The translations under genes were made by a program, and so were the position numbers. A model generated the notes under the pieces. The model worked only from the letters and a program-made list of their open reading frames with translations, was not told the origin of the DNA and did not search any database. A DNA stretch of 64,000 nucleotides. Source: an uncultured Thermodesulfobacteriota bacterium (GTDB lineage Bacteria > Desulfobacterota > GWC2-55-46 > JADFVP01). How positions within the stretch are numbered: the first letter of the stretch is position 1; each line of letters starts with the position of its first letter. The stretch spans positions 465 through 64,464 of the forward strand of contig CAYYUX010000001.1 of NCBI GenBank assembly GCA_964474975.1. The letters are read 5' to 3'. Shown here piece by piece: positions 1 to 64,000 of this stretch.

Positions 1-15
1 CGCGCAAAAAAGGCC

Positions 16-567
16 ATGAAGGCGCTGAGGCACACCCTGCCCCTGCAGATTCTTGTGACCATGGGCTGGTGCGATGCCAATAACATTACGCTCAAGGTGC
101 TTAAGGCCCTCTCAGGGCTGAAAGACATTCAGATTACCGTTGTCCTTGGCCCGGATTACGCCTTTACGAAGACAATGGAGTCCTTTCAAACATTAAAAAA
201 TATTACATTCCGCCATAAGGTTAAGGATATGGCCCCTCTTATGGCCTCATCGCATATCGCCTTCACGGCCCTTGGCACTACGGTCTACGAGCTTGCCTTT
301 ATGGGTGTGCCGCCGATTATCATATCCAATTACAGAGATGATGAGAAGGACCTGGCGGCGCTACGAAAACTCAATGCAGGGGTGTCTCTCGGTTTTTACG
401 GGGGCGTCTCCGATGAGCTGATACGAGGCGCGGCCACGAGGTTTATTGAGGACGCATGGTACTGGCGCGAGGTCTCGTCGAAGGCGTCGAGGCTTACAGA
501 TGGGAGGGGCGCATGGAGAATCGCCTCAATCATCGCGGAACTCTATGGACGGAGGGCACGCTCATGA
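16..567 (+). CDS. Probable C-terminal part of a PseG-like UDP-sugar hydrolase (glycosyltransferase family 28 C-terminal domain); 5' end outside window, the ATG at 16 is probably internal
   Basis: Translation (…IAFTALGTTVYELAFMGVPPIIIS…LAALRKLNAGVSLG…) resembles the nucleotide-sugar-binding C-terminal half of MurG/PseG-type enzymes. Its stop overlaps the next gene's start (ATGA at 564-567). Context is a flagellin glycosylation operon ending in maf. Confidence 0.45.
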   Translation: MKALRHTLPLQILVTMGWCDANNITLKVLKALSGLKDIQITVVLGPDYAFTKTMESFQTLKNITFRHKVKDMAPLMASSHIAFTALGTTVYELAFMGVPPIIISNYRDDEKDLAALRKLNAGVSLGFYGGVSDELIRGAATRFIEDAWYWREVSSKASRLTDGRGAWRIASIIAELYGRRARS

Positions 568-1514
568 GAGGCGGCGATAACACCGCGATGGCCGTAGAGA
601 GGCTTCACAATGGCCCGTCATTGGGAGCCCATAAGGGCTACAGGGTAGTGGATTGTCTGGAGTGCGGTTTTGCGCATATTTTACCACTGCCTCCGCCTGA
701 GGAGCTTGATAGGATCTACAGGGATGAGTACTTCACTCTGGAAAAGCCTGATTTTATCCGATACGCGCGCGAGGACAGAGAGTGGTGGAATGTTGTTTAT
801 GACGAACGCCTCGATGGATTTGAATCAATGCTTTCAGGCGGCAAGAAGAGATTATTGGACGTTGGATGCGGGCCGGGTTTTTTTCTTAAGAGGGCGGCAA
901 AGAGGGGTTGGCGATGCCTCGGCGTGGAACCATCTAAAGAGGCCTCAGCCCATGCGAAAGGCCTCGGTGTAAATGTTATCAACGGGTTTTTCAATGGCAG
1001 GACCATGGGGGAAGAGGGCCTTGCCTATGATGCCGTGCATATCTCCGAGGTCCTTGAACACGTAGCCGACCCGCTGGCCGTCCTTGAGGATGTATATGGA
1101 CTCCTTGACGACGGAGGTCTTGTATGCGCCGTCTCGCCAAATGACTTCAGCCCCGTACAGAAGGTGCTACGCAGAAGGCTCGGTCATAAGCCCTATTGGA
1201 TATCCGTGCCTCATCACATCAATTATTTTTCCTTTGAGAGCATGAAGGCCTTATTGATTAGGGCGGGTTTTTCCATAGCTCGCGTAAGGGCCACCTTTCC
1301 AATGGATTTTTTTCTCCTCATGGGTAAGGACTACGTAGGTGACGATGCCCTCGGCAGGGAGTGTCATAAAATGAGAACAAGGCTCGACATCATGCTGACC
1401 GACCCCGGGCTCAAGGGCTTTAAGGACGAGATGTACGCCCTTATGGCGTCTCATAATATAGGCAGGGAATTCGTGATTTATGGAGTCAAGGGGAGAGTCG
1501 GAATAAAAGGATAA
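564..1514 (+). CDS. Class I SAM-dependent methyltransferase with an N-terminal Cys-x-x-Cys/His segment
   Basis: Motif I LLDVGCGPGFF and post-I acidic residue, plus motif II/III (LAYDAVHISEVLEHVADP, LLDDGGLV). N-terminal 'YRVVDCLECGFAHILP' resembles the small zinc-binding module of sugar C/O-methyltransferases. The start at 564 overlaps the upstream stop by 4 nt; the ORF tool's longer start at 456 lies inside the upstream gene. Confidence 0.7.
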   Translation: MRGGDNTAMAVERLHNGPSLGAHKGYRVVDCLECGFAHILPLPPPEELDRIYRDEYFTLEKPDFIRYAREDREWWNVVYDERLDGFESMLSGGKKRLLDVGCGPGFFLKRAAKRGWRCLGVEPSKEASAHAKGLGVNVINGFFNGRTMGEEGLAYDAVHISEVLEHVADPLAVLEDVYGLLDDGGLVCAVSPNDFSPVQKVLRRRLGHKPYWISVPHHINYFSFESMKALLIRAGFSIARVRATFPMDFFLLMGKDYVGDDALGRECHKMRTRLDIMLTDPGLKGFKDEMYALMASHNIGREFVIYGVKGRVGIKG

Positions 1515-1525
1515 AAGGAGGGGTA

Positions 1526-2791
1526 ATGGGGGAGGTAATAGTAATGCTGCCGGAATCACTTCCCGTGGCAATCCCGCTTGTTGAGTATGTCTTCGGCAGG
1601 GAGGGCGGCAAGGCAGTGGATTTACTGATACTTGAGAAGCAGAGGGAGACCTTTGGAGATCTTATAGGGCAGTATGCGTTCAGAAAGGTATATGTCCTTG
1701 ACGAGGAGTACTACGGCGGCCTGAAAGACCCCGCCTCCCTTGCGTTTATGAGAAATAAGGCGATAAACCCTTACGATACCTCATATTTCCCTGTTAATAC
1801 CTTCAGGGCCAACGCCTTTCTCTTCGGCTCCATCATAGCGGGCGAGGCTCTTGCCGTCAACTCATCGTTATTTAACGTGAGAGAGAGCCTCCCCGAGACA
1901 ACATGCTCCCTTAATGAAGTTAAGATGCCCGATAGCTCTATTCCATGGGCGGCTGAAATCGCTACGATTCGCGCGGTTCTCGCCGAGATTATCCATACCC
2001 TTTCCCCCATGGAGGATACGCTGAAGGTCTCGGGGGAGCGGCCGAACCTCGGCATCCTCAAGGGCTTCGGCCATGACCTTGAGATATTCATGAAGTACGC
2101 ATACGGGATAGGTCCGGCCCGCGGCGCGCGGGTCCTTGATATCGGCGGCGGGCTTGGGTACGGGTCCTATCTACTCTCAAAATTCGCCGAAGAGGTCGTC
2201 TTTCTTGACAGGTCGGCTGAGACCACGGACTTTGTGATGGGAACATGGGCCGCCATCGCGCCGAACCTGAAGGCTGTATGCGGCGAGGCCTCGGATTTAA
2301 AGGGGTCTTACGGGGAGTTTGATACTATTTTTTTAATGGACGTCATAGAGCATGTGGAAGACCCGAAAGGGCTGTTACGGGACGTCAAGTCTCTGCTGAA
2401 GCCCGGCGGCACGCTCGTCCTCAGCACGCCTGAGGAGGATTATTACCCTTACCGGGTATGCCCGGCGGAGCGGCGCGGCGAGGCCGAGGCCGCGCTCATA
2501 GGCGATGCTATCTGGCCGTGGCACATACAGGGCCTCGGAGAGGCGGCTATGATGCCCATGCTCAAGAACTCCGGTTTTGAGGTGATAGAGAAAAGCTATC
2601 TTACCTACGTAAAGGGCCATGAGATAAAGAAAAGGCTTCGTACAGCGAGACAGTGCCAAGACTCTTTCGCCCTTTTCAAGGCGGCTGAGGATATAACAAA
2701 ATGGGATGTCGATGATTTCGGCCTTACAGCCATGCGGGACCCGTGTTTCTCGGCCGCGTCATATAACGTAGTTGCTAAAAAGGAGGCATAG
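1526..2791 (+). CDS. Two-domain protein: about 170-aa N-terminal domain of unknown function fused to a class I SAM-dependent methyltransferase
   Basis: C-terminal half has VLDIGGGLGYGSYLL (motif I), FDTIFLMDVIEHVEDP and LKPGGTLVLSTP. RBS AAGGAGGGG lies 4-5 nt upstream of the ATG at 1526 (alternative ATG at 1544). Confidence 0.65.
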   Translation: MGEVIVMLPESLPVAIPLVEYVFGREGGKAVDLLILEKQRETFGDLIGQYAFRKVYVLDEEYYGGLKDPASLAFMRNKAINPYDTSYFPVNTFRANAFLFGSIIAGEALAVNSSLFNVRESLPETTCSLNEVKMPDSSIPWAAEIATIRAVLAEIIHTLSPMEDTLKVSGERPNLGILKGFGHDLEIFMKYAYGIGPARGARVLDIGGGLGYGSYLLSKFAEEVVFLDRSAETTDFVMGTWAAIAPNLKAVCGEASDLKGSYGEFDTIFLMDVIEHVEDPKGLLRDVKSLLKPGGTLVLSTPEEDYYPYRVCPAERRGEAEAALIGDAIWPWHIQGLGEAAMMPMLKNSGFEVIEKSYLTYVKGHEIKKRLRTARQCQDSFALFKAAEDITKWDVDDFGLTAMRDPCFSAASYNVVAKKEA

Positions 2792-3883
2792 GTGCGGACA
2801 AGGGCGGCCGTGCTGGAAAAAAAGGACGCTCCACTGGTTATAAGGAAGATAGAGGTGGGCCTGCCGGGACCCGATGAGGTCCTTGTGAAGATGGATATGG
2901 CGGGGCTCTGCAGGAGCGACCTTAACGCCATTACAGGGCATACAAGATACAATATGCCCCTTGTCCTCGGTCACGAGGGTGCAGGCACGGTGGTGGATAC
3001 GGGCCGTAATGTCATTGGATTCAAAAGCGGAGACACCGTGGCCCTGAGCTGGGCCGCCTATTGCGGGAGATGCTATTTCTGCGAGCGCGGTGAGTCGCAT
3101 CTCTGTCATACCGTGGCGTGGCCGCGAGGCAGGGGTTTTCTCCCCGATGGGACTACGAGGTTTCGGGGCGGGAAGGCCGAGAAAATATATCACTTTAACG
3201 GCGTATCGTCTTTTAGCGAGTATACCGTTGTACACAAGACGAGTTGTGTGCCCACCCCGAAGGCCCTGCCTCTCTACGTTAGCGCGGCAACGGGGTGTTC
3301 TGTTGTAACGGCCATTGGAGCCGTATTCAGGACTGCCGGGCCATACCTTAAGAGCAACGCCACTGTTATGGTGGTTGGAGGCGGCAGTGTTGGGGCGGCC
3401 CTGTTGCAGGCCCTGAGGCTCAGGGGCGCGGGCAGGATTATCCTCATTGAAAAAGATGAAAAGAAGTGGAAGGCCCTGCCGGCGGATTACTATGCGCCGA
3501 GTATCGTATCTTTTGATATGGAGAGGCATACGTCAGGTATGGGCGTTGATATATGTTTTGACTGCGTGGCCTCAAAGGAGACTATAGAAAGGTCCATGGG
3601 GGCCGTTAGAAGGGGCGGAACGGTTGTAATGGTCGGCGCCCCTCATCCGAACTTGAAGATAGGGCTTAAGGCCGTTGATTTTCATCTTGAGAAGAGGCTC
3701 ATTGGTTCGCTTTACGGCTCATCAAATCCCCAAAGGGATATGCCCATGGTATTTGATTTTTACAAGAGGGGACTGCTTGACCTTAATGCCTCACGCGCGG
3801 AGACATACGGCCTTGGCGATATAAACCTTGCCGTTGAATCTCTTCGGGAGAAGGGCGGTAAATTCATCATAACATTTGATTGA
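2792..3883 (+). CDS. Zn-dependent alcohol dehydrogenase (MDR superfamily), GTG start
   Basis: Catalytic Zn ligands in CRSDL…GHEGAG, structural Zn Cys cluster CGRCYFCERGESHLC, and Rossmann motif VVGGGSVGAALLQA. Start abuts the previous stop (2789-2791 TAG, then GTG). Confidence 0.75.
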   Translation: MRTRAAVLEKKDAPLVIRKIEVGLPGPDEVLVKMDMAGLCRSDLNAITGHTRYNMPLVLGHEGAGTVVDTGRNVIGFKSGDTVALSWAAYCGRCYFCERGESHLCHTVAWPRGRGFLPDGTTRFRGGKAEKIYHFNGVSSFSEYTVVHKTSCVPTPKALPLYVSAATGCSVVTAIGAVFRTAGPYLKSNATVMVVGGGSVGAALLQALRLRGAGRIILIEKDEKKWKALPADYYAPSIVSFDMERHTSGMGVDICFDCVASKETIERSMGAVRRGGTVVMVGAPHPNLKIGLKAVDFHLEKRLIGSLYGSSNPQRDMPMVFDFYKRGLLDLNASRAETYGLGDINLAVESLREKGGKFIITFD

Positions 3884-3943
3884 AAGGCGGAAGCTCCGTC
3901 ATGAGGACGGTTGATGTTTTGTTTAAAAAAAAGGAGGACTCTT

Positions 3944-4636
3944 ATGAGGTTATTTCTCGATACAGCTGATATTAAAGAGATAAAAAAGGCAAAGTCGTGG
4001 GGGGTGTTAAGCGGTATAACGACAAATCCATCTATAATCGCGAGGCAGAAAAGAGATTTTCTCTCCCTTGCGAGAGAGATATGCGAGCTTGTTTATCCCA
4101 ATCCCGTGAGCCTTGAGGTCGTGGAGCGAGAGGCCGGTCCAATGGCGGATCAGGCCAGAAGGCTCGCCGAGATTTCGCGCAACGTCGTGGTTAAGCTTCC
4201 TGCCAATCCCGCCGGCATGGAGGCCTTGAACCTTATCCGCGGAGAGTCCATAAAGACGAACCTTACCCTTATCTTTTCTCCGACGCAGGCCCTGCTTGCC
4301 GCCATGGCCGGGGCTACTTTCATCAGCCCCTTTATAGGCAGGCTTGAGGACAGGGGCTATAACGGGCTCGGACTTATACGTGAGCTTATGGAGGCCTTTT
4401 CGCACCATGATACGGAGACGGAGGTCATCGCCGCGAGCATCCGTGACCCTCATCAGATAGTGGAGATAGCAAGGGCCGGTGTTCAGATAGCCACCGTGCC
4501 CTTTGTAGTGCTTGAGAAGATGCTCCTTAACAATATGACGGATATGGACCTTGAGAAGTTTTTAAAAGACTGGGAGGAGGTGCCGGGTCGTGAGCATGCC
4601 TTTAGAGAAGATATCAGAAAGGCCGCTGGAGCTTAG
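3944..4636 (+). CDS. Transaldolase / fructose-6-phosphate aldolase family (TalC/MipB-like small transaldolase)
   Basis: MRLFLDTADIKEI…SGITTNPSI…VVKLPANPAGMEAL…TLIFSPTQALLAAMAGATFISPFIGRLED are the hallmark blocks of the about 215-aa transaldolase/FSA family. Good RBS (AAGGAGG) upstream of the ATG at 3944. The tool's 3911 start is probably an artefactual extension. Confidence 0.7.
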   Translation: MRLFLDTADIKEIKKAKSWGVLSGITTNPSIIARQKRDFLSLAREICELVYPNPVSLEVVEREAGPMADQARRLAEISRNVVVKLPANPAGMEALNLIRGESIKTNLTLIFSPTQALLAAMAGATFISPFIGRLEDRGYNGLGLIRELMEAFSHHDTETEVIAASIRDPHQIVEIARAGVQIATVPFVVLEKMLLNNMTDMDLEKFLKDWEEVPGREHAFREDIRKAAGA

Positions 4637-5639
4637 GGCGGCCGTATTTAAGGGACCCGGGGAGCTTGGCATAAGGCGATGTAGCTTCGCGGGGATTAAA
4701 AAGAACGAGGTCCTTGTCTCTATAAAGGCATGCGGTATATGCGGGAGCGACCTTAATATTTTTCACAGGGATCCTCCTGTGCCCATGTACTGGGCGGGCC
4801 ATGAGATAAGCGGCGTCGTCGCGGAGCTTGGCCCCGGTGTAAGGGGTCTTAAGCGGGGTGCCCGCGTGTGCCTGTCTCCCCTTGTGCCATGCATGAGGTG
4901 CCGTCCCTGCAGGAGCGGCCGCGATAATCTCTGCGAGAACTCCACTTTTGTTAGTTTTAACCGGCCCGGCGGGTTTGCCGATATGGTGGCCCTGTCTGCC
5001 TCCAATGTCTTTGAGATACCTGAGGGAATGGGTTTTACGGAAGCCGTGCTCGTCGAGCCCTTTGCCGACGCCCTGCACGCCATATCCGTGGCAGGGAGGA
5101 TGGCAGGTAAAAGGGCGCTCGTAATAGGTTGCGGCACCCTGGGGCTGCTTACCGTCAAGGCCCTTTGTCTTGAGGGGGCTTCGTCTGTGAGCGTGCTTGG
5201 CAGATACCCTTACCAGAGAGAACACGCCCTGTCCATGGGGGCGGATAGGGCCATGGACCCGGAAGACGCCGCCTCGGGACTGCGTGACAAGGGACCCTTT
5301 GATGTGGTCTTTGAGACTGCGGGAGGCTTTGGGAGCGACTCCATTACATTGTCCATAGAGGCCCTTGCGGGCAGAGGCATAATGGTCCTATCAGGCGTGC
5401 ACTACAATACGCCGCGCATGAACCTCAAGGACCTTACAGAGAAGGAGATTCAGATAAGGGGCGCTCAGCGTTACAGAAAGAAAGACTTTAATATGGCCCT
5501 TGCCCATTTTGCCTCTGGAAAGGTAGAGGCGCGGGGGCTGATAACCCACAGAGTGAGCCTTGAAGACATTATGGAGGGCTTTGATATCGCCTTCCATAAA
5601 AAGCAGACAAAGGCCGTAAAGGTGGTGGTATGTCCGTGA
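4590..5639 (+). CDS. Zn-dependent alcohol/polyol dehydrogenase (threonine/sorbitol dehydrogenase-like MDR)
   Basis: CGICGSDLNIF…GHEISGVV catalytic Zn site, structural Zn CMRCRPCRSGRDNLC, and nucleotide fold LVIGCGTLGLL. 5' end overlaps the aldolase gene by about 45 nt; exact start is uncertain (ATG 4590 or 4596). Confidence 0.7.
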   Translation: MSMPLEKISERPLELRAAVFKGPGELGIRRCSFAGIKKNEVLVSIKACGICGSDLNIFHRDPPVPMYWAGHEISGVVAELGPGVRGLKRGARVCLSPLVPCMRCRPCRSGRDNLCENSTFVSFNRPGGFADMVALSASNVFEIPEGMGFTEAVLVEPFADALHAISVAGRMAGKRALVIGCGTLGLLTVKALCLEGASSVSVLGRYPYQREHALSMGADRAMDPEDAASGLRDKGPFDVVFETAGGFGSDSITLSIEALAGRGIMVLSGVHYNTPRMNLKDLTEKEIQIRGAQRYRKKDFNMALAHFASGKVEARGLITHRVSLEDIMEGFDIAFHKKQTKAVKVVVCP

Positions 5640-6880
5640 ATGTAGCAGGGAAAAAAATACTTGTAATATCAGGGGGCGTAGAGGCCCTGCCCATCATTGA
5701 GAAGGCAATTGATATGGGCCTTTATGTCCTTGTATCTGACGGCGATATGTCTGCCCCGGGCCTTGCCCTTGCCCATGAGGCAATTATCGCCAGCACATAC
5801 GACGCGGAAAAGACCCTGGAGCTTGCCCGTTCCACGGACCCCAACAGGCGTATAGCGGGCGTTATATCGGCGGCCGCCGATGTGCCCCGAACCGTTGCCC
5901 TCGTGGCCGATGCCCTGGGGCTCCCGGGGCCTTCACCCCGCTCGGCGCTCCTTGCAGGCAACAAGTTTCTTATGAAGATGGCCTTTAAGGATATGGGGCT
6001 GGCCGTGCCGTGGTTTGCCATGATAAACGGCCCTGACGATTTAAAGGCCCTTACACGCGGCTCGGCCAAGGCCTTTGTTGTAAAACCCGTTGACAGCCGG
6101 GGCGCGCGCGGTGTAATTCGGCTTACGAAGGATGTTGACTGCGGATGGGCCTTTTTTGAGGCAAAAAAGAACGCGCCATCAGGCGCTGTAATGGTCGAGG
6201 AATGGATAGACGGGATACAACTCAGCACAGAGTCCGTTGTGGCCGGGGGGACCGTGGCCACACCGGGATTATCTGAGAGAAATTACGAGTATATCGAGAG
6301 GTTCGCCCCATATGTCATAGAAAACGGCGGCGACCTTCCGGCCCGTCTTGAAGAGCAGACACTCAAGGCCCTCAACGAGCTGATACTCGGCGCGGCGCGT
6401 GCCTTTGGCATTGATGACTGGACCATAAAAGGCGATATCGTCTTGAGCGATAAAGGCCCCGTCATCATAGAGGCCGCGCCGAGGCTGAGCGGCGGTTATT
6501 TCTGCACTCACACCATACCCCTCTCATCGGGCGTCGATATTGTCGAGGCGGCCATACTGCTCGCGTTGGGCATAAAAGTATCTGTAGCGGATTACAACCC
6601 CAAATTCACCAAATTCATCTCGCAGAGGTTCTGGTTCCCCGAAGAAGGGCTCGTTAAAGAGGTATGCCGAAAATCGGGCCTTGAGTCCATGGCCGGGCTT
6701 GAGATGATGAGACTGCATGTGAGAGAAGGCGATACCATCTCTCCCATGGTCTCGCATCCGTCCCGGGCCGGGATGGTTATCACATCAGGGCGCTCAAGAG
6801 AGGAGGCCGTGGCCCGGGCAAGCGATGCCATCTCCGCTGTGAAAATAATAACTGAAAAACCCATGAGGATGGCGCGGTGA
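5630..6880 (+). CDS. ATP-grasp domain ligase (carboxylate-amine ligase type)
   Basis: N-terminal pre-ATP-grasp Rossmann-like region (KILVISGG…), central ATP-grasp fold (…AFVVKPVDSRGARGVIRL…MVEEWIDGIQLSTE…) and a C-terminal substrate domain. Start overlaps the upstream stop (ATG…TGA overlap at 5630-5639). Confidence 0.65.
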   Translation: MSVNVAGKKILVISGGVEALPIIEKAIDMGLYVLVSDGDMSAPGLALAHEAIIASTYDAEKTLELARSTDPNRRIAGVISAAADVPRTVALVADALGLPGPSPRSALLAGNKFLMKMAFKDMGLAVPWFAMINGPDDLKALTRGSAKAFVVKPVDSRGARGVIRLTKDVDCGWAFFEAKKNAPSGAVMVEEWIDGIQLSTESVVAGGTVATPGLSERNYEYIERFAPYVIENGGDLPARLEEQTLKALNELILGAARAFGIDDWTIKGDIVLSDKGPVIIEAAPRLSGGYFCTHTIPLSSGVDIVEAAILLALGIKVSVADYNPKFTKFISQRFWFPEEGLVKEVCRKSGLESMAGLEMMRLHVREGDTISPMVSHPSRAGMVITSGRSREEAVARASDAISAVKIITEKPMRMAR

Positions 6881-8478
6881 TGATAAAGAGAATACTCCTT
6901 CTTCAGCCTAATATGAAGATAGCCACCTCGGGCCAGCGCATAGTCTATCCGCCCATGGGTATCCTCTATCTTGCCTCCGTGCTTGAGGTCGAAGGTTACA
7001 CTGTAGCAATACTCGATTGTCAGACAGAGGGCCTCGATAGAGATGCGCCTCTGCGCGGCGGTTATGTGGATGTAGGCATCCCCATGGAAGAGATTGGCGC
7101 GAGGATTTTAAAGTTCAAACCGGACCTTGTCGGCATAAGCTGTAATTTTTCCGTAATGGTCGGCTCCATGAACGAGACGGCAAGACTCGTCAAGGAGCTT
7201 TTGCCGTCTGCCGTAGTGGTGGCGGGAGGCAATCACCCCACTTCCATGGCAGAGGAGGTTATGGAAAACCAGGCCATAGATTTTGTCCTGAAGGGTGAGG
7301 CCGAGCTATCATTTCCCGCCCTTCTTGCCGCCATGGAAGGGGATTGCGGGGGCTGTGAAGACTGCGATTGCGGCAAGGAGAGCAAAAAGAGTAGCGGCAG
7401 TAATGAGGATAATGATAAGGATGTCAGCGAGCCTCTTGCCTATAGTGCCGTGCCGGGCCTTGTCTGGAGAGATGGCGGCGTTGTGGTAAGTAACGCTCAG
7501 GGACCTTTTATTAAAGACCTCGATTCGTTGCCCTTTCCGGCGTGGCATCTTTTTCCATACGAAAAATATTCCAGCTTCTATAAACCCAAAAAAGTCACCT
7601 GGGGTCAGCCGCAGGCCATGCCCACGGTTCTTACAACGCGGGGATGCGCCGGCACATGCGTTTTCTGCTCAGTACACAGGACCATGGGAAGAAAATTCCG
7701 GGCGAGAAAGCTTGACGAGGTCTTTCGTGAGATAAGGTTTCTTGTAGATACATACAAGATAAGAAAACTCATGATAATAGACGACAACTTCACCCATGAC
7801 AGGGCGCGGGCAAAGGAGTTCTGCGATGAGTTCAAGAGGCAGGGCTTTAATATTGAGATACACTTCATGGTTCTTGCCCTCTGGTGCATGGACGAGGAGC
7901 TTATAGATAAACTCGTGGAGATAGGATGCGTCTCAATGGGTTTTGCCATAGAGTCCGGCGTGCAGGACGTGCTTACAAAGGTTGTTAAAAAACCCCTTAA
8001 GCTTACAAGGGCCATGGAGGTCCTTCGCTACGCAAAGAAGCAGGGCGTCTTTCTTACGGGGACCTTTGTCATAGGACTTCCCGGTGAGACTAAAAAAGAC
8101 ATCAGAAGGTCGCTCTACATGGCGAACTACAGCGGTCTCTTTGATAGCAGAGAGATTTATATCGCTACGCCCCTGCCCGGCACGGAGCTCTTCGGCAGGT
8201 GTGAGAGCGAGGGGCTATTCGCCGAGGGCTTCAGCTACGATAGGCTTGAGGTGGTAAAACCCAATATCACGACAGGGGATTTTACCGCAGGTTACATCGA
8301 GACAATAGTCGAAGCCGACAGGACTCATCACCTTATAAAGTCCAACCCTGCACATGCCCCGCATTATATAGCCGACGTTTGGCGGCGAAAGAGGCCCATT
8401 TTCATGAACGTCCTTTTTGAGACATCAGGCATGTTCATAAAATACGATCTACTTAAGATGAAGGAGAGCTATCCGTGA
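6877..8478 (+). CDS. B12 (cobalamin)-binding radical SAM enzyme
   Basis: N-terminal B12-binding domain pattern (ILLLQPN…PPMGILYLASVLEVEGYTVAILDC…GISCNFSV…VVVAGGNHPT), then a radical-SAM cluster motif CAGTCVFC (CxxxCxxC). Contains an unusual Cys/Asp-rich insert GDCGGCEDCDCGKESKKSSGSNEDNDKD. ATGA overlap with the upstream gene. Confidence 0.7.
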   Translation: MMIKRILLLQPNMKIATSGQRIVYPPMGILYLASVLEVEGYTVAILDCQTEGLDRDAPLRGGYVDVGIPMEEIGARILKFKPDLVGISCNFSVMVGSMNETARLVKELLPSAVVVAGGNHPTSMAEEVMENQAIDFVLKGEAELSFPALLAAMEGDCGGCEDCDCGKESKKSSGSNEDNDKDVSEPLAYSAVPGLVWRDGGVVVSNAQGPFIKDLDSLPFPAWHLFPYEKYSSFYKPKKVTWGQPQAMPTVLTTRGCAGTCVFCSVHRTMGRKFRARKLDEVFREIRFLVDTYKIRKLMIIDDNFTHDRARAKEFCDEFKRQGFNIEIHFMVLALWCMDEELIDKLVEIGCVSMGFAIESGVQDVLTKVVKKPLKLTRAMEVLRYAKKQGVFLTGTFVIGLPGETKKDIRRSLYMANYSGLFDSREIYIATPLPGTELFGRCESEGLFAEGFSYDRLEVVKPNITTGDFTAGYIETIVEADRTHHLIKSNPAHAPHYIADVWRRKRPIFMNVLFETSGMFIKYDLLKMKESYP

Positions 8479-8508
8479 TACAGGGCTTTTTATCGGGGGG
8501 ATTATAAG

Positions 8509-10575
8509 ATGGCGGGGTTGTCTCTTTACGCTCTTTTTCACTGCAACCTTGCCTTCTCGCTTATAGGGAGAGAAGAGTTCAGGGCGGTTATCAAGAGGTG
8601 CTATCGTCCGTTGCTTGAGTTAGCCGGGGAGGGGCTTCCCATTGGTATAGAGATGAGCGCATGGACCCTTCGTCAGGTTCATCAACTTGAGCCTGATTTC
8701 ACAAGGAGGCTCAGCGATTTATGGGGGGCGAAGAGGCTGAGTTTCATCGGCTCGGGTTACGCCCAATCCATAATGCCGCTGATACCGGCAGAGGTGAACC
8801 GCTGGAACCTGAGGCTCGGCAATAAGTACTATGAGCAGATACTTGGCAGGGCCCCGAGCATTGCCCTTGTAAACGAGCAGACTTTTTCATCGGGGCTTGT
8901 AGGCCTTTATAAAGAGGCCGGCTACGAGACCATTATCATGGACTGGAATAATTCATGCCGTCATAAGAATTTTTCAAATCAAAGATTGTACTCTCCTCAG
9001 AGGGCCGCGGGAAGGTCGCCCGGTGAGGAGATAGGGCTCCTTTGGTCTCACTCCATCGCCTTTCAGAAGTTCAGTCGGTGCGTTCACGGCGAGTTTTCAC
9101 AAAAAGAATATATGGATTATCTTCTCTCCCATCATGAAGAGGGCGAGGAGAGGGCCTTTGTCGCCTACTCCAACGATGCCGAGGTCTTTGATTTTTGCCC
9201 CGGCAGAGGGGAGTCTCCGCGAGGCGACTTTGAGAGGGTAAGGGAGCTGTTAAAGGGGATAATGGACGAGAAGAGATTCGTCCTCTTAACACCTGAGGAA
9301 ATTTTAAATAAATTCAAGCCAGACCCATCTGCCGGACCCATGAGACTTGAGTCCGTTGAGACCCCCGTGGTCTCCAAGAAGCAGGAGAGGTATAACCCCG
9401 TCAGGTGGTCTGTAACGGGAAGGGACAGCGCCCATATAAACGCGCGGTGTCATACTTTGTATAAAAGGCTTGAGGCAATCTTCAGAGATGGAGGCGTAAA
9501 AGAAAAAGATATATTACGTGAAAAACTCTGCGAGTTCTGGGGCTCTGATTTCAGGACAAATACCTGCGACGACAAGCTCCGGTACTTTAACGAATCCATG
9601 GGGTGGCTGAGTCTTGAGACGGAACGCCTCCTGAGAGAGGCAGGGCTTGATGTGACCGAAGCGCTCCGCCCTTCCGAAGTATTCAGCGTTACAAAAGAGA
9701 GGGCTTCCGCGGGCATGGTCTTATGCGGCGCGGGTCTTTGCAGAGGGCCGTGGCCGGGGCAGTCTGTCAGGGGCTTTAACGCACTTGAGGTGGACGATGA
9801 TAAAAGGCGGGTGACTATCCGCGCACAAGAAGTGGAGCTGACCCTATTAAAAGACAGGGGGCTGGCCCTTTCTTCGGCGTCCTTTCCGGGGATTTCGGAT
9901 AAAGCTCTACTCGGCACCCTCGGCCACGGGTATTTTGATTCCATTGAACTCGGCGCGGATTTTTTTTCCGGCCACCTTATACATACGAGCCGGGACGGGG
10001 TAAAGACTACGGATCTTTGCCCCGCGCCTCACACTATCAGGGAAGATAGCGGCGGGCTGAGTATCTCCTCGGACATCGAGACACCCATAGGCCTCCTTGA
10101 AAAGACTTATCATATTCCGCGCCGCGGGGCGGAATTCTCCCTTACTTACAAGATAAAGGCCCCGGCCCTTCAGGCCTCAAGCCTCCGTCTCGGCATATTT
10201 ACCTTCATGCCCGAGGCATTTGATGTAGATGAGCTTTGGTTTGAAACGGTAAACGGCGGAATGGGGCCTGAGAGGTTTTATCTGAAGGGGCACAGGCTCT
10301 CTCACGACGAGCCCGTGAGCCCGGCCATCTCGGCATCGGGATGCCTCGGAGCCACAGAGGGATGGGTGGCCTTTGGCGATACAGAGAAAAGTCTTATCAT
10401 CAGCTCGGAGAGGCGTTTTGTACACACTGTACCCATGATAAATTACAGGGAATCCGGTGACAAGTTTTTCCTTCGCCTCTATCATTCCGCGGGAGAGCTT
10501 GATGATACCTCGTACTGGCTGTGGCGCGGAAGCAATGAAGTAACATTTATCATAAGGGCCAAGGGTCCGGCGTGA
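8509..10575 (+). CDS. Large (688 aa) protein with an N-terminal glycoside-hydrolase-family-57-like domain; catalytic role uncertain
   Basis: N-terminus 'LYALFHCNLAFSLIGREEFRAVIKRCYRPLLELAGE…IIMDWNN' parallels the GH57 'hNHQPxxNF…FEEAYEKCYxPxLExL…VIVDDYHF' blocks. The His-Gln-Pro signature is replaced by His-Cys-Asn. The remaining about 450 aa are unassigned. Fold similarity was judged by eye only. Confidence 0.4.
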   Translation: MAGLSLYALFHCNLAFSLIGREEFRAVIKRCYRPLLELAGEGLPIGIEMSAWTLRQVHQLEPDFTRRLSDLWGAKRLSFIGSGYAQSIMPLIPAEVNRWNLRLGNKYYEQILGRAPSIALVNEQTFSSGLVGLYKEAGYETIIMDWNNSCRHKNFSNQRLYSPQRAAGRSPGEEIGLLWSHSIAFQKFSRCVHGEFSQKEYMDYLLSHHEEGEERAFVAYSNDAEVFDFCPGRGESPRGDFERVRELLKGIMDEKRFVLLTPEEILNKFKPDPSAGPMRLESVETPVVSKKQERYNPVRWSVTGRDSAHINARCHTLYKRLEAIFRDGGVKEKDILREKLCEFWGSDFRTNTCDDKLRYFNESMGWLSLETERLLREAGLDVTEALRPSEVFSVTKERASAGMVLCGAGLCRGPWPGQSVRGFNALEVDDDKRRVTIRAQEVELTLLKDRGLALSSASFPGISDKALLGTLGHGYFDSIELGADFFSGHLIHTSRDGVKTTDLCPAPHTIREDSGGLSISSDIETPIGLLEKTYHIPRRGAEFSLTYKIKAPALQASSLRLGIFTFMPEAFDVDELWFETVNGGMGPERFYLKGHRLSHDEPVSPAISASGCLGATEGWVAFGDTEKSLIISSERRFVHTVPMINYRESGDKFFLRLYHSAGELDDTSYWLWRGSNEVTFIIRAKGPA

Positions 10576-10599
10576 CCCCCTTAAGAGACGGGAGTTGAG

Positions 10600-12516
10600 A
10601 TGAGTATATTCGAGAAAAACTACGATGTAATCGCGCAAAAAGACAGTATCCTCGCCGATAGGCTCCGTGCCTTTAGCGGCGAGAGGGCCTCTGTCGAGCG
10701 GGCCGCCAATAAAGAGTTTGTACTGCGCTTCAAGGGCCGTCTCTTTAATAGCGCTTACGGGCCATGGAAGGAGGCATCCCTGCAGGCAGAGGAGATAATG
10801 AACAAAAAAGCGGACTGTGTGGCCCTCTTCGGCCTTGGTTGCGGCTACCTGCTTCGCACCCTTTTGAAGTTGGAGACAAAAAAGATATTTATTTTCGAGC
10901 CTTCCATGGAGATACTTACAGGCGTGCTGGAAAAAATAGACCTTAGCTCTGAGCTGAAGGGGCAGAATGTTTTCCTTGCCAATTATATAGGGCCTTTTGT
11001 CTCATGGATTCAGCGCTTTACCGAGGGCTTCGATAATATCATAGGCTACCATACCATGCCTTACAGATTGACCTTTCCCCATGAGCTAAGGGATTTCATG
11101 GTTAAGATAGAGAACGCCCATACCTCGCAGAAGGTCGGCATAAAGACGGAGATAGATTCAAGGGTGGACTGGCTGAAAAATTATTTTTCCAATCTAGAGT
11201 CATTCTTTACTTATCCCTCAGTAGACGTCCTTACGGAGAGGTTAAAGGGAATTCCCATGATCATCGTAGGCGCGGGGCCGTCTCTCAGTAAAAACGCCGC
11301 CCTCCTCGCGGAAATAAAAGACAAGGCCTTTATAGTATCGGCCATTACGGCCTATAAGAGCCTCTTGAAGTTAGGCGTTGTCCCCCATGCCGTGATAGCC
11401 GGGGAAAAGGTAGACCTTGACGAGTATTTTGACGGCGGCGAGCCCGATAGAGAGATTCGTCTCATCTTATCAGAGGTCTCTCACCCGGCAATGTTCCGTA
11501 GAGAGGCCAGCGGTAAATTTATCTTTTACAGCCCCTATATAGCCCTCAGCCTCGAGCAGGCAAGCCTCTGGGGAAGCTCCTCCTTTGTATCAATAGGAGG
11601 GTCTGTAACTACGGCCATTTTTGACATGGGCGTCAAGTTCGGCTGTGACCCCATTGTTTTTATCGGACAGGACCTTGCCTTTGAGAATGGACATAGTCAC
11701 GCGTCGGGAGGTGTTTATGACGGGCAGAGGGTCGTTATTGATAAAGAAAGGGGGGTTGTTGAGGTAAGAGAACACTATATTTCCGGCCATAAGCGCACTA
11801 TGCGCCACAAGCTTCAGTGGCTTAAGGATATTGAGGGCAAACCTGTTGCGAGTAAATATGACTGGGTTACCTTTCACCAGTGGTTTGAGCGTTATATGAT
11901 TCTTCTGAAAGAGGAATACCCCGATATACGTGTCGTTAACGCCACTGAAGGCGGCGCCTTTATAAAGGGCATGGAGCATAAGCCCCTTAAAGAGGTTATC
12001 TCAAAATATATCCTTGATCCCGAGCCCGTGGAGGATATTCTTGCTTCTGCGGCGGCCATGCGTCCCGAGGTGGATACGGCAGGTCTTGTAGAGGCCTTTA
12101 AGAGACTGGAGCTGAATGTAGCCCTTGTCTCAAAACTTTCATCGCAGATTGTAGCAGAGGCGGAAAAGATGCGGACAGCCTTTCAGATGAAAGGCCTTCG
12201 CACAGAACTTGGCGATAACCTTGGGAAGATAAGAAAGAAGGAGAAAAAACTTTTTAATGCCGCCCGCAAGGTAGCTTTTCTATGGGAGGCCCTTGTGGAG
12301 TACACCTACGACCTTAAGAGCTACCTTAAAGAGGCAGTTGACCGCTCCACGGAAGATCAGTTCAGTAAAGACATCGAGCGTACGATACGCACATACACGG
12401 AGGTGAGAAAGAAATGCGATCTCTTCGCCCCCATGGTGCGTGAGGGCCTTTCGTATGTAAGGCTTCTTCATGAGAGGTCAGCTCAGGACCGGCCCGTAGC
12501 CGTTAATCATAGATAA
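10600..12516 (+). CDS. maf: Motility accessory factor (Maf family, DUF115/MptE-like) - flagellin nonulosonic-acid glycosyltransferase
   Basis: Characteristic Maf N-terminus MSIFEKNYDVIAQKDSILADRLRAF. Central MptE-like domain with the IVGAGPSL motif. About 640 aa in length, located immediately upstream of the flagellin locus. Confidence 0.75.
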   Translation: MSIFEKNYDVIAQKDSILADRLRAFSGERASVERAANKEFVLRFKGRLFNSAYGPWKEASLQAEEIMNKKADCVALFGLGCGYLLRTLLKLETKKIFIFEPSMEILTGVLEKIDLSSELKGQNVFLANYIGPFVSWIQRFTEGFDNIIGYHTMPYRLTFPHELRDFMVKIENAHTSQKVGIKTEIDSRVDWLKNYFSNLESFFTYPSVDVLTERLKGIPMIIVGAGPSLSKNAALLAEIKDKAFIVSAITAYKSLLKLGVVPHAVIAGEKVDLDEYFDGGEPDREIRLILSEVSHPAMFRREASGKFIFYSPYIALSLEQASLWGSSSFVSIGGSVTTAIFDMGVKFGCDPIVFIGQDLAFENGHSHASGGVYDGQRVVIDKERGVVEVREHYISGHKRTMRHKLQWLKDIEGKPVASKYDWVTFHQWFERYMILLKEEYPDIRVVNATEGGAFIKGMEHKPLKEVISKYILDPEPVEDILASAAAMRPEVDTAGLVEAFKRLELNVALVSKLSSQIVAEAEKMRTAFQMKGLRTELGDNLGKIRKKEKKLFNAARKVAFLWEALVEYTYDLKSYLKEAVDRSTEDQFSKDIERTIRTYTEVRKKCDLFAPMVREGLSYVRLLHERSAQDRPVAVNHR

Positions 12517-12691
12517 ATGGAAGCGGAGTCCATCAAGCCCTCCCCGCTGTCCATGAATGAGTTTAAAATTACAATGAAGGAAATCCTTGAAAATCCCGGA
12601 AAACTAAAAATCATGTTCTTATTTTTTTGTCTTCGCTAATTAACGTGGGCATTATTATGTGCTTCCATGGCAGATAAAGAAGGAGCCTGTT

Positions 12692-13297
12692 ATGACGGAT
12701 ATATACCTTGACGATACGAGGCTGGAGATAGGTGGCGCTGACGCCGCATCTACTATCGGCGATATTATTGTGGCTGTGGAAGAGGACCTTAAACCCTTCC
12801 GGCGTTTTATTCAGGAGCTATGGCTCGATGGCTTTAATGCGGGTATCGGATGGAAGGATACCGTGGCCGTCAATGAGCCTTTTGAGCTATATGGAGAGCT
12901 AAAGCTCTTTAGCGGCGATGTAGACCCCATAGTCCTGAAAGGGATTTATACGGTGAGTGAGTATATTGATTTTATTTGTACTCTCATTAACGATACCTCT
13001 TCCGCCCTCAGACGCGGTGCTGGAGAAGTAGACAACCTCCTTGGAGCGATTATCGAGAGTACCGGAGAGGTTATCAGAACCATGGATTCACTCTACAGGT
13101 GCGGTCTATCCTATGAGATAGATATATTCAGAGAAAATCCCATATCCTGTTACGAGGCAATTTTAAGGAATATGTCGGAGCTGAAAGACGCCCGTTTGTC
13201 ACGGGACAATATCCTGCTTGCCGATATACTGCAGTATGAGCTCGGTCCGCTACTGATACAGATGGAGGAAAAGGTCTTTTACCGAAAAGATATGTGA
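12692..13297 (+). CDS. Hypothetical acidic protein (about 200 aa) between maf and fliC
   Basis: Intact ORF with a reasonable RBS (AAGGAG at about 12678) before the ATG at 12692; alternative upstream ATG at 12659. No motif recognised. Sits directly upstream of the fliC sigma-28 promoter. Confidence 0.4.
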   Translation: MTDIYLDDTRLEIGGADAASTIGDIIVAVEEDLKPFRRFIQELWLDGFNAGIGWKDTVAVNEPFELYGELKLFSGDVDPIVLKGIYTVSEYIDFICTLINDTSSALRRGAGEVDNLLGAIIESTGEVIRTMDSLYRCGLSYEIDIFRENPISCYEAILRNMSELKDARLSRDNILLADILQYELGPLLIQMEEKVFYRKDM

Positions 13298-13305
13298 GCG
13301 GTAGC

Positions 13306-13332
13306 TAAAGGTTCTTACCCAACTGCCGATAA
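13306..13332 (+). promoter_or_regulatory. sigma-28 (FliA) class-III promoter for flagellin
   Basis: TAAA(13306-13309)-N15-GCCGATAA(13325-13332) is an exact match to the TAAA-N15-GCCGATAA consensus, about 120 nt upstream of the fliC start. fliA is encoded in this window. Confidence 0.6.
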
Positions 13333-13453
13333 GGTTATTAAGGGTCCGGTGGCATATATGGCGGGAAGGGGGGGTCTCATAGAGATGCCTTTTGCCATAC
13401 GGACAAATAATTATCTGGCAGGGATGCCGTAAAACACTAAGGAGGGTAAGAAC

Positions 13454-14296
13454 ATGGCTTTAATTATCAACACCAACATTGCGTCACTACTCGCGCAACA
13501 GAACATCAGTTCATCGAACGCCCAGTTGAAGATAAGCGTTCAGAGGCTATCATCTGGTCACAGGGTCAACAGCTCTGCTGATGACGCCGCGGGGCTTGCC
13601 AGGGCGGATCAGCTTCGTAGCCAGTCCAGGATGATTCAGGCCGCACAGCGGAACGTCAATGACGGCGTCAGCGCCATGGAAATCAGTGACAAGGCCGCTG
13701 AGCAGGTTACGAACATTATCACAAGGATGGGCGAGCTTGCCGCGAGCGCCTCACAGGGTACTCTCGATAGCAATACAAGAACCTTTTTCAGTGATGAGTA
13801 TGACAAACTGATCAACGAAATAGACAGGATAGCGGGTACAACAGAGTTTGGAGGTTTTAAGCTCCTTAACGGCTCCATAACCTCGCTGACCATGTTTATC
13901 GGGTTCAAAAATTCATCGGATAACCAGTTAAGCGTCAGTCTTGTAGCCCTTACAAGCGCCGGCGCTACAGGTAATGTGGGCCTCAGCCTCTCTGCCGGTG
14001 CTCTCTCAGGTGTAACGGGCGCGTTGAACGCCCTTGACGCCGTAAGCGTAGCGCTCAACAGAGTCAATAGCGCAAGGGCCGTATACGGTGCTACAACGAA
14101 CAGGCTTAACGTTGCGCTTAATAACCTTCAGGTTACATTCACTAACTTCCAGGCCGCTGAATCAAGGGTAAGAGACGCTGACTTTGCCTCTGAGACGGCT
14201 ACCTTTACAAAGAACCAGATAATGGTTCAGGCTGGTATTTCTGTTCTCGCGCAGGCTAATACACTGCCGAGAAATGCGCTACAGCTCTTGAGATAG
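13454..14296 (+). CDS. fliC: Flagellin (short, 280 aa)
   Basis: Canonical N-terminus MALIINTNIASLLAQQN…LSSGHRVNSSADDAAGLA and C-terminus …QAGISVLAQANTLPRNALQLLR. Strong RBS AAGGAGGG upstream. Confidence 0.9.
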   Translation: MALIINTNIASLLAQQNISSSNAQLKISVQRLSSGHRVNSSADDAAGLARADQLRSQSRMIQAAQRNVNDGVSAMEISDKAAEQVTNIITRMGELAASASQGTLDSNTRTFFSDEYDKLINEIDRIAGTTEFGGFKLLNGSITSLTMFIGFKNSSDNQLSVSLVALTSAGATGNVGLSLSAGALSGVTGALNALDAVSVALNRVNSARAVYGATTNRLNVALNNLQVTFTNFQAAESRVRDADFASETATFTKNQIMVQAGISVLAQANTLPRNALQLLR

Positions 14297-14320
14297 TCTA
14301 AGGGCATTCTGACCTCTCTA

Positions 14321-14365
14321 CGGGTGAGGGGGCCGCCATGGCTTCCTCACCACCCGCCTTTTATG
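14321..14365 (+). terminator. Possible intrinsic terminator after fliC
   Basis: GGGTGAGG…CCTCACC inverted repeat (about 7-bp stem, 15-nt loop) followed by CCGCCTTTTATG. Weak U-tract. Confidence 0.4.
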
Positions 14366-14440
14366 ATTATGCTGAGCTGTAAACTGTTGGGCCGAGAGGG
14401 GTAAGAGGCGCTTGCCAATTTTTTTTTAATGGAGGACATC

Positions 14441-15766
14441 ATGACAATAACCGCAACTGGCGTAATATCGGGAATTGATTCCAAGGCGATTATTCAGCAA
14501 CTTGTTAGCGTGAGGAGCCTCCCTATAGATCAGCTTGTATCTGACAGGAAAAAACTTGAGAACGTAAACTCCACATACACAACACTCGCCTCCCGTGTCG
14601 AGGACCTTAAGACCGCCGCTGACGCCCTTCGCACTACCTCCGGCTTTGCCAGTTTTACTGCTTCAAGCAGTGATACAACTATAGTTGACGCCACGGCCAG
14701 TACAACGGCCACGGCCAATTCATCTGTTATTGTCGTAAATGCCCTTGCAAAATCACATAAGATAGCCGCCGATGGCGTGGCCGCGGCAACTACAGTCGTA
14801 GCCTCTGCTCCGGGTTCTTTTAATTTTACCGTGGGTTCGGGGACCATGCAGAGCGTGGCCGTTGACGCTACAACAACGGTCACCGGGCTAAGCGATGCCA
14901 TTAACGCCCTTAACGCCGGGGTCTCATCTTCCGTGGTAAACGACGGCACATCCTACCGGCTGGTTCTTACGGCAAAATCAACTGGAACGACTAACGCCGT
15001 AACCATTAACCAAAATGATACTACCCTTGCTTTTAACACTACCCTGCAGGCCGCCCAGGACGCCTCTTTTACCGTAGACGGTCTCGCCGTAACACGATCT
15101 TCCAACACTGTAAGCGATGTGCTGACAGGTGTTACTCTAAACCTTAAGAGCGCCAACGCCTCAGCGCCAGTTACTGTAACCTCTACACGCGATGTGGGGG
15201 AGATAGAAAAAAAGGTAGTGGCTCTTGTAGACAGATACAACGCGGTCATGAGTTATATCAAGAGCAACAACCGTTATAATGTTGATACAAAGTCCGGCGG
15301 CCCCCTATTCGGCGACGCCGTCGCGAGGAGTATATCCGATGAGGTCAGCCGTATTATGACATCTCCCGTAAGCGGCCTACCCTCTACCATGAACAGGCTC
15401 CTGCAGGTAGGAGTTACAAGAGACAGCACAGGAGTCATGTCCCTTGACAGCACAAAGCTCAAGGATGCACTTAATACAAATTACAACGATGTAGTGAATC
15501 TATTCATAGAGGGTACATCGACATCAGGTTTCGGTAAAAGCATATATGACCTTGCCAGCTCCTTAGTCGACAGCGTTGACGGCAGGATTACCAAAAAACA
15601 GGAGGGGCTAACCAGCAACATAGCCTCTATTACAACGCATATAACCGATAAGGAACAGGAAATAGCCGCTTATGAGGCCTCTCTGAGAGTGCGTTTTACT
15701 TTTCTTGAGAGTACTCTCTCCGGGATTAAGGCTCAGGGTAATTTCCTGCATGCCGGCGGCTTTTAA
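14441..15766 (+). CDS. fliD: Flagellar filament cap protein FliD (hook-associated protein 2)
   Basis: N-terminus MTITATGVISGIDSKAIIQQLVSVRSLPIDQL, Thr/Ser/Ala-rich central region and conserved C-terminal block (…LESTLSGIKAQGNFL…). GGAGG RBS 5 nt upstream of the ATG at 14441 (alternative ATG at 14429). Confidence 0.85.
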   Translation: MTITATGVISGIDSKAIIQQLVSVRSLPIDQLVSDRKKLENVNSTYTTLASRVEDLKTAADALRTTSGFASFTASSSDTTIVDATASTTATANSSVIVVNALAKSHKIAADGVAAATTVVASAPGSFNFTVGSGTMQSVAVDATTTVTGLSDAINALNAGVSSSVVNDGTSYRLVLTAKSTGTTNAVTINQNDTTLAFNTTLQAAQDASFTVDGLAVTRSSNTVSDVLTGVTLNLKSANASAPVTVTSTRDVGEIEKKVVALVDRYNAVMSYIKSNNRYNVDTKSGGPLFGDAVARSISDEVSRIMTSPVSGLPSTMNRLLQVGVTRDSTGVMSLDSTKLKDALNTNYNDVVNLFIEGTSTSGFGKSIYDLASSLVDSVDGRITKKQEGLTSNIASITTHITDKEQEIAAYEASLRVRFTFLESTLSGIKAQGNFLHAGGF

Positions 15767-15776
15767 AGGGGGATAA

Positions 15777-16190
15777 ATGAAGGGTATCAAGGCATATCAG
15801 AAGGTTCATGTAATGACATCTGACGGAGTGAGGCTTGTGATAATGCTCTACGAAGGCGTCGTGAAGTTCAACAGGATGGCCGTTCTGGCAATAGAAGATA
15901 ATGATATTGAGAATAGGAGCCGTTATATCAACAGGTCCGTTGCCATTATAAGCGAACTTTGCAGCGCCCTGGATATGGAGAGGGGTAAGGAGATAGCACT
16001 TAATCTCAGGGATCTATATGGCTATTGCCTTGCAAGACTCTCTGAGGCCAATAACAGTAACTCGGCAGAAATTATTGAAGAAGTTACACGTATTTTTATT
16101 GAGGTGAAGGAGGGCTGGGACGCTCTGGCAATATCAGGTGTACAGACAGGTAAACCTCGGCTTGAGGTGGGGGCGCGATATGGGGGCTGA
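15777..16190 (+). CDS. fliS: Flagellin-specific export chaperone FliS
   Basis: About 137 aa; …GIKAYQKV…VRLVIMLYEGVVKFNRMA…YINRSVAIISEL… typical FliS four-helix pattern. Directly follows fliD. Confidence 0.85.
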   Translation: MKGIKAYQKVHVMTSDGVRLVIMLYEGVVKFNRMAVLAIEDNDIENRSRYINRSVAIISELCSALDMERGKEIALNLRDLYGYCLARLSEANNSNSAEIIEEVTRIFIEVKEGWDALAISGVQTGKPRLEVGARYGG

Positions 16191-16530
16191 GAAGACGGCC
16201 CGTATGGGCTTGCTGGAGAGATTGCTTGATATCGCGAGGGCCCAGAAAAAGCTTCTCTCAGAGAACCGTCTTGGCGAGCTTGCAAAGACCATGGCCGAGC
16301 GTGATGATGTTGTATCTCGTCTGAAGTCCGCGGGAGCCCCGGCAGGAAAGGAAGAAGGTAATATTCTTAAAAAAATACTGGATTACGACAGTAATCTCAG
16401 AGTCTCTCTTGAAGTTGAGCTTGAGGAAATCCGTCGTGAACTTGAGAAATTATCAGACTGTAATGTGGTTAATAAGGCCTACCTATCCACTCAGGTAAAG
16501 ACGGTAGAGAGGAGTTTACGAAATGGATAA
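16180..16530 (+). CDS. Small coiled-coil protein, FlgN/FliT-like flagellar export chaperone candidate
   Basis: About 116 aa, helical heptad-rich (LLERLLDIARAQKKLLSENRLGELAKTMAERDDVVSRL…), matching the FlgN pattern (LxxLLxxExxxLxxL…K…L…D…L). Position after fliS is typical for fliT/flgN. Start is ambiguous (GTG 16138 or ATG 16180). Confidence 0.4.
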   Translation: MGAEKTARMGLLERLLDIARAQKKLLSENRLGELAKTMAERDDVVSRLKSAGAPAGKEEGNILKKILDYDSNLRVSLEVELEEIRRELEKLSDCNVVNKAYLSTQVKTVERSLRNG

Positions 16531-17107
16531 TGCTAACGAAAGAGACGAGGTGATGTATATGGTCGGCATGATCTCCAATAGCAGGGAATACGTAAGGATA
16601 GATGACAGTATACCTGTTTATTACGTGCTTAAGGATGGCGCCAATATTACGGATAGCTCCGTGAATATTCGTGAATTAAGGCATTTTTCAAAAAAGGTGG
16701 AGGCCATATCCTCAGACGACCCGGAGATGTATTCCCTGCTCTTTGAGATAAACCAGAGGCTCAAGACGCTTATGACCAATGCCGCTACGGAACAATGCTT
16801 TGAGATACCCGAGGCGCGTATAGAGAACATCAGCGGCGGCGGACTTAAGATACTCTGCAACAAGAACTTCAACGAGGGCGACGAGCTTCTCATTAGGCTC
16901 TTTCTGCCAGATCATGCGCAGGATCTTGAGGTAACGGGAGAGGTCGTATGGATATGTGAGAACATCGATGGCGGATACAAGGTGGGAATAAAGTTTGTTG
17001 ATATTGATGAGAGGGCGAGAGAGAGAATAGTAAGATACATCTTCGCCTGGCAGAGACGGATGCTTAGGGCCGGCAGAGAAGCCGGTGGCGCGCAGGCCGG
17101 AAAGTAA
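16523..17107 (+). CDS. PilZ-domain (c-di-GMP-binding) protein, YcgR-like candidate
   Basis: RxxxR (REYVR) and D/NxSxGG (ENISGGG) PilZ signature motifs. Beta-barrel-like C-terminal half (…LLIRLFLPD…EVTGEVVWICE…YKVGIKFVDI…). Encoded convergently with motAB. Confidence 0.7.
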   Translation: MDNANERDEVMYMVGMISNSREYVRIDDSIPVYYVLKDGANITDSSVNIRELRHFSKKVEAISSDDPEMYSLLFEINQRLKTLMTNAATEQCFEIPEARIENISGGGLKILCNKNFNEGDELLIRLFLPDHAQDLEVTGEVVWICENIDGGYKVGIKFVDIDERARERIVRYIFAWQRRMLRAGREAGGAQAGK

Positions 17108-17136
17108 AGGCGCAGGCCGGATAATAAATACTAAGA

Positions 17137-17173
17137 TCCCCTCCCGTGAGAGCACATGGGAGGGGATCTTTAA
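17137..17173. terminator. Bidirectional intrinsic terminator between pilZ-like gene (+) and motB (-)
   Basis: Perfect 12-bp inverted repeat AGATCCCCTCCC-gtgagagcacat-GGGAGGGGATCT, flanked by A/T runs on both sides. Sits between convergent genes. Confidence 0.7.
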
Positions 17174-17220
17174 TATGGCGATATATCTCTTCAGTACGTT
17201 GATGGCTTTGCCATGTTATC

Positions 17221-18018
17221 CTATTTGAAAAGGCTTTCTTCATTTCCAAGCGAGAATTTTTTCTTTTCCACAAGGATACTCACACGCCTGTTTATGGGAT
17301 CAAAGGTATCCTTGCCGTTCAGGGGCGCTACATCGGCAAAGCTCGAGACTCGGGATATGCGCCGTTCATTAAGGCCGTCACGCACAAGCTCCCTCCTCGC
17401 GGCGTTGGCCCTCTCTGCGGCAAGCTCCCAGTTAGTATGCTCCTTGTTAGCGAACTTGAAGCTGTCCGTGTGTCCCTCTATGGCTATCTGGTTGGGCATA
17501 TCTTTGAGGGTTTCCGCAAGAACTTTTAAGACGTCTTTACCCCTCTTAACGAGCCTGGCTCCGCCGCGTTCAAACATGGGGCTGTCATCAAGGTCCACAA
17601 GCTCAAGCCTTACACCATTGGTAGTGGTAAATATGAGTATCTGTTTTTTCATACTGCTGAGCCTTGTATTAACCGTCTTGGTTATCTGTAAAATGATATC
17701 ATTATTGGATTTCTTTGTGGGTACTGGTTTGGATGAACTCTTGTTTAACATGAGGGGGTTGCCTGACATGACGGATATCCCCTTGCCGCCTCCTGCCTCG
17801 GTACCCTCGAATATGGTGTAGCTTCTGAAGTATTCGGCCATACCCTTCTTGGACTCTATGGACATCATGGCTACAAGCCAGAGAACCATGAAAAAGGCCA
17901 TCATCGCCGTTACAAAGTCGGCGTAAGCAACCTTCCATGCGCCACCGTGATGCCCTCCGCCGTGGCCTTTTTTTATTACCTTTTTTATGATTATGGGTTG
18001 TGTATCGTTGTTGTCCAA
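17221..18018 (-). CDS. motB: Flagellar stator protein MotB
   Basis: N-terminal GGHHGGAWKVAYADFVTAMMAFFMVLWLV plug/TM segment and C-terminal OmpA-like peptidoglycan-binding domain (…IAIEGHTDS…WELAAERANAARREL). Stop-start overlap with motA. Confidence 0.85.
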   Translation of the reverse strand: MDNNDTQPIIIKKVIKKGHGGGHHGGAWKVAYADFVTAMMAFFMVLWLVAMMSIESKKGMAEYFRSYTIFEGTEAGGGKGISVMSGNPLMLNKSSSKPVPTKKSNNDIILQITKTVNTRLSSMKKQILIFTTTNGVRLELVDLDDSPMFERGGARLVKRGKDVLKVLAETLKDMPNQIAIEGHTDSFKFANKEHTNWELAAERANAARRELVRDGLNERRISRVSSFADVAPLNGKDTFDPINRRVSILVEKKKFSLGNEESLFK

Positions 18019-18032
18019 CTCGAATCCTCCTC

Positions 18033-18890
18033 TTATTTTTTCTTCTGCTCCTTGATGGCGTCTTCCAGATCCTTGAAGGATGGCCGAGCGCCGCTGAAGA
18101 CGGTTCTCCTTCCGGCCTCAACGGCCATCTGCGGCGGAAGGTCTTTCGCAAAGGCGAGGAGGGCTATCTTTATGGCCTCGATATACTTCGAATCATCCCT
18201 GTTCTTGTGCTCAAGATGACTGCCGAGGGGGCCTACTACGCCGTAGCTCAGAAGTATGCCGAGAAAGGTGCCCACAAGGGCCGCCGCTACGCTATGACCG
18301 ATGACCTCCGGGCCGTCGCTCATCTTGCCCATTGTGATGACGATGCCGAGTACGGCCGCTACAATGCCGAAACCGGGCAGGGCATCTCCCACCTTGGTAA
18401 TAATCCCCGGGGTTACACCGGCCTCCTCATGGTGGCTGTCCATCTCGATATCCATGAGATCTTCCATCTCCGTTGGCTTGATGCCGATGATAAAGACCCT
18501 CAGGTTGTCGCAGAGAAAATCAAGGGCATGGTGATTCTTCATGATGAATTTATTGGCCTGAAAGATTGCGCTCTCTTTTGGATTTTCAACGTCTTTTTCT
18601 ATAGAGAGGAGCCCCTCCTTCTTTATCTTTGTGAATATGTTGTACAGGAGCGTCAGGAGCGCGATATAGTGACTCTTCTTAAGGGTACTGCCTTTTATGA
18701 TGGCTGGTATGGACTTGAAGACGTCCTTCAGCAGGTTCGATGGGCATGATACGATAAGCGACCCCAGTGCCGCTCCACCGATGGTTATTAGCTCCGCAGG
18801 CTGAATGAGAATGGAAAAGTTGCCTTCCTCCATAGTGTAACCTGCGGCAATGGCGCCGAATACTACGATGAGTCCTATTATTGGCAACAT
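18033..18890 (-). CDS. motA: Flagellar stator protein MotA
   Basis: Four-TM MotA/TolQ/ExbB architecture: MLPIIGLIVVFGAIAAGYTMEEGN…, cytoplasmic loop, and C-terminal …PEVIGHSVAAALVGTFLGILLSYGVVGPL…. Confidence 0.85.
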   Translation of the reverse strand: MLPIIGLIVVFGAIAAGYTMEEGNFSILIQPAELITIGGAALGSLIVSCPSNLLKDVFKSIPAIIKGSTLKKSHYIALLTLLYNIFTKIKKEGLLSIEKDVENPKESAIFQANKFIMKNHHALDFLCDNLRVFIIGIKPTEMEDLMDIEMDSHHEEAGVTPGIITKVGDALPGFGIVAAVLGIVITMGKMSDGPEVIGHSVAAALVGTFLGILLSYGVVGPLGSHLEHKNRDDSKYIEAIKIALLAFAKDLPPQMAVEAGRRTVFSGARPSFKDLEDAIKEQKKK

Positions 18891-19167
18891 GGCAATCCTT
18901 TTAACTTAAGATAAATTTTTATAGTTATTACGGCAGTTATCCGCGTCTGAAAGGGGCCTGTCTCTATTCACTCCCCTTCTTTTACACATCGGATGGGTAT
19001 AGCAAAACTTTATGGTAAATACCTCTCATCCATAGAAGGTAAGTAGGCACTCTTCCCTTGCCGTGTCACTAAACCGACTATTTAACCTCTCATCACATTC
19101 TATATTGACACCCACCCTCCTTTAACGTATAATTCAAACTCACCTCGAATAAATCTTCCCGTCCCAA

Positions 19168-19385
19168 GGGGCATATATTTCTTCCTGAGATTCATTTCGA
19201 TATTATTGGGGGCCTTTTTACTATTTCCGATATTCACCTCGGGCTATATTGGGGCCACGTTTTTCTTCCTGAGATTCATCTCAGCCCTTATGAGGGCTAC
19301 TTTCTTCATCCTGACATCCCCCTCGGCCTTTGTGGGGCCTCTTTACTTCCATCTTGAGATCCATACAGGAGTTGCAGGGCGGTTT
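19168..19385. repeat. Array of about 5 degenerate tandem repeats with an about 41-45 bp period in the motA / sigma-54-activator divergent intergenic region
   Basis: Units share TTTYTTCCWGAGATYCAY…(A/T)TTGGGGCC. For example, 19176-19196 'tttcttcctgagattcatttc' recurs as 19262-19282 'tttcttcctgagattcatctc'; compare 19301 'tttcttcatcctgacatcc' and 19342 'tttacttccatcttgagatccat', each followed by a GGGGCC/GGGGCCT block. The tool ORFs 19206-19541 and 19330-19566 are low-complexity artefacts of this array. Confidence 0.6.
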
Positions 19386-19537
19386 TGTCTCAACGCATCC
19401 CCCTATACTCCATGGCGGTTTTCACAGCTCAGGCTTTACAGATCTCGAAGTACATATTGCATACTCAGTTTATTGTCGAGACATACTCATCTTGATATAC
19501 ATCCTCGATATCATCTTTTATACAAAAGGAGAGATAC

Positions 19538-20938
19538 ATGAGGAAAAAAAATGTTATTTTAGTTGAGGAAGAAGGCCAGCTCACTCAATTCCTCAAAGAA
19601 AAATTTCGTGCCGAGGATTATTCCATAAACACCATTAAAAAGCCTGATGCCGCCATAAGCTACATTCGTCGAAATACTCCAAACGTAGTCATAGCGGATC
19701 TCAACATCACCGGTCTCGATGATATTGAGTTTGTGCGTTCCATCGCAGGCGCGAGTCCGAGCTCAAGCATCATAGTCATACCCCGTGACGGATCCGTAAA
19801 AAAGGCCATGGATGCCCTTAACGCGGGTGCCTTTTCCTACATAAAGAAGCCTTTTAATAAAGTAGAGGTCCTTGTGACCATTGAGAAGGCCTTTGAGGTT
19901 AGCGATCTTACGGCGGAAAATCTCAGGCTGAAACGTAACATCGGCCACAAATTGAAGGACCGTCTCCTCGGCACGAGCGACAAGATAGAGCATGTGCGGA
20001 GTATTATAGACAAGGTGGCCGATACGGACTCCACTGTGCTTATACTCGGCGAGAGCGGAACGGGCAAGGAGATAGTGGCAAAATCCCTCCACTTCGGCAG
20101 TAACAGGGCGAGCGCGCCCTTTGTCCCCATAAACTGCGGCGCCATCCCCGAAGACCTCCTTGAGAGCGAGCTCTTTGGACACGAAAAGGGAGCCTTCACA
20201 GGGGCCATAGCCACAAAGATAGGAAGGTTCGAGGCCGCGAACGGCGGAACCGTTTTTCTTGATGAGGTAGGCGATATGAGCCCCGGTCTTCAGGTTAAGA
20301 TATTGAGGGTCCTGCAGGAAAAGGAGTTCGAGAGAGTTGGCGGAAGGAAGACCATCAAGGTGGACATCAGAGTCATCGCGGCTACGAATCAGGACCTTGC
20401 CAGAGGCATAAAAGATAAAACTTTCAGGGAAGACCTCTATTACAGACTTAATGTAATACCAATAGACATGCCTCCTTTACGGGAAAGGAAAGAAGATATA
20501 CCCGTATTTATTAAACATTTTCTCAAAACCATCTCAAAGAAGAAACATAAGAATGTGACAACCATCTCCCCTGATGCCATGAGTCTTTTTGAAGAGTACG
20601 AATGGCCGGGCAATGTTCGTGAGATGGAAAATGTCATAGAGCGTATAGTGGTATTGAAGGAAAGGGGCATGGTGACGGAAAAGGACCTGCCAGACAACAT
20701 AAAAAAAGCCACTGTCCTGCTCTCAAGAAAACGCGTCAAGGGCTTTGATTATCGCGTTTACATCTCCCCCGAGGGTGTTGATTTTAATTCCGTAGTGGAT
20801 AAGTTCGAGACTGACCTCATTGTTAATGCCCTTGATATGGTTAATGGCGTAAAAAAGAACGCCGCAAAGTTCCTTAAGCTCAACAGGACAACCCTCATCG
20901 AGAAGATGAAGAGAAAGGGACTCCGCCTTGATGCCTAA
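19538..20938 (+). CDS. NtrC-family sigma-54-dependent transcriptional activator (receiver - AAA+ - HTH); FleQ/FlrA-like flagellar master regulator candidate
   Basis: N-terminal receiver-like domain, then AAA+ sigma-54 interaction domain (GESGTGKE Walker A, GAFTGA loop in '…EKGAFTGAIA…', ESELFGHEKGAF), and a C-terminal Fis-type HTH (…NGVKKNAAKFLKLNRTTLIEKMKR). RBS AAAGGAG upstream. Not adjacent to a kinase, unlike the second activator at 24438. Confidence 0.8.
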   Translation: MRKKNVILVEEEGQLTQFLKEKFRAEDYSINTIKKPDAAISYIRRNTPNVVIADLNITGLDDIEFVRSIAGASPSSSIIVIPRDGSVKKAMDALNAGAFSYIKKPFNKVEVLVTIEKAFEVSDLTAENLRLKRNIGHKLKDRLLGTSDKIEHVRSIIDKVADTDSTVLILGESGTGKEIVAKSLHFGSNRASAPFVPINCGAIPEDLLESELFGHEKGAFTGAIATKIGRFEAANGGTVFLDEVGDMSPGLQVKILRVLQEKEFERVGGRKTIKVDIRVIAATNQDLARGIKDKTFREDLYYRLNVIPIDMPPLRERKEDIPVFIKHFLKTISKKKHKNVTTISPDAMSLFEEYEWPGNVREMENVIERIVVLKERGMVTEKDLPDNIKKATVLLSRKRVKGFDYRVYISPEGVDFNSVVDKFETDLIVNALDMVNGVKKNAAKFLKLNRTTLIEKMKRKGLRLDA

Positions 20939-21093
20939 AGGTCAAGCTTTCGACACCCTTAAGATGACTATCTTATGAGGCAATCCATACTCCACACCCA
21001 TGATTCTGCCAAGGCCTTAAAAAAAGCGCATTAAAGGCTCTGACTCCCCTTTAAACAGGTTTTTTAAACACTCGTGACGCAGGGCTTGCCCTG

Positions 21094-21109
21094 TGGCACG
21101 AGTGTTGCT
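21094..21109 (+). promoter_or_regulatory. sigma-54 (-24/-12) promoter upstream of the TPR protein gene
   Basis: TGGCACGagtgTTGCT (GG 21095-21096, GC 21107-21108, spacing N10) matches TGGCAC-N5-TTGCW. It is 30 bp upstream of the ATG at 21140 and embedded in a 17-bp imperfect palindrome (21071-21104). Confidence 0.6.
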
Positions 21110-21139
21110 TCTCTTTATTACAAGGAGAGGGATCTGTCT

Positions 21140-23569
21140 ATGGTTAAGTACTTTCTATATCCCGTAATATTTGTGCTTGCCTGGGGTTTTGCCGTACCCG
21201 GTGACTGCACAGCGAGGCGGGCCGGAGTAGATATAAGGGCCGTAAGGGCGGGAAGGCATAGGGATTTTTACCGCCTTGTCATAGTGCTTCGCCGTAAGGC
21301 TATGTACAGGATTATAAAGACGAAAAAGGCCCTTGATATATATATTGTCGATGTGGACTCTCGAGGTTTGAAGGGCGGCTTTGCGGGTACTAGGCTTTTC
21401 AGGGTTAAGAATATCTCAACTTCATTAAAAAACGGCATGCCCTTTACCACAATGAATGTCGCTCTCCGTAGTCCCGTGGTTATACGCGACAAAGTGGTGT
21501 TGAGACCTTACAGGATTGTTATTGATATGTATCCTCTTAAAAAGCCGAAGCGGCCTGGCGGGAGAAGAACAGAGACCGCGGCAGGGCGTAAAAAAAAGAC
21601 TGCAGTGTTGAAGACGACTTCTGTGAAGAGACTTCGAAATAAGTCGGTACATAAAAAATCTTCGAAAAAGTCTTATCGCGGCGCAGGTCATCTTAAGGCC
21701 TTTGCCTTTAATGAAGGTTGGAGGTGGATATTCAGAAAAGAGGCTGTAAGACACCTTAAAGAGGCCTTTTACGGAAATATTCCCGACAAGGGGCTTGAGA
21801 TACTCCTCGAGTATGTGCCGATAAAGGGCGGTTCTGCATGGGACGACGGGGCCGAGGCCGACGCCTACGTGAAAGCCCTTGCAAAGCACGGTTATAAGGC
21901 AAGGGCCGCTACCCTCAAGACGATAATCGCACTTATTAAAAAAGACGGCGGCCTCCTAGTGGCGGAGCGTGTGATTATAAAGACGGCATATAACAACTAT
22001 ACGCCGATAGCGTATTTTCTTCTGGCCTCTGCCTACGAGAGAGAGGGGCTTTATCCTGAGGCAGTTGCTTACTACGGTATGGCCTATGAGGCGAAGGCAA
22101 GTAAAAAGCTCAAGGCGCGCGCCGCCCTTGGCAGGGGCAGGGTGCTGTTTTTTTCCGGGCATCTGGAGAAGTCTTTAAAGTGGTTTGAGAGGGCAAGGCA
22201 GGAGGGCTCTGCAGAGGCAGATGGTTGGCTTGCCGGGAGCCTGCTCCTGAAAGGAGAGTTCAGGTCGGCATGGGCAAGATACGGCAGACTCGGTCTCACA
22301 AAAGACCCGCTAAGCCTTATGGGCCTCGGTGATATGAAGATGATGCGAGGTGATTACAAGGGGGCGCATCTGATATTCAAAGGCCTTAAATCAAGGTTCG
22401 TGGATGAGCCTTTCCTGAGGTCTTTCTTTGCCATAAGGTCAGCTGATTCTCTGCTGGCCGCAGGCTCGGTAAAGGCGGGCCTCGCGGCCTACAAAGCAGT
22501 CAAAAAAAAATCAAAGGGTGAGGGGCTTGCCCTCTCGGAGATGGCGCTTGCCGATTATTATTCCGGAGACGGCGGCAAACTTCCAGAGGCGAAGGCACTA
22601 TACAGAGAGGTTGCCGAAAGCGGAAGCAGAGGCGCTGGTGAGGCATACATAAGGCTTGCCATAGTCCTTGAGAAGTTAAAAGAATACGGCGAGGCGATGA
22701 AAACGCTTGACGAGATATCACCTGAAAAAAAACTCTTTTCAAGAACAGATATGGCGGGCTTTCTTCGCTCCAGGATAGCCTTTAATTGGATTAAAGACCT
22801 CTATTTCAAAAAAAAGTGGCTCGATACTGCAAGGATTAATTTTCGATACGGAGATTGGATTACCTTTGGCAAGAGGGCGGGAAATTCTCTTAGGGCAGGC
22901 GAGGCGCTTATGCGTTTAGGCCTTACGCCCGACGCCGTCAAGGCCCTTAATAATGCAGTGCATATAGGAACCCCTGAGATAAAGGCGAAGGCTCTTATGC
23001 TCCTAACCCGTTTATACCTTGATCAGAGAGACGGCATTGCCGCCGCCGCTGTTCTTGAAGACCTGCGGTCTTCTTCTCCTGTGGCGGCGCGCTCGCCAAA
23101 ATGGTCTGCCTATTATATAGAGGCGCAGTACCTCAAGGGTAACTTCAAGGATGTGATACGGCTGAGCCGTAGTAAAAAATCAGGATCTGTAATGCTCCTG
23201 AGGGCCAAGGCATATCGCGGCCTCGGGATGTGGCCTGAGGCCGGAAAGTCCTACGCAAAGGCAAGGGATTTATTCAGGAAACATAAGGACAAAAAAAGAC
23301 TTCTCGAGGCCGAGACAGGATACGCCGACAGTCAATTTATCGCCCGCGGATTTACAGAGGCCATAAATGCCTACAACAGGGCTGAGGCAATGGCCGCAAA
23401 TGGCAACACAGTTACAGAGAGTTGGCTGAGATATCGCCTATCGCTTAGTTATGCCGGTGCAGGCATGAGAGGAAAGGCCGTAAAGGCCCTGAAAAACTTG
23501 AAGCACAGCGAGAGGTCTTACGGAGACTGGGCAGAGGCCCTGCAGATGGCAGAGAGAGGAGGGTCGTAG
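21140..23569 (+). CDS. Large secreted TPR-repeat protein (about 810 aa) with a lysine-rich segment; flagellum-associated scaffold candidate
   Basis: Signal-peptide-like N-terminus MVKYFLYPVIFVLAWGFAVPG. Basic low-complexity stretch (KKPKRPGGRRTETAAGRKKKTAVLK…KKSSKKSYRG). Multiple TPR-like Ala/Tyr/Leu-rich helical pairs through the rest (e.g. AYFLLASAYEREGLYPEAVAYYGMAYEA…, AKAYRGLGMWPEAGKSYAKA). The tool start at 21074 precedes the sigma-54 promoter, so 21140 is preferred. Confidence 0.7.
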   Translation: MVKYFLYPVIFVLAWGFAVPGDCTARRAGVDIRAVRAGRHRDFYRLVIVLRRKAMYRIIKTKKALDIYIVDVDSRGLKGGFAGTRLFRVKNISTSLKNGMPFTTMNVALRSPVVIRDKVVLRPYRIVIDMYPLKKPKRPGGRRTETAAGRKKKTAVLKTTSVKRLRNKSVHKKSSKKSYRGAGHLKAFAFNEGWRWIFRKEAVRHLKEAFYGNIPDKGLEILLEYVPIKGGSAWDDGAEADAYVKALAKHGYKARAATLKTIIALIKKDGGLLVAERVIIKTAYNNYTPIAYFLLASAYEREGLYPEAVAYYGMAYEAKASKKLKARAALGRGRVLFFSGHLEKSLKWFERARQEGSAEADGWLAGSLLLKGEFRSAWARYGRLGLTKDPLSLMGLGDMKMMRGDYKGAHLIFKGLKSRFVDEPFLRSFFAIRSADSLLAAGSVKAGLAAYKAVKKKSKGEGLALSEMALADYYSGDGGKLPEAKALYREVAESGSRGAGEAYIRLAIVLEKLKEYGEAMKTLDEISPEKKLFSRTDMAGFLRSRIAFNWIKDLYFKKKWLDTARINFRYGDWITFGKRAGNSLRAGEALMRLGLTPDAVKALNNAVHIGTPEIKAKALMLLTRLYLDQRDGIAAAAVLEDLRSSSPVAARSPKWSAYYIEAQYLKGNFKDVIRLSRSKKSGSVMLLRAKAYRGLGMWPEAGKSYAKARDLFRKHKDKKRLLEAETGYADSQFIARGFTEAINAYNRAEAMAANGNTVTESWLRYRLSLSYAGAGMRGKAVKALKNLKHSERSYGDWAEALQMAERGGS

Positions 23570-23576
23570 AGTCATT

Positions 23577-24407
23577 ATGGACGTTAAGGTTGATAAGGCA
23601 TTTCTCAAGAGCGCCTTCATGGACTTTGAAGCATCGTCACGAAAGCTCGAGATGCAGTACGCAAGGCTCGGCGATAAGCTCGGAGACCTTGAGAGAGAGT
23701 TCTCTGGAAAAAACCGCGCCGCCGAGAGGACGGCAAGGCTTGCCGCCATGGGTGAGATGGCCGCGAAGATAGCACATGAGATAAGAAATCCCCTTGGCTC
23801 CATGCTTATATTTTCCACCATACTCTGCCGTGAACTCGATGGGCAGAGCAGGGCTCAGACCCTTGCCGGGCATATTGTAGAGGGTATAGGAAATCTTGAC
23901 CGTATACTCTCCGACATGCTCGTATTCTCCAATCAGCCCGAGCCTTCTCTTATTCCCCTTACCATAAGAAAGGTTATAGAAGATGCCCTGAGAACCTGTT
24001 CCGGCAGTAAAGCCGTGAATATTACCATAGAAAATTTTTCAGATGAGAACGCCATGGTCATGGGAGACGAGCGGCTCCTTAAACAGCTTTTTGTCAATCT
24101 TATCTTCAACGCTTTTGACGCCATCGGCGATAAGAGCGGCGCCATAAACATATCAACTTCTCTGCGAGAGGGTCAGAACCTTGAGGTGGTTATACGGGAC
24201 AACGGATGCGGGATGGACGAGGAGACTCAGGACAGGATATTCGAGCCCTTTTACACTACGAGGCATAGCGGGACGGGCCTTGGCCTTGCAATTGTGTCCT
24301 CGATAGTCAAGGCGCATGGAGGTGACATCGAGTGCCTCTCAAGCGATGGATGCGGCACGAGCTTTATTCTTCATCTGCCATATTATGACAGGGGGTGTGA
24401 GGCATGA
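23577..24407 (+). CDS. Cytoplasmic sensor histidine kinase (HisKA + HATPase_c, no TM segments); FlrB/FleS/FlgS-like
   Basis: H-box [12 protein letters not shown]-box ([13 protein letters not shown]), G1/G2 boxes (DNGCGMD…GTGLGLAIV). No hydrophobic TM stretch. Immediately upstream of a sigma-54 response regulator. Confidence 0.8.
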
Positions 24408-24437
24408 TGGAGAGAATAATCTTAATGGAGGTTATAT

Positions 24438-25799
24438 ATGCAGGACATACTCGTTGTTGACGATGACCTTGGCATGCGGACGGCCCTTAATGAGGCGCTT
24501 TGCCGGAAGGGTTACAGAGTGGATATCGCAAGCTCCGGACGCGAGGCCCTTGATATGTTTCATGATATGAGCTACAGGCTTGTAATAAGTGATATGAAGA
24601 TGCCCGGCATGGACGGCGTGGAGCTGATGAAGGGGCTTAAGAAGATAGAGCCCACTACTCCGGTGCTTTTGATAACGGCCTTTGGAACAGTAAAAAAGGC
24701 AGTGGAGGCAGTAAAAGAAGGTGCCGTTGATTTTATCCAGAAACCCTTTGCCCTTGAGAGGCTTGAGGTGCTTGTAGATAAGACCCTCAAGGGCGCCTAC
24801 TGTCATGATGTCCCTGAAGAGGGCATAAAGGGGGTTTTTATGCCCACAAGGTCTTGCGCGATGAGCAAGACCTTGGCCTTTGCGAGGATAGCGGCTGGCA
24901 GTACTGCCACTGTGCTTATAGGCGGCGAGAGCGGCACGGGTAAAGAGCTGGTCTCAAGGTTTATTCACGAGCAGAGCGTCAGGCGTATGAGGCCTTTTGT
25001 GGCGGTTAACTGCGCATCCATACCCGATGGCCTCCTTGAGAGCGAACTCTTCGGCTTTGAAAAAGGCGCCTTTACTGGCGCGGCCACGGGAAGGGCTGGC
25101 AAATTCGAGCAGGCCCATAAAGGCACGATACTACTCGACGAGGTAAGTGAGATGGACGTAAAGCTTCAGGCAAAGCTCCTCAGGGTAATACAGGAACGAG
25201 AGGTGGAGCGCCTCGGCGGCAAAAAGGTCACTGCCCTTGATATAAGGATAATCGCCACGACAAACAGAGACATCAGACGCGAGGTATCTGAGGGGCGTTT
25301 CAGAGAAGACCTCTTCTATCGGCTGAATATCTTCCCAATCATTATACCGCCGTTACGCGATAGAAAAGAAGACATATCTCTCTTGTCAAGACACTTTATG
25401 GCAAGGTTCAGCAGAAAGTACAATCGGCACCTTCTTGATATATCCGATGAGGCCATGGCCTGCCTTGAGGCCCGTCGATGGCCGGGAAACGTCCGTGAGC
25501 TTGAAAATACCATTGAGCGTTCCGTGCTTCTCAGTAATGGCACGGTACTTTCAAAAGAACACATCCTCTTATGCAATGACGATGGCGATAAAGAGGAACC
25601 CATGACACCGGTGCCTCAGGGTTTTTCCTTTGACGGAATAACCATTAAGGACGTTGAGAGGGACCTTATATATAAGACGCTTGACGATACAGGGGGCAAC
25701 AGGACAAGGGCGGCGAGAAGGCTTGGAATATCCATAAGAACACTCCGAAACAAACTTAACGAGTATGACGCCGCCGCAACTCATCGGGCCGTTTCTTAG
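24438..25799 (+). CDS. NtrC-family sigma-54-dependent response regulator (FlrC/FleR/FlgR-like)
   Basis: Canonical receiver (ILVVDDDLGMR…VISDMKMPGMDG…LLITAFG…KP), AAA+ domain (GESGTGKE, GAFTGA, ESELFGFEKGAF), C-terminal HTH (GGNRTRAARRLGISIRTLRNKL). Confidence 0.85.
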   Translation: MQDILVVDDDLGMRTALNEALCRKGYRVDIASSGREALDMFHDMSYRLVISDMKMPGMDGVELMKGLKKIEPTTPVLLITAFGTVKKAVEAVKEGAVDFIQKPFALERLEVLVDKTLKGAYCHDVPEEGIKGVFMPTRSCAMSKTLAFARIAAGSTATVLIGGESGTGKELVSRFIHEQSVRRMRPFVAVNCASIPDGLLESELFGFEKGAFTGAATGRAGKFEQAHKGTILLDEVSEMDVKLQAKLLRVIQEREVERLGGKKVTALDIRIIATTNRDIRREVSEGRFREDLFYRLNIFPIIIPPLRDRKEDISLLSRHFMARFSRKYNRHLLDISDEAMACLEARRWPGNVRELENTIERSVLLSNGTVLSKEHILLCNDDGDKEEPMTPVPQGFSFDGITIKDVERDLIYKTLDDTGGNRTRAARRLGISIRTLRNKLNEYDAAATHRAVS

Positions 25800-25872
25800 A
25801 CGCTATGAGGCAGTTTTTTCCTTTTTAATCACGCGCTCTACAGAATACTTAAGCAAAACATGCCTGCTCCGA

Positions 25873-25889
25873 CGGTATGAATCTTGCAA
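25873..25889 (+). promoter_or_regulatory. Possible sigma-54 promoter upstream of flgBC-fliE…
   Basis: cGGTATgaatcTTGCAa: GG(25874-25875)-N10-GC(25886-25887) with a perfect -12 TTGCA but a weak -24 (CGGTAT vs TGGCAC). About 160-nt GA-rich leader to flgB. Confidence 0.35.
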
Positions 25890-26047
25890 TTATATTTCTC
25901 GGCAAAGCAATACCCGGGCAGGAGCGATAATGTGGAAGGAGGCTAAGAGGACCGGGAGGTATGAGAACTTGGGAGCAGGGGGATTAGAATCGGGCAGGGG
26001 AGTTATGGGTGTAGTAATCTTACATCCTCCCCTTCAAAGAGGTGAGT

Positions 26048-26452
26048 ATGGATTTTATATTTGACAGGACCATAGATATCCTTGCGAGGACGCTTGATCT
26101 TCGCGCCGCGGAGCATCGGGCCATAGCCTCGAATATAGCGAATAGCGAGACGCCGGGTTATCGTGCAAGGGATGTGGACTTTAGAGACGCCCTCAGCAAG
26201 GCCATGGGGGACTCTGCCTCGGAGGTAAGGCTTGCGGGTACAAATCCCGTACACTTCAGCAGTACGGCTGAGTCCGGGGAGATAAAGATGATGGAGAGGC
26301 CTGTCTCTGACCCTGGTTTTGATGCCAATACCGTGGATATCGAGGACGAGATGGGAAGATTATCAGGTAACTACATGGCCTACAATCTATCGGCAAGGAT
26401 GCTGAGAAAAAAGTTCTCCATATTGATGACAGCCATAAAAGAAGGGAGGTAG
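26048..26452 (+). CDS. flgB: Flagellar basal-body rod protein FlgB
   Basis: MDFIFDRTIDILARTLDLRAAEHRAIASNIANSETPGYRARDVDF is the conserved FlgB N-terminal rod motif (…ANxxTPGY…). RBS AAGAGG 6 nt upstream of the ATG at 26048. Confidence 0.85.
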   Translation: MDFIFDRTIDILARTLDLRAAEHRAIASNIANSETPGYRARDVDFRDALSKAMGDSASEVRLAGTNPVHFSSTAESGEIKMMERPVSDPGFDANTVDIEDEMGRLSGNYMAYNLSARMLRKKFSILMTAIKEGR

Positions 26453-26456
26453 ATAG

Positions 26457-26888
26457 ATGTTTGATGTCTTTTCGGTTATCGCCTCGGGCATGAAGGCACA
26501 GCGTGTCAGGATGAACGTTATATCAAGTAACCTTGCCAACGCCAATAGCACGGGCGGGGTCTCAGGCGGCCCATACAGGAGGAGAGACGTTGTTTTCAGC
26601 ACGGTACGTAATGCCCCGAGTTTCAAAGATGTACTCGATTCTTCAGGCGAGGGAGACTTGCAGGCCGTGCGTGTCTCTTCGATAGTGGAGGATGCAAGAC
26701 CCTTTAAGAGCGTCTATGAGCCGGGGCATCCGGGGGCGGATTCAAACGGTTATGTGCAGTACCCTAATGTGAATACAGCTGAGGAGATGGTCAATATGAT
26801 TAGCGCCTCACGTAGTTATGAGGCGAATGTAAATGCCTTCAGGGCCACAAGAGAGATGATGATGAGAGCCCTGGAGCTTATTCAATAG
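26457..26888 (+). CDS. flgC: Flagellar basal-body rod protein FlgC
   Basis: MFDVFSVIASGMKAQRVRMNVISSNLANANST… and C-terminal …VNTAEEMVNMISASRSYEANVNAFRATREMMMRALELI are FlgC signatures. Confidence 0.9.
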   Translation: MFDVFSVIASGMKAQRVRMNVISSNLANANSTGGVSGGPYRRRDVVFSTVRNAPSFKDVLDSSGEGDLQAVRVSSIVEDARPFKSVYEPGHPGADSNGYVQYPNVNTAEEMVNMISASRSYEANVNAFRATREMMMRALELIQ

Positions 26889-26919
26889 CGCTTGAATTTA
26901 TAACTTAAGACGGAGGGGA

Positions 26920-27222
26920 GTGATGGTTAATTCTATCAAGGGGGCCGCTAACATCATAACCGAGGCCAATGCCCTGAAGGCACGCGGGAGCGTCCCCGGC
27001 AAGGGCGGCTTCGAGGATATGCTCAAGGAAAGTCTTGAGAAGGTAAACGCCCTTCAGGGCGAGGCCGACAAAAACATAGAAGGCCTTGCCGCGGGCAAGG
27101 GCGGAGACCTTCATAATACGATGATAGCCATAGAAAAGGCGGACCTCTCATTTAACCTCATGGTGCAGGTGCGCAACAAACTCCTCGCCGCCTATGAAGA
27201 GATAATGCGGATGCAGGTATAG
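26920..27222 (+). CDS. fliE: Flagellar hook-basal body protein FliE
   Basis: About 100 aa; C-terminal …DLHNTMIAIEKADLSFNLMVQVRNKLLAAYEEIMRMQV is the FliE consensus. Gene order flgB-flgC-fliE. Confidence 0.85.
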   Translation: MMVNSIKGAANIITEANALKARGSVPGKGGFEDMLKESLEKVNALQGEADKNIEGLAAGKGGDLHNTMIAIEKADLSFNLMVQVRNKLLAAYEEIMRMQV

Positions 27223-27231
27223 GTGCGATAG

Positions 27232-28812
27232 ATGGCCTCAGTTGGAAAACATGTAGGCGGTATGGGCTCCATGAAGCTCACTGCCCTTGCGCTACTTGCC
27301 ATTATTACGGGAGGGGCCATAATATTTCTTGTCACGTGGAGTCAGCGCCCTGATTACGGCGTGCTCTTTGCGGGACTCGCCCCCGAGGACGCCGGGGCAA
27401 TTATCGCAAAACTCGGCGACAAGAATATCCCCTACAAGATAGACGGAGGCATTATCTCCGTACCCGTGAGCAAGGTCCATGAGACAAGGATGCTCCTTGC
27501 CGAAGACGGCCTGCCCGGAGGCGGTGGCGTAGGTTTTGAGTTATTTGATAAAAATAACTTCGGGCTTACGGATTTTGTCCAGAAGATAAATTTCAGAAGG
27601 GCAATGCAGGGTGAACTCTCAAGGAGTATAACGGAGATTGTCAGCGTAAGCTCCGCTCGTGTTCACCTTGTTATTCCAGAGAAGGGCGTTTTTCTCGATG
27701 AGAAAAAAAAGGCCCGCGCCTCAATAGTCTTGAAGCTCCGTCCCGGCGCCTCCCTTAGCGGCGATGAGGTAAGGGCAATCGTCCACCTTGTGGCAGGAAG
27801 CATCGCTGACCTCGAACCGGCGGATGTGACAATAGTGGATACCTCGGGCAAGCTCTGGACATCAAAGGGTAATGACGATAGCGCAGAGGGGCTTATGACC
27901 TCGCAGATGGATTACAAAAAACGCCTTGAGGCAAGCCTTGCCCGACGTGTGCAGTCCATGATTGAGAAGGCCCTTGGCAACGGCAAGGTCGTGGCGCGTA
28001 TCTCCGTAGACCTTGAGAGGCGCCGTGTTGACAGGACAGAAGAGATATATGACCCCGATAGTCAGGTTATAAGGAGCGAACACAGGACAAAAGAGAGCTC
28101 CGGCTCAGGTGCCGGAGCAGGCGGCGTACCAGGCGTTGTATCCAATCTTCCCGGCGGCGCCGGGAAGGCGGCCTCCAATGGCGCGAGGGCCTCTCAAAAA
28201 GACGACGAGGTAATAAATTACGAGATAAACAAGGTCGTTAAACGTATCGTAGAGCCCTTTGGACAGATTAAAAAACTCTCCGTGGCCGTCCTTGTAGATG
28301 GTGTATACACTACTGCCGAGTCAGGCGCCGATGGCGGGAGGGGCAAAAGAACTTATACCCCGAGAACCGCCGAGGAGCTGGCGAAGATATCATCCATAGT
28401 CAAAGCCACCGTGGGATTTGATGAAAAACGGGGAGATACCGTAAGTGTGGTAAATATCCCCTTTGAAGAGACTCTTCCCGTGGATAACCTTGCGCCTATC
28501 GAGCCATCTGTCTCCATGACGGATAAGATAATGCCCCTTGCGGCAAAGTATGGAAGTGTGGGGCTTAGCGTTCTTTTTCTCATATTTTTCGTAATAAGAC
28601 CCATTATCAAAAGATTGACAATCGAAAGAGTAGCCCTTGAGGCTATTGATAATAACCTTCCCGCGGCCCTGAATAGGGGCGACGACGAGCTTGCCCTCTC
28701 GTCGGGGAGCAAGAAGAGCAATGCGGATACCACGGAACGACTGAAACAGCTGGTCAGGGAGAATCCGAGGCAGGCGGCCATGGTATTAAAGGGCTGGATG
28801 CAGGAAAGATAA
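27232..28812 (+). CDS. fliF: Flagellar MS-ring protein FliF
   Basis: N-terminal TM (LTALALLAIITGGAIIFLVTW), periplasmic ring-building motifs (…NIPYKIDGGIISVPVSKVHETRMLLAEDGLP…), second TM near the C-terminus (LSVLFLIFFVIRPII) and a C-terminal FliG-binding tail. Confidence 0.9.
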   Translation: MASVGKHVGGMGSMKLTALALLAIITGGAIIFLVTWSQRPDYGVLFAGLAPEDAGAIIAKLGDKNIPYKIDGGIISVPVSKVHETRMLLAEDGLPGGGGVGFELFDKNNFGLTDFVQKINFRRAMQGELSRSITEIVSVSSARVHLVIPEKGVFLDEKKKARASIVLKLRPGASLSGDEVRAIVHLVAGSIADLEPADVTIVDTSGKLWTSKGNDDSAEGLMTSQMDYKKRLEASLARRVQSMIEKALGNGKVVARISVDLERRRVDRTEEIYDPDSQVIRSEHRTKESSGSGAGAGGVPGVVSNLPGGAGKAASNGARASQKDDEVINYEINKVVKRIVEPFGQIKKLSVAVLVDGVYTTAESGADGGRGKRTYTPRTAEELAKISSIVKATVGFDEKRGDTVSVVNIPFEETLPVDNLAPIEPSVSMTDKIMPLAAKYGSVGLSVLFLIFFVIRPIIKRLTIERVALEAIDNNLPAALNRGDDELALSSGSKKSNADTTERLKQLVRENPRQAAMVLKGWMQER

Positions 28813-28853
28813 GACAAAGAGGTGTTGATATCAAAGGCATAGACAAGGCGGCA

Positions 28854-29816
28854 GTGCTTCTAATTAACGTTGGCGAAAACCTCGCATCCGAGGTGATGCA
28901 GTTTCTGACCCATAGAGAGGCTCAGGAGGTCAGCGAGAGTATCGCGCGTATGGACTCTATACCCTCTGATGTGGGACAAGAAGTGGCGAAAGAATTTTTG
29001 TCCAGTTCAGAGACATCGGGACTCGCAGTGCAGGGCCTTGAGTTTGCCAGAAGCGTCATCGAGAGTACCTTTAGCCCGGAAAAGGCAAAGAGGGTCCTTG
29101 ACCAGATAGCCAAAGAGTCTGAGGGAGACGGAATAAAGGCCCTTGCCTATATGGACCCAAAGGTTGTCGCAAATATGGTAAGGGGTGAGCATCCGCAGAT
29201 AATTGCCCTTATCCTCGCCCTCATGCCGCCTGAGCGCGCCTCGCTCGTCCTTAAGCTCCTGCCTGAGATCCTCATGGGCGATGTCATGCAACGCGTCGCT
29301 GTTATTGACACCATCCCGCAGGCGGCCGTTAAGGAAATAGAGGCGGTCATCAGGGAGCAGGTCCTTGAATCCGAAGATTCCGCAGGAGATGTAGTCGAGG
29401 GCATCAAGGTTGCCGCAGAGATACTTAATCAGATGGAGTCGGCGACTGAGACTTCCATAATAGAGTTCATTGACAAGTCGAGTTCCGATCTCGCCACAAA
29501 GATACAGGAGAAAATGTTCGTCTTTACAGACCTCCTTGAGATGGAAGACCGCGCCATGCAGGCTATCTTGAAAGAGGTGGATACGGAGAACCTCAGCGTA
29601 GCCCTGAAGGGCGCCGATGAGACGCTCAGCGAAAAGTTCTTCAAGAATATGTCGGAGAGGGCCGCCACTATGCTGAAAGAAGACATAGAGAGCAGGGGGC
29701 CGACAAAGGTAAGCGATGTTGAGAAAGCGCAGATAGCCGTTGTGAGCGTTGCGAGAAGGCTTGAGCAGGAGGGCAAAATCATGAGGGCAGGCAAGCAGGG
29801 AGATGTTATTGCCTGA
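28854..29816 (+). CDS. fliG: Flagellar motor switch protein FliG (annotated from GTG 28854; true start probably further upstream, see findings)
   Basis: Conserved FliG features: N-terminal …KAAVLLINVGENLASEVMQFL…, middle EHPQIIALILALMPPERASLVL, and C-terminal torque helix region …MFVFTDLLEMEDRAMQAILKEVDTENLSVALKGADETL…. In-frame upstream codons (…GVDIKGIDKAA) continue the conserved N-terminus. Confidence 0.85.
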   Translation: MLLINVGENLASEVMQFLTHREAQEVSESIARMDSIPSDVGQEVAKEFLSSSETSGLAVQGLEFARSVIESTFSPEKAKRVLDQIAKESEGDGIKALAYMDPKVVANMVRGEHPQIIALILALMPPERASLVLKLLPEILMGDVMQRVAVIDTIPQAAVKEIEAVIREQVLESEDSAGDVVEGIKVAAEILNQMESATETSIIEFIDKSSSDLATKIQEKMFVFTDLLEMEDRAMQAILKEVDTENLSVALKGADETLSEKFFKNMSERAATMLKEDIESRGPTKVSDVEKAQIAVVSVARRLEQEGKIMRAGKQGDVIA

Positions 29817-29879
29817 TGGGTTTATTTTGCCAATGCTATGGCAATCCATTTGTCATAAAAAACAGGAGAAGTGTCCGGA

Positions 29880-30506
29880 ATGACATCACATATATACAAG
29901 TCCGGCGAGAAAAAAGACGGAGATGTTTCTCCCCTTATTTTCGAGAAGATAAGAGACAGGAGGGTCTCGCAGAGAAGGGCAGGCGATAAGCTCTCTGCCT
30001 CCGGGGCTGAGGGCATTTATAAAGACGCCTACATGGCGGGCTTTGAAGATGGGAAAAAGACTGCCGGAGAGGTTGTGAAAAAAGAAACGGCCATACGCTG
30101 TAGAAGGCTTGAGGAACTTATCTCCGAGATAAGAGACTTTAAGAAAGTACTTTTCAGTGAATGCGAGGCTGAGGCCGTGGAGCTATGCCTGAGCATAGCC
30201 CGAAAAGTCATTCTGCGCGAGTTTTCAATACGCGAGGATAGCGTGGTCTATGTTGTCAAAGAGGCATTAAAGGCCGCTGTAACCAATGGCAGGATTAGGA
30301 TAAGGCTTAACCCCGGAGACATGGCAATGATTAAGGAGCATGGCAAAGAACTGAAGCGCTACACACAGGGCTTTGCGGCTGTGGCACTTGATGGCGACGA
30401 GTCCCTGAAGAGCGGCGGATGTATCATCGAGACAGGCACCGGAGAGGTGGACGCCACTATTGAAGGGCTCCTTGACGAGGTGCAGGGGATCCTAAAGGAC
30501 GGCTGA
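29880..30506 (+). CDS. fliH: Flagellar export/assembly protein FliH
   Basis: About 209 aa; coiled-coil N-half, C-terminal block …AVELCLSIARKVILREFSIREDSVVYVVKEALKAA…IRIRLNPGDMAMIKEHG… typical of FliH (FliI-binding/regulatory). RBS AGGAGA before the ATG at 29880 (alternative GTG at 29871). Confidence 0.7.
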   Translation: MTSHIYKSGEKKDGDVSPLIFEKIRDRRVSQRRAGDKLSASGAEGIYKDAYMAGFEDGKKTAGEVVKKETAIRCRRLEELISEIRDFKKVLFSECEAEAVELCLSIARKVILREFSIREDSVVYVVKEALKAAVTNGRIRIRLNPGDMAMIKEHGKELKRYTQGFAAVALDGDESLKSGGCIIETGTGEVDATIEGLLDEVQGILKDG

Positions 30507-30790
30507 GAAGGGGGGGGAGGTAGCTGGGCATTGAAGTAAGTGGTAAGGGGCGGGTATGAGGAAGAAGGGCTTAAGAATATCGATTTAAGAACGGCGCGAA
30601 TGGTAAAGAGGGCAGGTGTGAAGAAGGCGGGTGTAAAGAGTGTAAACGATGGTAGAGACGGATGGGGCGAAGGCTACAAGACGGCAGAGCGGGATGAGGG
30701 GATAATGGCAAGATGGAATGATGTGAGGACGGCGAGACGGGAGAATGTGAGGATGGGGCCAAGGGGTTGCGTGGCCTTATTTTATAAATG
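30507..30790 (+). other. About 280-bp strongly purine-rich (G+A on + strand) noncoding spacer separating fliH from fliI; candidate regulatory RNA/leader
   Basis: Starts right after the fliH stop. Almost devoid of T/C for about 260 nt (gaaggggggggagg…gaggatggggccaagggg). Contains multiple GGATG/GGGATG/GGAATG motifs (about 30659, 30690, 30711, 30749). The tool ORF 30540-30812 has no RBS and a protein-unlike composition. Ends with an AT-rich stretch and RBS GAGAGAGG before the fliI ATG at 30837. Confidence 0.5.
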
Positions 30791-30836
30791 TTTTTTATAT
30801 TTCATGGTTTGAGATAGAGAGAGGTATACAGTAGGC

Positions 30837-32207
30837 ATGAAGTATTCCACGGCGCTCAAAAGTCGGCTCAAGGGTCACATAGAGGCCGTTGAGGAGATGA
30901 GGCCCGTAAGGGTTAACGGCAGGATAACGCGCGTCGTCGGACTCGTCATGGAAGGTATAGGCTTTGGCGCATCAGTGGGGGAGATATGCAAAGTCTATCC
31001 CGGCCACGGCATGAGCAATCTTGACTGCGAGGTAGTGGGCTTTGCCGGAGAGAGAATCCTCCTCATGCCCCTTGGAGAGGTCTTTGGAATAGGGCCGGGT
31101 AGCAAGATAGTGACGAAGAGAAATAGCGCCCGTGTGCGTGTGAGCGAGCGGCTCCTCGGCAGGACCCTTGATGGACTCGGCATGCCCATAGACGGCCTTG
31201 GCCCCGTAGAGGCCGATATGGAGTATCCGCTTTACTGTGCCCCTGAGAACCCCCTTAAGAGGAGGCGTATCGAAAAACCCCTTGACGTTGGCATTAAGGC
31301 TTTGAACGGACTCCTTACCGTGGGCCGCGGTCAAAGAATCGGTATATTCGCGGGGAGCGGAGTGGGAAAGAGCGTGCTGATGGGCATGATGGCAAGAAAC
31401 ACCTCCGCTGACGTCAATGTCATAGCCCTTGTCGGCGAGAGAGGCAGGGAGGTAAAGGAGTTTATCGAAAAAGACCTTGGCCCCGAGGGACTCGCGCGCT
31501 CCGTAGTGGTGGTGGCCACTTCTGACCAGCCGCCGCTTATCAGGATGAGGGCCGCTTTTATGGCCACAGCCATAGCCGAGTACTTCAGGGACAAGGGCTC
31601 TGATGTGCTTCTTATGATGGATTCCGTGACGCGTTTTGCCATGGCCCAGCGCGAGGTCGGCCTTGCCGCCGGTGAGCCTCCCGCCACACGGGGTTATCCG
31701 CCATCTGTCTTTACCATGTTGCCGAAACTTCTCGAGAGGGTAGGCACATCAAGCACGTGCGGCACTATTACCGGTTTTTATACCATCCTTGTAGAGGGTG
31801 ACGACATAAACGATCCCATCGGAGATACTACGAGGAGCATCCTCGACGGCCATGTGGTCTTGTCAAGGGCTCTTGCCTCAAGCGGGCATTATCCCGCCAT
31901 AGATGTCCTTGAGAGCATCAGCCGTGTGATGATTGATGTCGTCTCCGATGAGCATATAAGGGCGGCGGTAAAGGTTCGCGCCCTTATGGCGGCATACAGA
32001 AAGGCTTACGACCTTATAAGCATAGGAGCCTATAAAGACGGTAGTGACCCCCTGGTGGACAGGGCGGTAAGGGCGATTGCCGCGATAAATGAATTCTTGC
32101 GGCAGGGCATGGGAGAGCGTGTAGTATTTGAAAAAAGCGCAGATATCCTGATGGCCCTCGCCGATGAGTATAGCCCCGATGAGGCGCCGTCATGCGAGAG
32201 CGTATAG
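30837..32207 (+). CDS. fliI: Flagellum-specific ATP synthase FliI
   Basis: Walker A GSGVGKS(V), Walker B …LLMMDSVTR…, F1/T3SS ATPase blocks (…VGERGREV…, …GSITGFYTILVEGDD…). Confidence 0.9.
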   Translation: MKYSTALKSRLKGHIEAVEEMRPVRVNGRITRVVGLVMEGIGFGASVGEICKVYPGHGMSNLDCEVVGFAGERILLMPLGEVFGIGPGSKIVTKRNSARVRVSERLLGRTLDGLGMPIDGLGPVEADMEYPLYCAPENPLKRRRIEKPLDVGIKALNGLLTVGRGQRIGIFAGSGVGKSVLMGMMARNTSADVNVIALVGERGREVKEFIEKDLGPEGLARSVVVVATSDQPPLIRMRAAFMATAIAEYFRDKGSDVLLMMDSVTRFAMAQREVGLAAGEPPATRGYPPSVFTMLPKLLERVGTSSTCGTITGFYTILVEGDDINDPIGDTTRSILDGHVVLSRALASSGHYPAIDVLESISRVMIDVVSDEHIRAAVKVRALMAAYRKAYDLISIGAYKDGSDPLVDRAVRAIAAINEFLRQGMGERVVFEKSADILMALADEYSPDEAPSCESV

Positions 32208-32215
32208 GTGGAGGG

Positions 32216-32674
32216 ATGAAAAAATTCAGCTTTAATCTTGATTCACTACATAGGTACAGAGAGAGCCTTGAGGACATCAGCATGAGAGAGTTTTCCGCCG
32301 GGCTCAAGGCATACATGGATAAGGAGGCTGCACTGATTTCTCTTCGGGAGGAGAGGCGCCGCCTCTCCGAGGAGATAGACAAATTACGGGAGAGTGGCGA
32401 CAAAAGGCTTGAACTCGCACTGTACGTCACTTATATCAAGGATCTCAAAGAGCTTGTAACAGAGATGGAGGAGGAGCTGAAGACCCTTAAAAGAGAGCTT
32501 GAAGAGAGACGCATGGACCTTATCCGCGTAATGAAGGACCGCAAGGTCCTTGACGCGATGAAGGAAAAATCACTTGAAAAATACAGGGCAGACTCAACGC
32601 GGACAGAACAGAAGGTAATGGATGACATTGCCGGCACTATGTTCTCTTTCGGAGGGAATAAAAATGAAAAATAA
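32216..32674 (+). CDS. fliJ: Flagellar export protein FliJ (coiled-coil)
   Basis: About 150-aa all-helical protein (MKKFSFNLDSLHRYRESLEDISMREFSAGLKAYMDKEAAL…ELEERRMDLIRVMKDRKVLDAMKEK…) directly after fliI, with an overlapping stop/start region. FliJ consensus F.L..LL..R...E. Confidence 0.6.
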   Translation: MKKFSFNLDSLHRYRESLEDISMREFSAGLKAYMDKEAALISLREERRRLSEEIDKLRESGDKRLELALYVTYIKDLKELVTEMEEELKTLKRELEERRMDLIRVMKDRKVLDAMKEKSLEKYRADSTRTEQKVMDDIAGTMFSFGGNKNEK

Positions 32675-33221
32675 GGTCCTTGCCGCCCTTGTAATCCTTA
32701 AGGTATTCATCCTCGCAATATGGCTCTTTACAAACGTTATCCCCTATTCTGCCAATGATGCAGTGGCCGGAATACCGCCTCGCTCTGAGACAAGACCTGC
32801 TGATGTGGTAAAAAAAGATAATTCCTCGACGGACGATAAGGGGCTCCTTATGGCCGTCAGACGAAAGGAAGACGAACTCCGCAGGCGGGAAGAAGAACTT
32901 GTGGAGAGAAAACGTCACCTTTCCGACATACGTGGTGATATTGATACAAGAGTTAAGAAACTCAAATCCTTGCTGAAAAAGCTGAACTCGCTGAGAGGAG
33001 AGATAAATACCTTTAATGACGCGAGGATAAAGCACCTTGTCAAGATCTACGAAAACATGGCGCCCGGCGATGCCGCTACGAGGATTGAGCATCTTGATGA
33101 CGAGATGGCCGCCTCGATACTCGGGGGTATGAAGGAGAAAGTGGCAGGTAAAATTCTCGGCCTTGTTAATGTAGATAAATCCGTAAGGATAAGCCGCGTG
33201 CTTAAGAAGGAACTACGGTGA
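32664..33221 (+). CDS. Membrane-anchored MgtE_N-domain flagellar protein (YlxF/FlbB-like)
   Basis: N-terminal TM (VLAALVILKVFILAIWLF), coiled-coil Lys/Arg/Glu segment, and C-terminal MgtE-N-like block (…IKHLVKIYENMAPGDAATRIEHLDDEMAASILGGMKEKVAGKILGLV…). Sits between fliJ and fliK as ylxF does in Firmicutes/spirochete operons. Confidence 0.5.
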   Translation: MKNKVLAALVILKVFILAIWLFTNVIPYSANDAVAGIPPRSETRPADVVKKDNSSTDDKGLLMAVRRKEDELRRREEELVERKRHLSDIRGDIDTRVKKLKSLLKKLNSLRGEINTFNDARIKHLVKIYENMAPGDAATRIEHLDDEMAASILGGMKEKVAGKILGLVNVDKSVRISRVLKKELR

Positions 33222-33444
33222 CTTAAGGCCACATATGTTTTCTCTCTCCCTGCGGAACTAAGGTCATCTCTACCTGATTATACTATGCGCCCTTCGTGCT
33301 TTTCGACCCGCCTTTTATGGCCGGTAAAGATTGCCGAAGGGGTTTTTTTTGCCCGTCAAGGGCTATTTGATTACATGCTATTGGGTGGTATGTGATTAGC
33401 GTAACTATTTGTTGTCAAAGCATTTTATCTAACCTGTAAATTCA

Positions 33445-33460
33445 TGGCACGGCCGTTGCT
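33445..33460 (+). promoter_or_regulatory. sigma-54 promoter upstream of fliK-flgD-flgE
   Basis: TGGCACggccgTTGCT (33445-33460) is a perfect GG-N10-GC with TGGCAC and TTGC, about 95 bp upstream of the fliK ATG. A T8 run with flanking GC-rich dyad (about 33290-33352) upstream may terminate the preceding transcript. Confidence 0.6.
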
Positions 33461-33555
33461 TAGTATAGTTGCAAGGTCTTTGCCCACAAACTCAAGTCTG
33501 GTGGGTAGATATGTCAATCCGCGTAAAGTCACTTTTTTCCAAGGAGCCTTAGTCC

Positions 33556-34965
33556 ATGGAGAGTAGCGTTTTCACCGCAGGTAAGGTCCGCGGCGGTAAT
33601 GCCCATAAGACCTCAAATACGTCCCGCCTATCCCGCGGAGACAGCGGTTTCAAGGGCAAGCTCAAGGCCGCCGAAAAGGCAGAGGCAGGGAGAAGAAAGA
33701 TTAAAAAAACATCGCAAAAAGGCCCTGCCATGACGACAGGAGACTATGTTCAGACCATATTGGTTCCACTTGTAAGCGCCTCGGGGCATAGGCATAAAAA
33801 GTCCCTTATAGATAGTGGCGGTAAGGTAAAAGGCCTTAAAAATTCTGTTGCTCACAAAAAGACTGCCGGGAAGAGAAAGAAGGTCTTAGAGAAGATTCAT
33901 AAAGGCAATTTTCCTTTGAAAAAGGTTTCCTTCGGGGCAGTGAAGAAGATAAAAGGAGCGGCGGCGGACAAAGGCGCAAGGAGTATGGTGAAGGACGATT
34001 TTGACGGACAGATGGTCATGGGGAAAAAAATATCTCTTAGAGGCATAAGCCGCCTCAAGACCGCCGGGACTTCTACAATAAAGGGAATACCGAAAATTTC
34101 CGCAGGCGTCACCCCGAACAATATCTTAAGCCCCCTTAAGACTGCGAATATAAAGGGCGCTCTTAAAAAGGGGCAAAAGGCGGCAAAGGAGCGCAAAAGG
34201 GTAAAAAAGGGACTCCGCGCGGCCTCTGCATCTAAGCCCCGGTCTCTTATGGGCGCTAATATTTCAGAAGGAAGTGGAGCGAAGGAGGGCCGGACATTTC
34301 AGGACAAGATGAAGTCCGGTAGCGGTGACGGGGCCGTGAAAGTTGTCAGCGGTCTCCGCATTGTCTCTTCTGTTTCCGCCGGTCGCCCCCATGGTCAGCG
34401 CTCGGGGCAGGGCCGTAAAGCAGTCTTCAGTGACTCGGTCGCTCTTTTGAATGTGAGCGCGCCGGCAGAGCCTACGCAGTCTCGAAGCAGGGTTTCTCCT
34501 GCGAATTTGAAGGGAGCCGCAGAGGTCAGTGGGGGGGAGATTATTAAGCAGGCAGGGGATGGCCTTGTTATGAGCCTCAGAAAAGGAGAGAGAGAAATTG
34601 TTTTAAATCTCGAACCTGCGGAACTCGGTCATTTGGAGATAAAGGTGATGCTTCATCACGGCCTCGTAGATGCTTCCATACTTGTCGAGAACGCTGATGT
34701 CATGACCATGCTTAAGGCAAATACCGTAGTCCTTGAGGAACAATTGGCAGGTCAGGGATTTATGCTCGGTGGTCTTGATGTAGCGCTTAAGGGTTCGGAT
34801 ACGCCTCCGCGTCAAAAAGGGGAGCAATTCGGAGACAATGGAAGTCGTTACGGAAGAGGCGGCAGGGGGCTCACAAAAGCGGCCCATGCAGTCGAAGAGA
34901 TGCCTCTTGCCGTAAAGACCCTTAAGAGGCCAATGCCGAGAGGAGTCCTCGACCTTTTTATATAA
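33556..34965 (+). CDS. fliK: Flagellar hook-length control protein FliK with atypical Lys/Gly-rich N-terminal region
   Basis: C-terminal Flg_hook/FliK_C domain (…EREIVLNLEPAELGHLEIKVMLHHGLVDASILVENADVMTMLKANTVVLEEQLAGQGFMLGGLDVAL…). Positioned before flgD-flgE. N-terminal about 230 aa extremely basic and low-complexity. Confidence 0.7.
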   Translation: MESSVFTAGKVRGGNAHKTSNTSRLSRGDSGFKGKLKAAEKAEAGRRKIKKTSQKGPAMTTGDYVQTILVPLVSASGHRHKKSLIDSGGKVKGLKNSVAHKKTAGKRKKVLEKIHKGNFPLKKVSFGAVKKIKGAAADKGARSMVKDDFDGQMVMGKKISLRGISRLKTAGTSTIKGIPKISAGVTPNNILSPLKTANIKGALKKGQKAAKERKRVKKGLRAASASKPRSLMGANISEGSGAKEGRTFQDKMKSGSGDGAVKVVSGLRIVSSVSAGRPHGQRSGQGRKAVFSDSVALLNVSAPAEPTQSRSRVSPANLKGAAEVSGGEIIKQAGDGLVMSLRKGEREIVLNLEPAELGHLEIKVMLHHGLVDASILVENADVMTMLKANTVVLEEQLAGQGFMLGGLDVALKGSDTPPRQKGEQFGDNGSRYGRGGRGLTKAAHAVEEMPLAVKTLKRPMPRGVLDLFI

Positions 34966-35019
34966 GGATATAGTGTAAGGCAGTATTCAAGTGTCAATAA
35001 ATATAAGGGAGGCTCTAAG

Positions 35020-35673
35020 ATGCAGACAAATCCGGTAGGACTTAATGCCTTGGCCACAGGAGGCGGGGCCGCGGCAAAGAACACAACGGTATCATCAGAT
35101 ATGTTTCTTAATCTTCTTGTGACGCAGTTAAAGAATCAGGACCCCCTCTCTCCGACGGATAATACGGCCTTTGTCGCTCAGCTTGCACAGTTCAGCTCAC
35201 TTGAGGGCATAAATAACCTAAACGATAATTTTACCAATGTCTCAGGCTCCATGACCCAGCTCAATAACTACGGCGCTTCCGGGCTTATAGGAAAGAATGT
35301 AACTGTAAGCGGCAGTGCCTTCGGTTTTCAGGGCTCTCCCGTGCCTCTCGGCTACGAGCTTAACAACCCCGCTGATACTGTGACCTTAACGGTCTTTAAC
35401 AGTGAGGGTAAGGTCGTGGACAGCTTAAAAACGAGGAACGTGCCGGCTGGTACGCATGAGTTTATCTGGGACGGCCTTGATAGCGGCGGCTCAGCTTTGC
35501 CTGCGGGAGAGTATGGTTTCAGCGTTACTGCAGGAGACGGCTCCGGTAATGATACACCCCTTGATACCAACATAAGCGGCAGGGTTCAGGGAGTTAATTT
35601 CTTCGGCGATACGGCAAAAATCGTCATAGGAGGGACAATGTTTCCATCTGGCAACATTAAAGAGGTCTTTTAA
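35020..35673 (+). CDS. flgD: Flagellar hook capping/assembly protein FlgD
   Basis: N-terminal FlgD motif …DMFLNLLVTQLKNQDPLSPTDNTAFVAQLAQFSSLEG…; C-terminal Ig-like/FLgD_ig domain (…TVFNSEGKVVDSL…HEFIWDGLDSGG…PAGEYGFSV…). Confidence 0.85.
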   Translation: MQTNPVGLNALATGGGAAAKNTTVSSDMFLNLLVTQLKNQDPLSPTDNTAFVAQLAQFSSLEGINNLNDNFTNVSGSMTQLNNYGASGLIGKNVTVSGSAFGFQGSPVPLGYELNNPADTVTLTVFNSEGKVVDSLKTRNVPAGTHEFIWDGLDSGGSALPAGEYGFSVTAGDGSGNDTPLDTNISGRVQGVNFFGDTAKIVIGGTMFPSGNIKEVF

Positions 35674-35764
35674 TCGAATCTCCTGATAAGAGGAGGAATA
35701 GTCTTAAGAAGGCCATAATCCGAGCAGAGGGCAGATTGATTTAAAAATTTAAAGGAGGTTCACT

Positions 35765-37414
35765 GTGCAGACATCACTATTTACGGGTATAAGCGGCCTT
35801 AACGCAAACCTCGCAGAGTTATCCGTGGTTGGCAACAACATAGCCAACGTCAACACCGTTGGGTTTAAGGCGAGCAGGGCCATATTTTCGGATCTACTCA
35901 GTCAGACCCTTAACGCCGGAGGCAATCCCAAGCAGATAGGGCTCGGCGTGGATATGACGGGCGTGGAGCATCTCTTCAATCAGGGCGCCATGGAGACTAC
36001 GGGCAACGCCTTTGACCTTGCAATAAGCGGCGGTGGGTTCTTTGTCCTTCAGAACCCCTCGCTCAGTAAGCCGTCATACTCAAGGGCAGGCCAGTTTCAT
36101 ACGGATAAGGATAACTATCTCGTAAATCCCGACAACTTGAGGCTACAGGGTTTTATGGCAAACCCATCGGGGATACTCGGCAACACCGTAAAGGACATAC
36201 AACTTACGACTAATAACGTTTCTCCCAACGCTACATCAAAGATTGATCTCTCCGTAAACCTCGATTCCAACGCCCCTGTGACGGGTTATGTCTTCACCTC
36301 CGGCGTGAATGATTCATTTGTCTTTGATGTCGGGGGCGCGCCCATTACGGCGAGCCTTGTCACAGACGGCGGGCTTGCCACGGGCACGGCAAACGATGGA
36401 GGCGCCGTGGCGGCGGCGATAAAGTCGGCCCTTGAGGCCAAGAACGGCACAACTGATACCTATACAGTTGTTTATGACGGAAAGACGGGAAAGTTTACCG
36501 TAACCAATGATACGGGTAACGCCACTACCCTTGCCATTGACTGGTCAACAAGCACATCAGCGGCCCTGCTAGGTTTTAATGCCGTGGCATCAGGCCCTAT
36601 TACAGCAGGTTCATTTGATGTGAGTGATCTGGCCGGCGGCGCCTTTAGCCTTGCAAAGGCCGGCGAGACCTCAAATTTTTCCGCCCCTGTTACCATCTAT
36701 GATTCTCTGGGGAATTCCCATGTAATCACCACTTATTTCAGGAAGAATAGCATCGGCACCTCTGGCAATACATGGGACTGGTTCTCTGTCACCGACGCCG
36801 CTGACAGCACGACAGGCAACACCGAGATACAGGCCCGCGGGAGCATGGTCTTTGATACGAGCGGCGCCCTGTTTTCCGAGTCTGCCGTAACATATCCGAC
36901 AGGCGGTTTTGATTTTGCCGGCGGCGTCAATCAGAATCAGATTATTTCTTTTGATTTTGGAACAGGCACTACCGCCGGCGGCACGGGTACGGACGGCACT
37001 ACGCAGTACGGCGTTGGTTCTTCGCTATTGAGACTAAAGCAGGACGGCTTTGCCCCCGGCACCCTGCAGAGGCTTGATGTCGGCACGGACGGCATTATTA
37101 CAGGCGTATTTTCCAACGGGACAAACAGGACCATAGCGCGGCTCATGCTCGCTGATTTTCCAAATATCACGGGGCTTACCTCAGACGGCAGTGGCCTGTT
37201 TTCCGAGACTTCTGCATCGGGGCAGAGGCTTCTTAACGCCCCGGGAAGCGGCGGTGTAGGCGTGCTTAGGGCCTCTACGCTGGAGCTCTCAACAGTGGAC
37301 ATAGCACAGGAGTTTGTAAAGATGATTACGGCGCAGAGGGGTTTTCAGGCCAACTCCCGTATCATCACCACGACGGACGCTCTGCTTGCCGAACTCGTTA
37401 ACCTGAAGCGTTAA
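35765..37414 (+). CDS. flgE: Flagellar hook protein FlgE (GTG start)
   Basis: N-terminal rod/hook motif MQTSLFTGISGLNANLAELSVVGNNIANVNTVGFK and C-terminal …GFQANSRIITTTDALLAELVNLKR. Large Thr/Gly-rich variable central domain. RBS AAGGAGG upstream. Confidence 0.9.
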   Translation: MQTSLFTGISGLNANLAELSVVGNNIANVNTVGFKASRAIFSDLLSQTLNAGGNPKQIGLGVDMTGVEHLFNQGAMETTGNAFDLAISGGGFFVLQNPSLSKPSYSRAGQFHTDKDNYLVNPDNLRLQGFMANPSGILGNTVKDIQLTTNNVSPNATSKIDLSVNLDSNAPVTGYVFTSGVNDSFVFDVGGAPITASLVTDGGLATGTANDGGAVAAAIKSALEAKNGTTDTYTVVYDGKTGKFTVTNDTGNATTLAIDWSTSTSAALLGFNAVASGPITAGSFDVSDLAGGAFSLAKAGETSNFSAPVTIYDSLGNSHVITTYFRKNSIGTSGNTWDWFSVTDAADSTTGNTEIQARGSMVFDTSGALFSESAVTYPTGGFDFAGGVNQNQIISFDFGTGTTAGGTGTDGTTQYGVGSSLLRLKQDGFAPGTLQRLDVGTDGIITGVFSNGTNRTIARLMLADFPNITGLTSDGSGLFSETSASGQRLLNAPGSGGVGVLRASTLELSTVDIAQEFVKMITAQRGFQANSRIITTTDALLAELVNLKR

Positions 37415-37486
37415 TGAAATATTTTTCAGTGAAGCGATGAAAATAAATAGATGAAGACCGGGCGGTCCATTTTGCGCCCATTTCTC

Positions 37487-37529
37487 AAGAGGAGGTATGC
37501 CGGCCGAGGCATACCTCCTCTTTTTTTGC
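37487..37529 (+). terminator. Rho-independent terminator after flgE
   Basis: AGAGGAGGTATGC-cggccgag-GCATACCTCCTCT 13-bp perfect stem followed by TTTTTTT (37521-37528). Confidence 0.8.
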
Positions 37530-37652
37530 ATGGACAAGACAATGCGATGGAGGTGGCAATATTCTGACTTGCCGATAGACAGGGCTGGAGAGAGAAAGAG
37601 TTATGTCCCGCATATTGTCACGGAGGCGGGCGATGATTCATTGCCGCTTTAG

Positions 37653-37668
37653 TGGCACGGAGCTTGCA
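37653..37668 (+). promoter_or_regulatory. sigma-54 promoter for the fliL-fliM-fliN-fliOPQR-flhBA… operon
   Basis: TGGCACggagcTTGCA (37653-37668), exact consensus, about 45 bp upstream of the fliL ATG at 37715. It lies inside the tool's longer ORF 37652, arguing against that start. Confidence 0.65.
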
Positions 37669-37714
37669 CTTATTCCATGCGGAAGCTGAATCAAAAACCA
37701 ATAAGGAGACTACC

Positions 37715-38278
37715 ATGGCCGACGCGGCGGAAGAGAGTAAAGACGGACAGGGTGAGGTTAAAAAGAAAAAGAGCAAACTCATCCTTATTATCATCCCCCT
37801 TGTTATCATCCTCCTCGGCGGTGGCGGTTTTTTTGCCTATAAGACTTTTTTGGCCCCTTCAGGAGATGATGCGAATAATGCTGGTGAAGATGGCGCCAAA
37901 CACGTCAAAAATTCAAAGCACTCCAAACACGGCGAAAAATCCGGCCACGGTAAATCAGAGGGAGAGCAGGGTGACGGCCCGGCCTTTTTCAACCTCACGC
38001 CCTTTGTCGTGAATCTACAGGATAATATCGGCACACGTTACCTGAAGCTTACACTGAAGCTCGAGCTTGCAGACTCAGGCGCCGAGGAGGAGATAAAGGC
38101 TCAGCTCCCAAAGATAAAAGACGCACTTATAATCCTTCTCAGCAGTAAAAACTACGCCGAGATAGGCAGTGTCGAGGGGAAATACCGTCTGCGGGACGAG
38201 ATTCTAAAGAGGGTGAATAGATTTTTAGAGGATGAGCCTGTACTGGGCGTATATTTTACGGATTTTGTAATTCAGTAA
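37715..38278 (+). CDS. fliL: Flagellar basal body-associated protein FliL
   Basis: Lys-rich N-terminus, single TM (LILIIIPLVIILLGGGGFFAY), and periplasmic FliL domain (…FFNLTPFVVNLQD…RYLKLTLKLELADSGAEEEIKAQLPKIKDALIILLSSK…). RBS AAGGAG upstream. Confidence 0.8.
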   Translation: MADAAEESKDGQGEVKKKKSKLILIIIPLVIILLGGGGFFAYKTFLAPSGDDANNAGEDGAKHVKNSKHSKHGEKSGHGKSEGEQGDGPAFFNLTPFVVNLQDNIGTRYLKLTLKLELADSGAEEEIKAQLPKIKDALIILLSSKNYAEIGSVEGKYRLRDEILKRVNRFLEDEPVLGVYFTDFVIQ

Positions 38279-38286
38279 GAGGGAAG

Positions 38287-39288
38287 ATGGCGCAGGACCA
38301 GATACTTGATCAGGAAGAGGTAGACGCCCTTCTTCAGGGGCTCTCAGAGGGCAATATAGAGTCGGGCAAGAACTCTGCAGAGGCCGTTGACGGTGTTATC
38401 CCCTATGACTTCGTTGCCCAGAACAAGACCATAAGAGGGCGGATGCCCACCCTTGAGATGGTAAACGAGAAGTTCTGCAATCGTGTGCGCGGGCCGCTTC
38501 TGAGCATTATGAGAAAGGGTATTGAGATTGAGGCAAAGGGCATTGAGAGTGTGAAGTATGAGGAGTTTCTAAGAAACCTCACGCTCCCTTCGAGTATAAA
38601 TATCTTTACCCTGAGCCCCCTCAGGGGCCACGGCATACTGGTCATGGACCCGGCCCTTGTTTATCTCATAGTAGATAATTACTTCGGCGGCACCGGGAGG
38701 TTCTATACGCGTATTGAGGGCAGGGAATTTACCGTTGTTGAGCAGTCCGTAATAAAGAAGATTGTGGATGTGATATTAAAAACCCTCTCCGCCTCATGGA
38801 AGAGTATCTGCACTGTTGACTTCGAGTATGTGAAAAGCGAGATGAATCCGCACTTTGTAAATGTAATAGAGGCCGTTGAGATAATGATGGTCTCTACCTT
38901 TCATATGGAGATAGAGTCGTCTACGAATGACAATAAAAAGAACACCTTCTTTTTCTGCATACCCTATCTGAGTCTGGAGCCAATAAAGGAAAGTCTTTAC
39001 GGCAAATCGGGTAATGTTTCGGCAGACGCTGACAAGGGCTGGACTACGCGGCTGAGACAGCATGTCGAACACGTCCCCCTTTCAGTTGGCTCTGAGGTGG
39101 GCGTTACGAGCATAAAGCTCTCTGAGCTACAGAAGCTCAAGCTCGGCGATGTAATAGTCCTGGATAAGAAGACCGATGAACCCTTTGAGTTCAAGATAGA
39201 AGGGAACGCGATGTTTTTTGGCCGCCCCGGTCTCTCTTGCAACAACTATGCGCTGGAGATTCAATCTGTAATCAATAAAGGGGAGTGA
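38287..39288 (+). CDS. fliM: Flagellar motor switch protein FliM
   Basis: N-terminal CheY-P-binding motif (MAQDQILDQEEVDALLQG), middle CheC-like domain and C-terminal SpoA/FliN-like domain (…VGSEVGVTSIKLSELQKLKLGDVIVLDK…). Confidence 0.9.
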   Translation: MAQDQILDQEEVDALLQGLSEGNIESGKNSAEAVDGVIPYDFVAQNKTIRGRMPTLEMVNEKFCNRVRGPLLSIMRKGIEIEAKGIESVKYEEFLRNLTLPSSINIFTLSPLRGHGILVMDPALVYLIVDNYFGGTGRFYTRIEGREFTVVEQSVIKKIVDVILKTLSASWKSICTVDFEYVKSEMNPHFVNVIEAVEIMMVSTFHMEIESSTNDNKKNTFFFCIPYLSLEPIKESLYGKSGNVSADADKGWTTRLRQHVEHVPLSVGSEVGVTSIKLSELQKLKLGDVIVLDKKTDEPFEFKIEGNAMFFGRPGLSCNNYALEIQSVINKGE

Positions 39289-39289
39289 G

Positions 39290-39913
39290 ATGTCAGAGAG
39301 TAATGATAAAAATTCTGCGGAAGAGGAACAGGCCGCCATGGACGAGACTTCGGAAGATATTCCGGGGGAGGAGAGTAAAGCTGGAGGCGAAGATGGGGCT
39401 GAAGAGGCTCGGCCGGCCTCTGCTGAAGGGGCTGATGACGAGGCCACTGCAGGCGATGAAAAGGTAACAGAGGATGTATGGGCCGAGGCCATGAAAGAGG
39501 CCGAGGGCGGTAGTGATAGCGATGAGACGGTTACGGAAGATGCCTGGGCAGAGGCCATGGCCGAGGCGGCCCCTGCCGAGCAGGCGCAGGCCCCGCCCAT
39601 TGAGACTCAGCCCGCTGATTTCGCAGAGCTAAAGGGCTCTGTTACTGACTCGCTTGCAAGCATGGACATGATACTGGATATCCCCGTCACAGTATCCGTG
39701 GAGCTTGGCCGCTCCGTCATGCTTATAAAGGATATCCTGCAACTCGGTCAGGGCTCCGTAGTGGAGCTTGAGAAGATGGCCGGAGAGCCCATGGAAATAC
39801 TTGTAAACGGAAGGCTCGTGGCAAGGGGAGAGGTTGTCATGGTTAACGAGAAGTTCGGAGTTCGCCTTACGGATATCATAAGCCCTGCGGAGAGGGTAAA
39901 GAGGCTCGGCTGA
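39290..39913 (+). CDS. fliN: Flagellar motor switch protein FliN with acidic N-terminal extension
   Basis: C-terminal SpoA domain …MILDIPVTVSVELGRSVMLIKDILQLGQGSVVELEKMAGEPMEILVNGRLVARGEVVMVNEKFGVRLTDII…; N-terminal about 110 aa Glu/Asp/Ala-rich. Confidence 0.85.
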   Translation: MSESNDKNSAEEEQAAMDETSEDIPGEESKAGGEDGAEEARPASAEGADDEATAGDEKVTEDVWAEAMKEAEGGSDSDETVTEDAWAEAMAEAAPAEQAQAPPIETQPADFAELKGSVTDSLASMDMILDIPVTVSVELGRSVMLIKDILQLGQGSVVELEKMAGEPMEILVNGRLVARGEVVMVNEKFGVRLTDIISPAERVKRLG

Positions 39914-40284
39914 TGGAAGGATATTCATACATGCTTTTAAGGTCTATTTTGGCCCTTGGCCTTGTGGCGGTGCTTGTCGCAGGGGCTGTCTATGTACTTC
40001 GAGTGCTCTCGGGGCGGAGTGGCTCTGCCATGGGGTCTGCTCCCGTGAGCGTCACATCAAGGGCCTTTATTGGGCAGAAGAGCAGTATCGCAATAGTCGA
40101 TGTGGCAGGAGAGGTCCTTGTGCTCGGCGTCTCTCCCAACGCCATAAACCTCCTCCTTCGTATCGATGACCCTGAGACCCTTAAAACCCTTAGGCTCAGC
40201 CCCGCCAGAGGAGGGCTGAAGGGGCTTGGAAGGCTTATCAAGAGGACTCCTGTGAAAGTGATAAAGATGGAAAAGGGCAGTTGA
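39913..40284 (+). CDS. fliO: Flagellar biosynthesis protein FliO
   Basis: About 120 aa, single N-terminal TM (LLRSILALGLVAVLVAGAVYVL), position between fliN and fliP, start overlapping the fliN stop. Confidence 0.6.
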   Translation: MEGYSYMLLRSILALGLVAVLVAGAVYVLRVLSGRSGSAMGSAPVSVTSRAFIGQKSSIAIVDVAGEVLVLGVSPNAINLLLRIDDPETLKTLRLSPARGGLKGLGRLIKRTPVKVIKMEKGS

Positions 40285-40285
40285 C

Positions 40286-41074
40286 ATGGGCCGGCTAAAG
40301 AGTCTTGACAGTAGAAAAACTGCAAATATTACAGCCCTTTTAGGGGGAATAGTGATACTGCTTCTCGTTGTGCCTTCTATCTCTGCGGCCTCGTCGTTGA
40401 ATATGCCGTCAGTGAATCTATCCATAAAAGGTGGCACTGGCCCCGGAGGTCTCAGCGCCGCCGTAAGGATAATAATACTCCTTACGACCCTTGCCTTCGC
40501 CCCGGCAGTGCTGATTACCATGACCTCTTTTACTCGAATTGTCATCGTCTTGTCCCTTCTCCGTCAGGCACTTGGCGTTCAGCAGGTGCCGCCCAATCAG
40601 GTCATCATAGGCATGGCCTTATTTCTCACCTTTTTTGTCATGCGCCCGACCATTATGGATATAAACAAGGAGGCCGTAATCCCCTATAACAACGGAGAGA
40701 TATCCGAGACCGGCGCCATTACGCTGGCCGTGACTCCGCTACGCGCTTTCATGCTCCGCAACATCCGGTCTCATGACCTCGGGCTTTTTGTGAAGCTCGC
40801 GAAGGTATCCCCTGATGTTAAAAAGGCTGATATCCCCATATACGCCGTAATACCCGCTTTTATAACAAGCGAGCTGAAAACGGCCTTTCAGATAGGTTTT
40901 CTTATATACCTGCCATTTCTCGTTATAGACATGGTGGTGGCGAGTATTCTGATGAGCATGGGCATGATGATGCTCCCTCCGGTGATGATTTCCCTGCCCT
41001 TTAAGCTCATACTCTTTGTCCTTGTGGACGGCTGGTATCTGCTTATAGGGTCCCTTGTCCGGAGTTTTTCCTGA
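40286..41074 (+). CDS. fliP: Flagellar export apparatus protein FliP
   Basis: Signal-like N-terminus, conserved FliP core …MTSFTRIVIVLSLLRQALGVQQVPPNQVIIGMALFLTFFVM…GFLIYLPFLVIDMVVASILMSMGMMMLPP…. Confidence 0.9.
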   Translation: MGRLKSLDSRKTANITALLGGIVILLLVVPSISAASSLNMPSVNLSIKGGTGPGGLSAAVRIIILLTTLAFAPAVLITMTSFTRIVIVLSLLRQALGVQQVPPNQVIIGMALFLTFFVMRPTIMDINKEAVIPYNNGEISETGAITLAVTPLRAFMLRNIRSHDLGLFVKLAKVSPDVKKADIPIYAVIPAFITSELKTAFQIGFLIYLPFLVIDMVVASILMSMGMMMLPPVMISLPFKLILFVLVDGWYLLIGSLVRSFS

Positions 41075-41101
41075 ACTTAAGCGCGCCATTAAGGAGGCAT
41101 T

Positions 41102-41374
41102 ATGATAACCACGGAGTTTGTAGCCACAATGGGCATGGAGGCCATAAAGACGGTAATGTTTCTCTCCGCGCCCGTCTTTGTGGCCGGGCTTGTGGTGGGG
41201 CTTGTGGTAAGCATTTTTCAGGCCCTCACACAGATTCAGGAGATGACCCTTACCTTTGTGCCTAAGATTGTAGCTGTTTTTCTTGCCCTGCTCTTTTTCA
41301 TGCCCTGGATGATGAGGATTATGCTCGACTTTACAGGTAATATCCTTACAAATATTCCAACGTATATAAGGTAG
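41102..41374 (+). CDS. fliQ: Flagellar export apparatus protein FliQ
   Basis: About 90 aa two-TM protein, …AIKTVMFLSAPVFVAGLVVGLVVSIFQALTQIQEMTLTFVPKIVAVFLALLF… FliQ consensus. Confidence 0.9.
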   Translation: MITTEFVATMGMEAIKTVMFLSAPVFVAGLVVGLVVSIFQALTQIQEMTLTFVPKIVAVFLALLFFMPWMMRIMLDFTGNILTNIPTYIR

Positions 41375-41378
41375 CCCC

Positions 41379-42149
41379 ATGGACTTTATGGATATGCTCT
41401 TAAAATCAGCCCCTGCCTTTCTCTTCGTACTCGTGCGTACGGGCTCCATCATCTTCCTCTTTCCCTTTTACAGGTTTGTCTTCTTCCCCATGACCGTAAA
41501 GATAGCCCTTGTCGCCATGCTCTCCATTATCCTCGTGCCTCTTGTCGGGGCCGTACCACTGCCGACTGGGGTTTTGCCCCTTGCCCTTGGGCTTGGCAGA
41601 GAACTGCTCATAGGTTTTACCATAGGCCTTGCGACGAATTTTATCTTTACGGGCGTTGAGTTTGCAGGCCATATCATGGGGTATCAGATGGGCCTCGCCA
41701 TGGCCAATGTCTACGACCCCTCTCAGTCTGCTCAGGTCTCCATAATAGGACGGCTTCTCGGTCTCATGGCCATGCTTGCCTTTCTATCGGCAAACGGCCA
41801 TCTCCTTATAATAATGACCATAAAAAAGAGCTTTGATATTATCCCGCCTTACGGCTTTCATTTTTCTGAGGCCCTTGGAGAGGGAGTATTTGGTCTATCA
41901 CGGGAGATATTTGCCATCGGGCTTCGCCTCGCCGCTCCGGTTATGGCGGTAGTCTTTTTTCTTAATCTAACGTTGGGCATACTCTCAAAGGCGGTGCCGG
42001 AGCTTAATATGTTCGTCGTGGGCTTCGCCATAGTTATCGCCGCGGGGTTTTTTGTCCTCTTCCTGACACTGCCTATTCTTGAGGGCGGCATGGAGAAGGC
42101 CCTGGAAGTGATGTGGCAGAGCGTTTATGGACTGCTGAGGGTGATGTGA
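41379..42149 (+). CDS. fliR: Flagellar export apparatus protein FliR
   Basis: About 256 aa polytopic membrane protein with FliR blocks (…LLIGFTIGLATNFIFTGVEFAGHIMGYQMGLAMANVYDP…), following fliQ. Confidence 0.85.
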   Translation: MDFMDMLLKSAPAFLFVLVRTGSIIFLFPFYRFVFFPMTVKIALVAMLSIILVPLVGAVPLPTGVLPLALGLGRELLIGFTIGLATNFIFTGVEFAGHIMGYQMGLAMANVYDPSQSAQVSIIGRLLGLMAMLAFLSANGHLLIIMTIKKSFDIIPPYGFHFSEALGEGVFGLSREIFAIGLRLAAPVMAVVFFLNLTLGILSKAVPELNMFVVGFAIVIAAGFFVLFLTLPILEGGMEKALEVMWQSVYGLLRVM

Positions 42150-42150
42150 T

Positions 42151-43218
42151 ATGGCAGAAGACGGAGGGGAACGCACTGAACAGCCTACTTCGCGGCGGCG
42201 CGAGGAGGCGAAAAAAGACGGCAATGTCCTTGCGAGTAAAGAGGTTGCAACATTCTCTGTAATACTCGGTGGGTTTGTCATGCTTAGCCTCTTCGGCCTC
42301 TACATAACAAAGGGGCTCGCGGCCTTCATGGCAGAGTCTTTCCGTATGTCGTCATCGGCTGGAAAGGGTATGAACATCAGTGAGTTAATGATGATATTTA
42401 AGAAAAGTGCTTATGTTATATCACGCTCATTTCTACCGGTGCTTATATTGCCTGTTTTTATAGCCGCGGCCAATATACTCCTCCACGGCGTCGTCTTTTC
42501 CACTAAGCCCATGAGCCCGGACCTCGGCAAACTCAACCCCGGAAAGGGCCTTAAAAAGATGTTCTCCGTTGATTCCGTCTCTGAGCTTGTTAAGTCCTTC
42601 CTTAAGATAGGGATACTCTCATACGCCGCTATCTCTGTTCTCAGGGGCAGATGGAATGAGATAGCGGCTTTTTCAGATATGGGCATAGCTGGGCTCGCGG
42701 CGCAATCCTGGTCCATTACGCTCATTATCATCTCAAGGACGCTCTGGGTATTTGCCCTCCTCGCAGTAGCGGATTACATCTACCAGAAATGGCATTTTGA
42801 AAAGGGGCTGAGGATGACTAAAGAAGAGGTGAAAGAGGAGACAAAGACCACAGAGGGCGACCCCCTTATCAAATCGAGGCTCAGGAACGCGCAGAGGGAG
42901 ATGGCAAGGCGCAGGATGATGGAGGCAGTACCAGAGGCCGATGTCGTAGTGACAAACCCGACGCATATTGCCGTTGCCCTTAAATACGATAAGGATAAGG
43001 GCAACGCCCCTTATGTGGTGGCCAAGGGCATGGATCTTGTGGCCAGGAGGATAAAAGAGATAGCCATAAAACACGGCGTACCGGTAGTAGAGGATAAACC
43101 CCTTGCGAGAAGTATCTTCAGCGGTGTTGAGATTGGCCGCGAGATACCCGTGGAGCTTTACAGGGCCGTTGCAGGTCTGCTGGCATACGTATACAGGCTG
43201 AAAAACAAAGGGGCCTGA
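42151..43218 (+). CDS. flhB: Flagellar export switch protein FlhB
   Basis: MAEDGGERTEQPTSRRREEAKKDG N-terminus, four TM helices, and C-terminal autocleavage site NPTH (…VVVTNPTHIAVALKYD…). Confidence 0.9.
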   Translation: MAEDGGERTEQPTSRRREEAKKDGNVLASKEVATFSVILGGFVMLSLFGLYITKGLAAFMAESFRMSSSAGKGMNISELMMIFKKSAYVISRSFLPVLILPVFIAAANILLHGVVFSTKPMSPDLGKLNPGKGLKKMFSVDSVSELVKSFLKIGILSYAAISVLRGRWNEIAAFSDMGIAGLAAQSWSITLIIISRTLWVFALLAVADYIYQKWHFEKGLRMTKEEVKEETKTTEGDPLIKSRLRNAQREMARRRMMEAVPEADVVVTNPTHIAVALKYDKDKGNAPYVVAKGMDLVARRIKEIAIKHGVPVVEDKPLARSIFSGVEIGREIPVELYRAVAGLLAYVYRLKNKGA

Positions 43219-43250
43219 AAGGGGCCGGGAAAAAAGTTGAAGATGAGACA

Positions 43251-43353
43251 GGGGGATGGCAAGAGGGGGAATTACGGGGACGGGGAAAAGGATCTTGCAT
43301 CGGGTTTTCCGGTATAGAAACAAAAGACGGGGCAGGGGATGGCAAGAGGGGGA
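43251..43353 (+). repeat. Two direct copies of a purine-rich 19-20 bp element GGGGATGGCAAGAGGGGGA (43251-43270 and about 43335-43353) in the flhB-flhA intergenic region
   Basis: Direct sequence identity of the two copies, 85 bp apart. A third partial copy GGCAAGAGGGGGA occurs at 56526-56538 downstream of motB2; a related GGCAAGATGG occurs in the fliH-fliI GA-rich spacer. Confidence 0.5.
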
Positions 43354-43406
43354 CGCTCAATGTGCTGTAGCGGTGAAGTTATAAAACAAAGGGGTACATA
43401 CAGATA

Positions 43407-45494
43407 ATGGCCATATCCATTGAAAATATAGCGCGGTTCAGAAGGGGGGGAGATTACCTCCTGCCCCTTGGAGTCCTCGGCATCCTCGCCATGATGATAC
43501 TGCCCATGCCGCCTCTGCTCCTCGACATCATGCTCTCTTTTAATATTACGGCGGCCATCGTAATCCTCCTTGTGGGCATATATGTTACGAGGCCCCTGGA
43601 TTTTTCCACCTTTCCCGTAATCCTCCTTATGACGACGCTCGCGAGGCTCTCAATGAACATCGCCTCGACGAGGCTTATACTCCTCCATGGCAGTGAAGGC
43701 CCGGGGGCCGCGGGGAATGTCATCAGGAGTTTCGGCCAATTTGTCGTAGGCGGCAACTATGCCGTCGGTTTTATTATCTTTGTAATCCTCGTGATTATCA
43801 ACTTCGTTGTTATCACAAAGGGCGCGGGACGCATAGCCGAGGTATCGGCGAGGTTTACCCTTGACGCCATGCCCGGAAAGCAGATGAGCATCGACGCCGA
43901 CCTTAACGCCGGGATAATTGACAACGAGGAGGCGAGGCGCAGGAGGACGGATATCGCCCTTGAGGCGGATTTTTACGGCAGTATGGACGGCGCGAGTAAA
44001 TTCGTACGCGGAGACGCCGTTGCCGGAATCATGATTACCGTCATAAATATCTTCGGCGGCCTTGTAATAGGCGTTTTTCAAAACGGAATGCCCGTTGCCG
44101 AGGCCGCGAAAAATTACACTATACTGACTGTGGGCGACGGGCTTGTGGCGCAGGTGCCGGCCCTGATTATCTCGACGGCCGCAGGCATTATCGTCTCGCA
44201 CGTGGCCTCAAGCGGCGACCTCGGCAAGAGCATCGGCAGGCAGTTTACCTCGGATATGAGGCCCGCCATGATGGCCTCTATTATCCTATTTCTATTTGCC
44301 CTTATACCGGGACTGCCCCATCTGGCTTTTTTGACGCTATCGGCCCTTGCCGGGGGTCTTGCCTATGCAATTAAGCGTTTCGGCGGCGCAGTAGCCGGGG
44401 CAGGGGATGACGCCGGCGAATCTGACGTGCTTGAGGCCGAGGAGGTCGGTCCCTCGGAGTCTCTTGAGTATGTGCCGAGTCTTGACAGGCTTTCCCTTGA
44501 GGTGGGATACCGCCTCATACCCCTTGTAGATACCTCAGAGGGCGGAGAGCTTCTTGAGAGGATAAAGGCCATTCGCAGGCAGCTTGCCGAGGACCTCGGC
44601 ATTGTTGTCCCTCCCGTGCATATCAAGGACAATCTCGATGTCAGGCCATCTGAGTATGTCTTTCTCATAAAGGGAGTAGAGGTTGCAAGGGCTGAGCTAA
44701 TGCCCGGCAACTCTCTTGCCATAGACCCCGGTAATGCGAGGCCCGGCCTCCAGGGTGCTCCGGCAAAGGATCCGACCTTCGGGCTTCCCGCCGTATGGGT
44801 CCCCGATGAGACCGCTGAAAAGGCCCAGGTCATGGGCTATACAGTTGTGCCTCACGCGGCCATTATTGCCACTCATATAACGGAACTTCTGAAGACGCAT
44901 ACCTCTGAGATTCTTGGCAGACAGGACGTGCAGGCCCTGCTTGACAGGTTCAGCGAGACCTCGCCCAAGGTAGTCGAAGAGCTTGTCCCCGGGCTTCTAA
45001 CCCTTGGCGGGGTGCAGAAGGTCCTGCAGAACCTTCTCGGAGAGCAGATATCCATCAGGGACCTGCAGACCATACTGGAGACCCTTGCCGATTACGCCGC
45101 ATCTGTAAAGGATACGGATCTGCTTACAGAGTATGTGCGTATGAGGCTCGCGAGACAGATCACAAGGGATTGTCAGGCCGATGACGGCACACTTCGAGCC
45201 GTAGTAATAGGGCAGCAGGTAGAGGATGTGATCCTAAAGTCCCTGCGGGAGACGAATCAGGGCCTGTATCTGGCCATTGAACCGGGTTTGGCGCGCAGTG
45301 TAATGGAGAAAATTCAGGTGGCAATACAGTCTGTTACAGCCATGGGGTATAGGCCGGTCATACTTACCTCAAGGGACGTAAGGAGGTTTTTGAGAAAGCT
45401 GACAGAGAGGACCCTGCCCTCTATTCCCGTGCTTTCTCATAACGAGGTATCAACAGAGGCAAAGGTTCAGACATTGAAGGTAGTGAGGCTTTAG
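43407..45494 (+). CDS. flhA: Flagellar export gate protein FlhA
   Basis: About 695 aa; N-terminal 8-TM domain with the FHIPEP motif region (…VVGGNYAVGFIIFVILVIINFVVITKGAGRIAEVSARFTLDAMPGKQMSIDADLNAG…) and a large cytoplasmic C-terminal domain. Confidence 0.9.
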   Translation: MAISIENIARFRRGGDYLLPLGVLGILAMMILPMPPLLLDIMLSFNITAAIVILLVGIYVTRPLDFSTFPVILLMTTLARLSMNIASTRLILLHGSEGPGAAGNVIRSFGQFVVGGNYAVGFIIFVILVIINFVVITKGAGRIAEVSARFTLDAMPGKQMSIDADLNAGIIDNEEARRRRTDIALEADFYGSMDGASKFVRGDAVAGIMITVINIFGGLVIGVFQNGMPVAEAAKNYTILTVGDGLVAQVPALIISTAAGIIVSHVASSGDLGKSIGRQFTSDMRPAMMASIILFLFALIPGLPHLAFLTLSALAGGLAYAIKRFGGAVAGAGDDAGESDVLEAEEVGPSESLEYVPSLDRLSLEVGYRLIPLVDTSEGGELLERIKAIRRQLAEDLGIVVPPVHIKDNLDVRPSEYVFLIKGVEVARAELMPGNSLAIDPGNARPGLQGAPAKDPTFGLPAVWVPDETAEKAQVMGYTVVPHAAIIATHITELLKTHTSEILGRQDVQALLDRFSETSPKVVEELVPGLLTLGGVQKVLQNLLGEQISIRDLQTILETLADYAASVKDTDLLTEYVRMRLARQITRDCQADDGTLRAVVIGQQVEDVILKSLRETNQGLYLAIEPGLARSVMEKIQVAIQSVTAMGYRPVILTSRDVRRFLRKLTERTLPSIPVLSHNEVSTEAKVQTLKVVRL

Positions 45495-45495
45495 C

Positions 45496-46530
45496 ATGCA
45501 TATTAAAAAGTTCAGGGCCCGCTCATCACATGAGGCCCTGACAAAGGTAAAAAAAGAGTTTGGATCCGATGCCCTCATTGTAGAGACGAGAAGGCTTGAC
45601 GATGGCCTCTGCGAGGTTACGGCCGCACTTGACCGCGAGATAACTGCGGCCCCGCTTCTTTCTGCAGGCTCCGAGGCGCCGCGTATTATCGATGAGATGA
45701 GGGAGATAAAAGAACTGCTCTTCTCCATTACGGGCAAGAGGGAAGATGAAGGAGAGGCCTTTCGGGCTCTTAAGAGGCAGATGACGGCCAACGGCCTTGA
45801 TGCCGCCCTTACGCTAAAGCTCCTCGCAAGGGCCTCTGCAAAGGCGCAGAGAAAAGGCGGGGAAGGTGAGATTGACATTGTCTCCTTAAGGAATATGGTC
45901 AGGGCGGAGCTGAGGGAGAGTATAGCAGTGAGGGACCCTATGCAGGATGCGAGGCTAATCTCCTTTATCGGGCCTACGGGCGCAGGCAAGACTACTACTA
46001 TCGCAAAACTTGCGGCAATAACCGTACTTAAAAAAACAAAGCATGTGGCCCTTCTTACCATGGATACGCGGCGCGTCGGCGCGGCGGAACAGCTCATTAG
46101 ATACGGCAGGATAATAGGGGTCCCCGCTGGCTCTGCCTCTACAAAAGCAGAGGTCTCCGCCTTTGTAGCAAAATATAACCGCTGTAGATTCATCTTCATT
46201 GATACGCCGGGGAGCGATATGAAAAACAGGGATTATATGCGCTCTCTCCTGCGGCTTGGGTCTGTAAACCCGAAGCTGAAGTTTAATCTGGTCTTAAGCG
46301 TACGCGAGCGCGACGAGTCTCTGTATGAGTGCCTGAGAGGTTTTTCCGCTCTTGCCATAGATGCCATTACCTTCACGAAACTTGACGAGTCAAGCTCCTT
46401 CGGGCAGATGCTCAACCTATCCAATCGAGCCGGCAGGCCCATCAGTTATCTCGGCACAGGACAGAGGGTGCCCCGCGACCTTATGCCGGCTACTGTCAAA
46501 AGGGTTTTAAACTATCTTATGCCTTCATGA
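45496..46530 (+). CDS. flhF: Flagellar biosynthesis GTPase FlhF (SRP-family)
   Basis: N-terminal B-domain, SRP-GTPase G-domain with GPTGAGKTTTIAKLAA (G1) and DTPG (G3, in '…IFIDTPGSD…'). Directly downstream of flhA with a 1-nt gap. Confidence 0.85.
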   Translation: MHIKKFRARSSHEALTKVKKEFGSDALIVETRRLDDGLCEVTAALDREITAAPLLSAGSEAPRIIDEMREIKELLFSITGKREDEGEAFRALKRQMTANGLDAALTLKLLARASAKAQRKGGEGEIDIVSLRNMVRAELRESIAVRDPMQDARLISFIGPTGAGKTTTIAKLAAITVLKKTKHVALLTMDTRRVGAAEQLIRYGRIIGVPAGSASTKAEVSAFVAKYNRCRFIFIDTPGSDMKNRDYMRSLLRLGSVNPKLKFNLVLSVRERDESLYECLRGFSALAIDAITFTKLDESSSFGQMLNLSNRAGRPISYLGTGQRVPRDLMPATVKRVLNYLMPS

Positions 46531-46714
46531 TGATGAACATTAATATGAACTAAATAAGACAACTTGGTAATATTAAAAAGCTTTTTACGTACTATGGAAT
46601 ATCGAGGCAGGGGATGAATGGATGATGAGGCTAAGGATGGTGCGAAGAGAACGCATTGAAAATAACCGCATAGCGCGCCCTGAAGGGCTGGCTATGCGGA
46701 CAAAGGGGTTGGAA

Positions 46715-47602
46715 ATGAATGAGAAAATAGAGGAGAAGGAGGCCCTTTTCACAGAGGTGCGCGAAGACAAGTCCGGCTCCGGGGATTCAGTTGTGAGGGT
46801 TATATCCGTAACGAGCGGCAAGGGAGGGGTAGGAAAGACCAACTGTGTTGTTAACCTTGCTATATCACTTGCAAGGCAGGGTAAGAGGGTCTTGATACTC
46901 GATGCCGACCTCGGGCTCTGCAACCTTGATGTAATGCTTGGGCTCTCGCCTAAATACAATATCAACCATGTGCTTAGCGGGGAGAAGAAGTTACGGGACA
47001 TTATTGTCACAGGCCCGGCGGGCATAATGGTAATACCGGCGGCATCGGGGATTCAGGAGCTTACGAACCTGACGGTGGAGCAGAGGCTTGCCCTTACATC
47101 AAGCATTGAGAGCCTCGACAAGGATGTAGACATAATGATTATAGACACGGGCGCAGGGATATCGAGTAACGTCATGTTTTTTAATGCGGCGGCTCACGAG
47201 ATAATTGTAGTTGTAACGCCAGAGCCTACTTCTCTTACAGATGCCTACGCTCTGATGAAGGTGCTTATGAAAAATCATGGTGAGAGGAGCTTCAAGCTTC
47301 TTGTCAATACGGCTCGCGGTGATAAGGAAGGAAAAAACATATACAGCATTATCAGCCTTGTGGCAGGGAGATTCCTGAACATATCCCTTGAGTATCTCGG
47401 TTATGTGGCCCGTGATGAGAAGGTTCAGCGGGCCGTGCTTAACCAGCGGGCCGTGGCGGATATGTTTCCAGAGACTTCGGCGAGCCTCTGTTTTAAGGCC
47501 CTGGCCGGGAGAATTGCTGACATGCCTGTAGAGGCCCTGCCAAGCGGGGGAATACAGTTATTTTGGAAGAACATGATTAATATGCAGGATAAGACATTAT
47601 GA
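46715..47602 (+). CDS. flhG: MinD/ParA-type ATPase FlhG (FleN/YlxH)
   Basis: Deviant Walker A (VISVTSGKGGVGKTN), MinD-like body, and C-terminal amphipathic region. Between flhF and fliA as in polar/peritrichous number-control loci. RBS AAAGGGG before the ATG at 46715; tool start 46622 gives an N-terminal extension judged unlikely. Confidence 0.85.
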   Translation: MNEKIEEKEALFTEVREDKSGSGDSVVRVISVTSGKGGVGKTNCVVNLAISLARQGKRVLILDADLGLCNLDVMLGLSPKYNINHVLSGEKKLRDIIVTGPAGIMVIPAASGIQELTNLTVEQRLALTSSIESLDKDVDIMIIDTGAGISSNVMFFNAAAHEIIVVVTPEPTSLTDAYALMKVLMKNHGERSFKLLVNTARGDKEGKNIYSIISLVAGRFLNISLEYLGYVARDEKVQRAVLNQRAVADMFPETSASLCFKALAGRIADMPVEALPSGGIQLFWKNMINMQDKTL

Positions 47603-48423
47603 AAGGACAATTTAATAAAAAAAGGGTGCCTGTAGCAGGGTCTCCGAGGTCAGGGACAATGAAAAGAGCGGTCAGAAAAAAGAAGACAGTTGTGAGACAG
47701 AGCGCGGACCGTGATGCTCTCATGCTTGAGAATGTCAGGCTTGTGAAGATAATCGCCCATCATATAGCGGTTCATCTGCCGTCTCATATAGACGTTAATG
47801 ACCTTATGAGTGCCGGTTCCATAGGGCTCCTTGAGGCCATTGACAAGTTTGACGCCTCAAGGGGTATAAAGTTTAAGACTTATGCGTCGATAAGGATACG
47901 AGGGGCCATTATGGATGAACTTAGGGGCATGGATTGGATGACAAGGTCTATGCGTGAAAGGTCCAATATGCTCAAGAGGGCCTATGGGGAGATAGAGAGA
48001 CGAAAGGGCGGTACTGCCAATGAGGCCGATGTGGCCGCCTTCCTCGGTATTACCGTAGAGGCGTTGAGGGCGCTTCTTAGCAAGGTAAGCGCCTGTAGCC
48101 TTGTGAGTATCGAGGACCTCGTATACGACAAGGAACACAAGCTCGACCTCCTTGAATGTATAGAAGACCCGAAGGGGGCCGACCCCATGGCCTTTGCCAG
48201 ATTCGGCGAGCTGCAATCGACCCTTGCCAATATGATAGACGGCCTTCCCGATAAAGAGAAACTCATAGTATCGCTTTATTATTTTGATGAGCTTACGATG
48301 AAGGAGATAGGTCGCGTCATGGAGATTACGGAGTCAAGGGTCTGCCAGCTACACAGTCAGGCCATGCACAGGCTGAAGGCCCGTATGATGAGGCAGGTAC
48401 ACGAAGAAATGCGGTTGATATGA
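47599..48423 (+). CDS. fliA: Flagellar sigma factor FliA (sigma-28)
   Basis: Sigma-70 region 2 (…LVKIIAHHIA…VNDLMSAGSIGLLEAIDKFD…YASIRIRGAIMDELR…), region 3 and region 4 HTH (…LTMKEIGRVMEITESRVCQLHSQAMHRLK…). Start overlaps flhG stop (ATGA). Confidence 0.85.
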   Translation: MKGQFNKKRVPVAGSPRSGTMKRAVRKKKTVVRQSADRDALMLENVRLVKIIAHHIAVHLPSHIDVNDLMSAGSIGLLEAIDKFDASRGIKFKTYASIRIRGAIMDELRGMDWMTRSMRERSNMLKRAYGEIERRKGGTANEADVAAFLGITVEALRALLSKVSACSLVSIEDLVYDKEHKLDLLECIEDPKGADPMAFARFGELQSTLANMIDGLPDKEKLIVSLYYFDELTMKEIGRVMEITESRVCQLHSQAMHRLKARMMRQVHEEMRLI

Positions 48424-48468
48424 GCGCTATCCGCCCGCGGCGTATAGTTATTGCGAGGGAGGTAAGGT

Positions 48469-50391
48469 ATGGCAAATACAGCTCGTTTGATTGAGACATT
48501 AGGCGGCTCCGATCCCTCGGAGCGGCGGATGGCCTGTGAGGAGATAGCGGGACTTAGCCAATCCGATGAGTTTGTTTCGGCCCTCCTTACCGCGCTTGGA
48601 GACAGTGACCACGGAGTTTCCGAGGCGGCCATGAACGCACTTATGGAGATAGGCGGCAGGGCTGTAGCAGAAGCGGTAGCGCCGCTCCTGCGTGACAAAG
48701 AGGCACGGCTCAGGAATCGCGCCATAGAGATATTGATATGCACAGGGAGCGAGGCCGCGCCCCTTATGACAGAGATGCTGAACGACCCTGATGATGACGT
48801 TGTGAAGTTTGCCGTTGATATACTCGGCGGGATTAAAGACGCCTCTCCGGCGCCCGCCGTGGCAAGTCTGCTGGCGCATCCAAATGCCAATGTGAGAGGC
48901 GCGGTAGTCTTGTATATGGGGCGGGTGAGGCCTTATGGAGCCGCCGCATATATTACAGAGGCCCTTGGCGACACTGAAGAGTGGGTGCGATTCTCCGCTG
49001 TTGAGGCCCTTGGCCTACTTGGAGATATTCGATACCTTGAACCCCTTTTGAAGATAGTGCGCGCGGAAAGCGGTGTTGTGAGAGAGGCCGCCGTTGACGC
49101 CCTTGCCGGGATGGCTACTACCGCCAACTCCTATGAGATACTTATGACCCTCAATGAATTTTTAGGTAAGGAGAGAGTCCTTCCAGCGGCCCCGATAGTC
49201 AAGATACTGGAGAAGGCGGCTGTAGCGCCATGGAACCTTAATGACTTTGAAACCCTGAGGAAAGCGCTTTGCAATATCTTTGAGAGGGCCTCGGAAGAGG
49301 CGGATATTGAGACGCGGAAGATAGCTTTAAGGGGTTTTGTGCTTATCAGGGATGGGCGTGGCATTGGCCGTGCTATTGAGTTAATGGATTCAATGGAGGA
49401 GCTTGACGAGGAGACGGAGGAGTATGTGATAAAGACGCTTACAGAACTCTGCGGCGATAGGCCTCTGCCCTCTCATGTCCTTGAATACATTGAAGAGAAT
49501 AGATGCTACTCTGTTGTCCTTATAAAGGTTGCAGGGCTTCTTCGGTCCGTGGAAGCCCTGCCTGCCCTTGAGAAATCTCTTGAATGGGCCACAAAGGAAA
49601 AGGCCCGGGCCATACTTACTGCCGTTGACAATATTGGCTCTGCCGACTCAAAGGGCCTTCTCCATAAATCCCTTTACTCACATGACGGCCATGTAAGAAA
49701 AATGGCCGCAAAGACCTTTGCCAGGATTGCAGGCGAGGAAGTCATAGACGACCTTTTTGCCATGATGCTCCGCGAAAGATACCGCGATGTTATCGAGGGT
49801 ATAACAGAGACCCTTGCCGGGCTTGGCACAGAGAAGGTCCGCCTTGGTTTTGTAAACCTTATCTCAAGCAACAGGGGAGATATGAGAGAGATGGCCTGCA
49901 TGGGTCTCGGCATAATAGGCTCTCCGCTATCGGCAAAACGGCTTGTGGAGGCCACGGACGATCAAGAGTTTTCTGTAAGAAAGATGGCCTATGTCTCTCT
50001 TGCCATGATCGACGCGCCAGAGGCGGCGGAGACCGTTGTAAAGGGACTCGGCCTCGGTGATGAGGATATAAGCATAGCCATACTTGATTCTATCAGCTCC
50101 ATAGCCGCAGACGGGGTTAGAGATGCCGTGAGAGAGCGCCTTGGAGACAGCAGTCTATGGGTCCGGCATCACGCGGCGGCGCTTCTTGGAGAGATAATGG
50201 ACATGGAATCCGAGGGCGCACTCATAAATATATTAGAGAACGACGCCCCTCCGGTAAAGGCGGCGGCGGCAAAGGCCCTTGCCGGATTTGCCTCAAAAAA
50301 CGCCCTCCCGGTGCTGAAGGGCATATATGAGGGGGCGGACCCCTCGCTACGAGCTGTCATCACCAGGGCCATAGAGGAGATCCAATGTTAA
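48469..50391 (+). CDS. HEAT/PBS-lyase-type repeat protein (640 aa) leading the che operon
   Basis: About 12 or more tandem about 30-aa repeats of the pattern D…VR..A..ALG.IG (e.g. DSDHGVSEAAMNALMEIGG, ARLRNRAIEILICTG, DDVVKFAVDILGGI, NANVRGAVVLYMGRV, EEWVRFSAVEALGLLG, GVVREAAVDALAGM). No enzymatic motif. Stop overlaps the cheR start by 7 nt. Confidence 0.7.
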   Translation: MANTARLIETLGGSDPSERRMACEEIAGLSQSDEFVSALLTALGDSDHGVSEAAMNALMEIGGRAVAEAVAPLLRDKEARLRNRAIEILICTGSEAAPLMTEMLNDPDDDVVKFAVDILGGIKDASPAPAVASLLAHPNANVRGAVVLYMGRVRPYGAAAYITEALGDTEEWVRFSAVEALGLLGDIRYLEPLLKIVRAESGVVREAAVDALAGMATTANSYEILMTLNEFLGKERVLPAAPIVKILEKAAVAPWNLNDFETLRKALCNIFERASEEADIETRKIALRGFVLIRDGRGIGRAIELMDSMEELDEETEEYVIKTLTELCGDRPLPSHVLEYIEENRCYSVVLIKVAGLLRSVEALPALEKSLEWATKEKARAILTAVDNIGSADSKGLLHKSLYSHDGHVRKMAAKTFARIAGEEVIDDLFAMMLRERYRDVIEGITETLAGLGTEKVRLGFVNLISSNRGDMREMACMGLGIIGSPLSAKRLVEATDDQEFSVRKMAYVSLAMIDAPEAAETVVKGLGLGDEDISIAILDSISSIAADGVRDAVRERLGDSSLWVRHHAAALLGEIMDMESEGALINILENDAPPVKAAAAKALAGFASKNALPVLKGIYEGADPSLRAVITRAIEEIQC

Positions 50392-51242
50392 GAGCCGCCG
50401 TTAAAAGCCGTCCGCAGGTCTCCATGGAGACCTTCTACCTGCTTCGGGACCTTATCTATAAGAGGTGCGGCATCTTTTTTGCCGAGAATAAACGCTATCT
50501 CATAGAGACAAGGCTTGGCGGAAGGCTGGAGGCCCTGAACCTCAAGAACTTCGAGGACTATTATTATTACCTTGTCTACGATGGCCGTAAAGAAGATGAG
50601 GTTAACAGGCTCATCGGCTGTATCGTCACCAATGAGACGAGTTTTTACAGGGACCGTCCTCAACTTAAGAGTTTTATAGATGACGTAATCCCCGATGTCA
50701 TAAAGCGGAAAGAGAGCGATATTTTAAAAGAGATACGTATATGGAGCTCGGCCTCAAGCACGGGAGAGGAGCCTTACACGCTTGCCATAATGCTTATGGA
50801 GAAGGGTCTCCATCTGAAGGGATGGCGTATCAGCGTGACGGGTTCCGATATCAGCGATGACGTCCTGCGCTCTGCGAGGCGCGGTGTATATGACGGGTAC
50901 ACACTGCGCAATACTCCTGAGAAAATCAGGGATAAGTATTTTTGCAAATCCGGCGACACCTTCTCTGTCGTAAAGAGTGTAAAGGATCTGGTTACCTTTA
51001 AAAAGATAAATATGATGGATCGTAGGGCCATGTCTTCCTTAAGGAACGTTGATGTGGTCTTTTGCAGAAATGTCCTTATATATTTTGATGATGCCTCTAA
51101 AAAGACAGTTTTTACGCATATATACGATAGCTTAAGACCCGGCGGATTTCTTCTGCTCGGTTTCTCGGAGTCCCTGCACAATCTTACCAGATTATTCACG
51201 CCTGTTAAGGTGGGGCGCTCTCTTGTATATAAAAGATCATGA
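50385..51242 (+). CDS. cheR: Chemotaxis protein methyltransferase CheR
   Basis: N-terminal CheR helical domain, SAM-MT domain with …ETSFYRDRPQLKSF…IRIWSSASSTGEEPYTLAIML…DISDDVLRSARRGVY…VFCRNVLIYFD…. Confidence 0.85.
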   Translation: MLRAAVKSRPQVSMETFYLLRDLIYKRCGIFFAENKRYLIETRLGGRLEALNLKNFEDYYYYLVYDGRKEDEVNRLIGCIVTNETSFYRDRPQLKSFIDDVIPDVIKRKESDILKEIRIWSSASSTGEEPYTLAIMLMEKGLHLKGWRISVTGSDISDDVLRSARRGVYDGYTLRNTPEKIRDKYFCKSGDTFSVVKSVKDLVTFKKINMMDRRAMSSLRNVDVVFCRNVLIYFDDASKKTVFTHIYDSLRPGGFLLLGFSESLHNLTRLFTPVKVGRSLVYKRS

Positions 51243-51616
51243 CGGGGGGGATTATGGAACAGATTCTTGTTGTCGATGATTGCGGAGTAACAAGAAAATT
51301 ACTCTCATTCATGATTAAAGGCGGAGGGTTCAGGACTACGCAGGCAGGCAACGGAGTGGAGGGCCTTGAAAAACTTGCGACAATGGATGTTGATCTTATA
51401 GTAACGGATCTGAACATGCCGCTTATGGATGGCCTTGAGTTTTCCATGAATGTGCGCTCTATCGATGCCTATAGACATATACCGATAATCATGCTCACCA
51501 CGGAAGCGGGCGAGGAGGACAGGAAAAAGGGAGAGGAAGCGGGTGTGAGCGTTTACCTTGTAAAACCCGTTCTGTCTGCAACGCTTTTAGAAGAGATTAA
51601 AAAACTTATTCAATAA
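51239..51616 (+). CDS. CheY-like single-domain response regulator
   Basis: Receiver residues: DD (VVDDCG), phospho-Asp (IVTDLNMP), Thr (MLTTEAG), Lys (YLVKP). ATG 51239 overlaps cheR stop; alternative ATG 51254 behind a G-rich RBS. Confidence 0.8.
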   Translation: MTGGIMEQILVVDDCGVTRKLLSFMIKGGGFRTTQAGNGVEGLEKLATMDVDLIVTDLNMPLMDGLEFSMNVRSIDAYRHIPIIMLTTEAGEEDRKKGEEAGVSVYLVKPVLSATLLEEIKKLIQ

Positions 51617-51630
51617 CTTGCCCTTCGGTC

Positions 51631-51655
51631 TCAAGGAGGCATTGATGTTTTTCTG
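51631..51655 (+). terminator. Small hairpin + T-tract between the two cheY genes (possible attenuator/partial terminator)
   Basis: GATGTTTTT-ctg-AAAACATC 8-9 bp stem followed by TTTTAAAAA. Intra-operonic position suggests at most partial termination. Confidence 0.3.
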
Positions 51656-51683
51656 AAAACATCTTTTAAAAAGGAGAATGAAG

Positions 51684-52067
51684 ATGGCTGACGGGAATAT
51701 GAAGATACTTGTAGTAGACGATTTTGGAACCATGAGGAAGATAATAAAAAATCTACTGAAGGAGCTTGGCTACACCAATGTAGATGAGGCAGAGGACGGG
51801 GCGATGGCGCTGGCAAAGCTGAAGGAAGGCGGTTTCAACTTTGTCATAACTGATTGGAATATGCCGAATATGCCAGGTATTGAACTACTGAAGGCTATAA
51901 GGGTTACTGAGGGCATAAAGGATATGCCCATACTTATGGTTACGGCAGAGGCGGAGAAGGAGAAGGTAGTGGCCGCGGTTCAGGCCAAGGTAAATAATTA
52001 TGTGGTCAAGCCCTTTACTGCCGCCGTGCTGAAAGAGAAGATAGACGCTATATTCGATAAGTTATAA
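51684..52067 (+). CDS. cheY: Chemotaxis response regulator CheY
   Basis: Near-canonical CheY: [20 protein letters not shown]…[23 protein letters not shown]…[15 protein letters not shown]…[25 protein letters not shown] 7 nt before the ATG at 51684. Confidence 0.9.
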
Positions 52068-52112
52068 TTTTTAAGAGAGACCGTGGCCGAGGGCCGCGGA
52101 AAGGATGGTGAG

Positions 52113-53885
52113 ATGGATCTCCCCTCAAATGAGATGGATGAGATAATAGACGAGTTTGTAGTCGAGTCCGAGGAATCGCTTGAGTCCCTTGATCAGATGT
52201 TCGTTGCCCTTGAGAAGGACCCCGGCAACAAGGATCTGCTTAACGAGATATTCCGTTGCGCCCATACGATAAAGGGGGCCGCCGGGTTTCTCGGCTTTCA
52301 GCGGCTCGTGGAGATTGCCCATGTAAGCGAGGACGTGCTTAACAAGCTCAGAAAGGGAGAGCTTATAGCCACCCCCGAAGTAATGGATGCCGTCCTTAAG
52401 GCCATGGATATAATTAAAGAAATGCTCGCAAATATCAAGACTGAGCGCAAGGAGGGGATAGACCCCTCCATTGAGTTCATGCAGAGTATCCTTGATGGGC
52501 AGGCAGGTGCGGCCGGCAAGGGCGAAGAAGAAAAAAATGCTCCCGCTGAGAAGGATGGCCCGGCAGATACAGAGGAGGAAAAAAAATCCGAGCCTGAGAC
52601 AAAAGCGGTAAACAGGGAAGATGCGGCAGTAAAGAATTCTGTCGGGAAAAAAACGGTTCCATCTGTACACAGGGATAGGGAGCATAATATCAGGGTGGAT
52701 ATCGCAAAGCTAGATGACGTCCTTAACCTTGTCGGCGAGCTTGTATTGTCACGCAACAGGCTAATGCGCCTCGGTACTCAGCTTAACGATACGAGACTCG
52801 ATGATGAGATATTTGCGCATACCGACGAGGCCATAAGCCAACTCGACCTTGTAACATCAGACCTTCAGCTCGCCGTGATGAAGATGAGGATGCAGCCTAT
52901 TGCCAAGGTCTTTAACAAGTTCCCGCGCATGGTGAGGGACCTTGCGCGTCAAAGCGAGAAGGAGATAGACCTCAAGCTCATCGGAGAAGATACAGAACTT
53001 GACAAGACGGTCATAGAGGAGATAGGCGACCCGCTAATTCACCTTATAAGGAATTCAGTAGACCACGGCATTGAGAGCCCCGCAGACCGTAAGGCCGCGG
53101 GGAAATCCTCATGCGGCGTAATATCGCTATCGGCCTCTCAGGAAGGTCAGAATATAGTCGTCTGCGTCGAGGATGACGGAAAGGGTATGGACCCGGAAGC
53201 CATCAAGGCCTCTGCTGTAAAAAAAGGTGTGATCACCGCTGAAGACGCCAACAAGCTTTCTCGTAAAGAAGCCCTTGACCTTATCTTCAGGCCCGGTTTT
53301 TCCACTGTCAAGAAGGTAAGCGATATATCGGGACGCGGTGTGGGAATGGACGTGGTAAAGACGGGTATCGCCAACATTAACGGCCATATTGCCATTGATT
53401 CAAAGGTGGGTGAGGGTACGAGGATAATCCTTCGCCTTCCCCTTACGCTGGCTATCATACAGGTGCTTATCGTAAAGTCCGGTGAAGAGATATACGGTAT
53501 ACCCCTTGCCAATGTTATTGAGAATGTAAGGGTAAAAAAAGAAGACGTCAAGTCCATTGAGGGTAGGGATGTTATCCGCATAAGAGAGAGAGTCCTGCCT
53601 GTTGCAAGGCTTGATGTCATGGTGAGGGACTCTTCGGCCGCGGATTCCGGGACGAGTGAGAATATCTTCATCGTTGTAATAGGAGTAGGAGAAAAACATT
53701 ACGGCCTCCTTGTTGACGAGCTATGCGGTCAGGAGGAGATAGTCATGAAGTCCATGGGAGAGTTTTTGAAAGGCACTGTGGGCGTTGCCGGGGCAAGTAT
53801 TACGGGAGACGGCAAGGTGGTGCTTATACTGGACGCGGCCTCGGTTATTGCAACACAAAACATGAGGCGCGCCATAGCCTGCTGA
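52113..53885 (+). CDS. cheA: Chemotaxis histidine kinase CheA
   Basis: P1/HPt domain with phospho-His (…FRCAHTIKGAAGFLGF…), acidic linker, P3 dimerisation, P4 HATPase (…DDGKGMD…GRGVGMDVV…), P5 CheW-like C-terminus. Start ambiguous (GTG 52083 vs ATG 52113 with RBS AAGGATGG). Confidence 0.85.
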   Translation: MDLPSNEMDEIIDEFVVESEESLESLDQMFVALEKDPGNKDLLNEIFRCAHTIKGAAGFLGFQRLVEIAHVSEDVLNKLRKGELIATPEVMDAVLKAMDIIKEMLANIKTERKEGIDPSIEFMQSILDGQAGAAGKGEEEKNAPAEKDGPADTEEEKKSEPETKAVNREDAAVKNSVGKKTVPSVHRDREHNIRVDIAKLDDVLNLVGELVLSRNRLMRLGTQLNDTRLDDEIFAHTDEAISQLDLVTSDLQLAVMKMRMQPIAKVFNKFPRMVRDLARQSEKEIDLKLIGEDTELDKTVIEEIGDPLIHLIRNSVDHGIESPADRKAAGKSSCGVISLSASQEGQNIVVCVEDDGKGMDPEAIKASAVKKGVITAEDANKLSRKEALDLIFRPGFSTVKKVSDISGRGVGMDVVKTGIANINGHIAIDSKVGEGTRIILRLPLTLAIIQVLIVKSGEEIYGIPLANVIENVRVKKEDVKSIEGRDVIRIRERVLPVARLDVMVRDSSAADSGTSENIFIVVIGVGEKHYGLLVDELCGQEEIVMKSMGEFLKGTVGVAGASITGDGKVVLILDAASVIATQNMRRAIAC

Positions 53886-53942
53886 TGATCTCGGCTACAT
53901 TGCGCTCTGATACATAGATACGACAAAAGGAGAGATATTCAT

Positions 53943-55001
53943 ATGCGTAAGATCAGGCTCCTGATAGTAGATGATTCCTCTTTTATGAGGAGTATTATAA
54001 AGCGGATGTTGAAAAGTCATGAGGATATCGAGGTAATAGGCACGGCAAGAGACGGCGTAGATGGCATTGAAAAAGTTTTGGAGCTTAAGCCTGATATAGT
54101 GACCATGGATATAGAGATGCCGAGGATGAACGGCATAGAGGCGACAGGGCATATTATGTCTCAGCACCCTGTGCCTATCATTATGGTTAGTTCCATCTCC
54201 CTTGACGGGGCAAAAGCAACCCTGGACGCCCTTGAGATGGGCGCTGTCGATTATATATCCAAAAATATCGATAATTCGGCCCTCGACGTCATGGAGATAG
54301 AGAAGGACCTTGTGCAGAAGATACGGACCTTCGCGCGGTCCGGGAAAAAAGTCCTGCCTTCGAGAAGGGCCTCCGCAAGGACGGTAAAACCACTCGAAAT
54401 ATCCAAGACCCACCGTATCTTTACTACGCAGAACATAAAGACTGTGGTAATAGGCGCATCAACAGGCGGGCCGAGCGCCGTTCAGAAGGTACTTGCCGGT
54501 CTCCCCGCAGGGCTTAAGGTATCTTTTTTAGTTGTCGTGCATATGCCGGCTCAATTCACTACCGCCTTCGCGGAGCGCCTCAATGGTATATGTCAGCTCT
54601 CCGTAAGAGAGGCGAAAGATAAAGATGAGGTCTTACCCGGGCGCGTACTCATCTGTCCCGGCGGTCTCCAGACAAGATACGTAAGAGAGGGCGTAGCCAG
54701 GGTCCATGTGCAGATAAACAATGAGCCCGCCCGCTCTCTTTACAAGCCCGCCATTAACGAGTCCATTAAATCCGTGGCGTCTTGTTTTAATGGCAGGACT
54801 ATGGGCGTGATACTTACGGGCATGGGCGATGACGGCATGCTCGGCATGCGCGAGATAAAACGCTGTGGAGGTAAAACCCTTGTGCAGAACGAGTCGTCAT
54901 GCACTGTCTACGGTATGCCAAAGGCCGTTATCGGCGAGGGCCTCGCCGATAAGGTCGTGCCTCTTGATATGATAGCCGCCGAGATAGTTAACATGATATG
55001 A
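53943..55001 (+). CDS. cheB: Chemotaxis methylesterase CheB (receiver + esterase)
   Basis: Receiver (RLLIVDDSSFMR…IVTMDIEMPRMNG…), catalytic domain with Ser-His-Asp context (…VIGASTGGPSAV…, …ILTGMGDDG…, …VQNESSCTVYGMP…). Confidence 0.85.
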   Translation: MRKIRLLIVDDSSFMRSIIKRMLKSHEDIEVIGTARDGVDGIEKVLELKPDIVTMDIEMPRMNGIEATGHIMSQHPVPIIMVSSISLDGAKATLDALEMGAVDYISKNIDNSALDVMEIEKDLVQKIRTFARSGKKVLPSRRASARTVKPLEISKTHRIFTTQNIKTVVIGASTGGPSAVQKVLAGLPAGLKVSFLVVVHMPAQFTTAFAERLNGICQLSVREAKDKDEVLPGRVLICPGGLQTRYVREGVARVHVQINNEPARSLYKPAINESIKSVASCFNGRTMGVILTGMGDDGMLGMREIKRCGGKTLVQNESSCTVYGMPKAVIGEGLADKVVPLDMIAAEIVNMI

Positions 55002-55041
55002 CCTCCCCGCCCTGGAGATAAAAAGGAGTTTCCATTATCTC

Positions 55042-55818
55042 ATGGATATTCTCACAATAGCAGGCATATTCATTGGAATCGCGGCATTGCTCTCAGGTCA
55101 GATACTTGAGGGAGGCTCCATATATTCCATCCTTCAGCCCACGGCGGCCATAATAGTCTTTGGGGGTACCCTTGGGGCTGTCTTAATCAGTCATCCCTTC
55201 GGAACCTTTGTGCAGGCCGTGAAAGACCTTAGAAAGGCCTTTTTTAATAGCGGGCCGAGAGCCGCATCGATGATAAGTTATATCTCCGTCCTTTCAGTTC
55301 AGTCCAAGGCCCATGGCCTGCTCTCCCTTGAGAATAAGCTGAAGGATATCCATATCCCCTTTTTTGTCAAGGGGCTTCAGCTCGTTATAGACGGCGAGGA
55401 GCCTGATAGGATAAGGGAGGTTCTGGAGATAGAGCTGATGTACTCGGAAGAATACTCCGAGGCATCGGCGGGCCTCTTTGAGAGCGCCGGAGGATTTTCC
55501 CCTACCATAGGTATACTTGGCGCCGTCCTCGGCCTTATTCAGGTCATGGAGAATCTCGCCGAGCCCGATAAGCTCGGCGCCGGTATTGCTGTGGCATTTG
55601 TCGCCACTGTCTATGGCGTCGGCGCGGCAAACCTCCTATGGCTTCCCCTCGCGGAAAAGATAAAAAAGAGGGTGCGCGAGGAGAGTATTATGAAAGAGCT
55701 TATGATAGAGGGTTTTATCGGGCTCTCGGCAGGCGAAAACCCGAGAAGGCTGAGAGAGAAACTCGATGGTTTTGCCAGGCGTCCCGCATTGGCCGCGAGA
55801 GATGCAGAGGCCTCATGA
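55042..55818 (+). CDS. Second stator A subunit (MotA/PomA-like, MotA/TolQ/ExbB family)
   Basis: Four-TM topology (MDILTIAGIFIGIAALLSG…, …AIIVFGGTLGAVLISHP…, C-terminal …PTIGILGAVLGLIQVM…GAGIAVAFVATVYGVGAANLLWLP…). Co-operonic with cheB; stop overlaps the next start. Confidence 0.75.
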   Translation: MDILTIAGIFIGIAALLSGQILEGGSIYSILQPTAAIIVFGGTLGAVLISHPFGTFVQAVKDLRKAFFNSGPRAASMISYISVLSVQSKAHGLLSLENKLKDIHIPFFVKGLQLVIDGEEPDRIREVLEIELMYSEEYSEASAGLFESAGGFSPTIGILGAVLGLIQVMENLAEPDKLGAGIAVAFVATVYGVGAANLLWLPLAEKIKKRVREESIMKELMIEGFIGLSAGENPRRLREKLDGFARRPALAARDAEAS

Positions 55819-56522
55819 GGGGCCGCAGAAGGAGGAAGAAAAAGTCGGAAACAAACCGCGAGAGATGGCTTGTCTCTTACGCGGACTTCATAACCCTGCT
55901 CTTTGCCTTTTTTACAAGCATGTACGCCATCTCTTCTATTAACGAGGGAAAGTTCAATTCCCTCAGCGGAGCGCTCTCCGATGCCTTCAGCACTTCGTCG
56001 AATAATTCCGTTATAAACCTCATAGAGCCCTTGGCAAGGCCCGGCAGGAGCCGATCCAGATCCATAGAGTTCATAAAAAAGTTTTCCCAGAGATATCAGA
56101 GAATAATGCTCTCCATAAAGAAGTCCCCGGTCATGAAGGGCATAGGTCTTCATATGGAAAAAGACCGTATCGTCATTAGAATCCCGGGCGGAACGCTATT
56201 TACCTCAGGCGGCGCCGCGCTTGTGCCGGGCGCCGAGGCAGTTCTTGATGAGCTTGCGCGCACCCTCAAGGGTATTGATGGGAGTATGAAGATTGAGGGC
56301 CACACGGATAACGTACCCACAAGGAATAGCAACTTCAGCTCAAATTGGGATCTCTCAAGCGCACGGGCGATTACTGTTCTGAAGTTCTTTGTGAATCGTC
56401 ATGGATTTGACCCCGCCATGATTTCGGCTACGGGGTATGGCGAGTACCGGCCTATTGATTCAAATGACACACCTTACAGCAGAAGGATTAATAGGCGTCT
56501 TGATATAGTCCTGAAGCGTTAG
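55815..56522 (+). CDS. Second stator B subunit (MotB/PomB-like, OmpA C-terminal domain)
   Basis: Arg/Lys-rich N-terminus, plug/TM (WLVSYADFITLLFAFFTSMYAI), OmpA-like domain (…IEGHTDNVP…NWDLSSARAITVLKF…). ATGA overlap with the preceding gene. Confidence 0.75.
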   Translation: MRGRRRRKKKSETNRERWLVSYADFITLLFAFFTSMYAISSINEGKFNSLSGALSDAFSTSSNNSVINLIEPLARPGRSRSRSIEFIKKFSQRYQRIMLSIKKSPVMKGIGLHMEKDRIVIRIPGGTLFTSGGAALVPGAEAVLDELARTLKGIDGSMKIEGHTDNVPTRNSNFSSNWDLSSARAITVLKFFVNRHGFDPAMISATGYGEYRPIDSNDTPYSRRINRRLDIVLKR

Positions 56523-56694
56523 GCCGGCAAGAGGGGGAGGAGGGGAAGAGGACGATGTATGTTGCAACTTATGATGCTTGGTATTATGATTATCCTGCAA
56601 CATAATGATTTATATTGATATTAAAGATGAACTACGTTTGGCGTAATGGGTCCCGTAAACTGGATTTACCGAGACCATCAAGATGTGTCGAGCC

Positions 56695-57570
56695 TCAGGA
56701 ACACTCTTTTAACTTCATCTCTTCGACACGTTCTTTTACCTCTTCGAGTATATCGAATATCTTATTTCCCATTCCTATTGACTTCAGTACCCAGGCGTGA
56801 TTCTGCGAGGCCTCGCAGTCGCTGTCAATGCCGTCGCTTACATCGGAGACAATAAAATCAGCGAGATACACGACATGAGGCAGGTACTCCATGGCCGGGT
56901 CTGTCTTGTCCACGGGACACTCAGTAGGGTTGTGATGATAGGTTATGGACCTTACGCATGCCTCTGGGAGGTTTATCCTCTCGGCCAGCCAGCCGCCCAC
57001 CTCGGGGTGTGTGGCGCCGTAGGTTTTTTTCTCTCGCATAAGCAGTCCGTCACGGCTCTTGCCTGATACCTTAAGGTATTCACTGCCAAAGAGCTGGAAG
57101 AGAACGACACGGCCTATATCGTGAAGAAGCCCTGTAATAAAGGCCGGTTCATTATCTACTACCATACTCTCCTTGGCGATTAGCCCCGAGGCCATGCCCA
57201 CAATAAAAGAGTGATCCCAGAGTGCGTTGACGGAACGTGCGTTCTCCGAGGAAAGACCTGAAAAGATGGATGTGGAGACAGCAAGTGTCTTTACCATGTT
57301 GAAGCCGAGGACGAGTATGGCCTGGCTTACGCTGTTTATTTGCCTCGGGAACCAGAAGTATGCGCCGTTGGCCATGCCGAGAACCTTTGATACTATGACT
57401 GGGTCCCGCTCTATAACGGCCTTGAGGTCGCTTACAGAGGCATGCTCGTTCTCGGCTACGGACATGATCTTTCTGAAAATATCAGGGCTTGTAGAGCCTT
57501 GCATCATCTTGTCTACCCTATTTTTAAGTGCTGTTTTTTTATCCTCGTTCATGATATCTCCGTCTTCCAA
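56695..57570 (-). CDS. HDOD-domain signalling protein
   Basis: HDOD signature blocks (…LKAVIERDPVIVSKVLGMANGAYFWFPRQINSVSQAILVLGFNMVKTLAVSTSIF…GLLHDIGRVVLFQLF…). Downstream of the HD-GYP gene on the same strand. Confidence 0.7.
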   Translation of the reverse strand: MEDGDIMNEDKKTALKNRVDKMMQGSTSPDIFRKIMSVAENEHASVSDLKAVIERDPVIVSKVLGMANGAYFWFPRQINSVSQAILVLGFNMVKTLAVSTSIFSGLSSENARSVNALWDHSFIVGMASGLIAKESMVVDNEPAFITGLLHDIGRVVLFQLFGSEYLKVSGKSRDGLLMREKKTYGATHPEVGGWLAERINLPEACVRSITYHHNPTECPVDKTDPAMEYLPHVVYLADFIVSDVSDGIDSDCEASQNHAWVLKSIGMGNKIFDILEEVKERVEEMKLKECS

Positions 57571-57711
57571 TGTTTATTGCTCGCAAGGCCCTTGACGCTG
57601 TTATAACGCCGTTTAAGTGTCCTTTATGCCCGATAAGAGCGGTGCTTCTTATTCGTTGAGGCCCTATATCTATAACGGCAAAAGAGTCCTTTTAGTTAAG
57701 AGCTTAAACAA

Positions 57712-60700
57712 TTATCTGATGGTAGATAGAAATGCGCTCACCACATCGGGGTCAAACTGCGTCCCCGAGCACCGTTTCAGCTCCGCTACAACTTCTTCTA
57801 TGGACTTGCCTTTTCTGTAGGGACGGTCTGCGCTCATTGCGTCAATGGTATCTGCCACGGCGAGTATGCGGGCGAAGGCCGGAAGGGCCTTGCCGCTAAT
57901 TCCTTCATTCGGGTAGCCCCCTCCGTCGTACCAGACGTGGTGGTATTTTACGCCGGGGATGATATCCTTGAGTTCTTTTAGCGGAGACAGTATATCGGCG
58001 CCCTTTACGGGATGCTCCTGTATCTGTTTATACTCTGAGGAGGTAAGTCTGCCTGCCTTGTCCAATATCCCTTCGTAGGTGGCTATCTTACCGATGTCAT
58101 GGAGAAGCCCGGCCAGCTCAAGGTCCCGTAACTCCTCATTCGAAAAGCCTATTACCCTCGCTATTCTTATTGATATCTCTGTAACCCTCTCGGAGTGACC
58201 GCGCGTCCAGGGGCTTTTCGCGTCAATGGTCTTTGAGAGGGTGCGCACGGTGCCGAGGAAAAGCCCCTCAAGGTCGCTTATGAGTCGCGCGTTCTCAAGG
58301 GCGACGCCTATGTGGGCGGAGAAGTGCTCCAGCGTGGAAAGATCCTCGGAGCTGAAGGCCGATACACGGCGCGAAGATACGTTGAGCATGCCCTTTATTT
58401 CGTCTTTCACCATAAGCGGTATTATTATGACGGAGTTAAGGCCCTTTGACTTAAAGTTTTTTTCAATGCCTTCGGGGATGGTTATCTCCCTTGTATCACT
58501 GCTTGTAAAGGGCATGGAATCATTGATTACCCTGGAAAAAATGGTTTTTCCGATATCAAAACTCTCTCCCCTCACGGCGAGTGTACGGCCATAGCCTGTC
58601 GTGTATACGATGCGCTCGTCTTTTAATACCCAGACATCCGCGCCGTCGCATTGCACGAGGTGCGATATCATCCTCGCCGAGGTCTCCAGTATCTCGTCTG
58701 TGCTTACAGATGATAGTATGGAGCGGTCTATCTCGTTGAGCATCTTTATGGTCAATATCTTTCTTGAGAGATCCATGGTCCTGTTAATAGACTCTTTGTA
58801 TAGACGGGCCTCGTCTATGGCCACGGAGGCCTGACTGGCAAAGCCGCGCATGAGGTCAAGGTCGCGTTTCTTCAGCTTACGGGCCTTTATGTTGCTCTCT
58901 CTGTACGCGGCTATGATAATACCGAGATACATGCCTCTGTATGTAATGGGGATAAGGGCTATGGACGCCAGGCCTTCAAGAGACTCGATAAATCTGTTGC
59001 CGTGAAAGACCTGGTGCAGTTCACTGCGGTTATCTGCCGGTATGAGAGTTACCTCTCCCCTCTCAAGAGCTCTTATGATGATGTGGCTCTTGCCGTCTAT
59101 GTGCGAGTTTTTGAAGATTGCCTGCGAGATACGGTCTATGCCCGCGCCCTGAGAGGGTATAAAGCTCTTTGTCTCCTCATCGCCGAGGTAGGCCGCCACT
59201 ATATCGGCGGAGAGTATCTCCTTTACGCAGGAAACTATCTCTTTGAGGAGTATATCTATATTGGTGGTCTTGGAGGTGGCCTCGGCTATTTTCAGCAGTT
59301 GGCGGTTAACGGACACCTCCTGCTCTATGCGCATGAGATTTTTTTTCTCTTCGCTGATATCCTCCATGAGGTGTAGCGAGTATGTAAAGGCCCCGCTATT
59401 GTCCCTGAGGGGAATGTACCTCAGTCTGAAGGTGCTGTCTTCCCCGAGGGTTATCTCTTCTTCCTCAACCCTGCAGTAGCCCTCCTTTTCCTTGGCGCAT
59501 ATCGCAAAGGGGCCTTTCATCAGAGGGTAGACCTCATAGTAAGGTCTTCTTATAATATCCTGAAATGGACGCCCCGAGAGCTTCTGGTAGGCCCTGTTGC
59601 ATTTGATAACCCTGAACCCATCGTCATGGATAAAGATGGGATCCGGTATGCTGTCGAAGGTATCTTCCCATTCTTTTTTGCTTATCTCCACGTCGTCCAA
59701 CAGCTCTAAAACAGCTTTTTTAGAGTTCTCAAGGTCGATTATCGAGAGTTCGAGGGCGGATGTGCGTTCTTTTACCTTTTGTTCGAGTTCAACGGTATAT
59801 TCCTCACGGACCTTTTCAAGGGCCGCGCGCTCCGAGATGTCCCTCATGAAGCAGAGTACAAACTCGCCGTCATTAGTCTCTACACGTGAGGCGGTGATAT
59901 CCACGGGAACCAATTCTCCGCCCTTTTTCTTTATGAAGGCATTTTGACGTTCCTCTCTGTCTCCGCATGTCAGGAGGGAGAATACAGCGCCGCAGTCTCC
60001 CTCAAAGCACGTGGGGTGAATGCTGTCAATGGACAGTCTTAAGAGAGCTTCGCGTGAATAACCTGTCAGAAAAGCCGCGGCGTCATTGGCCTCTACTATG
60101 GAGCGAGCCGGCGGGGCAAGAAGAAAGACGGCATCAGGGGCCGTGTAGATAAGACGCCGGTACCTGTCGGCCGACCTTTCGAGTTTATCGCAGGTCTCGC
60201 CGAGGGAGCGTCTCATGGCGTTGAAGGCCTTTGCGAGCCCCTCAAGTTCATCTCCCTGTCTTACCTCGATGGGACCTGAGAGTCTGCATCTTGTAATGTC
60301 CTCTACCTGCCGTTTCATTGATCTTATCGGGGCGGTAATAAACCCTGCGAGGAGGTGGCTGAGATATAAACCGAGAGATACAAAAAGCAGAACCGCTATG
60401 GCCATAATCTTCCAGGCATTTTGCCACGCGCCTTTTGCGGAGACGGCGTTTCTGTCGAGTTCATCCATCTCTATATTGTGCCACTTCTTGATGGCGCCCG
60501 TTACGGCCTCTTTCCATATTTTGCCCATTTCCTCAGCTACTGCGGCCGCTTCCATGTTTACCGCAGGTCTCTCAAACTCGAATATTTTTGCTGAGAGGCC
60601 TCTTATCTCTGCCCATGCACGTGATATCGTGGCTAAAAGTATCTCCTCTGCCACGGCCTTTTTCTTCTCGGGCTCATTGACAGTGGGGTAGCGGGCGGCG

Positions 60701-60981
60701 GCCATATCATTAATAAGGCCCTGCACGGCATCTGATTTCTTGATGAAATCATCGTGATACACGGGTTTTCCTGTCCTCACATATTTTTTTATTGTTATCA
60801 GTGCGCCGTAGCCGAGCGTCGAGAGTTTTGTGACGGACTTTAATTCCTTACGTATGGTCTCGCCCCTGTCAATGCTTTTGTAAATAATGCTCTGGTTGTA
60901 AGTGGCCATGACAACGGAAAAGGCGAGTAGAATGGCGAGGATAGAGGAAAAGGCCAGAAATATTTTTGTTTGAATCTTCAT
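57712..60981 (-). CDS. Multi-domain membrane sensor with C-terminal HD-GYP c-di-GMP phosphodiesterase (TM - HAMP - PAS - coiled-coil - PAS - GAF - GAF - HD-GYP)
   Basis: N-terminal TM (IFLAFSSILAILLAFSVVMA), second TM plus HAMP (…ITAPIRSMKRQVEDI…), PAS-like segments, two GAF-like segments, and C-terminal …LLHDIGKIATYEG…HHVWYDGGGYPNEG…AVADTIDAMSADRPYRKG = HD…GYP catalytic signature. Confidence 0.75.
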   Translation of the reverse strand: MKIQTKIFLAFSSILAILLAFSVVMATYNQSIIYKSIDRGETIRKELKSVTKLSTLGYGALITIKKYVRTGKPVYHDDFIKKSDAVQGLINDMAAARYPTVNEPEKKKAVAEEILLATISRAWAEIRGLSAKIFEFERPAVNMEAAAVAEEMGKIWKEAVTGAIKKWHNIEMDELDRNAVSAKGAWQNAWKIMAIAVLLFVSLGLYLSHLLAGFITAPIRSMKRQVEDITRCRLSGPIEVRQGDELEGLAKAFNAMRRSLGETCDKLERSADRYRRLIYTAPDAVFLLAPPARSIVEANDAAAFLTGYSREALLRLSIDSIHPTCFEGDCGAVFSLLTCGDREERQNAFIKKKGGELVPVDITASRVETNDGEFVLCFMRDISERAALEKVREEYTVELEQKVKERTSALELSIIDLENSKKAVLELLDDVEISKKEWEDTFDSIPDPIFIHDDGFRVIKCNRAYQKLSGRPFQDIIRRPYYEVYPLMKGPFAICAKEKEGYCRVEEEEITLGEDSTFRLRYIPLRDNSGAFTYSLHLMEDISEEKKNLMRIEQEVSVNRQLLKIAEATSKTTNIDILLKEIVSCVKEILSADIVAAYLGDEETKSFIPSQGAGIDRISQAIFKNSHIDGKSHIIIRALERGEVTLIPADNRSELHQVFHGNRFIESLEGLASIALIPITYRGMYLGIIIAAYRESNIKARKLKKRDLDLMRGFASQASVAIDEARLYKESINRTMDLSRKILTIKMLNEIDRSILSSVSTDEILETSARMISHLVQCDGADVWVLKDERIVYTTGYGRTLAVRGESFDIGKTIFSRVINDSMPFTSSDTREITIPEGIEKNFKSKGLNSVIIIPLMVKDEIKGMLNVSSRRVSAFSSEDLSTLEHFSAHIGVALENARLISDLEGLFLGTVRTLSKTIDAKSPWTRGHSERVTEISIRIARVIGFSNEELRDLELAGLLHDIGKIATYEGILDKAGRLTSSEYKQIQEHPVKGADILSPLKELKDIIPGVKYHHVWYDGGGYPNEGISGKALPAFARILAVADTIDAMSADRPYRKGKSIEEVVAELKRCSGTQFDPDVVSAFLSTIR

Positions 60982-61339
60982 CTCTTATGAAAACCCCTGC
61001 AATGGTTTTGCGCCTTCACTGTTTTTTGTCAAGTTCTGAGATGGTGCATCTTAATTCACCGCGTAATCGTACCCACTTACACGGATTGGTGCCGGTCTAT
61101 TGTGATTCGGCGTAAACAGGGCAAAACTTTAAGCCCCTTGAGGCTCACTACGGGATATTATCCTCTTTTTCCGCAAGATTACCGCAGGGCGGAACTCCTT
61201 GGAAAATAAAATGTTTACGTAAATTAAAGTTTTGTCGTTGCCTCTCCGAATAAGGTGTAACAGCGCTCATTGTGTAAGAGCGATGCACGGTATAGCCATA
61301 GCAATACGAATATTCAGGACATTTAAAAGGAGGGGGGGT

Positions 61340-61834
61340 ATGACTCAAAAGAGAGAGGGTGATGCAAGTGATGTGCTACAGCTTGTAACATTCAGGCTTG
61401 GAAATGAGGAGTTCTCCGTGGATATTCTGAAGGTTCAGGAGATTATCAGGGACATGGAGCTTACGAGGGTGCCGAGGGCGCCGGATTTTGTGGAAGGTGT
61501 CATAAACCTTCGAGGCCGGGTAATACCGGTAATAGACCTTCGAAAAAGGTTCGGCTTAGAGTCCTCTGAGAAGACTGCGGAGACGCGTATAATAGTTATT
61601 GACGTAAACGACAGAACCGTTGGCCTCAGGGTAGACGGCGTATCAGAGGTTCTGAGGCTTCCTGTCGATACAGTTGAGCCCGCGCCCTCGCTTGTAACTG
61701 GTTCGGGTTCGGATTACATAAGCGGTGTCGGCAAGGTTGAAGAGAGGCTGATAATACTCCTTGATGTAGGTAAACTCCTCTCAGATAGTGAGCGTGACGC
61801 CCTTGGCGATGTATTGAACTCCACTGCCGCATAA
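61340..61834 (+). CDS. cheW: Chemotaxis coupling protein CheW
   Basis: About 165 aa; …LQLVTFRLGNEEFSVDILKVQEIIRDMELTRVPRAPDFVEGVINLRGRVIPVIDLRKRFG… is the canonical CheW core. RBS GGAGGGGGGG before the ATG at 61340. Confidence 0.85.
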   Translation: MTQKREGDASDVLQLVTFRLGNEEFSVDILKVQEIIRDMELTRVPRAPDFVEGVINLRGRVIPVIDLRKRFGLESSEKTAETRIIVIDVNDRTVGLRVDGVSEVLRLPVDTVEPAPSLVTGSGSDYISGVGKVEERLIILLDVGKLLSDSERDALGDVLNSTAA

Positions 61835-61891
61835 TCCACCTCTTTTTATAGGGGTGTGAATTTAAAACATATCTTTTTCAGGGAGGTAATT

Positions 61892-63988
61892 ATGAATTTC
61901 AGCTCTTTAAAGGCAAGATTTTCAATCAGTTTTCTCGTACTGCTGGTGTTTTTCCTTGTGCAGATACCCATAGTCTACACCCTTGTTACTTCCATGGGGA
62001 CAGGGCTAAAGACAGTTGATATCTCTGGAGGGCTAAGGAAGAGGGTAGTTGAGATAAGTTTTCTGCTTACTCGCCACATACTCACCAACGACGAGTCCCT
62101 GGAGCCAATCTTTCAGGCCAGGAAGCAGGACTTTGAGAAGGTTCTAAGAGGACTTAAAGAGGGCTCCGCAGAGATACCTGCCTTGACAGGAGCCGAACAG
62201 CTGGCACAGCTGAAGGAAGTGGAGCAGAAGTGGAAGACTACGAACAAGGCCTTTAACTGGGCCATGGACTACGGAGACGGCCTTACCGAGGGCATGACAG
62301 CACTCGACGCACAGATACCTGTAATGATAGGCAGGCTCAACAAGGCGATAAAGGCCTTTGTAAAGCTGAACAATCCCTTGTATGGCCGTAGTATCAACCT
62401 CGCCGGCCTTCAGCGCATGAGGACAGTAAAGCTCGGCTACCTTACCCATCGGTACTTCTCTGCCTTTGACAATAAGACCAAGGTCAAGCTTGAAGGGGCT
62501 ATAGAACAGACTATCTCCAATTTTGAGGAGACACTCATGGGGCTTGAGTTCGGCTCAAAGGAGCTGGGGCTTAGAAAACCTGTTCCCGGAGAGGTCGTAG
62601 CCGCCATGGGGCCCGTTAAAGAGCTATGGAAGACCAGAAAGGCCACTATCCTCAATGTAGTAGAGCTTAAGGATAAGTTTGATAAGCAGATGAGCTCTAT
62701 CGCAAACGAACATACTGCCGCTATAGTGACAGCCGCTACTGCCCTTAATCAAGGTATCGCCTCTGCGGCCAACGCGCAGGCAAGGCACGTACTTACATTA
62801 ATGATAGTCATGGTATGCCTTTCCGCAGTCCTTGTCATCTTTTTCCTCTTCAGGACCACACGCCTCGTAATAGCTCCCATAGAGCAGGTGGAGAGGATGG
62901 TGAAGAAATTCGCAGATGGCGATCTTACTGGCAGGGTGCAGGTAAATCACAAGTCCTTTGGCAAGGTGATTAAGGACGAGGTATACAGCCTCGGCACAAG
63001 CGTAAACGCCATGGCCGACTCTATGAGCGACATAGTCGGTAAGATAGGCAACTCTTCAGTAAGCCTTGGTTCCTCATCAAGCCAGCTTGCATCGTCATCA
63101 TCGAATATGAACGAGGGTGTAAACAGGCAGTCCGCCCAGACCGCTCAGGTGGCAACTGCCATGGAAGAGATGAATGCCGCTGTCATCGAGGTTGCGCGTA
63201 ACTCTCACAGCGCTACGGAGACGGCGAGAACGGCACGCGATATCGCGACAAAGGGCGGAGACGTCGTAGGCCAGGCCATTAATGCCATGAAAGACGTGGC
63301 AGAGTCCACAGACGTAACGGGTACGACCATAAAGAGCCTCGGCAAGAGTTCCGAGGAGATAGGCACTATCATCTCTGTTATTAACGACATAGCCGACCAG
63401 ACAAACCTCCTTGCCCTTAACGCGGCCATTGAGGCGGCCCGCGCCGGTGAGCAGGGCAGGGGTTTTGCCGTTGTGGCCGACGAGGTGAGAAAACTCGCCG
63501 AGAGGACTACTAAGGCCACAAAAGAGATAAGCGAGATGATAAATACCATTCAGGATGAGACGGCTCAGGCCGTCAACGCCATGGAAGAGGGCACTCATAA
63601 GGTGGAGAACGGAGTAAAGCTTGCCAATGAGGCCGGAGAGGCCCTCTCGCAGATAGTCACGGGCGTCGAGGACGTCAACGATATGATAGGGCAGATAGCC
63701 ACCGCCGCCGAGGAGCAGAGCGCCACGGCAGAGGAGATAGCCCGAAACATGGAGAATATCTCCGAGGCCGCTCAATCCAATGTAGACGCCATAAACGACG
63801 TATCAAGCGCCTCGGGCAGTGTCGCCGATATTGCTACGGAGCTTAAAAGCCTTGTAGGCAGGTTCGTCATTACGAGCCGCGGGATCGAGGAAACCCCTGA
63901 GCTGAAACTCATTCATGGCAGCGGCGGACAGGCCCCGGAGAGCGCCGGATCTGATAACCCCTTCGACAAGGCTGTGCAGGGCTTATGA
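61892..63988 (+). CDS. Methyl-accepting chemotaxis protein (TM - periplasmic ligand-binding domain - TM - HAMP - MA signalling domain)
   Basis: TM1 ([18 protein letters not shown]), about 270-aa periplasmic helical domain, TM2 ([20 protein letters not shown]), HAMP (…[23 protein letters not shown]…), and highly conserved MA hairpin core (…[40 protein letters not shown]…). RBS GGAGG before the ATG at 61892. Confidence 0.85.
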
Positions 63989-64000
63989 TGGTATGCCGCG

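Follow-up and report, generated by a model that had tools for sequence, protein, structure and literature searches.

The 688-residue protein encoded immediately upstream of a maf gene in the 64,000-nucleotide stretch of DNA analyzed here (the window) is very probably a catalytically competent cytoplasmic enzyme of the “alpha-galactosidase-related” subgroup of glycoside hydrolase family 57 (GH57), composed of a barrel that carries E123 and D223, a helical bundle and a beta-sandwich. The same assessment holds that it acts on something other than alpha-glucans, that it is a fixed part of the cassettes for decorated pseudaminic-acid-type nonulosonates, translationally coupled to an ATP-grasp carboxylate-amine ligase, and that in this locus the product of the pathway passes to Maf for the O-glycosylation of flagellin. 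The constant partners of the family are the ATP-grasp ligase and the pseudaminic-acid-type sugar genes, and because this ATP-grasp neighbour recurs in pseudaminic-acid-like clusters across many phyla, the GH57-like gene is read as that of a sugar-pathway enzyme and not as that of a degenerate partner of Maf. The genomic context of this branch of GH57 appears to be a new element, and the enzyme itself is rated as a new functional variant on a known fold.

The nonulosonic acids of flagella, capsules and S-layers are decorated in many ways, with N-acyl and other groups, and these decorations influence motility, immune recognition and the specificity of phages and antibodies. To our knowledge the enzymes that make most of these decorations are not known, and we know GH57 solely for alpha-glucan and alpha-galactoside enzymes. 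The significance of the family is that a large and widespread branch of GH57 (approximately 683 cluster representatives at 50% identity and E <= 1e-30, with relatives in 348 GTDB species) is tied, together with its fixed ATP-grasp partner, to nonulosonate chemistry, which if true would extend GH57 to a biosynthetic role; the enzyme may be the first in GH57 to act biosynthetically on a nucleotide sugar. In the literature searched, no published link of GH57 to ATP-grasp enzymes or to nonulosonate or flagellin glycosylation was found, and the papers in which GH57 and NeuB occur together cover unrelated topics.

The open reading frame proposed by the initial annotation is real: it occupies positions 8509-10575 of the forward strand, starts with ATG and is preceded by a G-rich stretch that resembles a Shine-Dalgarno sequence. 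The likeness to GH57 claimed for its product is also borne out, by Pfam, by sequence and profile comparison, and by the predicted fold. Pfam Glyco_hydro_57 (PF03065) matches residues 21-271 with E = 5.2e-17 and 62.5 bits, compared with a cut-off of 21.2, and the sole relative in the PDB found by sequence is the 4-alpha-glucanotransferase of T. litoralis (1K1W), with E = 1.8e-6 for the single sequence and 2.8e-11 for the profile. In the predicted structure, a (beta/alpha)7 barrel (residues 1 to approximately 280) is followed by a helical region (approximately 297-385), a disordered linker (388-421) and a galactose-mutarotase-like beta-sandwich (approximately 427-685), so that prediction yields the GH57 succession of barrel and helical bundle and not an unrelated fold, and the C-terminal part of the protein, some 450 residues which had been left unassigned, receives a confident predicted fold as helical bundle and beta-sandwich. 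A signal peptide is absent, the N-terminus being strand beta-1 of the predicted barrel, and the protein has no matches to Pfam DUF1925 or DUF1926.

The catalytic pair of GH57 is a Glu and an Asp, and not the HQP of region I, and both members of the pair can be placed in the window protein: the predicted nucleophile E123 lies in CSR-3 on strand beta-4 and the predicted proton donor D223 in CSR-4 on strand beta-7. E123 is kept in all 118 close and all 147 distant homologues, and D223 in 116 of the 118 and again in all 147. Since this dyad and about 20 further positions are invariant across the family, the reading of the protein as a degenerate or pseudo-enzyme was rejected; the enzyme is, by its sequence, apparently active.

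The initial annotation was right that the canonical H-x-H-Q-P of CSR-1 is missing, the window protein having H-C-N-L-A instead, but the inference of a degenerated catalytic signature does not follow, because H-x-N-L-A is a conserved signature of the family and E123 and D223 are intact. Every homologue that retains the N-terminus has H11 and N13 (114/114 and 137/137), with C or L at position 12, and HCNLA or HLNLA is the defining substitution of CSR-1 in the “alpha-galactosidase-related” group in the published CSR table (PMC6037648). The profile-profile alignment, made with a TLGT-type comparison profile of 38 sequences, spans residues 24-277 only, and the register was for this reason taken from that table; it probably equates HCNLA with HxHQP, so that the first His is retained while the second His becomes Asn, Gln becomes Leu and Pro becomes Ala, in place of the replacement of HQP by HCN that had been suggested. 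The string FHCNLAFS (residues 10-17) occupies nucleotides 8536-8559, one codon away from the 8539-8562 given previously.

Other positions set the family apart from the enzymes that act on glucans. The T. litoralis enzyme (1K1W/1K1X) shares the architecture of barrel, helical region and beta-sandwich, and its Glu and Asp align with those of the window protein, whereas identity is approximately 13-20%, H-x-H-Q-P is exchanged for H-x-N-L-A, the Trp residues flanking the nucleophile are replaced, and the genomic context is nonulosonate synthesis instead of alpha-glucan metabolism. The Glu of the “YEP” motif, invariant in the TLGT-type enzymes, becomes Q86, and the Asp that precedes the acid/base becomes N222, both of them amides; a third acidic residue, D97, is exchanged for the neutral V96, and the stacking Trp residues are replaced. 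No variation was seen in the family alignment at K290, K291, R299 and R349, a set of residues that fits a substrate bearing phosphate or carboxylate. The conserved Glu of CSR-2 (G-x-C-E-[LIF]-[IV]) is lacking in the window protein, which has K-R-L-S-F-I; Ser or Thr here is confined to the 11 closest relatives, the three after them having Asp and all others Glu.

By these fingerprints the window family is the group named “alpha-galactosidase-related enzymes” by Martinovicova and Janecek in 2018, who defined it in silico and called its specificity undefined (PMC6037648), so the family had already been singled out computationally. Its published members come from Desulfurella acetivorans, Clostridium kluyveri, Shewanella oneidensis MR-1 (Q8EC76), S. 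baltica, Geobacter metallireducens (Q39YI3) and Desulfovibrio hydrothermalis (PMC6037648). The fingerprints of the group are HCNLA/HLNLA in CSR-1, (L/Y)(V/I)NEQ in CSR-3, G(N/S)DAE(V/I)FD(F/Y)R in CSR-4 and (L/F)W(G/A/S)SD(F/L)RT(H/N) in CSR-5, with HCNLA/HLNLA, LVNEQA, GNDAEIFDFR and LWSSDFRTH given in the published table (PMC6037648); the window protein matches them with HCNLA, LVNEQT, SNDAEVFDFC and FWGSDFRTN, and it falls into the three-domain length class. The CSR-4 string of G. metallireducens, GNDIEIFDFR, was found in three homologues (P0096, P0100 and P0102). The group and the present family also agree in having complete Glu/Asp machinery at approximately residues 125 and 223-225, two length classes (approximately 640-690 and 750-780 amino acids) and a three-domain, TLGT-like model; the 750-780-residue forms differ by a longer linker only. 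They differ in that the 2018 group comprised 15 sequences without function or genomic context, compared with the much larger set of cluster representatives and the defined neighbourhood described here, and in the replacement of the CSR-2 Glu by Ser/Thr in the window protein and its nearest relatives. Relatives carry the public names “alpha amylase domain protein” or “glycoside hydrolase family 57”.

The window locus runs, in order, through genes for a PseG-like protein, two methyltransferases, an alcohol dehydrogenase (ADH), a transaldolase, a further ADH, an ATP-grasp ligase, a radical SAM enzyme, the GH57-like enzyme, Maf, a 201-residue protein, flagellin, FliD and FliS (Table 1). The PseG-like gene, inside which the window opens, is complete in the source contig (1064-2059 in L081), and its product scores 114.9 bits, which is below the cut-off of 153.6 for TIGR03590 (PseG). 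Two other products are likewise below the cut-offs of their NCBIfam models: the best match of the radical SAM gene, to the Sden_1168 family, has 237 bits with a cut-off of 575, and the maf product matches the PseD domain model with E = 1e-37. The maf gene starts 24 nt 3' of the GH57-like gene in the same direction, and no terminator-like site was found in either of the gaps that flank the GH57-like gene; the close, co-directional placement of the two genes in the earlier proposal is upheld.

Table 1. Features of the window, with positions counted from its first nucleotide.
Feature	Positions	Strand	Basis
PseG-like gene, 3' part (GT-B family, related to the UDP-sugar hydrolase PseG)	1..567	+	tblastn, 84% identity at 1-561, queries PseG-like proteins of related loci
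SAM-dependent methyltransferase 1	564..1514	+	Pfam Methyltransf_23, E = 1e-22; start from L081 gene call
SAM-dependent methyltransferase 2, 421 aa	1526..2791	+	Pfam Methyltransf_23, E = 1e-16
Zn-dependent alcohol dehydrogenase 1	2792..3883	+	Pfam ADH_N, ADH_zinc_N
Transaldolase / fructose-6-phosphate aldolase family protein	3944..4636	+	Pfam TAL_FSA, E = 3e-49; start from L081 gene call
Zn-dependent alcohol dehydrogenase 2	4590..5639	+	Pfam ADH_N, ADH_zinc_N
ATP-grasp carboxylate-amine ligase (L-amino-acid-ligase-like)	5630..6880	+	Pfam LAL_C2, E = 1.7e-14; ATP-grasp_3
B12-binding radical SAM enzyme (methyltransferase-like)	6880..8478	+	Pfam B12-binding, Radical_SAM
GH57-like enzyme, 688 aa	8509..10575	+	Pfam, profile, predicted fold
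Region I motif H11-C-N13-L-A (family signature H-x-N-L-A, replacing GH57 H-x-H-Q-P)	8539..8553	+	Homologue alignment, published CSR table
E123 codon, predicted nucleophile, motif V-N-E-Q	8875..8877	+	Alignment with E123 of 1K1W and with the Glu that is invariant in the TLGT-type profile
D223 codon, predicted acid/base, motif N-D-A-E-V-F	9175..9177	+	Alignment with D214 of 1K1W and with the Asp that is invariant in the TLGT-type profile
Maf-type flagellin nonulosonate glycosyltransferase, no TPR domain	10600..12516	+	Pfam MptE-like, E = 1.1e-32; Maf_flag10_N
Conserved 201-aa protein between maf and flagellin	12692..13297	+	Homologues in 35 loci
Flagellin	13454..14296	+	NCBIfam
FliD	14429..15766	+	NCBIfam
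FliS	15777..16190	+	NCBIfam

The survey of the family's genomic context took in 80 loci, which represent ten phyla or more. An ATP-grasp ligase is encoded upstream of the GH57-like gene and in the same direction in 68 of the 73 informative loci, where it adjoins that gene in 34, stands one gene away in 27 and lies at a greater distance in 7. The two genes are commonly spaced by -4 to +3 nt, the overlaps of 4 nt suggesting that their products may form a complex, and some loci have two ATP-grasp genes. The neighbourhood is that of a pseudaminic-acid-type nonulosonate cluster, with genes for PseG-like, NeuB-like, cytidylyltransferase, PseB or PseC proteins in 42 of the 47 loci of at least 18 kb; PseC scores 560 bits, over its cut-off, and the PseG-like and NeuB-like proteins are below their equivalog cut-offs. 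Of the 80 loci, 46 also encode a PseG-like protein, while no PseH-like gene was seen in the loci with annotated neighbours. The cassettes also hold sugar-acid enzymes (UxaC, an IolB/KduI-like protein, a UDP-sugar dehydrogenase) as well as transketolase and transaldolase, and none of the 1227 ORFs called in the loci was assigned to a cluster annotated as a glycogen gene. A cultured strain with the same organization is Solidesulfovibrio carbinolicus, on whose plasmid pDCAR1 the one informative match in the plasmid collection is located; the family member of this species is WP_129356103.1. No fusion to an ATP-grasp domain turned up in the 150 best representatives; one homologue (P0127) carries a fused AAC(3)-like N-acetyltransferase, with PseB, PseC and an AMP-binding enzyme adjoining.

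A link to maf does not characterize the family as a whole. Maf is encoded directly downstream in 36 of 69 loci, all of which belong to one clade at >= 44% identity, and by tblastn no Maf lies within 10 kb in 30 of the 69. One of these 30, from Geobacter (L056), has a divergent Maf-TPR gene directly 3' of the GH57-like gene, and since this Maf was detected by Pfam only, the number of truly Maf-less loci is approximately 29; a more sensitive search with an HMM built from the Mafs of the loci added this locus only. Several of the Maf-less loci come from Patescibacteria, Saccharibacteria, Acidobacteriota and one Thermoplasmata archaeon, and have glycosyltransferases and flippase-like genes downstream instead. 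Co-occurrence with maf is therefore not obligatory, and a role in flagellin glycosylation, as had been suggested, is sustained for the present lineage, where the gene lies in a flagellin-glycosylation locus, but not for the family.

It had further been suggested that the protein is a non-hydrolytic GH57-fold partner of Maf, for example a substrate-binding or specificity subunit. The position of the gene immediately 5' of maf, found in the window as in 36 related loci, speaks for this reading, as does the existence of Maf accessory factors such as GlfM, which is encoded between maf and flagellin (preprint 10.1101/2023.12.03.569772). Against it, the Glu nucleophile and the Asp acid/base are kept across the close and distant homologues, many of the remaining Maf-less loci are of polysaccharide type and belong to phyla without flagellar genes nearby, a TPR protein and not Maf adjoins in one alphaproteobacterial-type locus, and a different gene fills the GlfM slot 3' of maf. 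The reading is thus very improbable and is largely refuted by the distribution of the gene. The gene in the GlfM slot is that of the 201-residue protein, which has no family match in Pfam or NCBIfam and a poor single-sequence structure model (pLDDT 42.8); its homologues in 35 loci typically lie between Maf and flagellin, and by analogy of position it is a possible GlfM-like factor.

What reaction the enzyme catalyses can be proposed more tentatively. We infer that the bonds open to a glycosidase in a cytoplasmic nucleotide-sugar pathway would be the sugar-nucleotide bonds, and the leading, though tentative, candidate is a retaining glycosidase of the cytoplasm that would split the bond between sugar and nucleotide in an intermediate bearing an N-acyl group. 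The ATP-grasp enzyme would first N-acylate the amino sugar intermediate in place of the missing acetyltransferase PseH, with an acid supplied by the variable upstream enzymes; in a retaining double displacement E123 would then attack the anomeric carbon while D223 serves as acid and subsequently as base; and the axial sugar-nucleotide bond of the anionic N-acylated intermediate would be cut, so that the free sugar could pass to the NeuB-like synthase. This would be a PseG/LegG-type step performed by an unrelated fold. The likeness to PseG, LegG and NeuC would lie in the freeing of a 6-deoxy-hexosamine from its nucleotide after N-acylation and in a similar position in Pse clusters; those enzymes have the GT-B fold, and because its own fold is the GH57 barrel the window protein is not one of them. 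Cleavage of the sugar-nucleotide bond is favoured by the fusion of P0127 to an AAC(3)-like domain beside PseB and PseC, which mirrors the order of PseH followed by PseG, and by a Saccharibacteria locus (L074) that encodes PseB, PseC, NeuB and cytidylyltransferase and has neither a PseG-like protein nor PseH. The acidic-to-amide or neutral changes (Q86, N222, V96), the lost stacking Trp residues and the invariant K290, K291, R299 and R349 point the same way, this argument from substrate charge being indirect. Weighing against it, the PseG-like protein of 46 loci would already release UDP, although it scores below the PseG equivalog cut-off, the CSR-2 Glu is replaced by Ser/Thr in the window protein and its closest relatives, and we know of no GH57 or GH38 enzyme that acts on nucleotide sugars. 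The 2018 description of the group, in which specificity is undefined (PMC6037648), also counts against it.

The constancy of amide-forming partners, namely the ATP-grasp ligase in 68 of 73 loci, duplicated in some, and the AAC(3)-like fusion with an AMP-binding enzyme nearby, lends itself to another reading, in which the barrel has been re-tooled as an N-deacylase that strips from the sugar the N-acetyl contributed by UDP-GlcNAc, which would otherwise become the N5 acetyl, after which the ATP-grasp ligase or the fused acyltransferase adds another acyl group, in a pair resembling NodB/NodA or LpxC/LpxD. No other deacetylase candidate was seen in the loci examined, and this chemistry is compatible with the co-encoded PseG-like gene. 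If true, the two enzymes would form a module that remodels the N-acyl groups of nonulosonates, the amidase-type barrel removing the N-acetyl and the ligase adding a pathway-specific acid, and the deacetylase that is missing from explanations of how pseudaminic and legionaminic acids come to differ in their N5/N7 acyl groups would have been identified, together with the first GH57 enzyme whose chemistry is not that of a glycosidase. The conserved residues are, however, precisely the glycosidase dyad of GH57; there is no CE4 match in Pfam and no NodB-type Asp-His-His metal motif; the candidate His ligands H473 (115/147) and H489 (104/147) are not invariant; and PseH is absent, so the product of PseC already has a free amine. 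Such remodelling, which corresponds to the deacetylase acting on the nonulosonate in the initial annotation, is a minority reading and judged unlikely. Quite unlikely, too, is a retaining enzyme, transglycosylase or glycosidase, by which the nonulosonate or its acyl side chain would have a glycosyl group added, moved or trimmed, possibly with a phosphorylated donor made by the ATP-grasp enzyme. An intact catalytic dyad, a 4-alpha-glucanotransferase as the nearest solved sequence relative, the sugar-acid enzymes and C-C bond-forming transketolase and transaldolase of the cassette, and the large extra 236-Da moiety of the flagellin glycan of S. oneidensis (PMC3765264) would all suit this activity, but the cytoplasm offers no obvious donor glycoside, the ATP-grasp protein resembles an L-amino-acid ligase (LAL_C2) and not a kinase, and other residues stand where GH57 enzymes that bind glucans have their aromatic platform. 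That the gene encodes an ordinary GH57 enzyme of alpha-glucans or alpha-galactosides, active in glycogen or maltodextrin metabolism and placed in the locus by chance, is scarcely credible: the Pfam match and the public names of relatives suggest it, but the nonulosonate synteny holds in ten or more phyla, the glucan enzymes' region I and stacking Trp residues are replaced, and no ORF called in the loci was assigned to a cluster annotated as a glycogen gene.

Two further comparisons place the enzyme among known systems. Like the GH38 alpha-mannosidases, it has a galactose-mutarotase-like beta-sandwich after the helical bundle, but it has no match to PF01074, it lacks the conserved metal-binding His/Asp set, and its nucleophile is Glu and not Asp. 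A GH38-like metal site formed by H11, N13 and E123 with a C-terminal His was considered and is unsupported because neither H473 nor H489 is invariant. The second comparison is with the flagellin-modification operon sfmABCDE of Shewanella oneidensis, which encodes a NeuB-like protein, a TPP enzyme, an SDR, a methyltransferase and an ATP-grasp protein (PMC3765264). A cassette of the same composition precedes the GH57-like gene in many loci (L060, L071 and L045 among them), whereas the window has a transaldolase and two Zn-ADHs in place of the TPP enzyme and SDR, and in addition a B12-radical SAM enzyme; the GH57-like gene was outside the scope of the sfmABCDE study (PMC3765264). S. oneidensis itself encodes a member of the family (Q8EC76), and since members occur in tractable organisms, among them S. 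oneidensis MR-1, which has a 538-Da flagellin glycan, Geobacter metallireducens and Clostridium kluyveri, the role of the family is directly testable.

The open reading frame of the GH57-like protein is real, with an ATG start and a G-rich ribosome-binding stretch ahead of it; it begins 30 nt past the stop of the B12-binding radical SAM gene, and 24 nt separate its end from the start of maf, with no terminator-like sites in the gaps on either side. Its assignment to GH57 is borne out by Pfam (Glyco_hydro_57, residues 21-271, E = 5.2e-17, 62.5 bits where the cut-off is 21.2), NCBIfam having no model for the protein, and the adjoining downstream gene is indeed a maf (Pfam MptE-like, E = 1e-32, and Maf_flag10_N). 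The sole PDB structure detectable by sequence is the T. litoralis 4-alpha-glucanotransferase (TLGT, 1K1W; E = 1.8e-6 with the single sequence, 2.8e-11 with the family profile). An AlphaFold2 model generated from 41 homologues is confident (mean pLDDT 87.7, pTM 0.88), residues 388-421 being its only disordered part. Full-length Foldseek matches to it include TLGT (E = 1.5e-22) and GH38 alpha-mannosidases (E about 1e-21, TM 0.65 on the query), and the C-terminal 450 aa, which had been left unassigned, are therefore predicted to form a helical bundle and a mutarotase-like beta-sandwich, as is typical of TLGT and GH38. CE4-like deacetylases rank below TLGT and GH38, with scores of 18-20 for the barrel alone, and galactose mutarotase-like proteins match the C-terminal domain (score about 18.5). 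Because its N-terminus is strand beta-1 and not a signal peptide, this three-domain protein is cytoplasmic, and it carries an intact GH57 retaining-glycosidase dyad.

The His-Gln-Pro motif is absent from the window protein, as the initial annotation held, but the description of a degenerated catalytic signature fails, because the replacement motif is conserved family-wide and the GH57 catalytic residues lie elsewhere and are invariant. The motif FHCNLAFS is present, one codon earlier than had been placed, and among the 120 best homologues the N-terminus F-H-[C/L]-N-L-[A/S]-[F/Y]-S is nearly without exception. H11 and N13 occur in all 114 N-terminus-bearing sequences of a 118-homologue alignment, position 12 being C (64) or L (42), and again in 137 of 137 sequences from 146 cluster representatives with 29-41% identity to the query; judged from these alignments, the N-terminal signature is derived rather than degenerate. 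E123 (in V-N-E-Q) aligns with the TLGT nucleophile E123, and D223 (in N-D-A-E-V-F) with the TLGT acid/base D214, in pairwise, profile-to-PDB and profile-profile comparisons (the last at 98.4% probability). Together with E225 these residues are invariant in the close and distant homologue sets, apart from two close-set sequences at D223; Q86, K290, W300, S346, D347 and R349 are also invariant, and K291, R299, D484 and D502 nearly so. Set against TLGT-type enzymes, three acidic residues are gone (the invariant Glu of 'YEP' is replaced by Q86, the Asp before the acid/base by N222, and D97 by V96), one invariant His has become E48, and other residues stand in place of the Trp residues on either side of the nucleophile. 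Glucan-binding features and active-site acidic residues have been lost, and Lys and Arg residues are invariant. In the second of the GH57 conserved sequence regions (CSRs), the Glu (or Asp) of all other family members is Ser or Thr in the window protein and in the ten relatives nearest to it, a lineage-specific change.

The suggestion of a new component must be revised, since the subgroup was already delineated in 2018, without a function. In an analysis of 1602 GH57 sequences, Martinovicova & Janecek (2018; PMC6037648) set apart 15 bacterial sequences as a new group, the 'alpha-galactosidase-related enzymes' of 'until-now-undefined enzyme specificity', with complete catalytic machinery, a typical length of about 640 residues (747 in C. 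kluyveri) and a TLGT-like three-domain model; members include proteins of Desulfurella acetivorans, C. kluyveri, Shewanella halifaxensis, S. oneidensis MR-1 (Q8EC76), S. baltica, Geobacter metallireducens (Q39YI3) and Desulfovibrio hydrothermalis. The fingerprints in its supplementary table (CSR-1, HCNLA or HLNLA; CSR-3, (Y/L)(I/V)NEQ(A/C); CSR-4, G(S/N)D(A/L)E(V/I)F(D/N)(F/Y)(R/K); CSR-5, (L/M/F)W(A/G/S)SD(L/F/Y)RT(H/K)) are matched by those of the window protein (HCNLA, LVNEQT, SNDAEVFDFC and FWGSDFRTN). The G. metallireducens CSR-4 string recurs exactly in three homologues of the present set, in which both published length classes occur. The family is far larger than 15, with 683 cluster representatives at E <= 1e-30 in a profile search of 1.84 billion representatives, and a scan of GTDB species genomes found relatives in 348 of them.

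What appears to be new is the functional and genomic context of this known, uncharacterised subgroup; full-text searches, limited to the library searched, returned no paper tying GH57 to nonulosonate or flagellin glycosylation. In 80 fetched loci, 1227 ORFs were called and clustered, and the cluster representatives were annotated. An ATP-grasp ligase homologous to that of the window (Pfam LAL_C2 and ATP-grasp_3) precedes the GH57-like gene on its own strand in 68 of the 73 loci with enough upstream DNA (adjacent in 34, one gene away in 27, farther in 7), and adjacent pairs are often separated by only -4 to +3 nt. Nonulosonate-pathway genes are present in 42 of the 47 loci of at least 18 kb (PseG-like in 36, short NeuB-like in 22, cytidylyltransferase in 15, PseB-like in 12, PseC in 11), and no PseH-like acetyltransferase was found among the loci examined. 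The GH57-like enzyme is tightly coupled, across phyla, to an amide-forming ligase and Pse-type sugar genes. PseC reaches its NCBIfam equivalog score, but the PseG-like and NeuB-like proteins fall short of theirs (window 1-567, in full L081 1064-2059; L086 5291-8057): the former reach 91-116 bits where 153.6 is required, and a single NeuB-like protein that was compared (L086, 285 aa) reaches 174-178 where 340-400 is required. What these clusters encode is a variant form of canonical pseudaminic acid synthesis.

Ahead of the ATP-grasp gene, different lineages place one of three sets of enzymes: a transaldolase/FSA with two Zn-ADHs (as in the window), a split transketolase accompanied by an SDR, or an acetolactate-synthase-like TPP enzyme, again accompanied by an SDR, which suggests interchangeable routes to different side-chain acids. 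The variation can be seen, for example, at L037, L044, L060, L071 and L086, each C-C bond-forming enzyme being paired with a reductase. Optional genes encode IolB/KduI-like proteins, UxaC, methyltransferases and B12-radical SAM enzymes. Some cassettes (L029, L035, L047, L050, L061) contain two ATP-grasp genes, which may serve two separate acylations.

The link to Maf is not a property of the family, for maf follows directly in 36 of 69 loci and tblastn detected none within 10 kb in 30. The 36 are all 'Deltaproteobacteria'/Thermodesulfobacteriota MAGs with at least 44% identity to the query; one of the 30, from Geobacter (L056), has a divergent Maf-TPR detected by Pfam only. The remaining loci come from Acidobacteriota, Patescibacteria/Saccharibacteria, Omnitrophota, Vampirovibrionales, Planctomycetia, Chloroflexia, Actinomycetota, Burkholderiales, Nitrospiraceae and a Thermoplasmata archaeon; glycosyltransferases, together with an asparagine-synthase-like and a flippase-like gene, are frequent among them. 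Among distant representatives, an alphaproteobacterial-type flagellar locus encodes, in this order, a TPR protein, NeuB, the GH57-like protein, two methyltransferases and a DXS-like transketolase, with ATP-grasp and SDR genes on the opposite strand; one polysaccharide-type locus has methyltransferases, transketolase, SDR, ATP-grasp, NeuB-like, GT61 and EpsG, and another methyltransferases, RtcB, a MurD-like protein and GT2 genes. In a cultured example, plasmid pDCAR1 of Solidesulfovibrio carbinolicus, PGAP lists NeuB-family, pseF, PseG-like, methyltransferase, FabG, transketolase N and C, methyltransferase, ATP-grasp, 'glycoside hydrolase', pseB and pseC. The cassette type with NeuB-like, TPP enzyme, SDR, methyltransferase and ATP-grasp genes is also what makes up the sfmABCDE operon of S. 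oneidensis; this operon is needed for flagellin modification, its ATP-grasp mutant shows a partial mass loss, and the organism has an atypical 538-Da glycan and no clear PseH, PseG, PseI or PseF orthologues (PMC3765264). A protein of the same organism, Q8EC76, belongs to the GH57 subgroup (PMC6037648, supplementary table).

The substrate would probably come from the pathway, as an anionic sugar or nucleotide sugar, and be neither flagellin nor an alpha-glucan. In the model that we tentatively prefer, the ATP-grasp enzyme would N-acylate the PseC product, replacing PseH, and the GH57-like enzyme would then break, by double displacement, the bond between sugar and nucleotide in the acylated intermediate, a PseG/LegG-like step. 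Two arrangements support this model: the 957-aa homologue P0127 (L083 5609-8482, L084 2005-4878), a fusion of GH57-like and AAC(3)-like aminoglycoside N-acetyltransferase domains with PseB and PseC as neighbours, mirrors PseH followed by PseG, and L074 has PseB, PseC, NeuB and cytidylyltransferase genes but no PseG-like or PseH gene. The main evidence against the model is that 46 of the 80 loci also have a PseG-like gene. The P0127 gene is preceded by AMP-binding enzyme and SDR genes and followed by a DUF4910/DUF2172 (M28 peptidase-like) gene.

Coupling to a ligase and an acyltransferase makes an N-deacetylase, which would release an amine to be acylated anew, an attractive alternative, but it is unlikely, since fold and conserved residues alike point to a glycosidase; a transglycosylase or trimming glycosidase is likewise improbable. 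The non-catalytic Maf partner originally proposed is very improbable, a stray alpha-glucan enzyme is scarcely credible, and the remaining probability falls to something else. The proposed role in flagellin glycosylation stands insofar as the protein is a component of the supplying pathway here; it is neither degenerate nor Maf-specific, nor does it stand for a newly recognised family. The family offers a clean, testable lead into the making of decorated nonulosonic acids, for which tractable model organisms exist.

Features of the window around the GH57-like gene
Feature	Position (nt)	Strand	Remarks
PseG-like gene, 3' end	1-567		full gene L081 1064-2059
Transaldolase/FSA and two Zn-ADHs	2792-5639
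ATP-grasp ligase	5630-6880	+
B12-binding radical SAM enzyme	6880-8478	+	between ATP-grasp and GH57-like genes; best NCBIfam match Sden_1168-family 'P-methyltransferase', 237 bits, far under cut-off 575
GH57-like protein	8509-10575	+	688 aa
FHCNLAFS motif	8536-8559		residues 10-17
CSR-2	8731-8748		residues 75-80
maf	10600-12516	+
Conserved 201-aa protein	12692-13297	+	12659-13297 in ORF list; no family match; between maf and flagellin; homologues in 35 related loci
Flagellin	13454-14296	+
FliT, PilZ-domain protein, MotB and MotA (opposite strand), sigma-54-dependent response regulator	16180-20938		downstream of fliS

Upstream of the window, the source metagenome contig (181 kb) carries genes for a class-III aminotransferase and a Gfo/Idh/MocA oxidoreductase, followed by the rest of the PseG-like gene, and the flagellar genes downstream of fliS place the glycosylation cassette within a flagellar regulon. 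The 201-aa ORF occupies the same position as the gene for GlfM, a four-helix Maf-2 specificity factor of Shewanella and other bacteria (preprint 10.1101/2023.12.03.569772). A low-confidence single-sequence model of the 201-aa protein has four helices in residues 88-200 and an extra N-terminal part.

Follow-up and report, generated by a model that had tools for sequence, protein, structure and literature searches.

Our analysis indicates that the flagellin leader of this uncultured Thermodesulfobacteriota bacterium is probably the site of a checkpoint of the Hag-FliW-CsrA type, at which CsrA would repress flagellin translation and FliW would relieve that repression. In the window, by which we mean the whole 64,000-nucleotide (64-kb) stretch of DNA analysed here, the flagellin gene is preceded by an exact sigma-28 promoter match and by a leader that carries a short hairpin with GGA in its loop and, 3' of it, a Shine-Dalgarno (SD) sequence with a second GGA. 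This hairpin-plus-SD module is conserved among related flagellin leaders and its stem covaries; what is more, fliA is present in the window itself, and csrA and fliW lie side by side in the corresponding region of a sister strain. The architecture and the logic are those of a well-described system and involve no new mechanism, the new part being its occurrence in an uncultured lineage of sulfate-reducer type. The features concerned are collected in Table 1.

Table 1. Features of the flagellin leader, its surroundings and the csrA-fliW pair (window coordinates unless a locus is named).
Feature	Position	Strand	Details
Flagellin-glycosylation island	1-12516		PseG-like, methyltransferases, dehydrogenases, ATP-grasp, B12-radical SAM, GH57, Maf
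201-aa ORF, no family assigned	12692-13297	+	directly 5' of flagellin
Sigma-28 (FliA) class promoter	13306..13332	+	-35 TAAA 13306-13309, 15-nt spacer, -10 GCCGATAA 13325-13332
5' long imperfect hairpin (element 1)	13344..13404	+	outer helix GUCCG/CGGAC plus GUGGCA/UGCCAU
Hairpin 2, putative high-affinity CsrA site	13416..13429	+	stem UGGCA/UGCCG, loop GGGA 13421-13424
Shine-Dalgarno, putative second CsrA site	13439..13446	+	AAGGAGGG, GGA 13441-13443
Flagellin gene, 280 aa	13454..14296	+	Pfam Flagellin_N 1.7e-36, Flagellin_C 6.8e-23
Intrinsic-terminator-like hairpin and T-run 3' of flagellin	14400..14426	+	pattern scan
fliA, sigma-28 factor	47599..48423	+	Pfam Sigma70 r2/r3/r4; downstream of flhA-flhF-flhG
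csrA, 75 aa	L091 693-920		PF02599; TIGR00202 88 bits (cutoff 70.1)
fliW, 160 aa	L091 920-1402		PF02623; start overlaps csrA stop

The window is occupied by a flagellar and chemotaxis supercluster. The flagellin open reading frame, with a gap of 156 nt on its 5' side, is followed in order by fliD, fliS, a fliT-like gene and a gene for a PilZ protein, then by motBA on the minus strand, sigma-54 activators, fliF through flgE, fliL through flhB, and finally flhA, flhF-flhG-fliA and the che genes. The PDB matches of the encoded flagellin are flagellins, among them B. subtilis Hag of the FliS-Hag-FliW complex (6gow), and with this Hag it can be aligned end to end. The terminator-like hairpin 3' of the gene suggests that the flagellin mRNA may be monocistronic; the pattern scan that found this single site gave no more sites than expected from shuffled sequence, which makes it weak evidence. 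Two further observations concern motility: the PilZ-domain protein (16523-17107, plus strand), adjoining the fliS and fliT-like genes, is possibly a YcgR-type c-di-GMP brake, and there are two separate motA/motB pairs, at 17221-18890 (minus strand) and 55042-56522 (plus strand).

For comparison we could draw on a very close relative and on a broader set of loci. Namely, an identical flagellin protein is encoded on the JGI contig Ga0256727_1000002 (181.6 kb), which aligns colinearly with the window at 99.75% identity (51 differences in 20.8 kb) and which we refer to as the sister strain; its 316-aa methyltransferase differs from that of the window at three residues. A scan of GTDB genomes provided flagellin loci of uncultured Thermodesulfobacteriota or 'Deltaproteobacteria' metagenome-assembled genomes, at 58-95% protein identity, together with more distant lineages. 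A metagenome scan with the first ORF of the window returned distant relatives only (identity at most 39%), and a homolog search with the PseG-like fragment did not return the protein of the sister strain.

The promoter is the most straightforward part of the leader. The initial annotation had called it a consensus sigma-28 promoter, and it is indeed an exact match to TAAA-N15-GCCGATAA, the sole one without mismatches in the 64 kb; for the pattern TAAA-N15-17-CCGATA, too, the flagellin site is alone in the window. The factor that would read this promoter is encoded in the window, the fliA product scoring 253.8 bits against the FliA_WhiG model TIGR02479 (cutoff 189.6). In relatives L001-L011 the promoter is kept at -148 to -157 from the ATG, 17-18 of 18 positions match across relatives in the region of the -10 box and transcription start, and the layout 3' of the promoter is the same as in the window. 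With the start placed approximately 7 nt past the -10 box, the leader would be about 113-115 nt long. The next best sigma-28-like site in the window, and the single one with one mismatch, is TAAAGTTTAAGACTTATGCGTCGATAA at 47867-47893 (plus strand), inside fliA and approximately 580 nt 5' of the HEAT-repeat/che operon, where it may be an internal promoter or a chance match.

Within the leader, hairpin 2 has five base pairs, namely U13416-G13429, G-C, G-C, C-G and A13420-U13425, and exposes the GGA at 13422-13424. It is present in both the minimum free energy (MFE) and the centroid fold of the leader, and RNAalifold on full leaders recovered it alone. A GGA-loop hairpin had been proposed at 13416-13427; the hairpin is there, but its sequence GGCAGGGATGCC lies at 13417-13428, so that those coordinates were off by one nucleotide. 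Its core, CAGGGAUG (13419-13426), fits CARGGAUG, reportedly the core of SELEX-type CsrA ligands (Dubey 2005); this 8-mer core occurs 12 times in the window and is not diagnostic by itself. The SD sequence AAGGAGGG, previously claimed as the second site, can be read directly in the DNA 7-8 nt 5' of the flagellin ATG. In the window the GGA of hairpin 2 and that of the SD are 19 nt apart; in relatives this distance ranges over 19-27 nt.

It should be noted that, taken singly, such features are not exceptional. If a loose hairpin is defined as four or more Watson-Crick base pairs closing a loop of 4-7 nt that includes GGA, there are 117 of them on both strands of the window, and they turn up in 6 of 56 gene leaders. 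In other words, a GGA-loop hairpin is frequent by chance, and the case therefore rests on the comparison across species. The fold energy of the whole leader is likewise unremarkable (z = -1.35 and -0.63). Rfam gave no match at gathering score anywhere in the window, CsrB/RsmY-type sponges, riboswitches and known leaders included, and the single match to the segment 13280-13480 (E = 9.3) is meaningless; we accordingly rejected a riboswitch or a known RNA family.

Among 108 unique flagellin leaders, 26 have the hairpin at the same position, starting at -37 to -44 and ending at -25 to -30 from the ATG, and nearly all of these belong to the window's own clade or to other non-gammaproteobacterial lineages; the module is also found in leaders of Binatia, Chloroflexota and Nitrospirota. 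For several of the hairpin-bearing lineages, the flanking sequence that was fetched includes csrA and/or fliW (for example, loci L010 and L060). The motif is missing from the flagellin leaders of Methylophaga, Cellvibrio, Methylococcales and other Gammaproteobacteria in the same 108-leader set, and Magnetococcales loci with FliW lack it as well, the latter being a point against the CsrA reading. In the 25 leaders that were aligned, the loop GGA and the GGAGG of the SD are both invariant, the latter being no argument for CsrA on its own, since GGA is part of any strong SD. The stem, on the other hand, occurs as UGGCA/UGCCG, CGGCA/UGCCG, CGACCA/UGGUCG, GGGC/GCCC (GGGCA/UGCCC), CGGGG/CCCCG and, in L021, GAUAGC/GCUAUC. 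In alignment A2 both sides have changed in five of the six pairs (13 cells, many of which come from a few lineages and thus represent a small number of independent events), and the covariation score was reached by none of 500 shuffles. When the 3' partners were slid out of register as controls, 20-44% of positions could pair, as opposed to 78% in register.

Turning to closer relatives, we compared the window with five congeners: from hairpin 2 through to the ATG, identity is 85-98%, compared with 52-64% at the synonymous third positions of flagellin and 49-84% in the remaining, 5' part of the leader; identity above that of synonymous sites indicates that this stretch is under purifying selection. 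A covariance model, R1, comprising the hairpin and the SD, found one strong match in the window (13413-13456, 50.7 bits), the next one reaching 13.6 bits. In 1.22 Mb of related loci it found 27 matches of at least 31 bits, all ending at a flagellin start codon, with the next at 17 bits; most of the 27 are seed sequences, and the informative part is therefore the absence of other matches. The two-site GGA architecture first proposed from the window has in this way been borne out in the relatives, and all computational tests named beforehand gave favourable outcomes. Some relatives have tandem flagellin genes (10001-10834 and 10917-11744 in L010; at 9062 and 10027 in L014), and the second copy has a hairpin-plus-SD module of its own, without the sigma-28 promoter or the 5' hairpin, so that the CsrA-type module appears to travel with each flagellin ORF.

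If CsrA acts on this leader, csrA and fliW should be encoded in the same genome, and they had been expected near flgK/flgL. In the window itself, neither gene was found by tblastn, for which the queries were B. subtilis FliW and the CsrA proteins of E. coli and B. subtilis. The expectation held just outside it: on the contig of the sister strain (locus L091) the order is flgL, csrA, fliW, pseB-like, pseC-like, neuB, pseF-like and then the genes of the window's left end, which places csrA-fliW directly 3' of flgL and, in sister-strain coordinates, approximately 7.1-7.8 kb to the left of window position 1, with only the glycosylation island between the pair and flagellin. The arrangement recurs in L010, a relative at 77% identity, as flgJ-flgM-flgN-flgK-flgL-csrA-fliW, followed by a short island, Maf, a 199-aa ORF and the two flagellin genes. 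Given the near-identity of the two strains, we infer that the genome from which the window comes also encodes csrA and fliW. The best PDB match of the sister-strain CsrA is the FliW-bound CsrA of Geobacillus (5dmb_D), and the protein has a C-terminal extension and retains, within IQEEN, the asparagine aligned with N55 of B. subtilis CsrA, the residue mutated in a FliW-insensitive CsrA (PMC6529632). Its FliW matches 2aj7 (1.6e-15) and 5dmb_A (3.3e-12) in the PDB; it also matches the NCBIfam FliW equivalog models, with scores below their cut-offs.

Some observations on the neighbourhood of csrA-fliW may be added here. Upstream of csrA the sequence is very rich in G and contains GAAGGG/GAGGGAGGAG units in several repeats (L091 492-692, between flgL and csrA of the sister strain; L010 4688-4749; L060 6972-7011), the SD context GCCA(G/U)GGAGGGCG is kept in three lineages, and R1 has a weak match of 12.3 bits just 5' of csrA in L060; together these hint at autoregulation of CsrA. 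The glycosylation island, for its part, is unusually large, spanning approximately 20 kb from fliW to flagellin (window 1-12516 plus L091 1644-9989), whereas the same interval in L010 is approximately 4.5 kb. Its genes include pseB/C-like genes, neuB, a CMP-sugar transferase-like gene, an aminotransferase, two SAM methyltransferases, two Zn-dehydrogenases, a transaldolase-like gene, ATP-grasp, a B12-binding radical SAM, GH57 and Maf.

How does this locus compare with systems that have been studied at the bench? The hag leader of B. subtilis is reportedly governed by a Hag-FliW-CsrA partner switch (Yakhnin 2007; Mukherjee 2011). This switch is also the subject of Oshiro 2019 (PMC6529632), and in the hag leader the sites are BS1 at A51-A55 and BS2 over the SD at C75-G82, approximately 24 nt apart (PMC8523840). 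The window resembles hag in having a sigma-28/SigD-type promoter, a leader of approximately 100 nt and an upstream GGA site combined with an SD site, and the two systems share a CsrA with the C-terminal extension and the N55 asparagine, with fliW beside csrA. They differ in gene order, which is csrA-fliW here, with overlapping stop and start right after flgL, and fliW followed by csrA in B. subtilis (PMC6529632). Unlike in B. subtilis, the approximately 20-kb glycosylation island separates csrA-fliW from flagellin here, and the clade has an additional conserved AAGGAGG loop upstream.

The flaA leader of C. jejuni (Dugar 2016) offers a second point of reference: CsrA binds a pair of ANGGA loops spaced by 21 nt, of which the second lies over the ribosome-binding site (RBS), and 18 nt is cited as the optimal distance between CsrA sites (PMC4894983). 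Here, too, a GGA in a hairpin loop is combined with one at the RBS, at a spacing of 19 nt as against 21 nt, compensatory changes back the structure in both cases, and FliW antagonises CsrA in C. jejuni. The flaA leader is likewise a sigma-28 one, is 45 nt long and has both GGAs in hexaloops (PMC4894983); in contrast, the predicted fold leaves the SD site single-stranded here, the leader is approximately 115 nt long and there is an extra 5' hairpin. Next, the 91-nt fliC leader of C. difficile (Zhu 2021) has sites that were predicted rather than footprinted, BS1 TGACAAGGATGT and BS2 CTAAGGAGGG (PMC8523840). This predicted BS2 is identical to window positions 13437-13446, and the predicted BS1 is similar to the clade consensus CGGCAAGGATGCCG / CGGCAAGGAUGCCG and to the window's UGGCAGGGAUGCCG; C. 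difficile, unlike the window's lineage, is a Firmicute. In short, the leader sequences of the window match sites that have been studied experimentally or predicted, both in Firmicutes and in Campylobacter (PMC8523840, PMC4894983). The nearest studied group is Geobacter, also of the former Deltaproteobacteria: G. sulfurreducens has csrA and fliW, whose products interact (PMC11934962, PMC13407953), and the work in question covers biofilm and electron transfer and itself states that CsrA-mRNA binding and FliC involvement are untested (PMC13407953).

Taking these parallels as a guide, we infer CsrA binding, translational repression and FliW antagonism at this leader, in the following form. FliA would transcribe flagellin late, giving an mRNA with the leader of approximately 115 nt, on which a CsrA dimer would bridge the tetraloop GGA of hairpin 2 and the GGA of the SD. 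CsrA on the SD site would block binding of the 30S subunit and lower flagellin translation; since the SD is single-stranded in the fold as predicted, its occlusion would be brought about by protein and not by RNA structure. FliW would bind CsrA and lift the block while flagellin is being exported, and, once export stops, flagellin remaining in the cytoplasm would sequester FliW.

Could the leader have been conserved for other reasons? Flagellin is a highly expressed late gene in which a consensus SD is expected anyway, and one could argue that the hairpin and the strong SD have been kept independently of CsrA, be it for mRNA stability or processing or as a translation-enhancing leader, a reading with which the unexceptional fold energy of the whole leader and the lack of a match to any known RNA family are in keeping. 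However, a purely structural element needs no invariant GGA in its loop while its stem drifts. In addition, the loop and its flanks match both the SELEX-type core of CsrA and the BS1 that was predicted for C. difficile (PMC8523840), and the motif tracks lineages with csrA/fliW and is missing from gammaproteobacterial flagellin leaders of the same set. We consider a CsrA-independent role unlikely. Similarly, the GGA/SD region could be the target of another trans-acting regulator, either a small RNA or a protein, such as the product of the 201-aa ORF, which is kept directly 5' of flagellin in the clade and has no family assignment. There is precedent for flagellin-mRNA binders other than CsrA, namely FlbT/FlaF, the flagellin-mRNA-binding regulators of Alphaproteobacteria. 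Against this, the 201-aa ORF has no similarity to any RNA-binding family, and the same module occurs in leaders of Binatia, Chloroflexota and Nitrospirota, so we regard a regulator of this kind as quite improbable. The ORF keeps this place in both the sister strain and L010 (199 aa in the latter, with the similar C-terminus ...LEHELAPFL..EKKLF), it has no Pfam or NCBIfam match, its only flag being a precomputed and 'faint' one for DUF8042, and it may be a lineage-specific flagellin-associated factor.

A different possibility is that flagellin expression is controlled through translation of an upstream ORF, running from an ATG at 13358 or 13385 to the TAA at 13430-13432. Indeed, the 24 codons from ATG 13358 to TAA 13432 are open in both the window and the sister strain, with GGUGG 5 nt 5' of the ATG. 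However, most of the substitutions that separate the two strains are non-conservative (R>K, G>E, G>V, I>S, E>N), and both the ATG and the frame are missing in L003, L004, L009 and L013. With the frame not kept beyond the sister strain, we rejected a leader peptide at 13358-13432 (plus strand) as probably not functional, and we give next to no credence to control by this route. The checkpoint operated by CsrA and FliW is thus the reading we prefer.

The leader contains a third element, a long imperfect hairpin in its 5' part, which the initial annotation had not described and which is predicted in both the MFE and the centroid fold. An equivalent long hairpin is predicted in relatives, its apical loop containing AAGGAGG in unpaired form; the apical region there reads GAAAGGAGG or a sequence close to it, enclosed by GGCC...GGCC or GGCG...UGCC. 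While AAAGGAGG is present in the apical loop of all relatives, it is mutated to AAGGGGGGG in the window, where the apical sequence is GGGAAGGGGGGG (13363-13374) and the sole GGA left is at 13364-13366. Eleven substitutions with respect to the sister strain are packed into 13368-13399 (counterpart L001 9915-9946), and despite this patch the promoter, hairpin 2 and SD are identical between the two. The substitutions create a new local stem, GUCUC/GAGAU, and the 3' part of the patch is closer to L005 than to L001, which suggests that the patch may have arisen by recombination. The ends of the helix are conserved in close relatives, where most are invariant, and the alignment fails in distant ones; for these two reasons the structure of element 1 is without covariation support.

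As to its function, element 1, which is degenerate in the window's strain, may serve as an additional CsrA site or as an SD-like sequence that stabilises the mRNA. Pursuing the former option, the flagellin leader would be a three-site CsrA-binding RNA, with AAAGGAGG as the extra site approximately 55 nt 5' of hairpin 2, a proposal that we put forward as a speculative one and rather doubt. If true, however, it would mean that the abundant flagellin mRNA binds more than one CsrA dimer or serves as a CsrA sponge, a role that has been proposed for C. jejuni flaA. The window's strain, carrying AAGGGGGGG, would then be a natural allele without the third site, and flagellin control would vary at the level of strains.

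Elsewhere in the window, two more hairpins deserve mention. Within flgB, at its 3' end, the sequence UCGGCAAGGAUGCUGA (26390-26405, plus strand) folds into a hairpin that is almost the same as the flagellin hairpin of the clade; it is the second-best R1 match (13.6 bits, E = 0.003) and lies approximately 50 nt 5' of the flgC start at 26457, the SD of flgC being AAGGGAGG. It could be a second CsrA target or a chance occurrence. In the fliK-flgD intergenic region (34966-35019), an AU-only hairpin, UAUAUAAGGAUAUA, presents AGGA and is followed by the SD AAGGGAGG before flgD; we regard it as another, though weak, candidate CsrA site.

Earlier work demonstrated the CsrA-FliW flagellin checkpoint in Firmicutes, in Campylobacter and in spirochetes. 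Our results would extend it, by sequence evidence, to uncultured Thermodesulfobacteriota, and the distribution of the motif would widen it to flagellin leaders of Nitrospirota, Binatia and Chloroflexota. On the practical side, the hairpin-plus-SD module, for which there is no Rfam family, appears to have the specificity required of an annotation model (27 of 27 matches in the 1.22 Mb being at flagellin starts), and it supplies precise, testable mutations for organisms of the Geobacter type. Finally, a distribution as wide as this would support the notion that the control of flagellin was the ancestral job of CsrA.

Follow-up and report, generated by a model that had tools for sequence, protein, structure and literature searches.

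In the flagellar gene cluster of an uncultured Thermodesulfobacteriota bacterium, we found that the gap between motA and a divergently oriented sigma-54-dependent activator gene holds an array in which a degenerate unit of 40-43 nt is repeated six times in tandem (positions 19140-19391, plus strand), identified by autocorrelation, weight-matrix matches and unit alignment. From their sequence, the repeats are best described as tandem duplications of a pyrimidine-rich module of ~22 nt, YCATCYYGA-N-AT-N-CAYCYCGR, in which the core CAYCYYGR occurs twice. When relatives are compared, the same core proves to have been multiplied repeatedly and independently, with different unit lengths, in at least four lineages. 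The array is positioned in the predicted 5' leader of the activator mRNA (~400 nt; 19140-19537, plus strand), as judged from its position relative to a conserved promoter. As the best explanation, which we hold with somewhat less than even confidence, we propose that this leader RNA carries multiple single-stranded binding sites for a putative trans-acting factor.

The window, by which we mean the whole 64,000-nt stretch of DNA analysed, covers a flagellar cluster. It runs from a flagellin glycosylation island through flagellin, FliD, FliS and a PilZ protein to MotBA on the other strand, and continues with the activator, a TPR protein, a histidine kinase, a second NtrC-type regulator, FlgB and FlgC. 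Further along the cluster, FlhF, a MinD/ParA-type ATPase, a FliA-like sigma factor, CheR and CheY-like proteins are encoded. The gene motA (18033-18890, minus strand) was recognised with Pfam (MotA_N, 1.2e-26; MotA_ExbB, 1.5e-12) and is followed by motB (17221-18018). Its divergent neighbour (19538-20938, plus strand) encodes a sigma-54-dependent response-regulator activator of 466 aa, with REC, AAA+ and Fis-type HTH domains according to Pfam. In NCBIfam this protein had generic NtrC-family similarity only, below every equivalog cut-off. It is the first sigma-54 activator of the flagellar cluster, and its gene context and order suggest that it is the flagellar 'master regulator'. The intergenic region between the two genes (18891-19537) is 647 bp long and is the longest such gap in the window, in agreement with an earlier note on this DNA, which had described an unusually long divergent region.

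The array itself was confirmed, with six units where the earlier note had counted five, and with a start ~28 nt further upstream, at 19140. Based on the position weight matrix, the units start at 19140, 19180, 19222, 19264, 19306 and 19349, with a spacing of 40-43 nt. The consensus of the window units is tTTCtTCCTGAgATtCAtcTCGG.cTTt.TGGGGGC; the G-run TGGGGGC is kept within the units, and the G-rich blocks that had been described after each of them are present. The sequence TTTCTTCCTGAGATTCAT is found exactly at two positions only, 19178 and 19262, which are 84 nt apart. A tandem-repeat search had been suggested as a check, and its outcome was mixed: Tandem Repeats Finder reported nothing in the window, even at score 30, because the units are only ~50% identical, and it did report the arrays of three relatives (L081, L086 and L083). 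Autocorrelation and the position weight matrix were used in its place for the window. In the first 270 nt past the promoter, self-identity was 52% at lag 42 (z=9.0) and 49% at lag 84 (z=6.6), while 300 dinucleotide shuffles reached 0.40 at most, whatever the lag. The head-to-tail copies are more alike than expected by chance, as in tandem repeats and minisatellites, and the weight-matrix copies are evenly placed, so that the repeats are real and phased as had been claimed. A coding reading of the array was rejected, since units of 42-44, 16 and 15 nt and an indel of 44 nt break the reading frame.

The module was described with a weight matrix of 22 columns built from hand-picked instances, and circularity was controlled with leave-lineage-out tests. 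A matrix trained on other lineages alone gave five matches scoring 12 bits or more within the 400-nt leader of the window, compared to a background of 0.016 per 400 nt in unrelated loci and 0.02-0.05 across the leave-lineage-out tests. The repeats are therefore more than the mere pyrimidine bias that had been named as a possible refutation. Seven module matches were likewise found in the relative L082 with a matrix trained without that lineage. In the non-repetitive spacer of the window a weak extra copy was detected (19440-19461, plus strand), which scored 10.4 bits against the full matrix and 13.7 bits when other lineages alone were used for training. A separate second repeat family had been proposed at 19450-19515; this family dissolved into the main one, as 19487-19508 turned out to be the top-scoring copy of the module (26 bits). 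No module clusters were found elsewhere in the 64 kb. The asymmetric module always has the same orientation, with its copies confined to a single strand. On the plus strand, CAYCYYGR was counted 5 times in the window, 15 times in L081, 13 in L172, 9 in L083 and 8 in L086, and on the minus strand it was absent from all five, with ~0.1 expected from composition (0.10 in the window).

The activator gene has a sigma-70 promoter, TTGACA-N17-TATAAT (19105-19133, plus strand), which agrees with the consensus in 12 of 12 positions and is intact in five lineages (the window, L081, L082, L083 and L087). From the promoter spacing, the start site of the activator transcript is predicted at ~19140-19142. 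As this conserved promoter is located 5' of the array, the array follows the predicted start site and sits in the predicted leader, which would be transcribed from the sigma-70 promoter. On the plus strand the leader is pyrimidine-rich and GGA-poor, with 26% C, 18% G and 34% T. The binding sites for a DNA-binding regulator put forward in the earlier note, if taken as upstream activator sites, do not agree with this arrangement, because the whole array is downstream of the 12/12 promoter. The phasing by four helical turns suggested along with it is not conserved either, as the period is 42, 44, ~40, 16 or 15 depending on the lineage.

On the other strand, motAB has a promoter that we take to be of the sigma-28 (FliA) type, judging by the consensus of FliA promoters. 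It was read from the sequence as TAAAGTTT-N11-TCCGATGT (18986-19012, minus strand), and both boxes are conserved in the alignment of all relatives. The flagellin gene promoter has the same architecture (TAAAGGTT-N11-GCCGATAA at 13306-13332). Since the motAB promoter is located between the array and motA, a motA mRNA made from it cannot contain the repeats. The DNA separating the two divergent promoters holds a conserved 14-bp box, GTCACTAAACCGAC (GTC-N8-GAC; 19065-19078, plus strand), which is the sole exact match to GTCNNTAAANNGAC in the 64 kb and is conserved in the relatives. The FleQ consensus of P. aeruginosa, as quoted in PMC6120874, is GTCaNTAAAtTGAC, and the box resembles a FleQ-type operator in being a 14-bp site like this P. 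aeruginosa consensus. Positioned upstream of the promoter, the box is a better candidate for a FleQ-like operator than the repeats are.

Relatives of the locus were obtained by activator protein search and exact-protein look-ups, and all of them are metagenome assemblies of uncultured Thermodesulfobacteriota; the locus is present in the MAGs GCA_964605225.1, GCA_046753945.1 and GCA_054013555.1. Their activators are 87-98% identical to that of the window and they have the same motBA-activator-TPR arrangement; most of the intergenic DNA is barely alignable among them. Scans of genome and metagenome contigs with the activator protein returned NtrC paralogues only (36-54% identity), and motA was present in none of the genome-contig loci. 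The leader is 350-500 nt long in this clade. A 61%-identical homologue in another gene context (L175) has the same perfect promoter and a leader of only ~40 nt, with no MotA call upstream and an FlhG-like ATPase and a sigma factor downstream.

The extent of amplification differed between the lineages. L081 (activator 98% identical) has a near-perfect array with a period of 44 nt, 5.6 copies and 91% matches in Tandem Repeats Finder. L172, from the same lineage, has a leader that is base-for-base that of L081 minus one 44-nt unit. The two leaders are otherwise 100% identical, and such a copy-number difference between close genomes (6 versus 5 units) is characteristic of a minisatellite, with the reservation that both are short-read metagenome assemblies in which an array may have collapsed. 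In L083 (91%), ~four units of ~41 nt were found together with a period of 15 nt in 3.3 copies, and L086 (88%) has a different unit of 16 nt in 8.1 copies, the 15-nt and 16-nt periods being those given by Tandem Repeats Finder. In L082 (91%) periodicity was undetectable, and its seven module copies, on the plus strand only, are at intervals of 44-84 nt (~45). L087 (87%) and L176 (89%) have GC-rich leaders with one and two copies, respectively, besides the one adjoining the ribosome-binding site. Contigs end inside the arrays in L086 and L173. The length variation anticipated in the earlier note is seen between L081 and L172, and array length and unit size also vary by lineage.

The units of the window, L081 and L083 could be aligned over their first 22-24 nt only, which correspond to the module. 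In L082 the periodicity is lost and the copies are kept, suggesting selection on the module and not on the whole unit. Repeated independent amplification, together with persistence after decay, argues that it is the motif and not the unit that matters. Multiplicity is dispensable, given that L087 and L176 have only one or two extra copies.

The copy that adjoins the ribosome-binding site, TCATCTTGATATACATCCTCGATATCATCTTTT (19487-19520, plus strand), has three CATC at 12-nt spacing, and its columns CATC..GA.A..CATC.T.G are invariant in seven out of seven lineages. RNAalifold consensus folding of 6 and 7 lineages predicted a hairpin over the ribosome-binding site (19502-19544, plus strand). In one arm of the prediction, UCCUCG (19502-19507) pairs with UGAGGA (19539-19544), over bases 2-3 of the start codon, and in the other UCUUUU (19514-19519) pairs with AAAGGA (19525-19530) in the Shine-Dalgarno region. 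The predicted pairing with the Shine-Dalgarno sequence and the start codon is kept in 6-7 lineages, as is expected of a sequestering hairpin. In the window the hairpin is the minimum-free-energy fold (-12.8 kcal/mol, z=-2.3); it is present in the minimum-free-energy folds of four of the six sequences, with a modest stability (z from -2.3 to +0.2). The seven-lineage alignment has one-sided C-to-U changes on the 5' arm, with G-U pairs kept and no double changes, and in the six-lineage alignment a single double change was seen, at a pair that is poorly kept. Both the Shine-Dalgarno sequence and the coding function constrain the 3' arm. As C-to-U changes are tolerated as G-U, the pairing would make sense solely on plus-strand RNA. 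The conserved sequence of this copy reaches past what the helix requires.

Over 421 nt, the global fold of the leader did not beat shuffles on either strand (z=-0.6 and -0.2). The folds of the arrays had z from -2.1 to +0.9 in comparison to shuffles and are largely unstructured, as expected of a single-stranded binding platform; a common fold among the units was not found. Rfam gave no match in the window region up to E=10 or in the loci of six relatives up to E=1, its weak matches were unrelated and far below gathering scores, and the leader belongs to no curated RNA family. The complementarity of the upstream modules to the translation start region was at the level of composition-matched shuffles, so that a role for these modules as redundant anti-RBS segments was unsupported. 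A MotR-like idea, in which the sigma-28-driven 5' UTR of motA pairs with the leader, was also rejected, the pairing being not above shuffles in five out of five lineages. No partner small RNA with a complementary motif was found in the other intergenic regions of the window. By the tests that define these classes, the array does not qualify as a CsrB-type RNA, a terminator attenuator or an upstream activator-site array.

In the explanation that we prefer, the module would act in the form of single-stranded RNA. Its copy at the ribosome-binding site would overlap the hairpin hiding the Shine-Dalgarno sequence and the AUG, while the copies further upstream would serve as a multivalent platform to which the same putative trans-acting factor attaches; this may be an RNA-binding protein or a purine-rich RNA with GGAUG-like motifs. 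Once bound, the factor would determine how the activator mRNA is translated, how stable it is or whether it is terminated prematurely, and the copy number, growing and shrinking by slippage, would tune the response. As the perfect sigma-70 promoter is conserved, control of the regulator is expected largely after transcription initiation. What the data show directly is the repeats, the promoter, the restriction of the module to one strand, its conservation and independent amplification, and the differences in copy number; transcription of the leader, action at the RNA level and the factor itself are inferred. Several observations count against this explanation: the hairpin has modest stability and no compensatory changes, the upstream modules are complementary to the start region only at the level of shuffles, the first copy overlaps the predicted start site, L087 and L176 manage with few copies, and the difference of one unit between L081 and L172 may be due to assembly.

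Alternatively, the repeats could be a DNA operator array, made of double-stranded sites for a repressor or a nucleoid-associated protein that cover the start site and the first 250 transcribed bp and block initiation, or elongation as a roadblock. The first CAYCYYGR copy, at 19141, is on the predicted start site, and its distance from the -10 box is the same in four lineages; a DNA operator would account for this overlap equally well. Monomeric or head-to-tail DNA binders would suit direct repeats that all run in one direction, and stable RNA structure was not found. However, the spacing is variable, with 9-12 nt within units and periods of 15, 16, 42 and 44, and there is no conserved helical phasing. 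Moreover, the copy with the strongest conservation directly adjoins the Shine-Dalgarno sequence, with which it can pair, and is ~350 bp away from the promoter, and the C/T degeneracy of the core matches the tolerance of G-C and G-U pairs in RNA. We regard an operator array as unlikely, although it deserves to be kept in mind.

The array could also be a largely neutral minisatellite, in which function is limited to the 5'-terminal copy and the one at the ribosome-binding site, and the array between them is slippage junk seeded from both, with at most a length effect on expression like that of the AGAT repeats in the uspA2 5' UTR of Moraxella. The unit-sized indel between the otherwise identical leaders of L081 and L172, the young near-perfect arrays in L081 and L086, the lack of arrays in L087 and L176, and the contig breaks within arrays in L086 and L173 are all in line with such a history. 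It is more difficult to reconcile with the persistence of 6-7 one-strand module copies where the units have decayed to ~50% identity (window) or past detectable periodicity (L082), and with the independent amplification of segments in at least four lineages, all with the same core. We therefore find neutrality of the array rather doubtful.

Rho-binding (rut) sites are unstructured stretches of ~80 nt or more in untranslated RNA that contain more C than G and have YC dinucleotides about every 12 nt. The unstructured C-over-G leader could be such a loading zone, and transcription of the regulator would then be attenuated by Rho unless the leader is protected. The C/G ratio along the leader is 1.1-1.7 and ranks in the 76th-97th percentile within the window, no stable structure was found in the 400 nt that stay untranslated, and CATC at 12-nt spacing is located beside the ribosome-binding site. 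However, the C excess is moderate and not extreme, the conserved motif is more specific than YC and has an invariant G, and the G-runs in each unit are atypical of rut sites. A Rho loading zone is in our opinion improbable.

We consider very improbable a function of the minus strand as a CsrB/RsmZ-like sponge, in which a small RNA or a long motAB leader with the reverse complement of the array, carrying CAGGAUG/GAGGAUGU-type CsrA motifs, would titrate CsrA. The CsrA SELEX consensus has the core GGAUGU, and the reverse complement of the module matches it. Minus-strand GGA was counted 12 times in the leader of the window, 22 times in L081 and 14 times in L083, and a CsrA-type hairpin in the flagellin leader suggests that a CsrA system is probably present. 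The sponge was dropped because it lacks a promoter and a terminator and the GGA statistics are weak. Around the array, no promoter-like or terminator-like site was found on the minus strand in the window, L081, L082, L083 or L087, and the sigma-28 promoter of motA is downstream of the array in the minus sense. The 12 GGA are within the range of the window (mean 6.2, sd 3.1, 99th percentile 14), 3 of these 12 are unpaired in the fold, and the counts range from 4 to 22 across lineages (4 in L086 and 7 in L087). There was no Rfam match, and a simple pattern search, which is a weak negative, found no CsrA-like signature in the window.

A series of attenuators, with each unit forming a small terminator hairpin and U-tract after a protein-binding site and the whole acting as serial antitermination checkpoints, is hardly credible and was dropped, since the four plus-strand terminator-like sites in the array of the window (0.8 expected) are not conserved among the relatives (none in L081 despite its 5.6 near-perfect units, none in L082, one each in L083 and L087), the stems have just 5-6 pairs, the U-tracts are interrupted and the units have no shared fold.

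By analogy, the closest functional likeness of the leader would be to repeat-bearing 5' UTRs such as that of uspA2 and to the TAACTGA leader arrays, and also to the flhDC leader as a regulatory hub. In the uspA2 leader of Moraxella catarrhalis, the number of AGAT repeats in the 5' UTR tunes expression (Attia and Hansen 2006, as summarised in PMC4679880). Compared to that summary, the present leader likewise has direct repeats between promoter and start codon and a copy number that differs between genomes (L081 and L172). In contrast, its units are of 15-44 nt instead of 4 nt, its conserved internal motif outlasts the decay of the units, and an effect on expression is conjectural here. Direct-repeat arrays of the heptamer TAACTGA are found upstream of start codons in Beggiatoaceae, cyanobacteria and Bacteroidetes, at hundreds of loci genome-wide (PMC4679880). 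They resemble the present array in having short motifs of the same orientation in leaders near ribosome-binding sites, in the post-transcriptional role proposed for them and in that contigs often break within them, whereas the motif described here clusters at a single locus in 64 kb and differs in sequence, unit size and phylum. The 5' leader of flhDC in E. coli is a post-transcriptional hub for CsrA and several small RNAs (PMC7652899). It has in common with the present leader that a top flagellar regulator with a sigma-70 promoter has a long untranslated leader on which regulation is proposed. However, the regulator is a sigma-54 activator here and FlhDC there, the flhDC leader has no repeats, and the motifs described here are pyrimidine-rich and the complement of CsrA sites, on a plus strand that is GGA-poor.

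The remaining comparisons are more distant in their defining features. Like CsrB, RsmY and RsmZ, the array has many copies of one short motif in ~350 nt, and the reverse complement of its module resembles a CsrA site; unlike in these RNAs, the motif is on the wrong strand with respect to the only conserved promoter, a promoter and terminator of its own and an Rfam match are absent, and few GGA are in loops. The U-run UCUUUU, which is predicted to pair with AAAGGA, and the second arm over the start codon are reminiscent of fourU-type RNA thermometers. The hairpin described here differs from those in being predicted and without covariation, and in that its conserved sequence is longer than the pairing needs and is repeated upstream. 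C/U-rich seed regions of small RNAs such as RsaE and RepG target G-rich ribosome-binding sites. The leader shares with them several pyrimidine-rich motifs per RNA that are similar to an anti-Shine-Dalgarno sequence (CACCUC, CAUCCUC), but here the motifs are within an mRNA leader, the terminators that could release a short RNA are not conserved and the complementarity to their own start region is at chance level.

Building flagella is expensive, and the top regulator is usually the point at which it is controlled. With a perfect promoter of the constitutive type followed by a leader of 350-500 nt, the flagellar decision is probably taken on the leader in these bacteria. The independent amplification of the module and its retention after decay of the repeats point to an unrecognised pair of factor and motif. 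More speculatively, and with considerable doubt on our side, the leader may be a new type of cis-regulatory RNA, in which an expandable CAYCYYGR array on the master regulator's mRNA acts as a 'sponge in cis', binding a GGAUG-rich RNA or a dedicated RNA-binding regulator in a multivalent and cooperative manner, and slippage would give populations heritable, graded settings of motility. The lineages provide a natural copy-number series, from 1 to ~15 copies, in which to see how a regulatory response depends on the multiplicity of sites. Should single populations be found to vary in copy number, the array would be a simple heritable tuning knob for motility.

Among the sampled relatives, the long repeat-bearing leader of the sigma-54 activator mRNA was found only in motBA-linked loci (>=87% identity). 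A homologue that is 61% identical (locus L175) lies in a different context, with no MotA called upstream and with an FlhG-like ATPase and a sigma factor downstream. It has the identical perfect TTGACA-N17-TATAAT promoter, followed by a leader of just ~40 nt (L175 1002-1077). The activator lineage P0010/P0011 (loci L174 and L090), 81-82% identical, also has a different gene context; motA was not called in either locus, and a PAS histidine kinase gene lies upstream of the activator in L090. One good copy of the ~22-nt module, scoring 16 bits, was detected in L174 (496-517), about 150 nt upstream of the start codon, and no copies were found in L090 at a 9-bit threshold. The module matrix also gave two hits of moderate strength (10.6-14 bits) antisense inside the motA coding sequence, at 18389 and 18440 (plus strand) of the window and at 1260 and 1311 of L081. 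The positions of these two matches are conserved between the window and L081, and the matches are probably due to coding constraint.

In several metagenome contigs the contig end falls inside or beside the leader array (L086 1-175, L173 1-60 and the starts of L176 and L177). This suggests that the repeats break short-read assemblies, and array lengths in public MAGs may therefore be underestimated.

GGA was strongly depleted on the plus strand of the leader (19140-19520) and of the relatives' leaders, with 0-3 per leader vs a window average of ~6 per 380 nt. Clear plus-strand GGA motifs were present only at the Shine-Dalgarno sequence and at codons 2-3 (AUGAGGA), and both were kept in all lineages. 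Flagellin mRNAs under CsrA/FliW control typically carry two sites, one GGA in a hairpin loop and a second, further 3', in the Shine-Dalgarno sequence. The flagellin leader (13417-13446, plus strand) has this arrangement, with a small GGCA-GGGA-UGCC hairpin that has GGA in its loop (13417-13428) and the Shine-Dalgarno sequence AGGAGGG 3' of it (13440-13446). A simple pattern search gave no CsrA-like signature in the window.

The flagellin gene is preceded by a sigma-28 (FliA)-type promoter, TAAAGGTT-N11-GCCGATAA (13306-13332, plus strand), and, further upstream, by a probable flagellin glycosylation island (456-12516, plus strand) encoding two methyltransferases, dehydrogenases, an ATP-grasp ligase, a B12-binding radical SAM enzyme and transaldolase-like, GH57-like and Maf/MptE-like proteins. 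Upstream of motAB a second sigma-28-type promoter, TAAAGTTT-N11-TCCGATGT (18986-19012, minus strand), gives a purine-rich 5' UTR of ~90 nt.

Between this promoter and the divergent sigma-70 promoter lies a conserved box, GTCACTAAACCGAC (GTC-N8-GAC; 19065-19078, plus strand), which is the single exact match to GTCNNTAAANNGAC in the window. The box is similar to the FleQ consensus of P. aeruginosa, GTCaNTAAAtTGAC (PMC6120874). The earlier note had considered the repeats as sites for FleQ-like autoregulation; judged from sequence, the box is the more plausible candidate site through which the activator may regulate its own gene.
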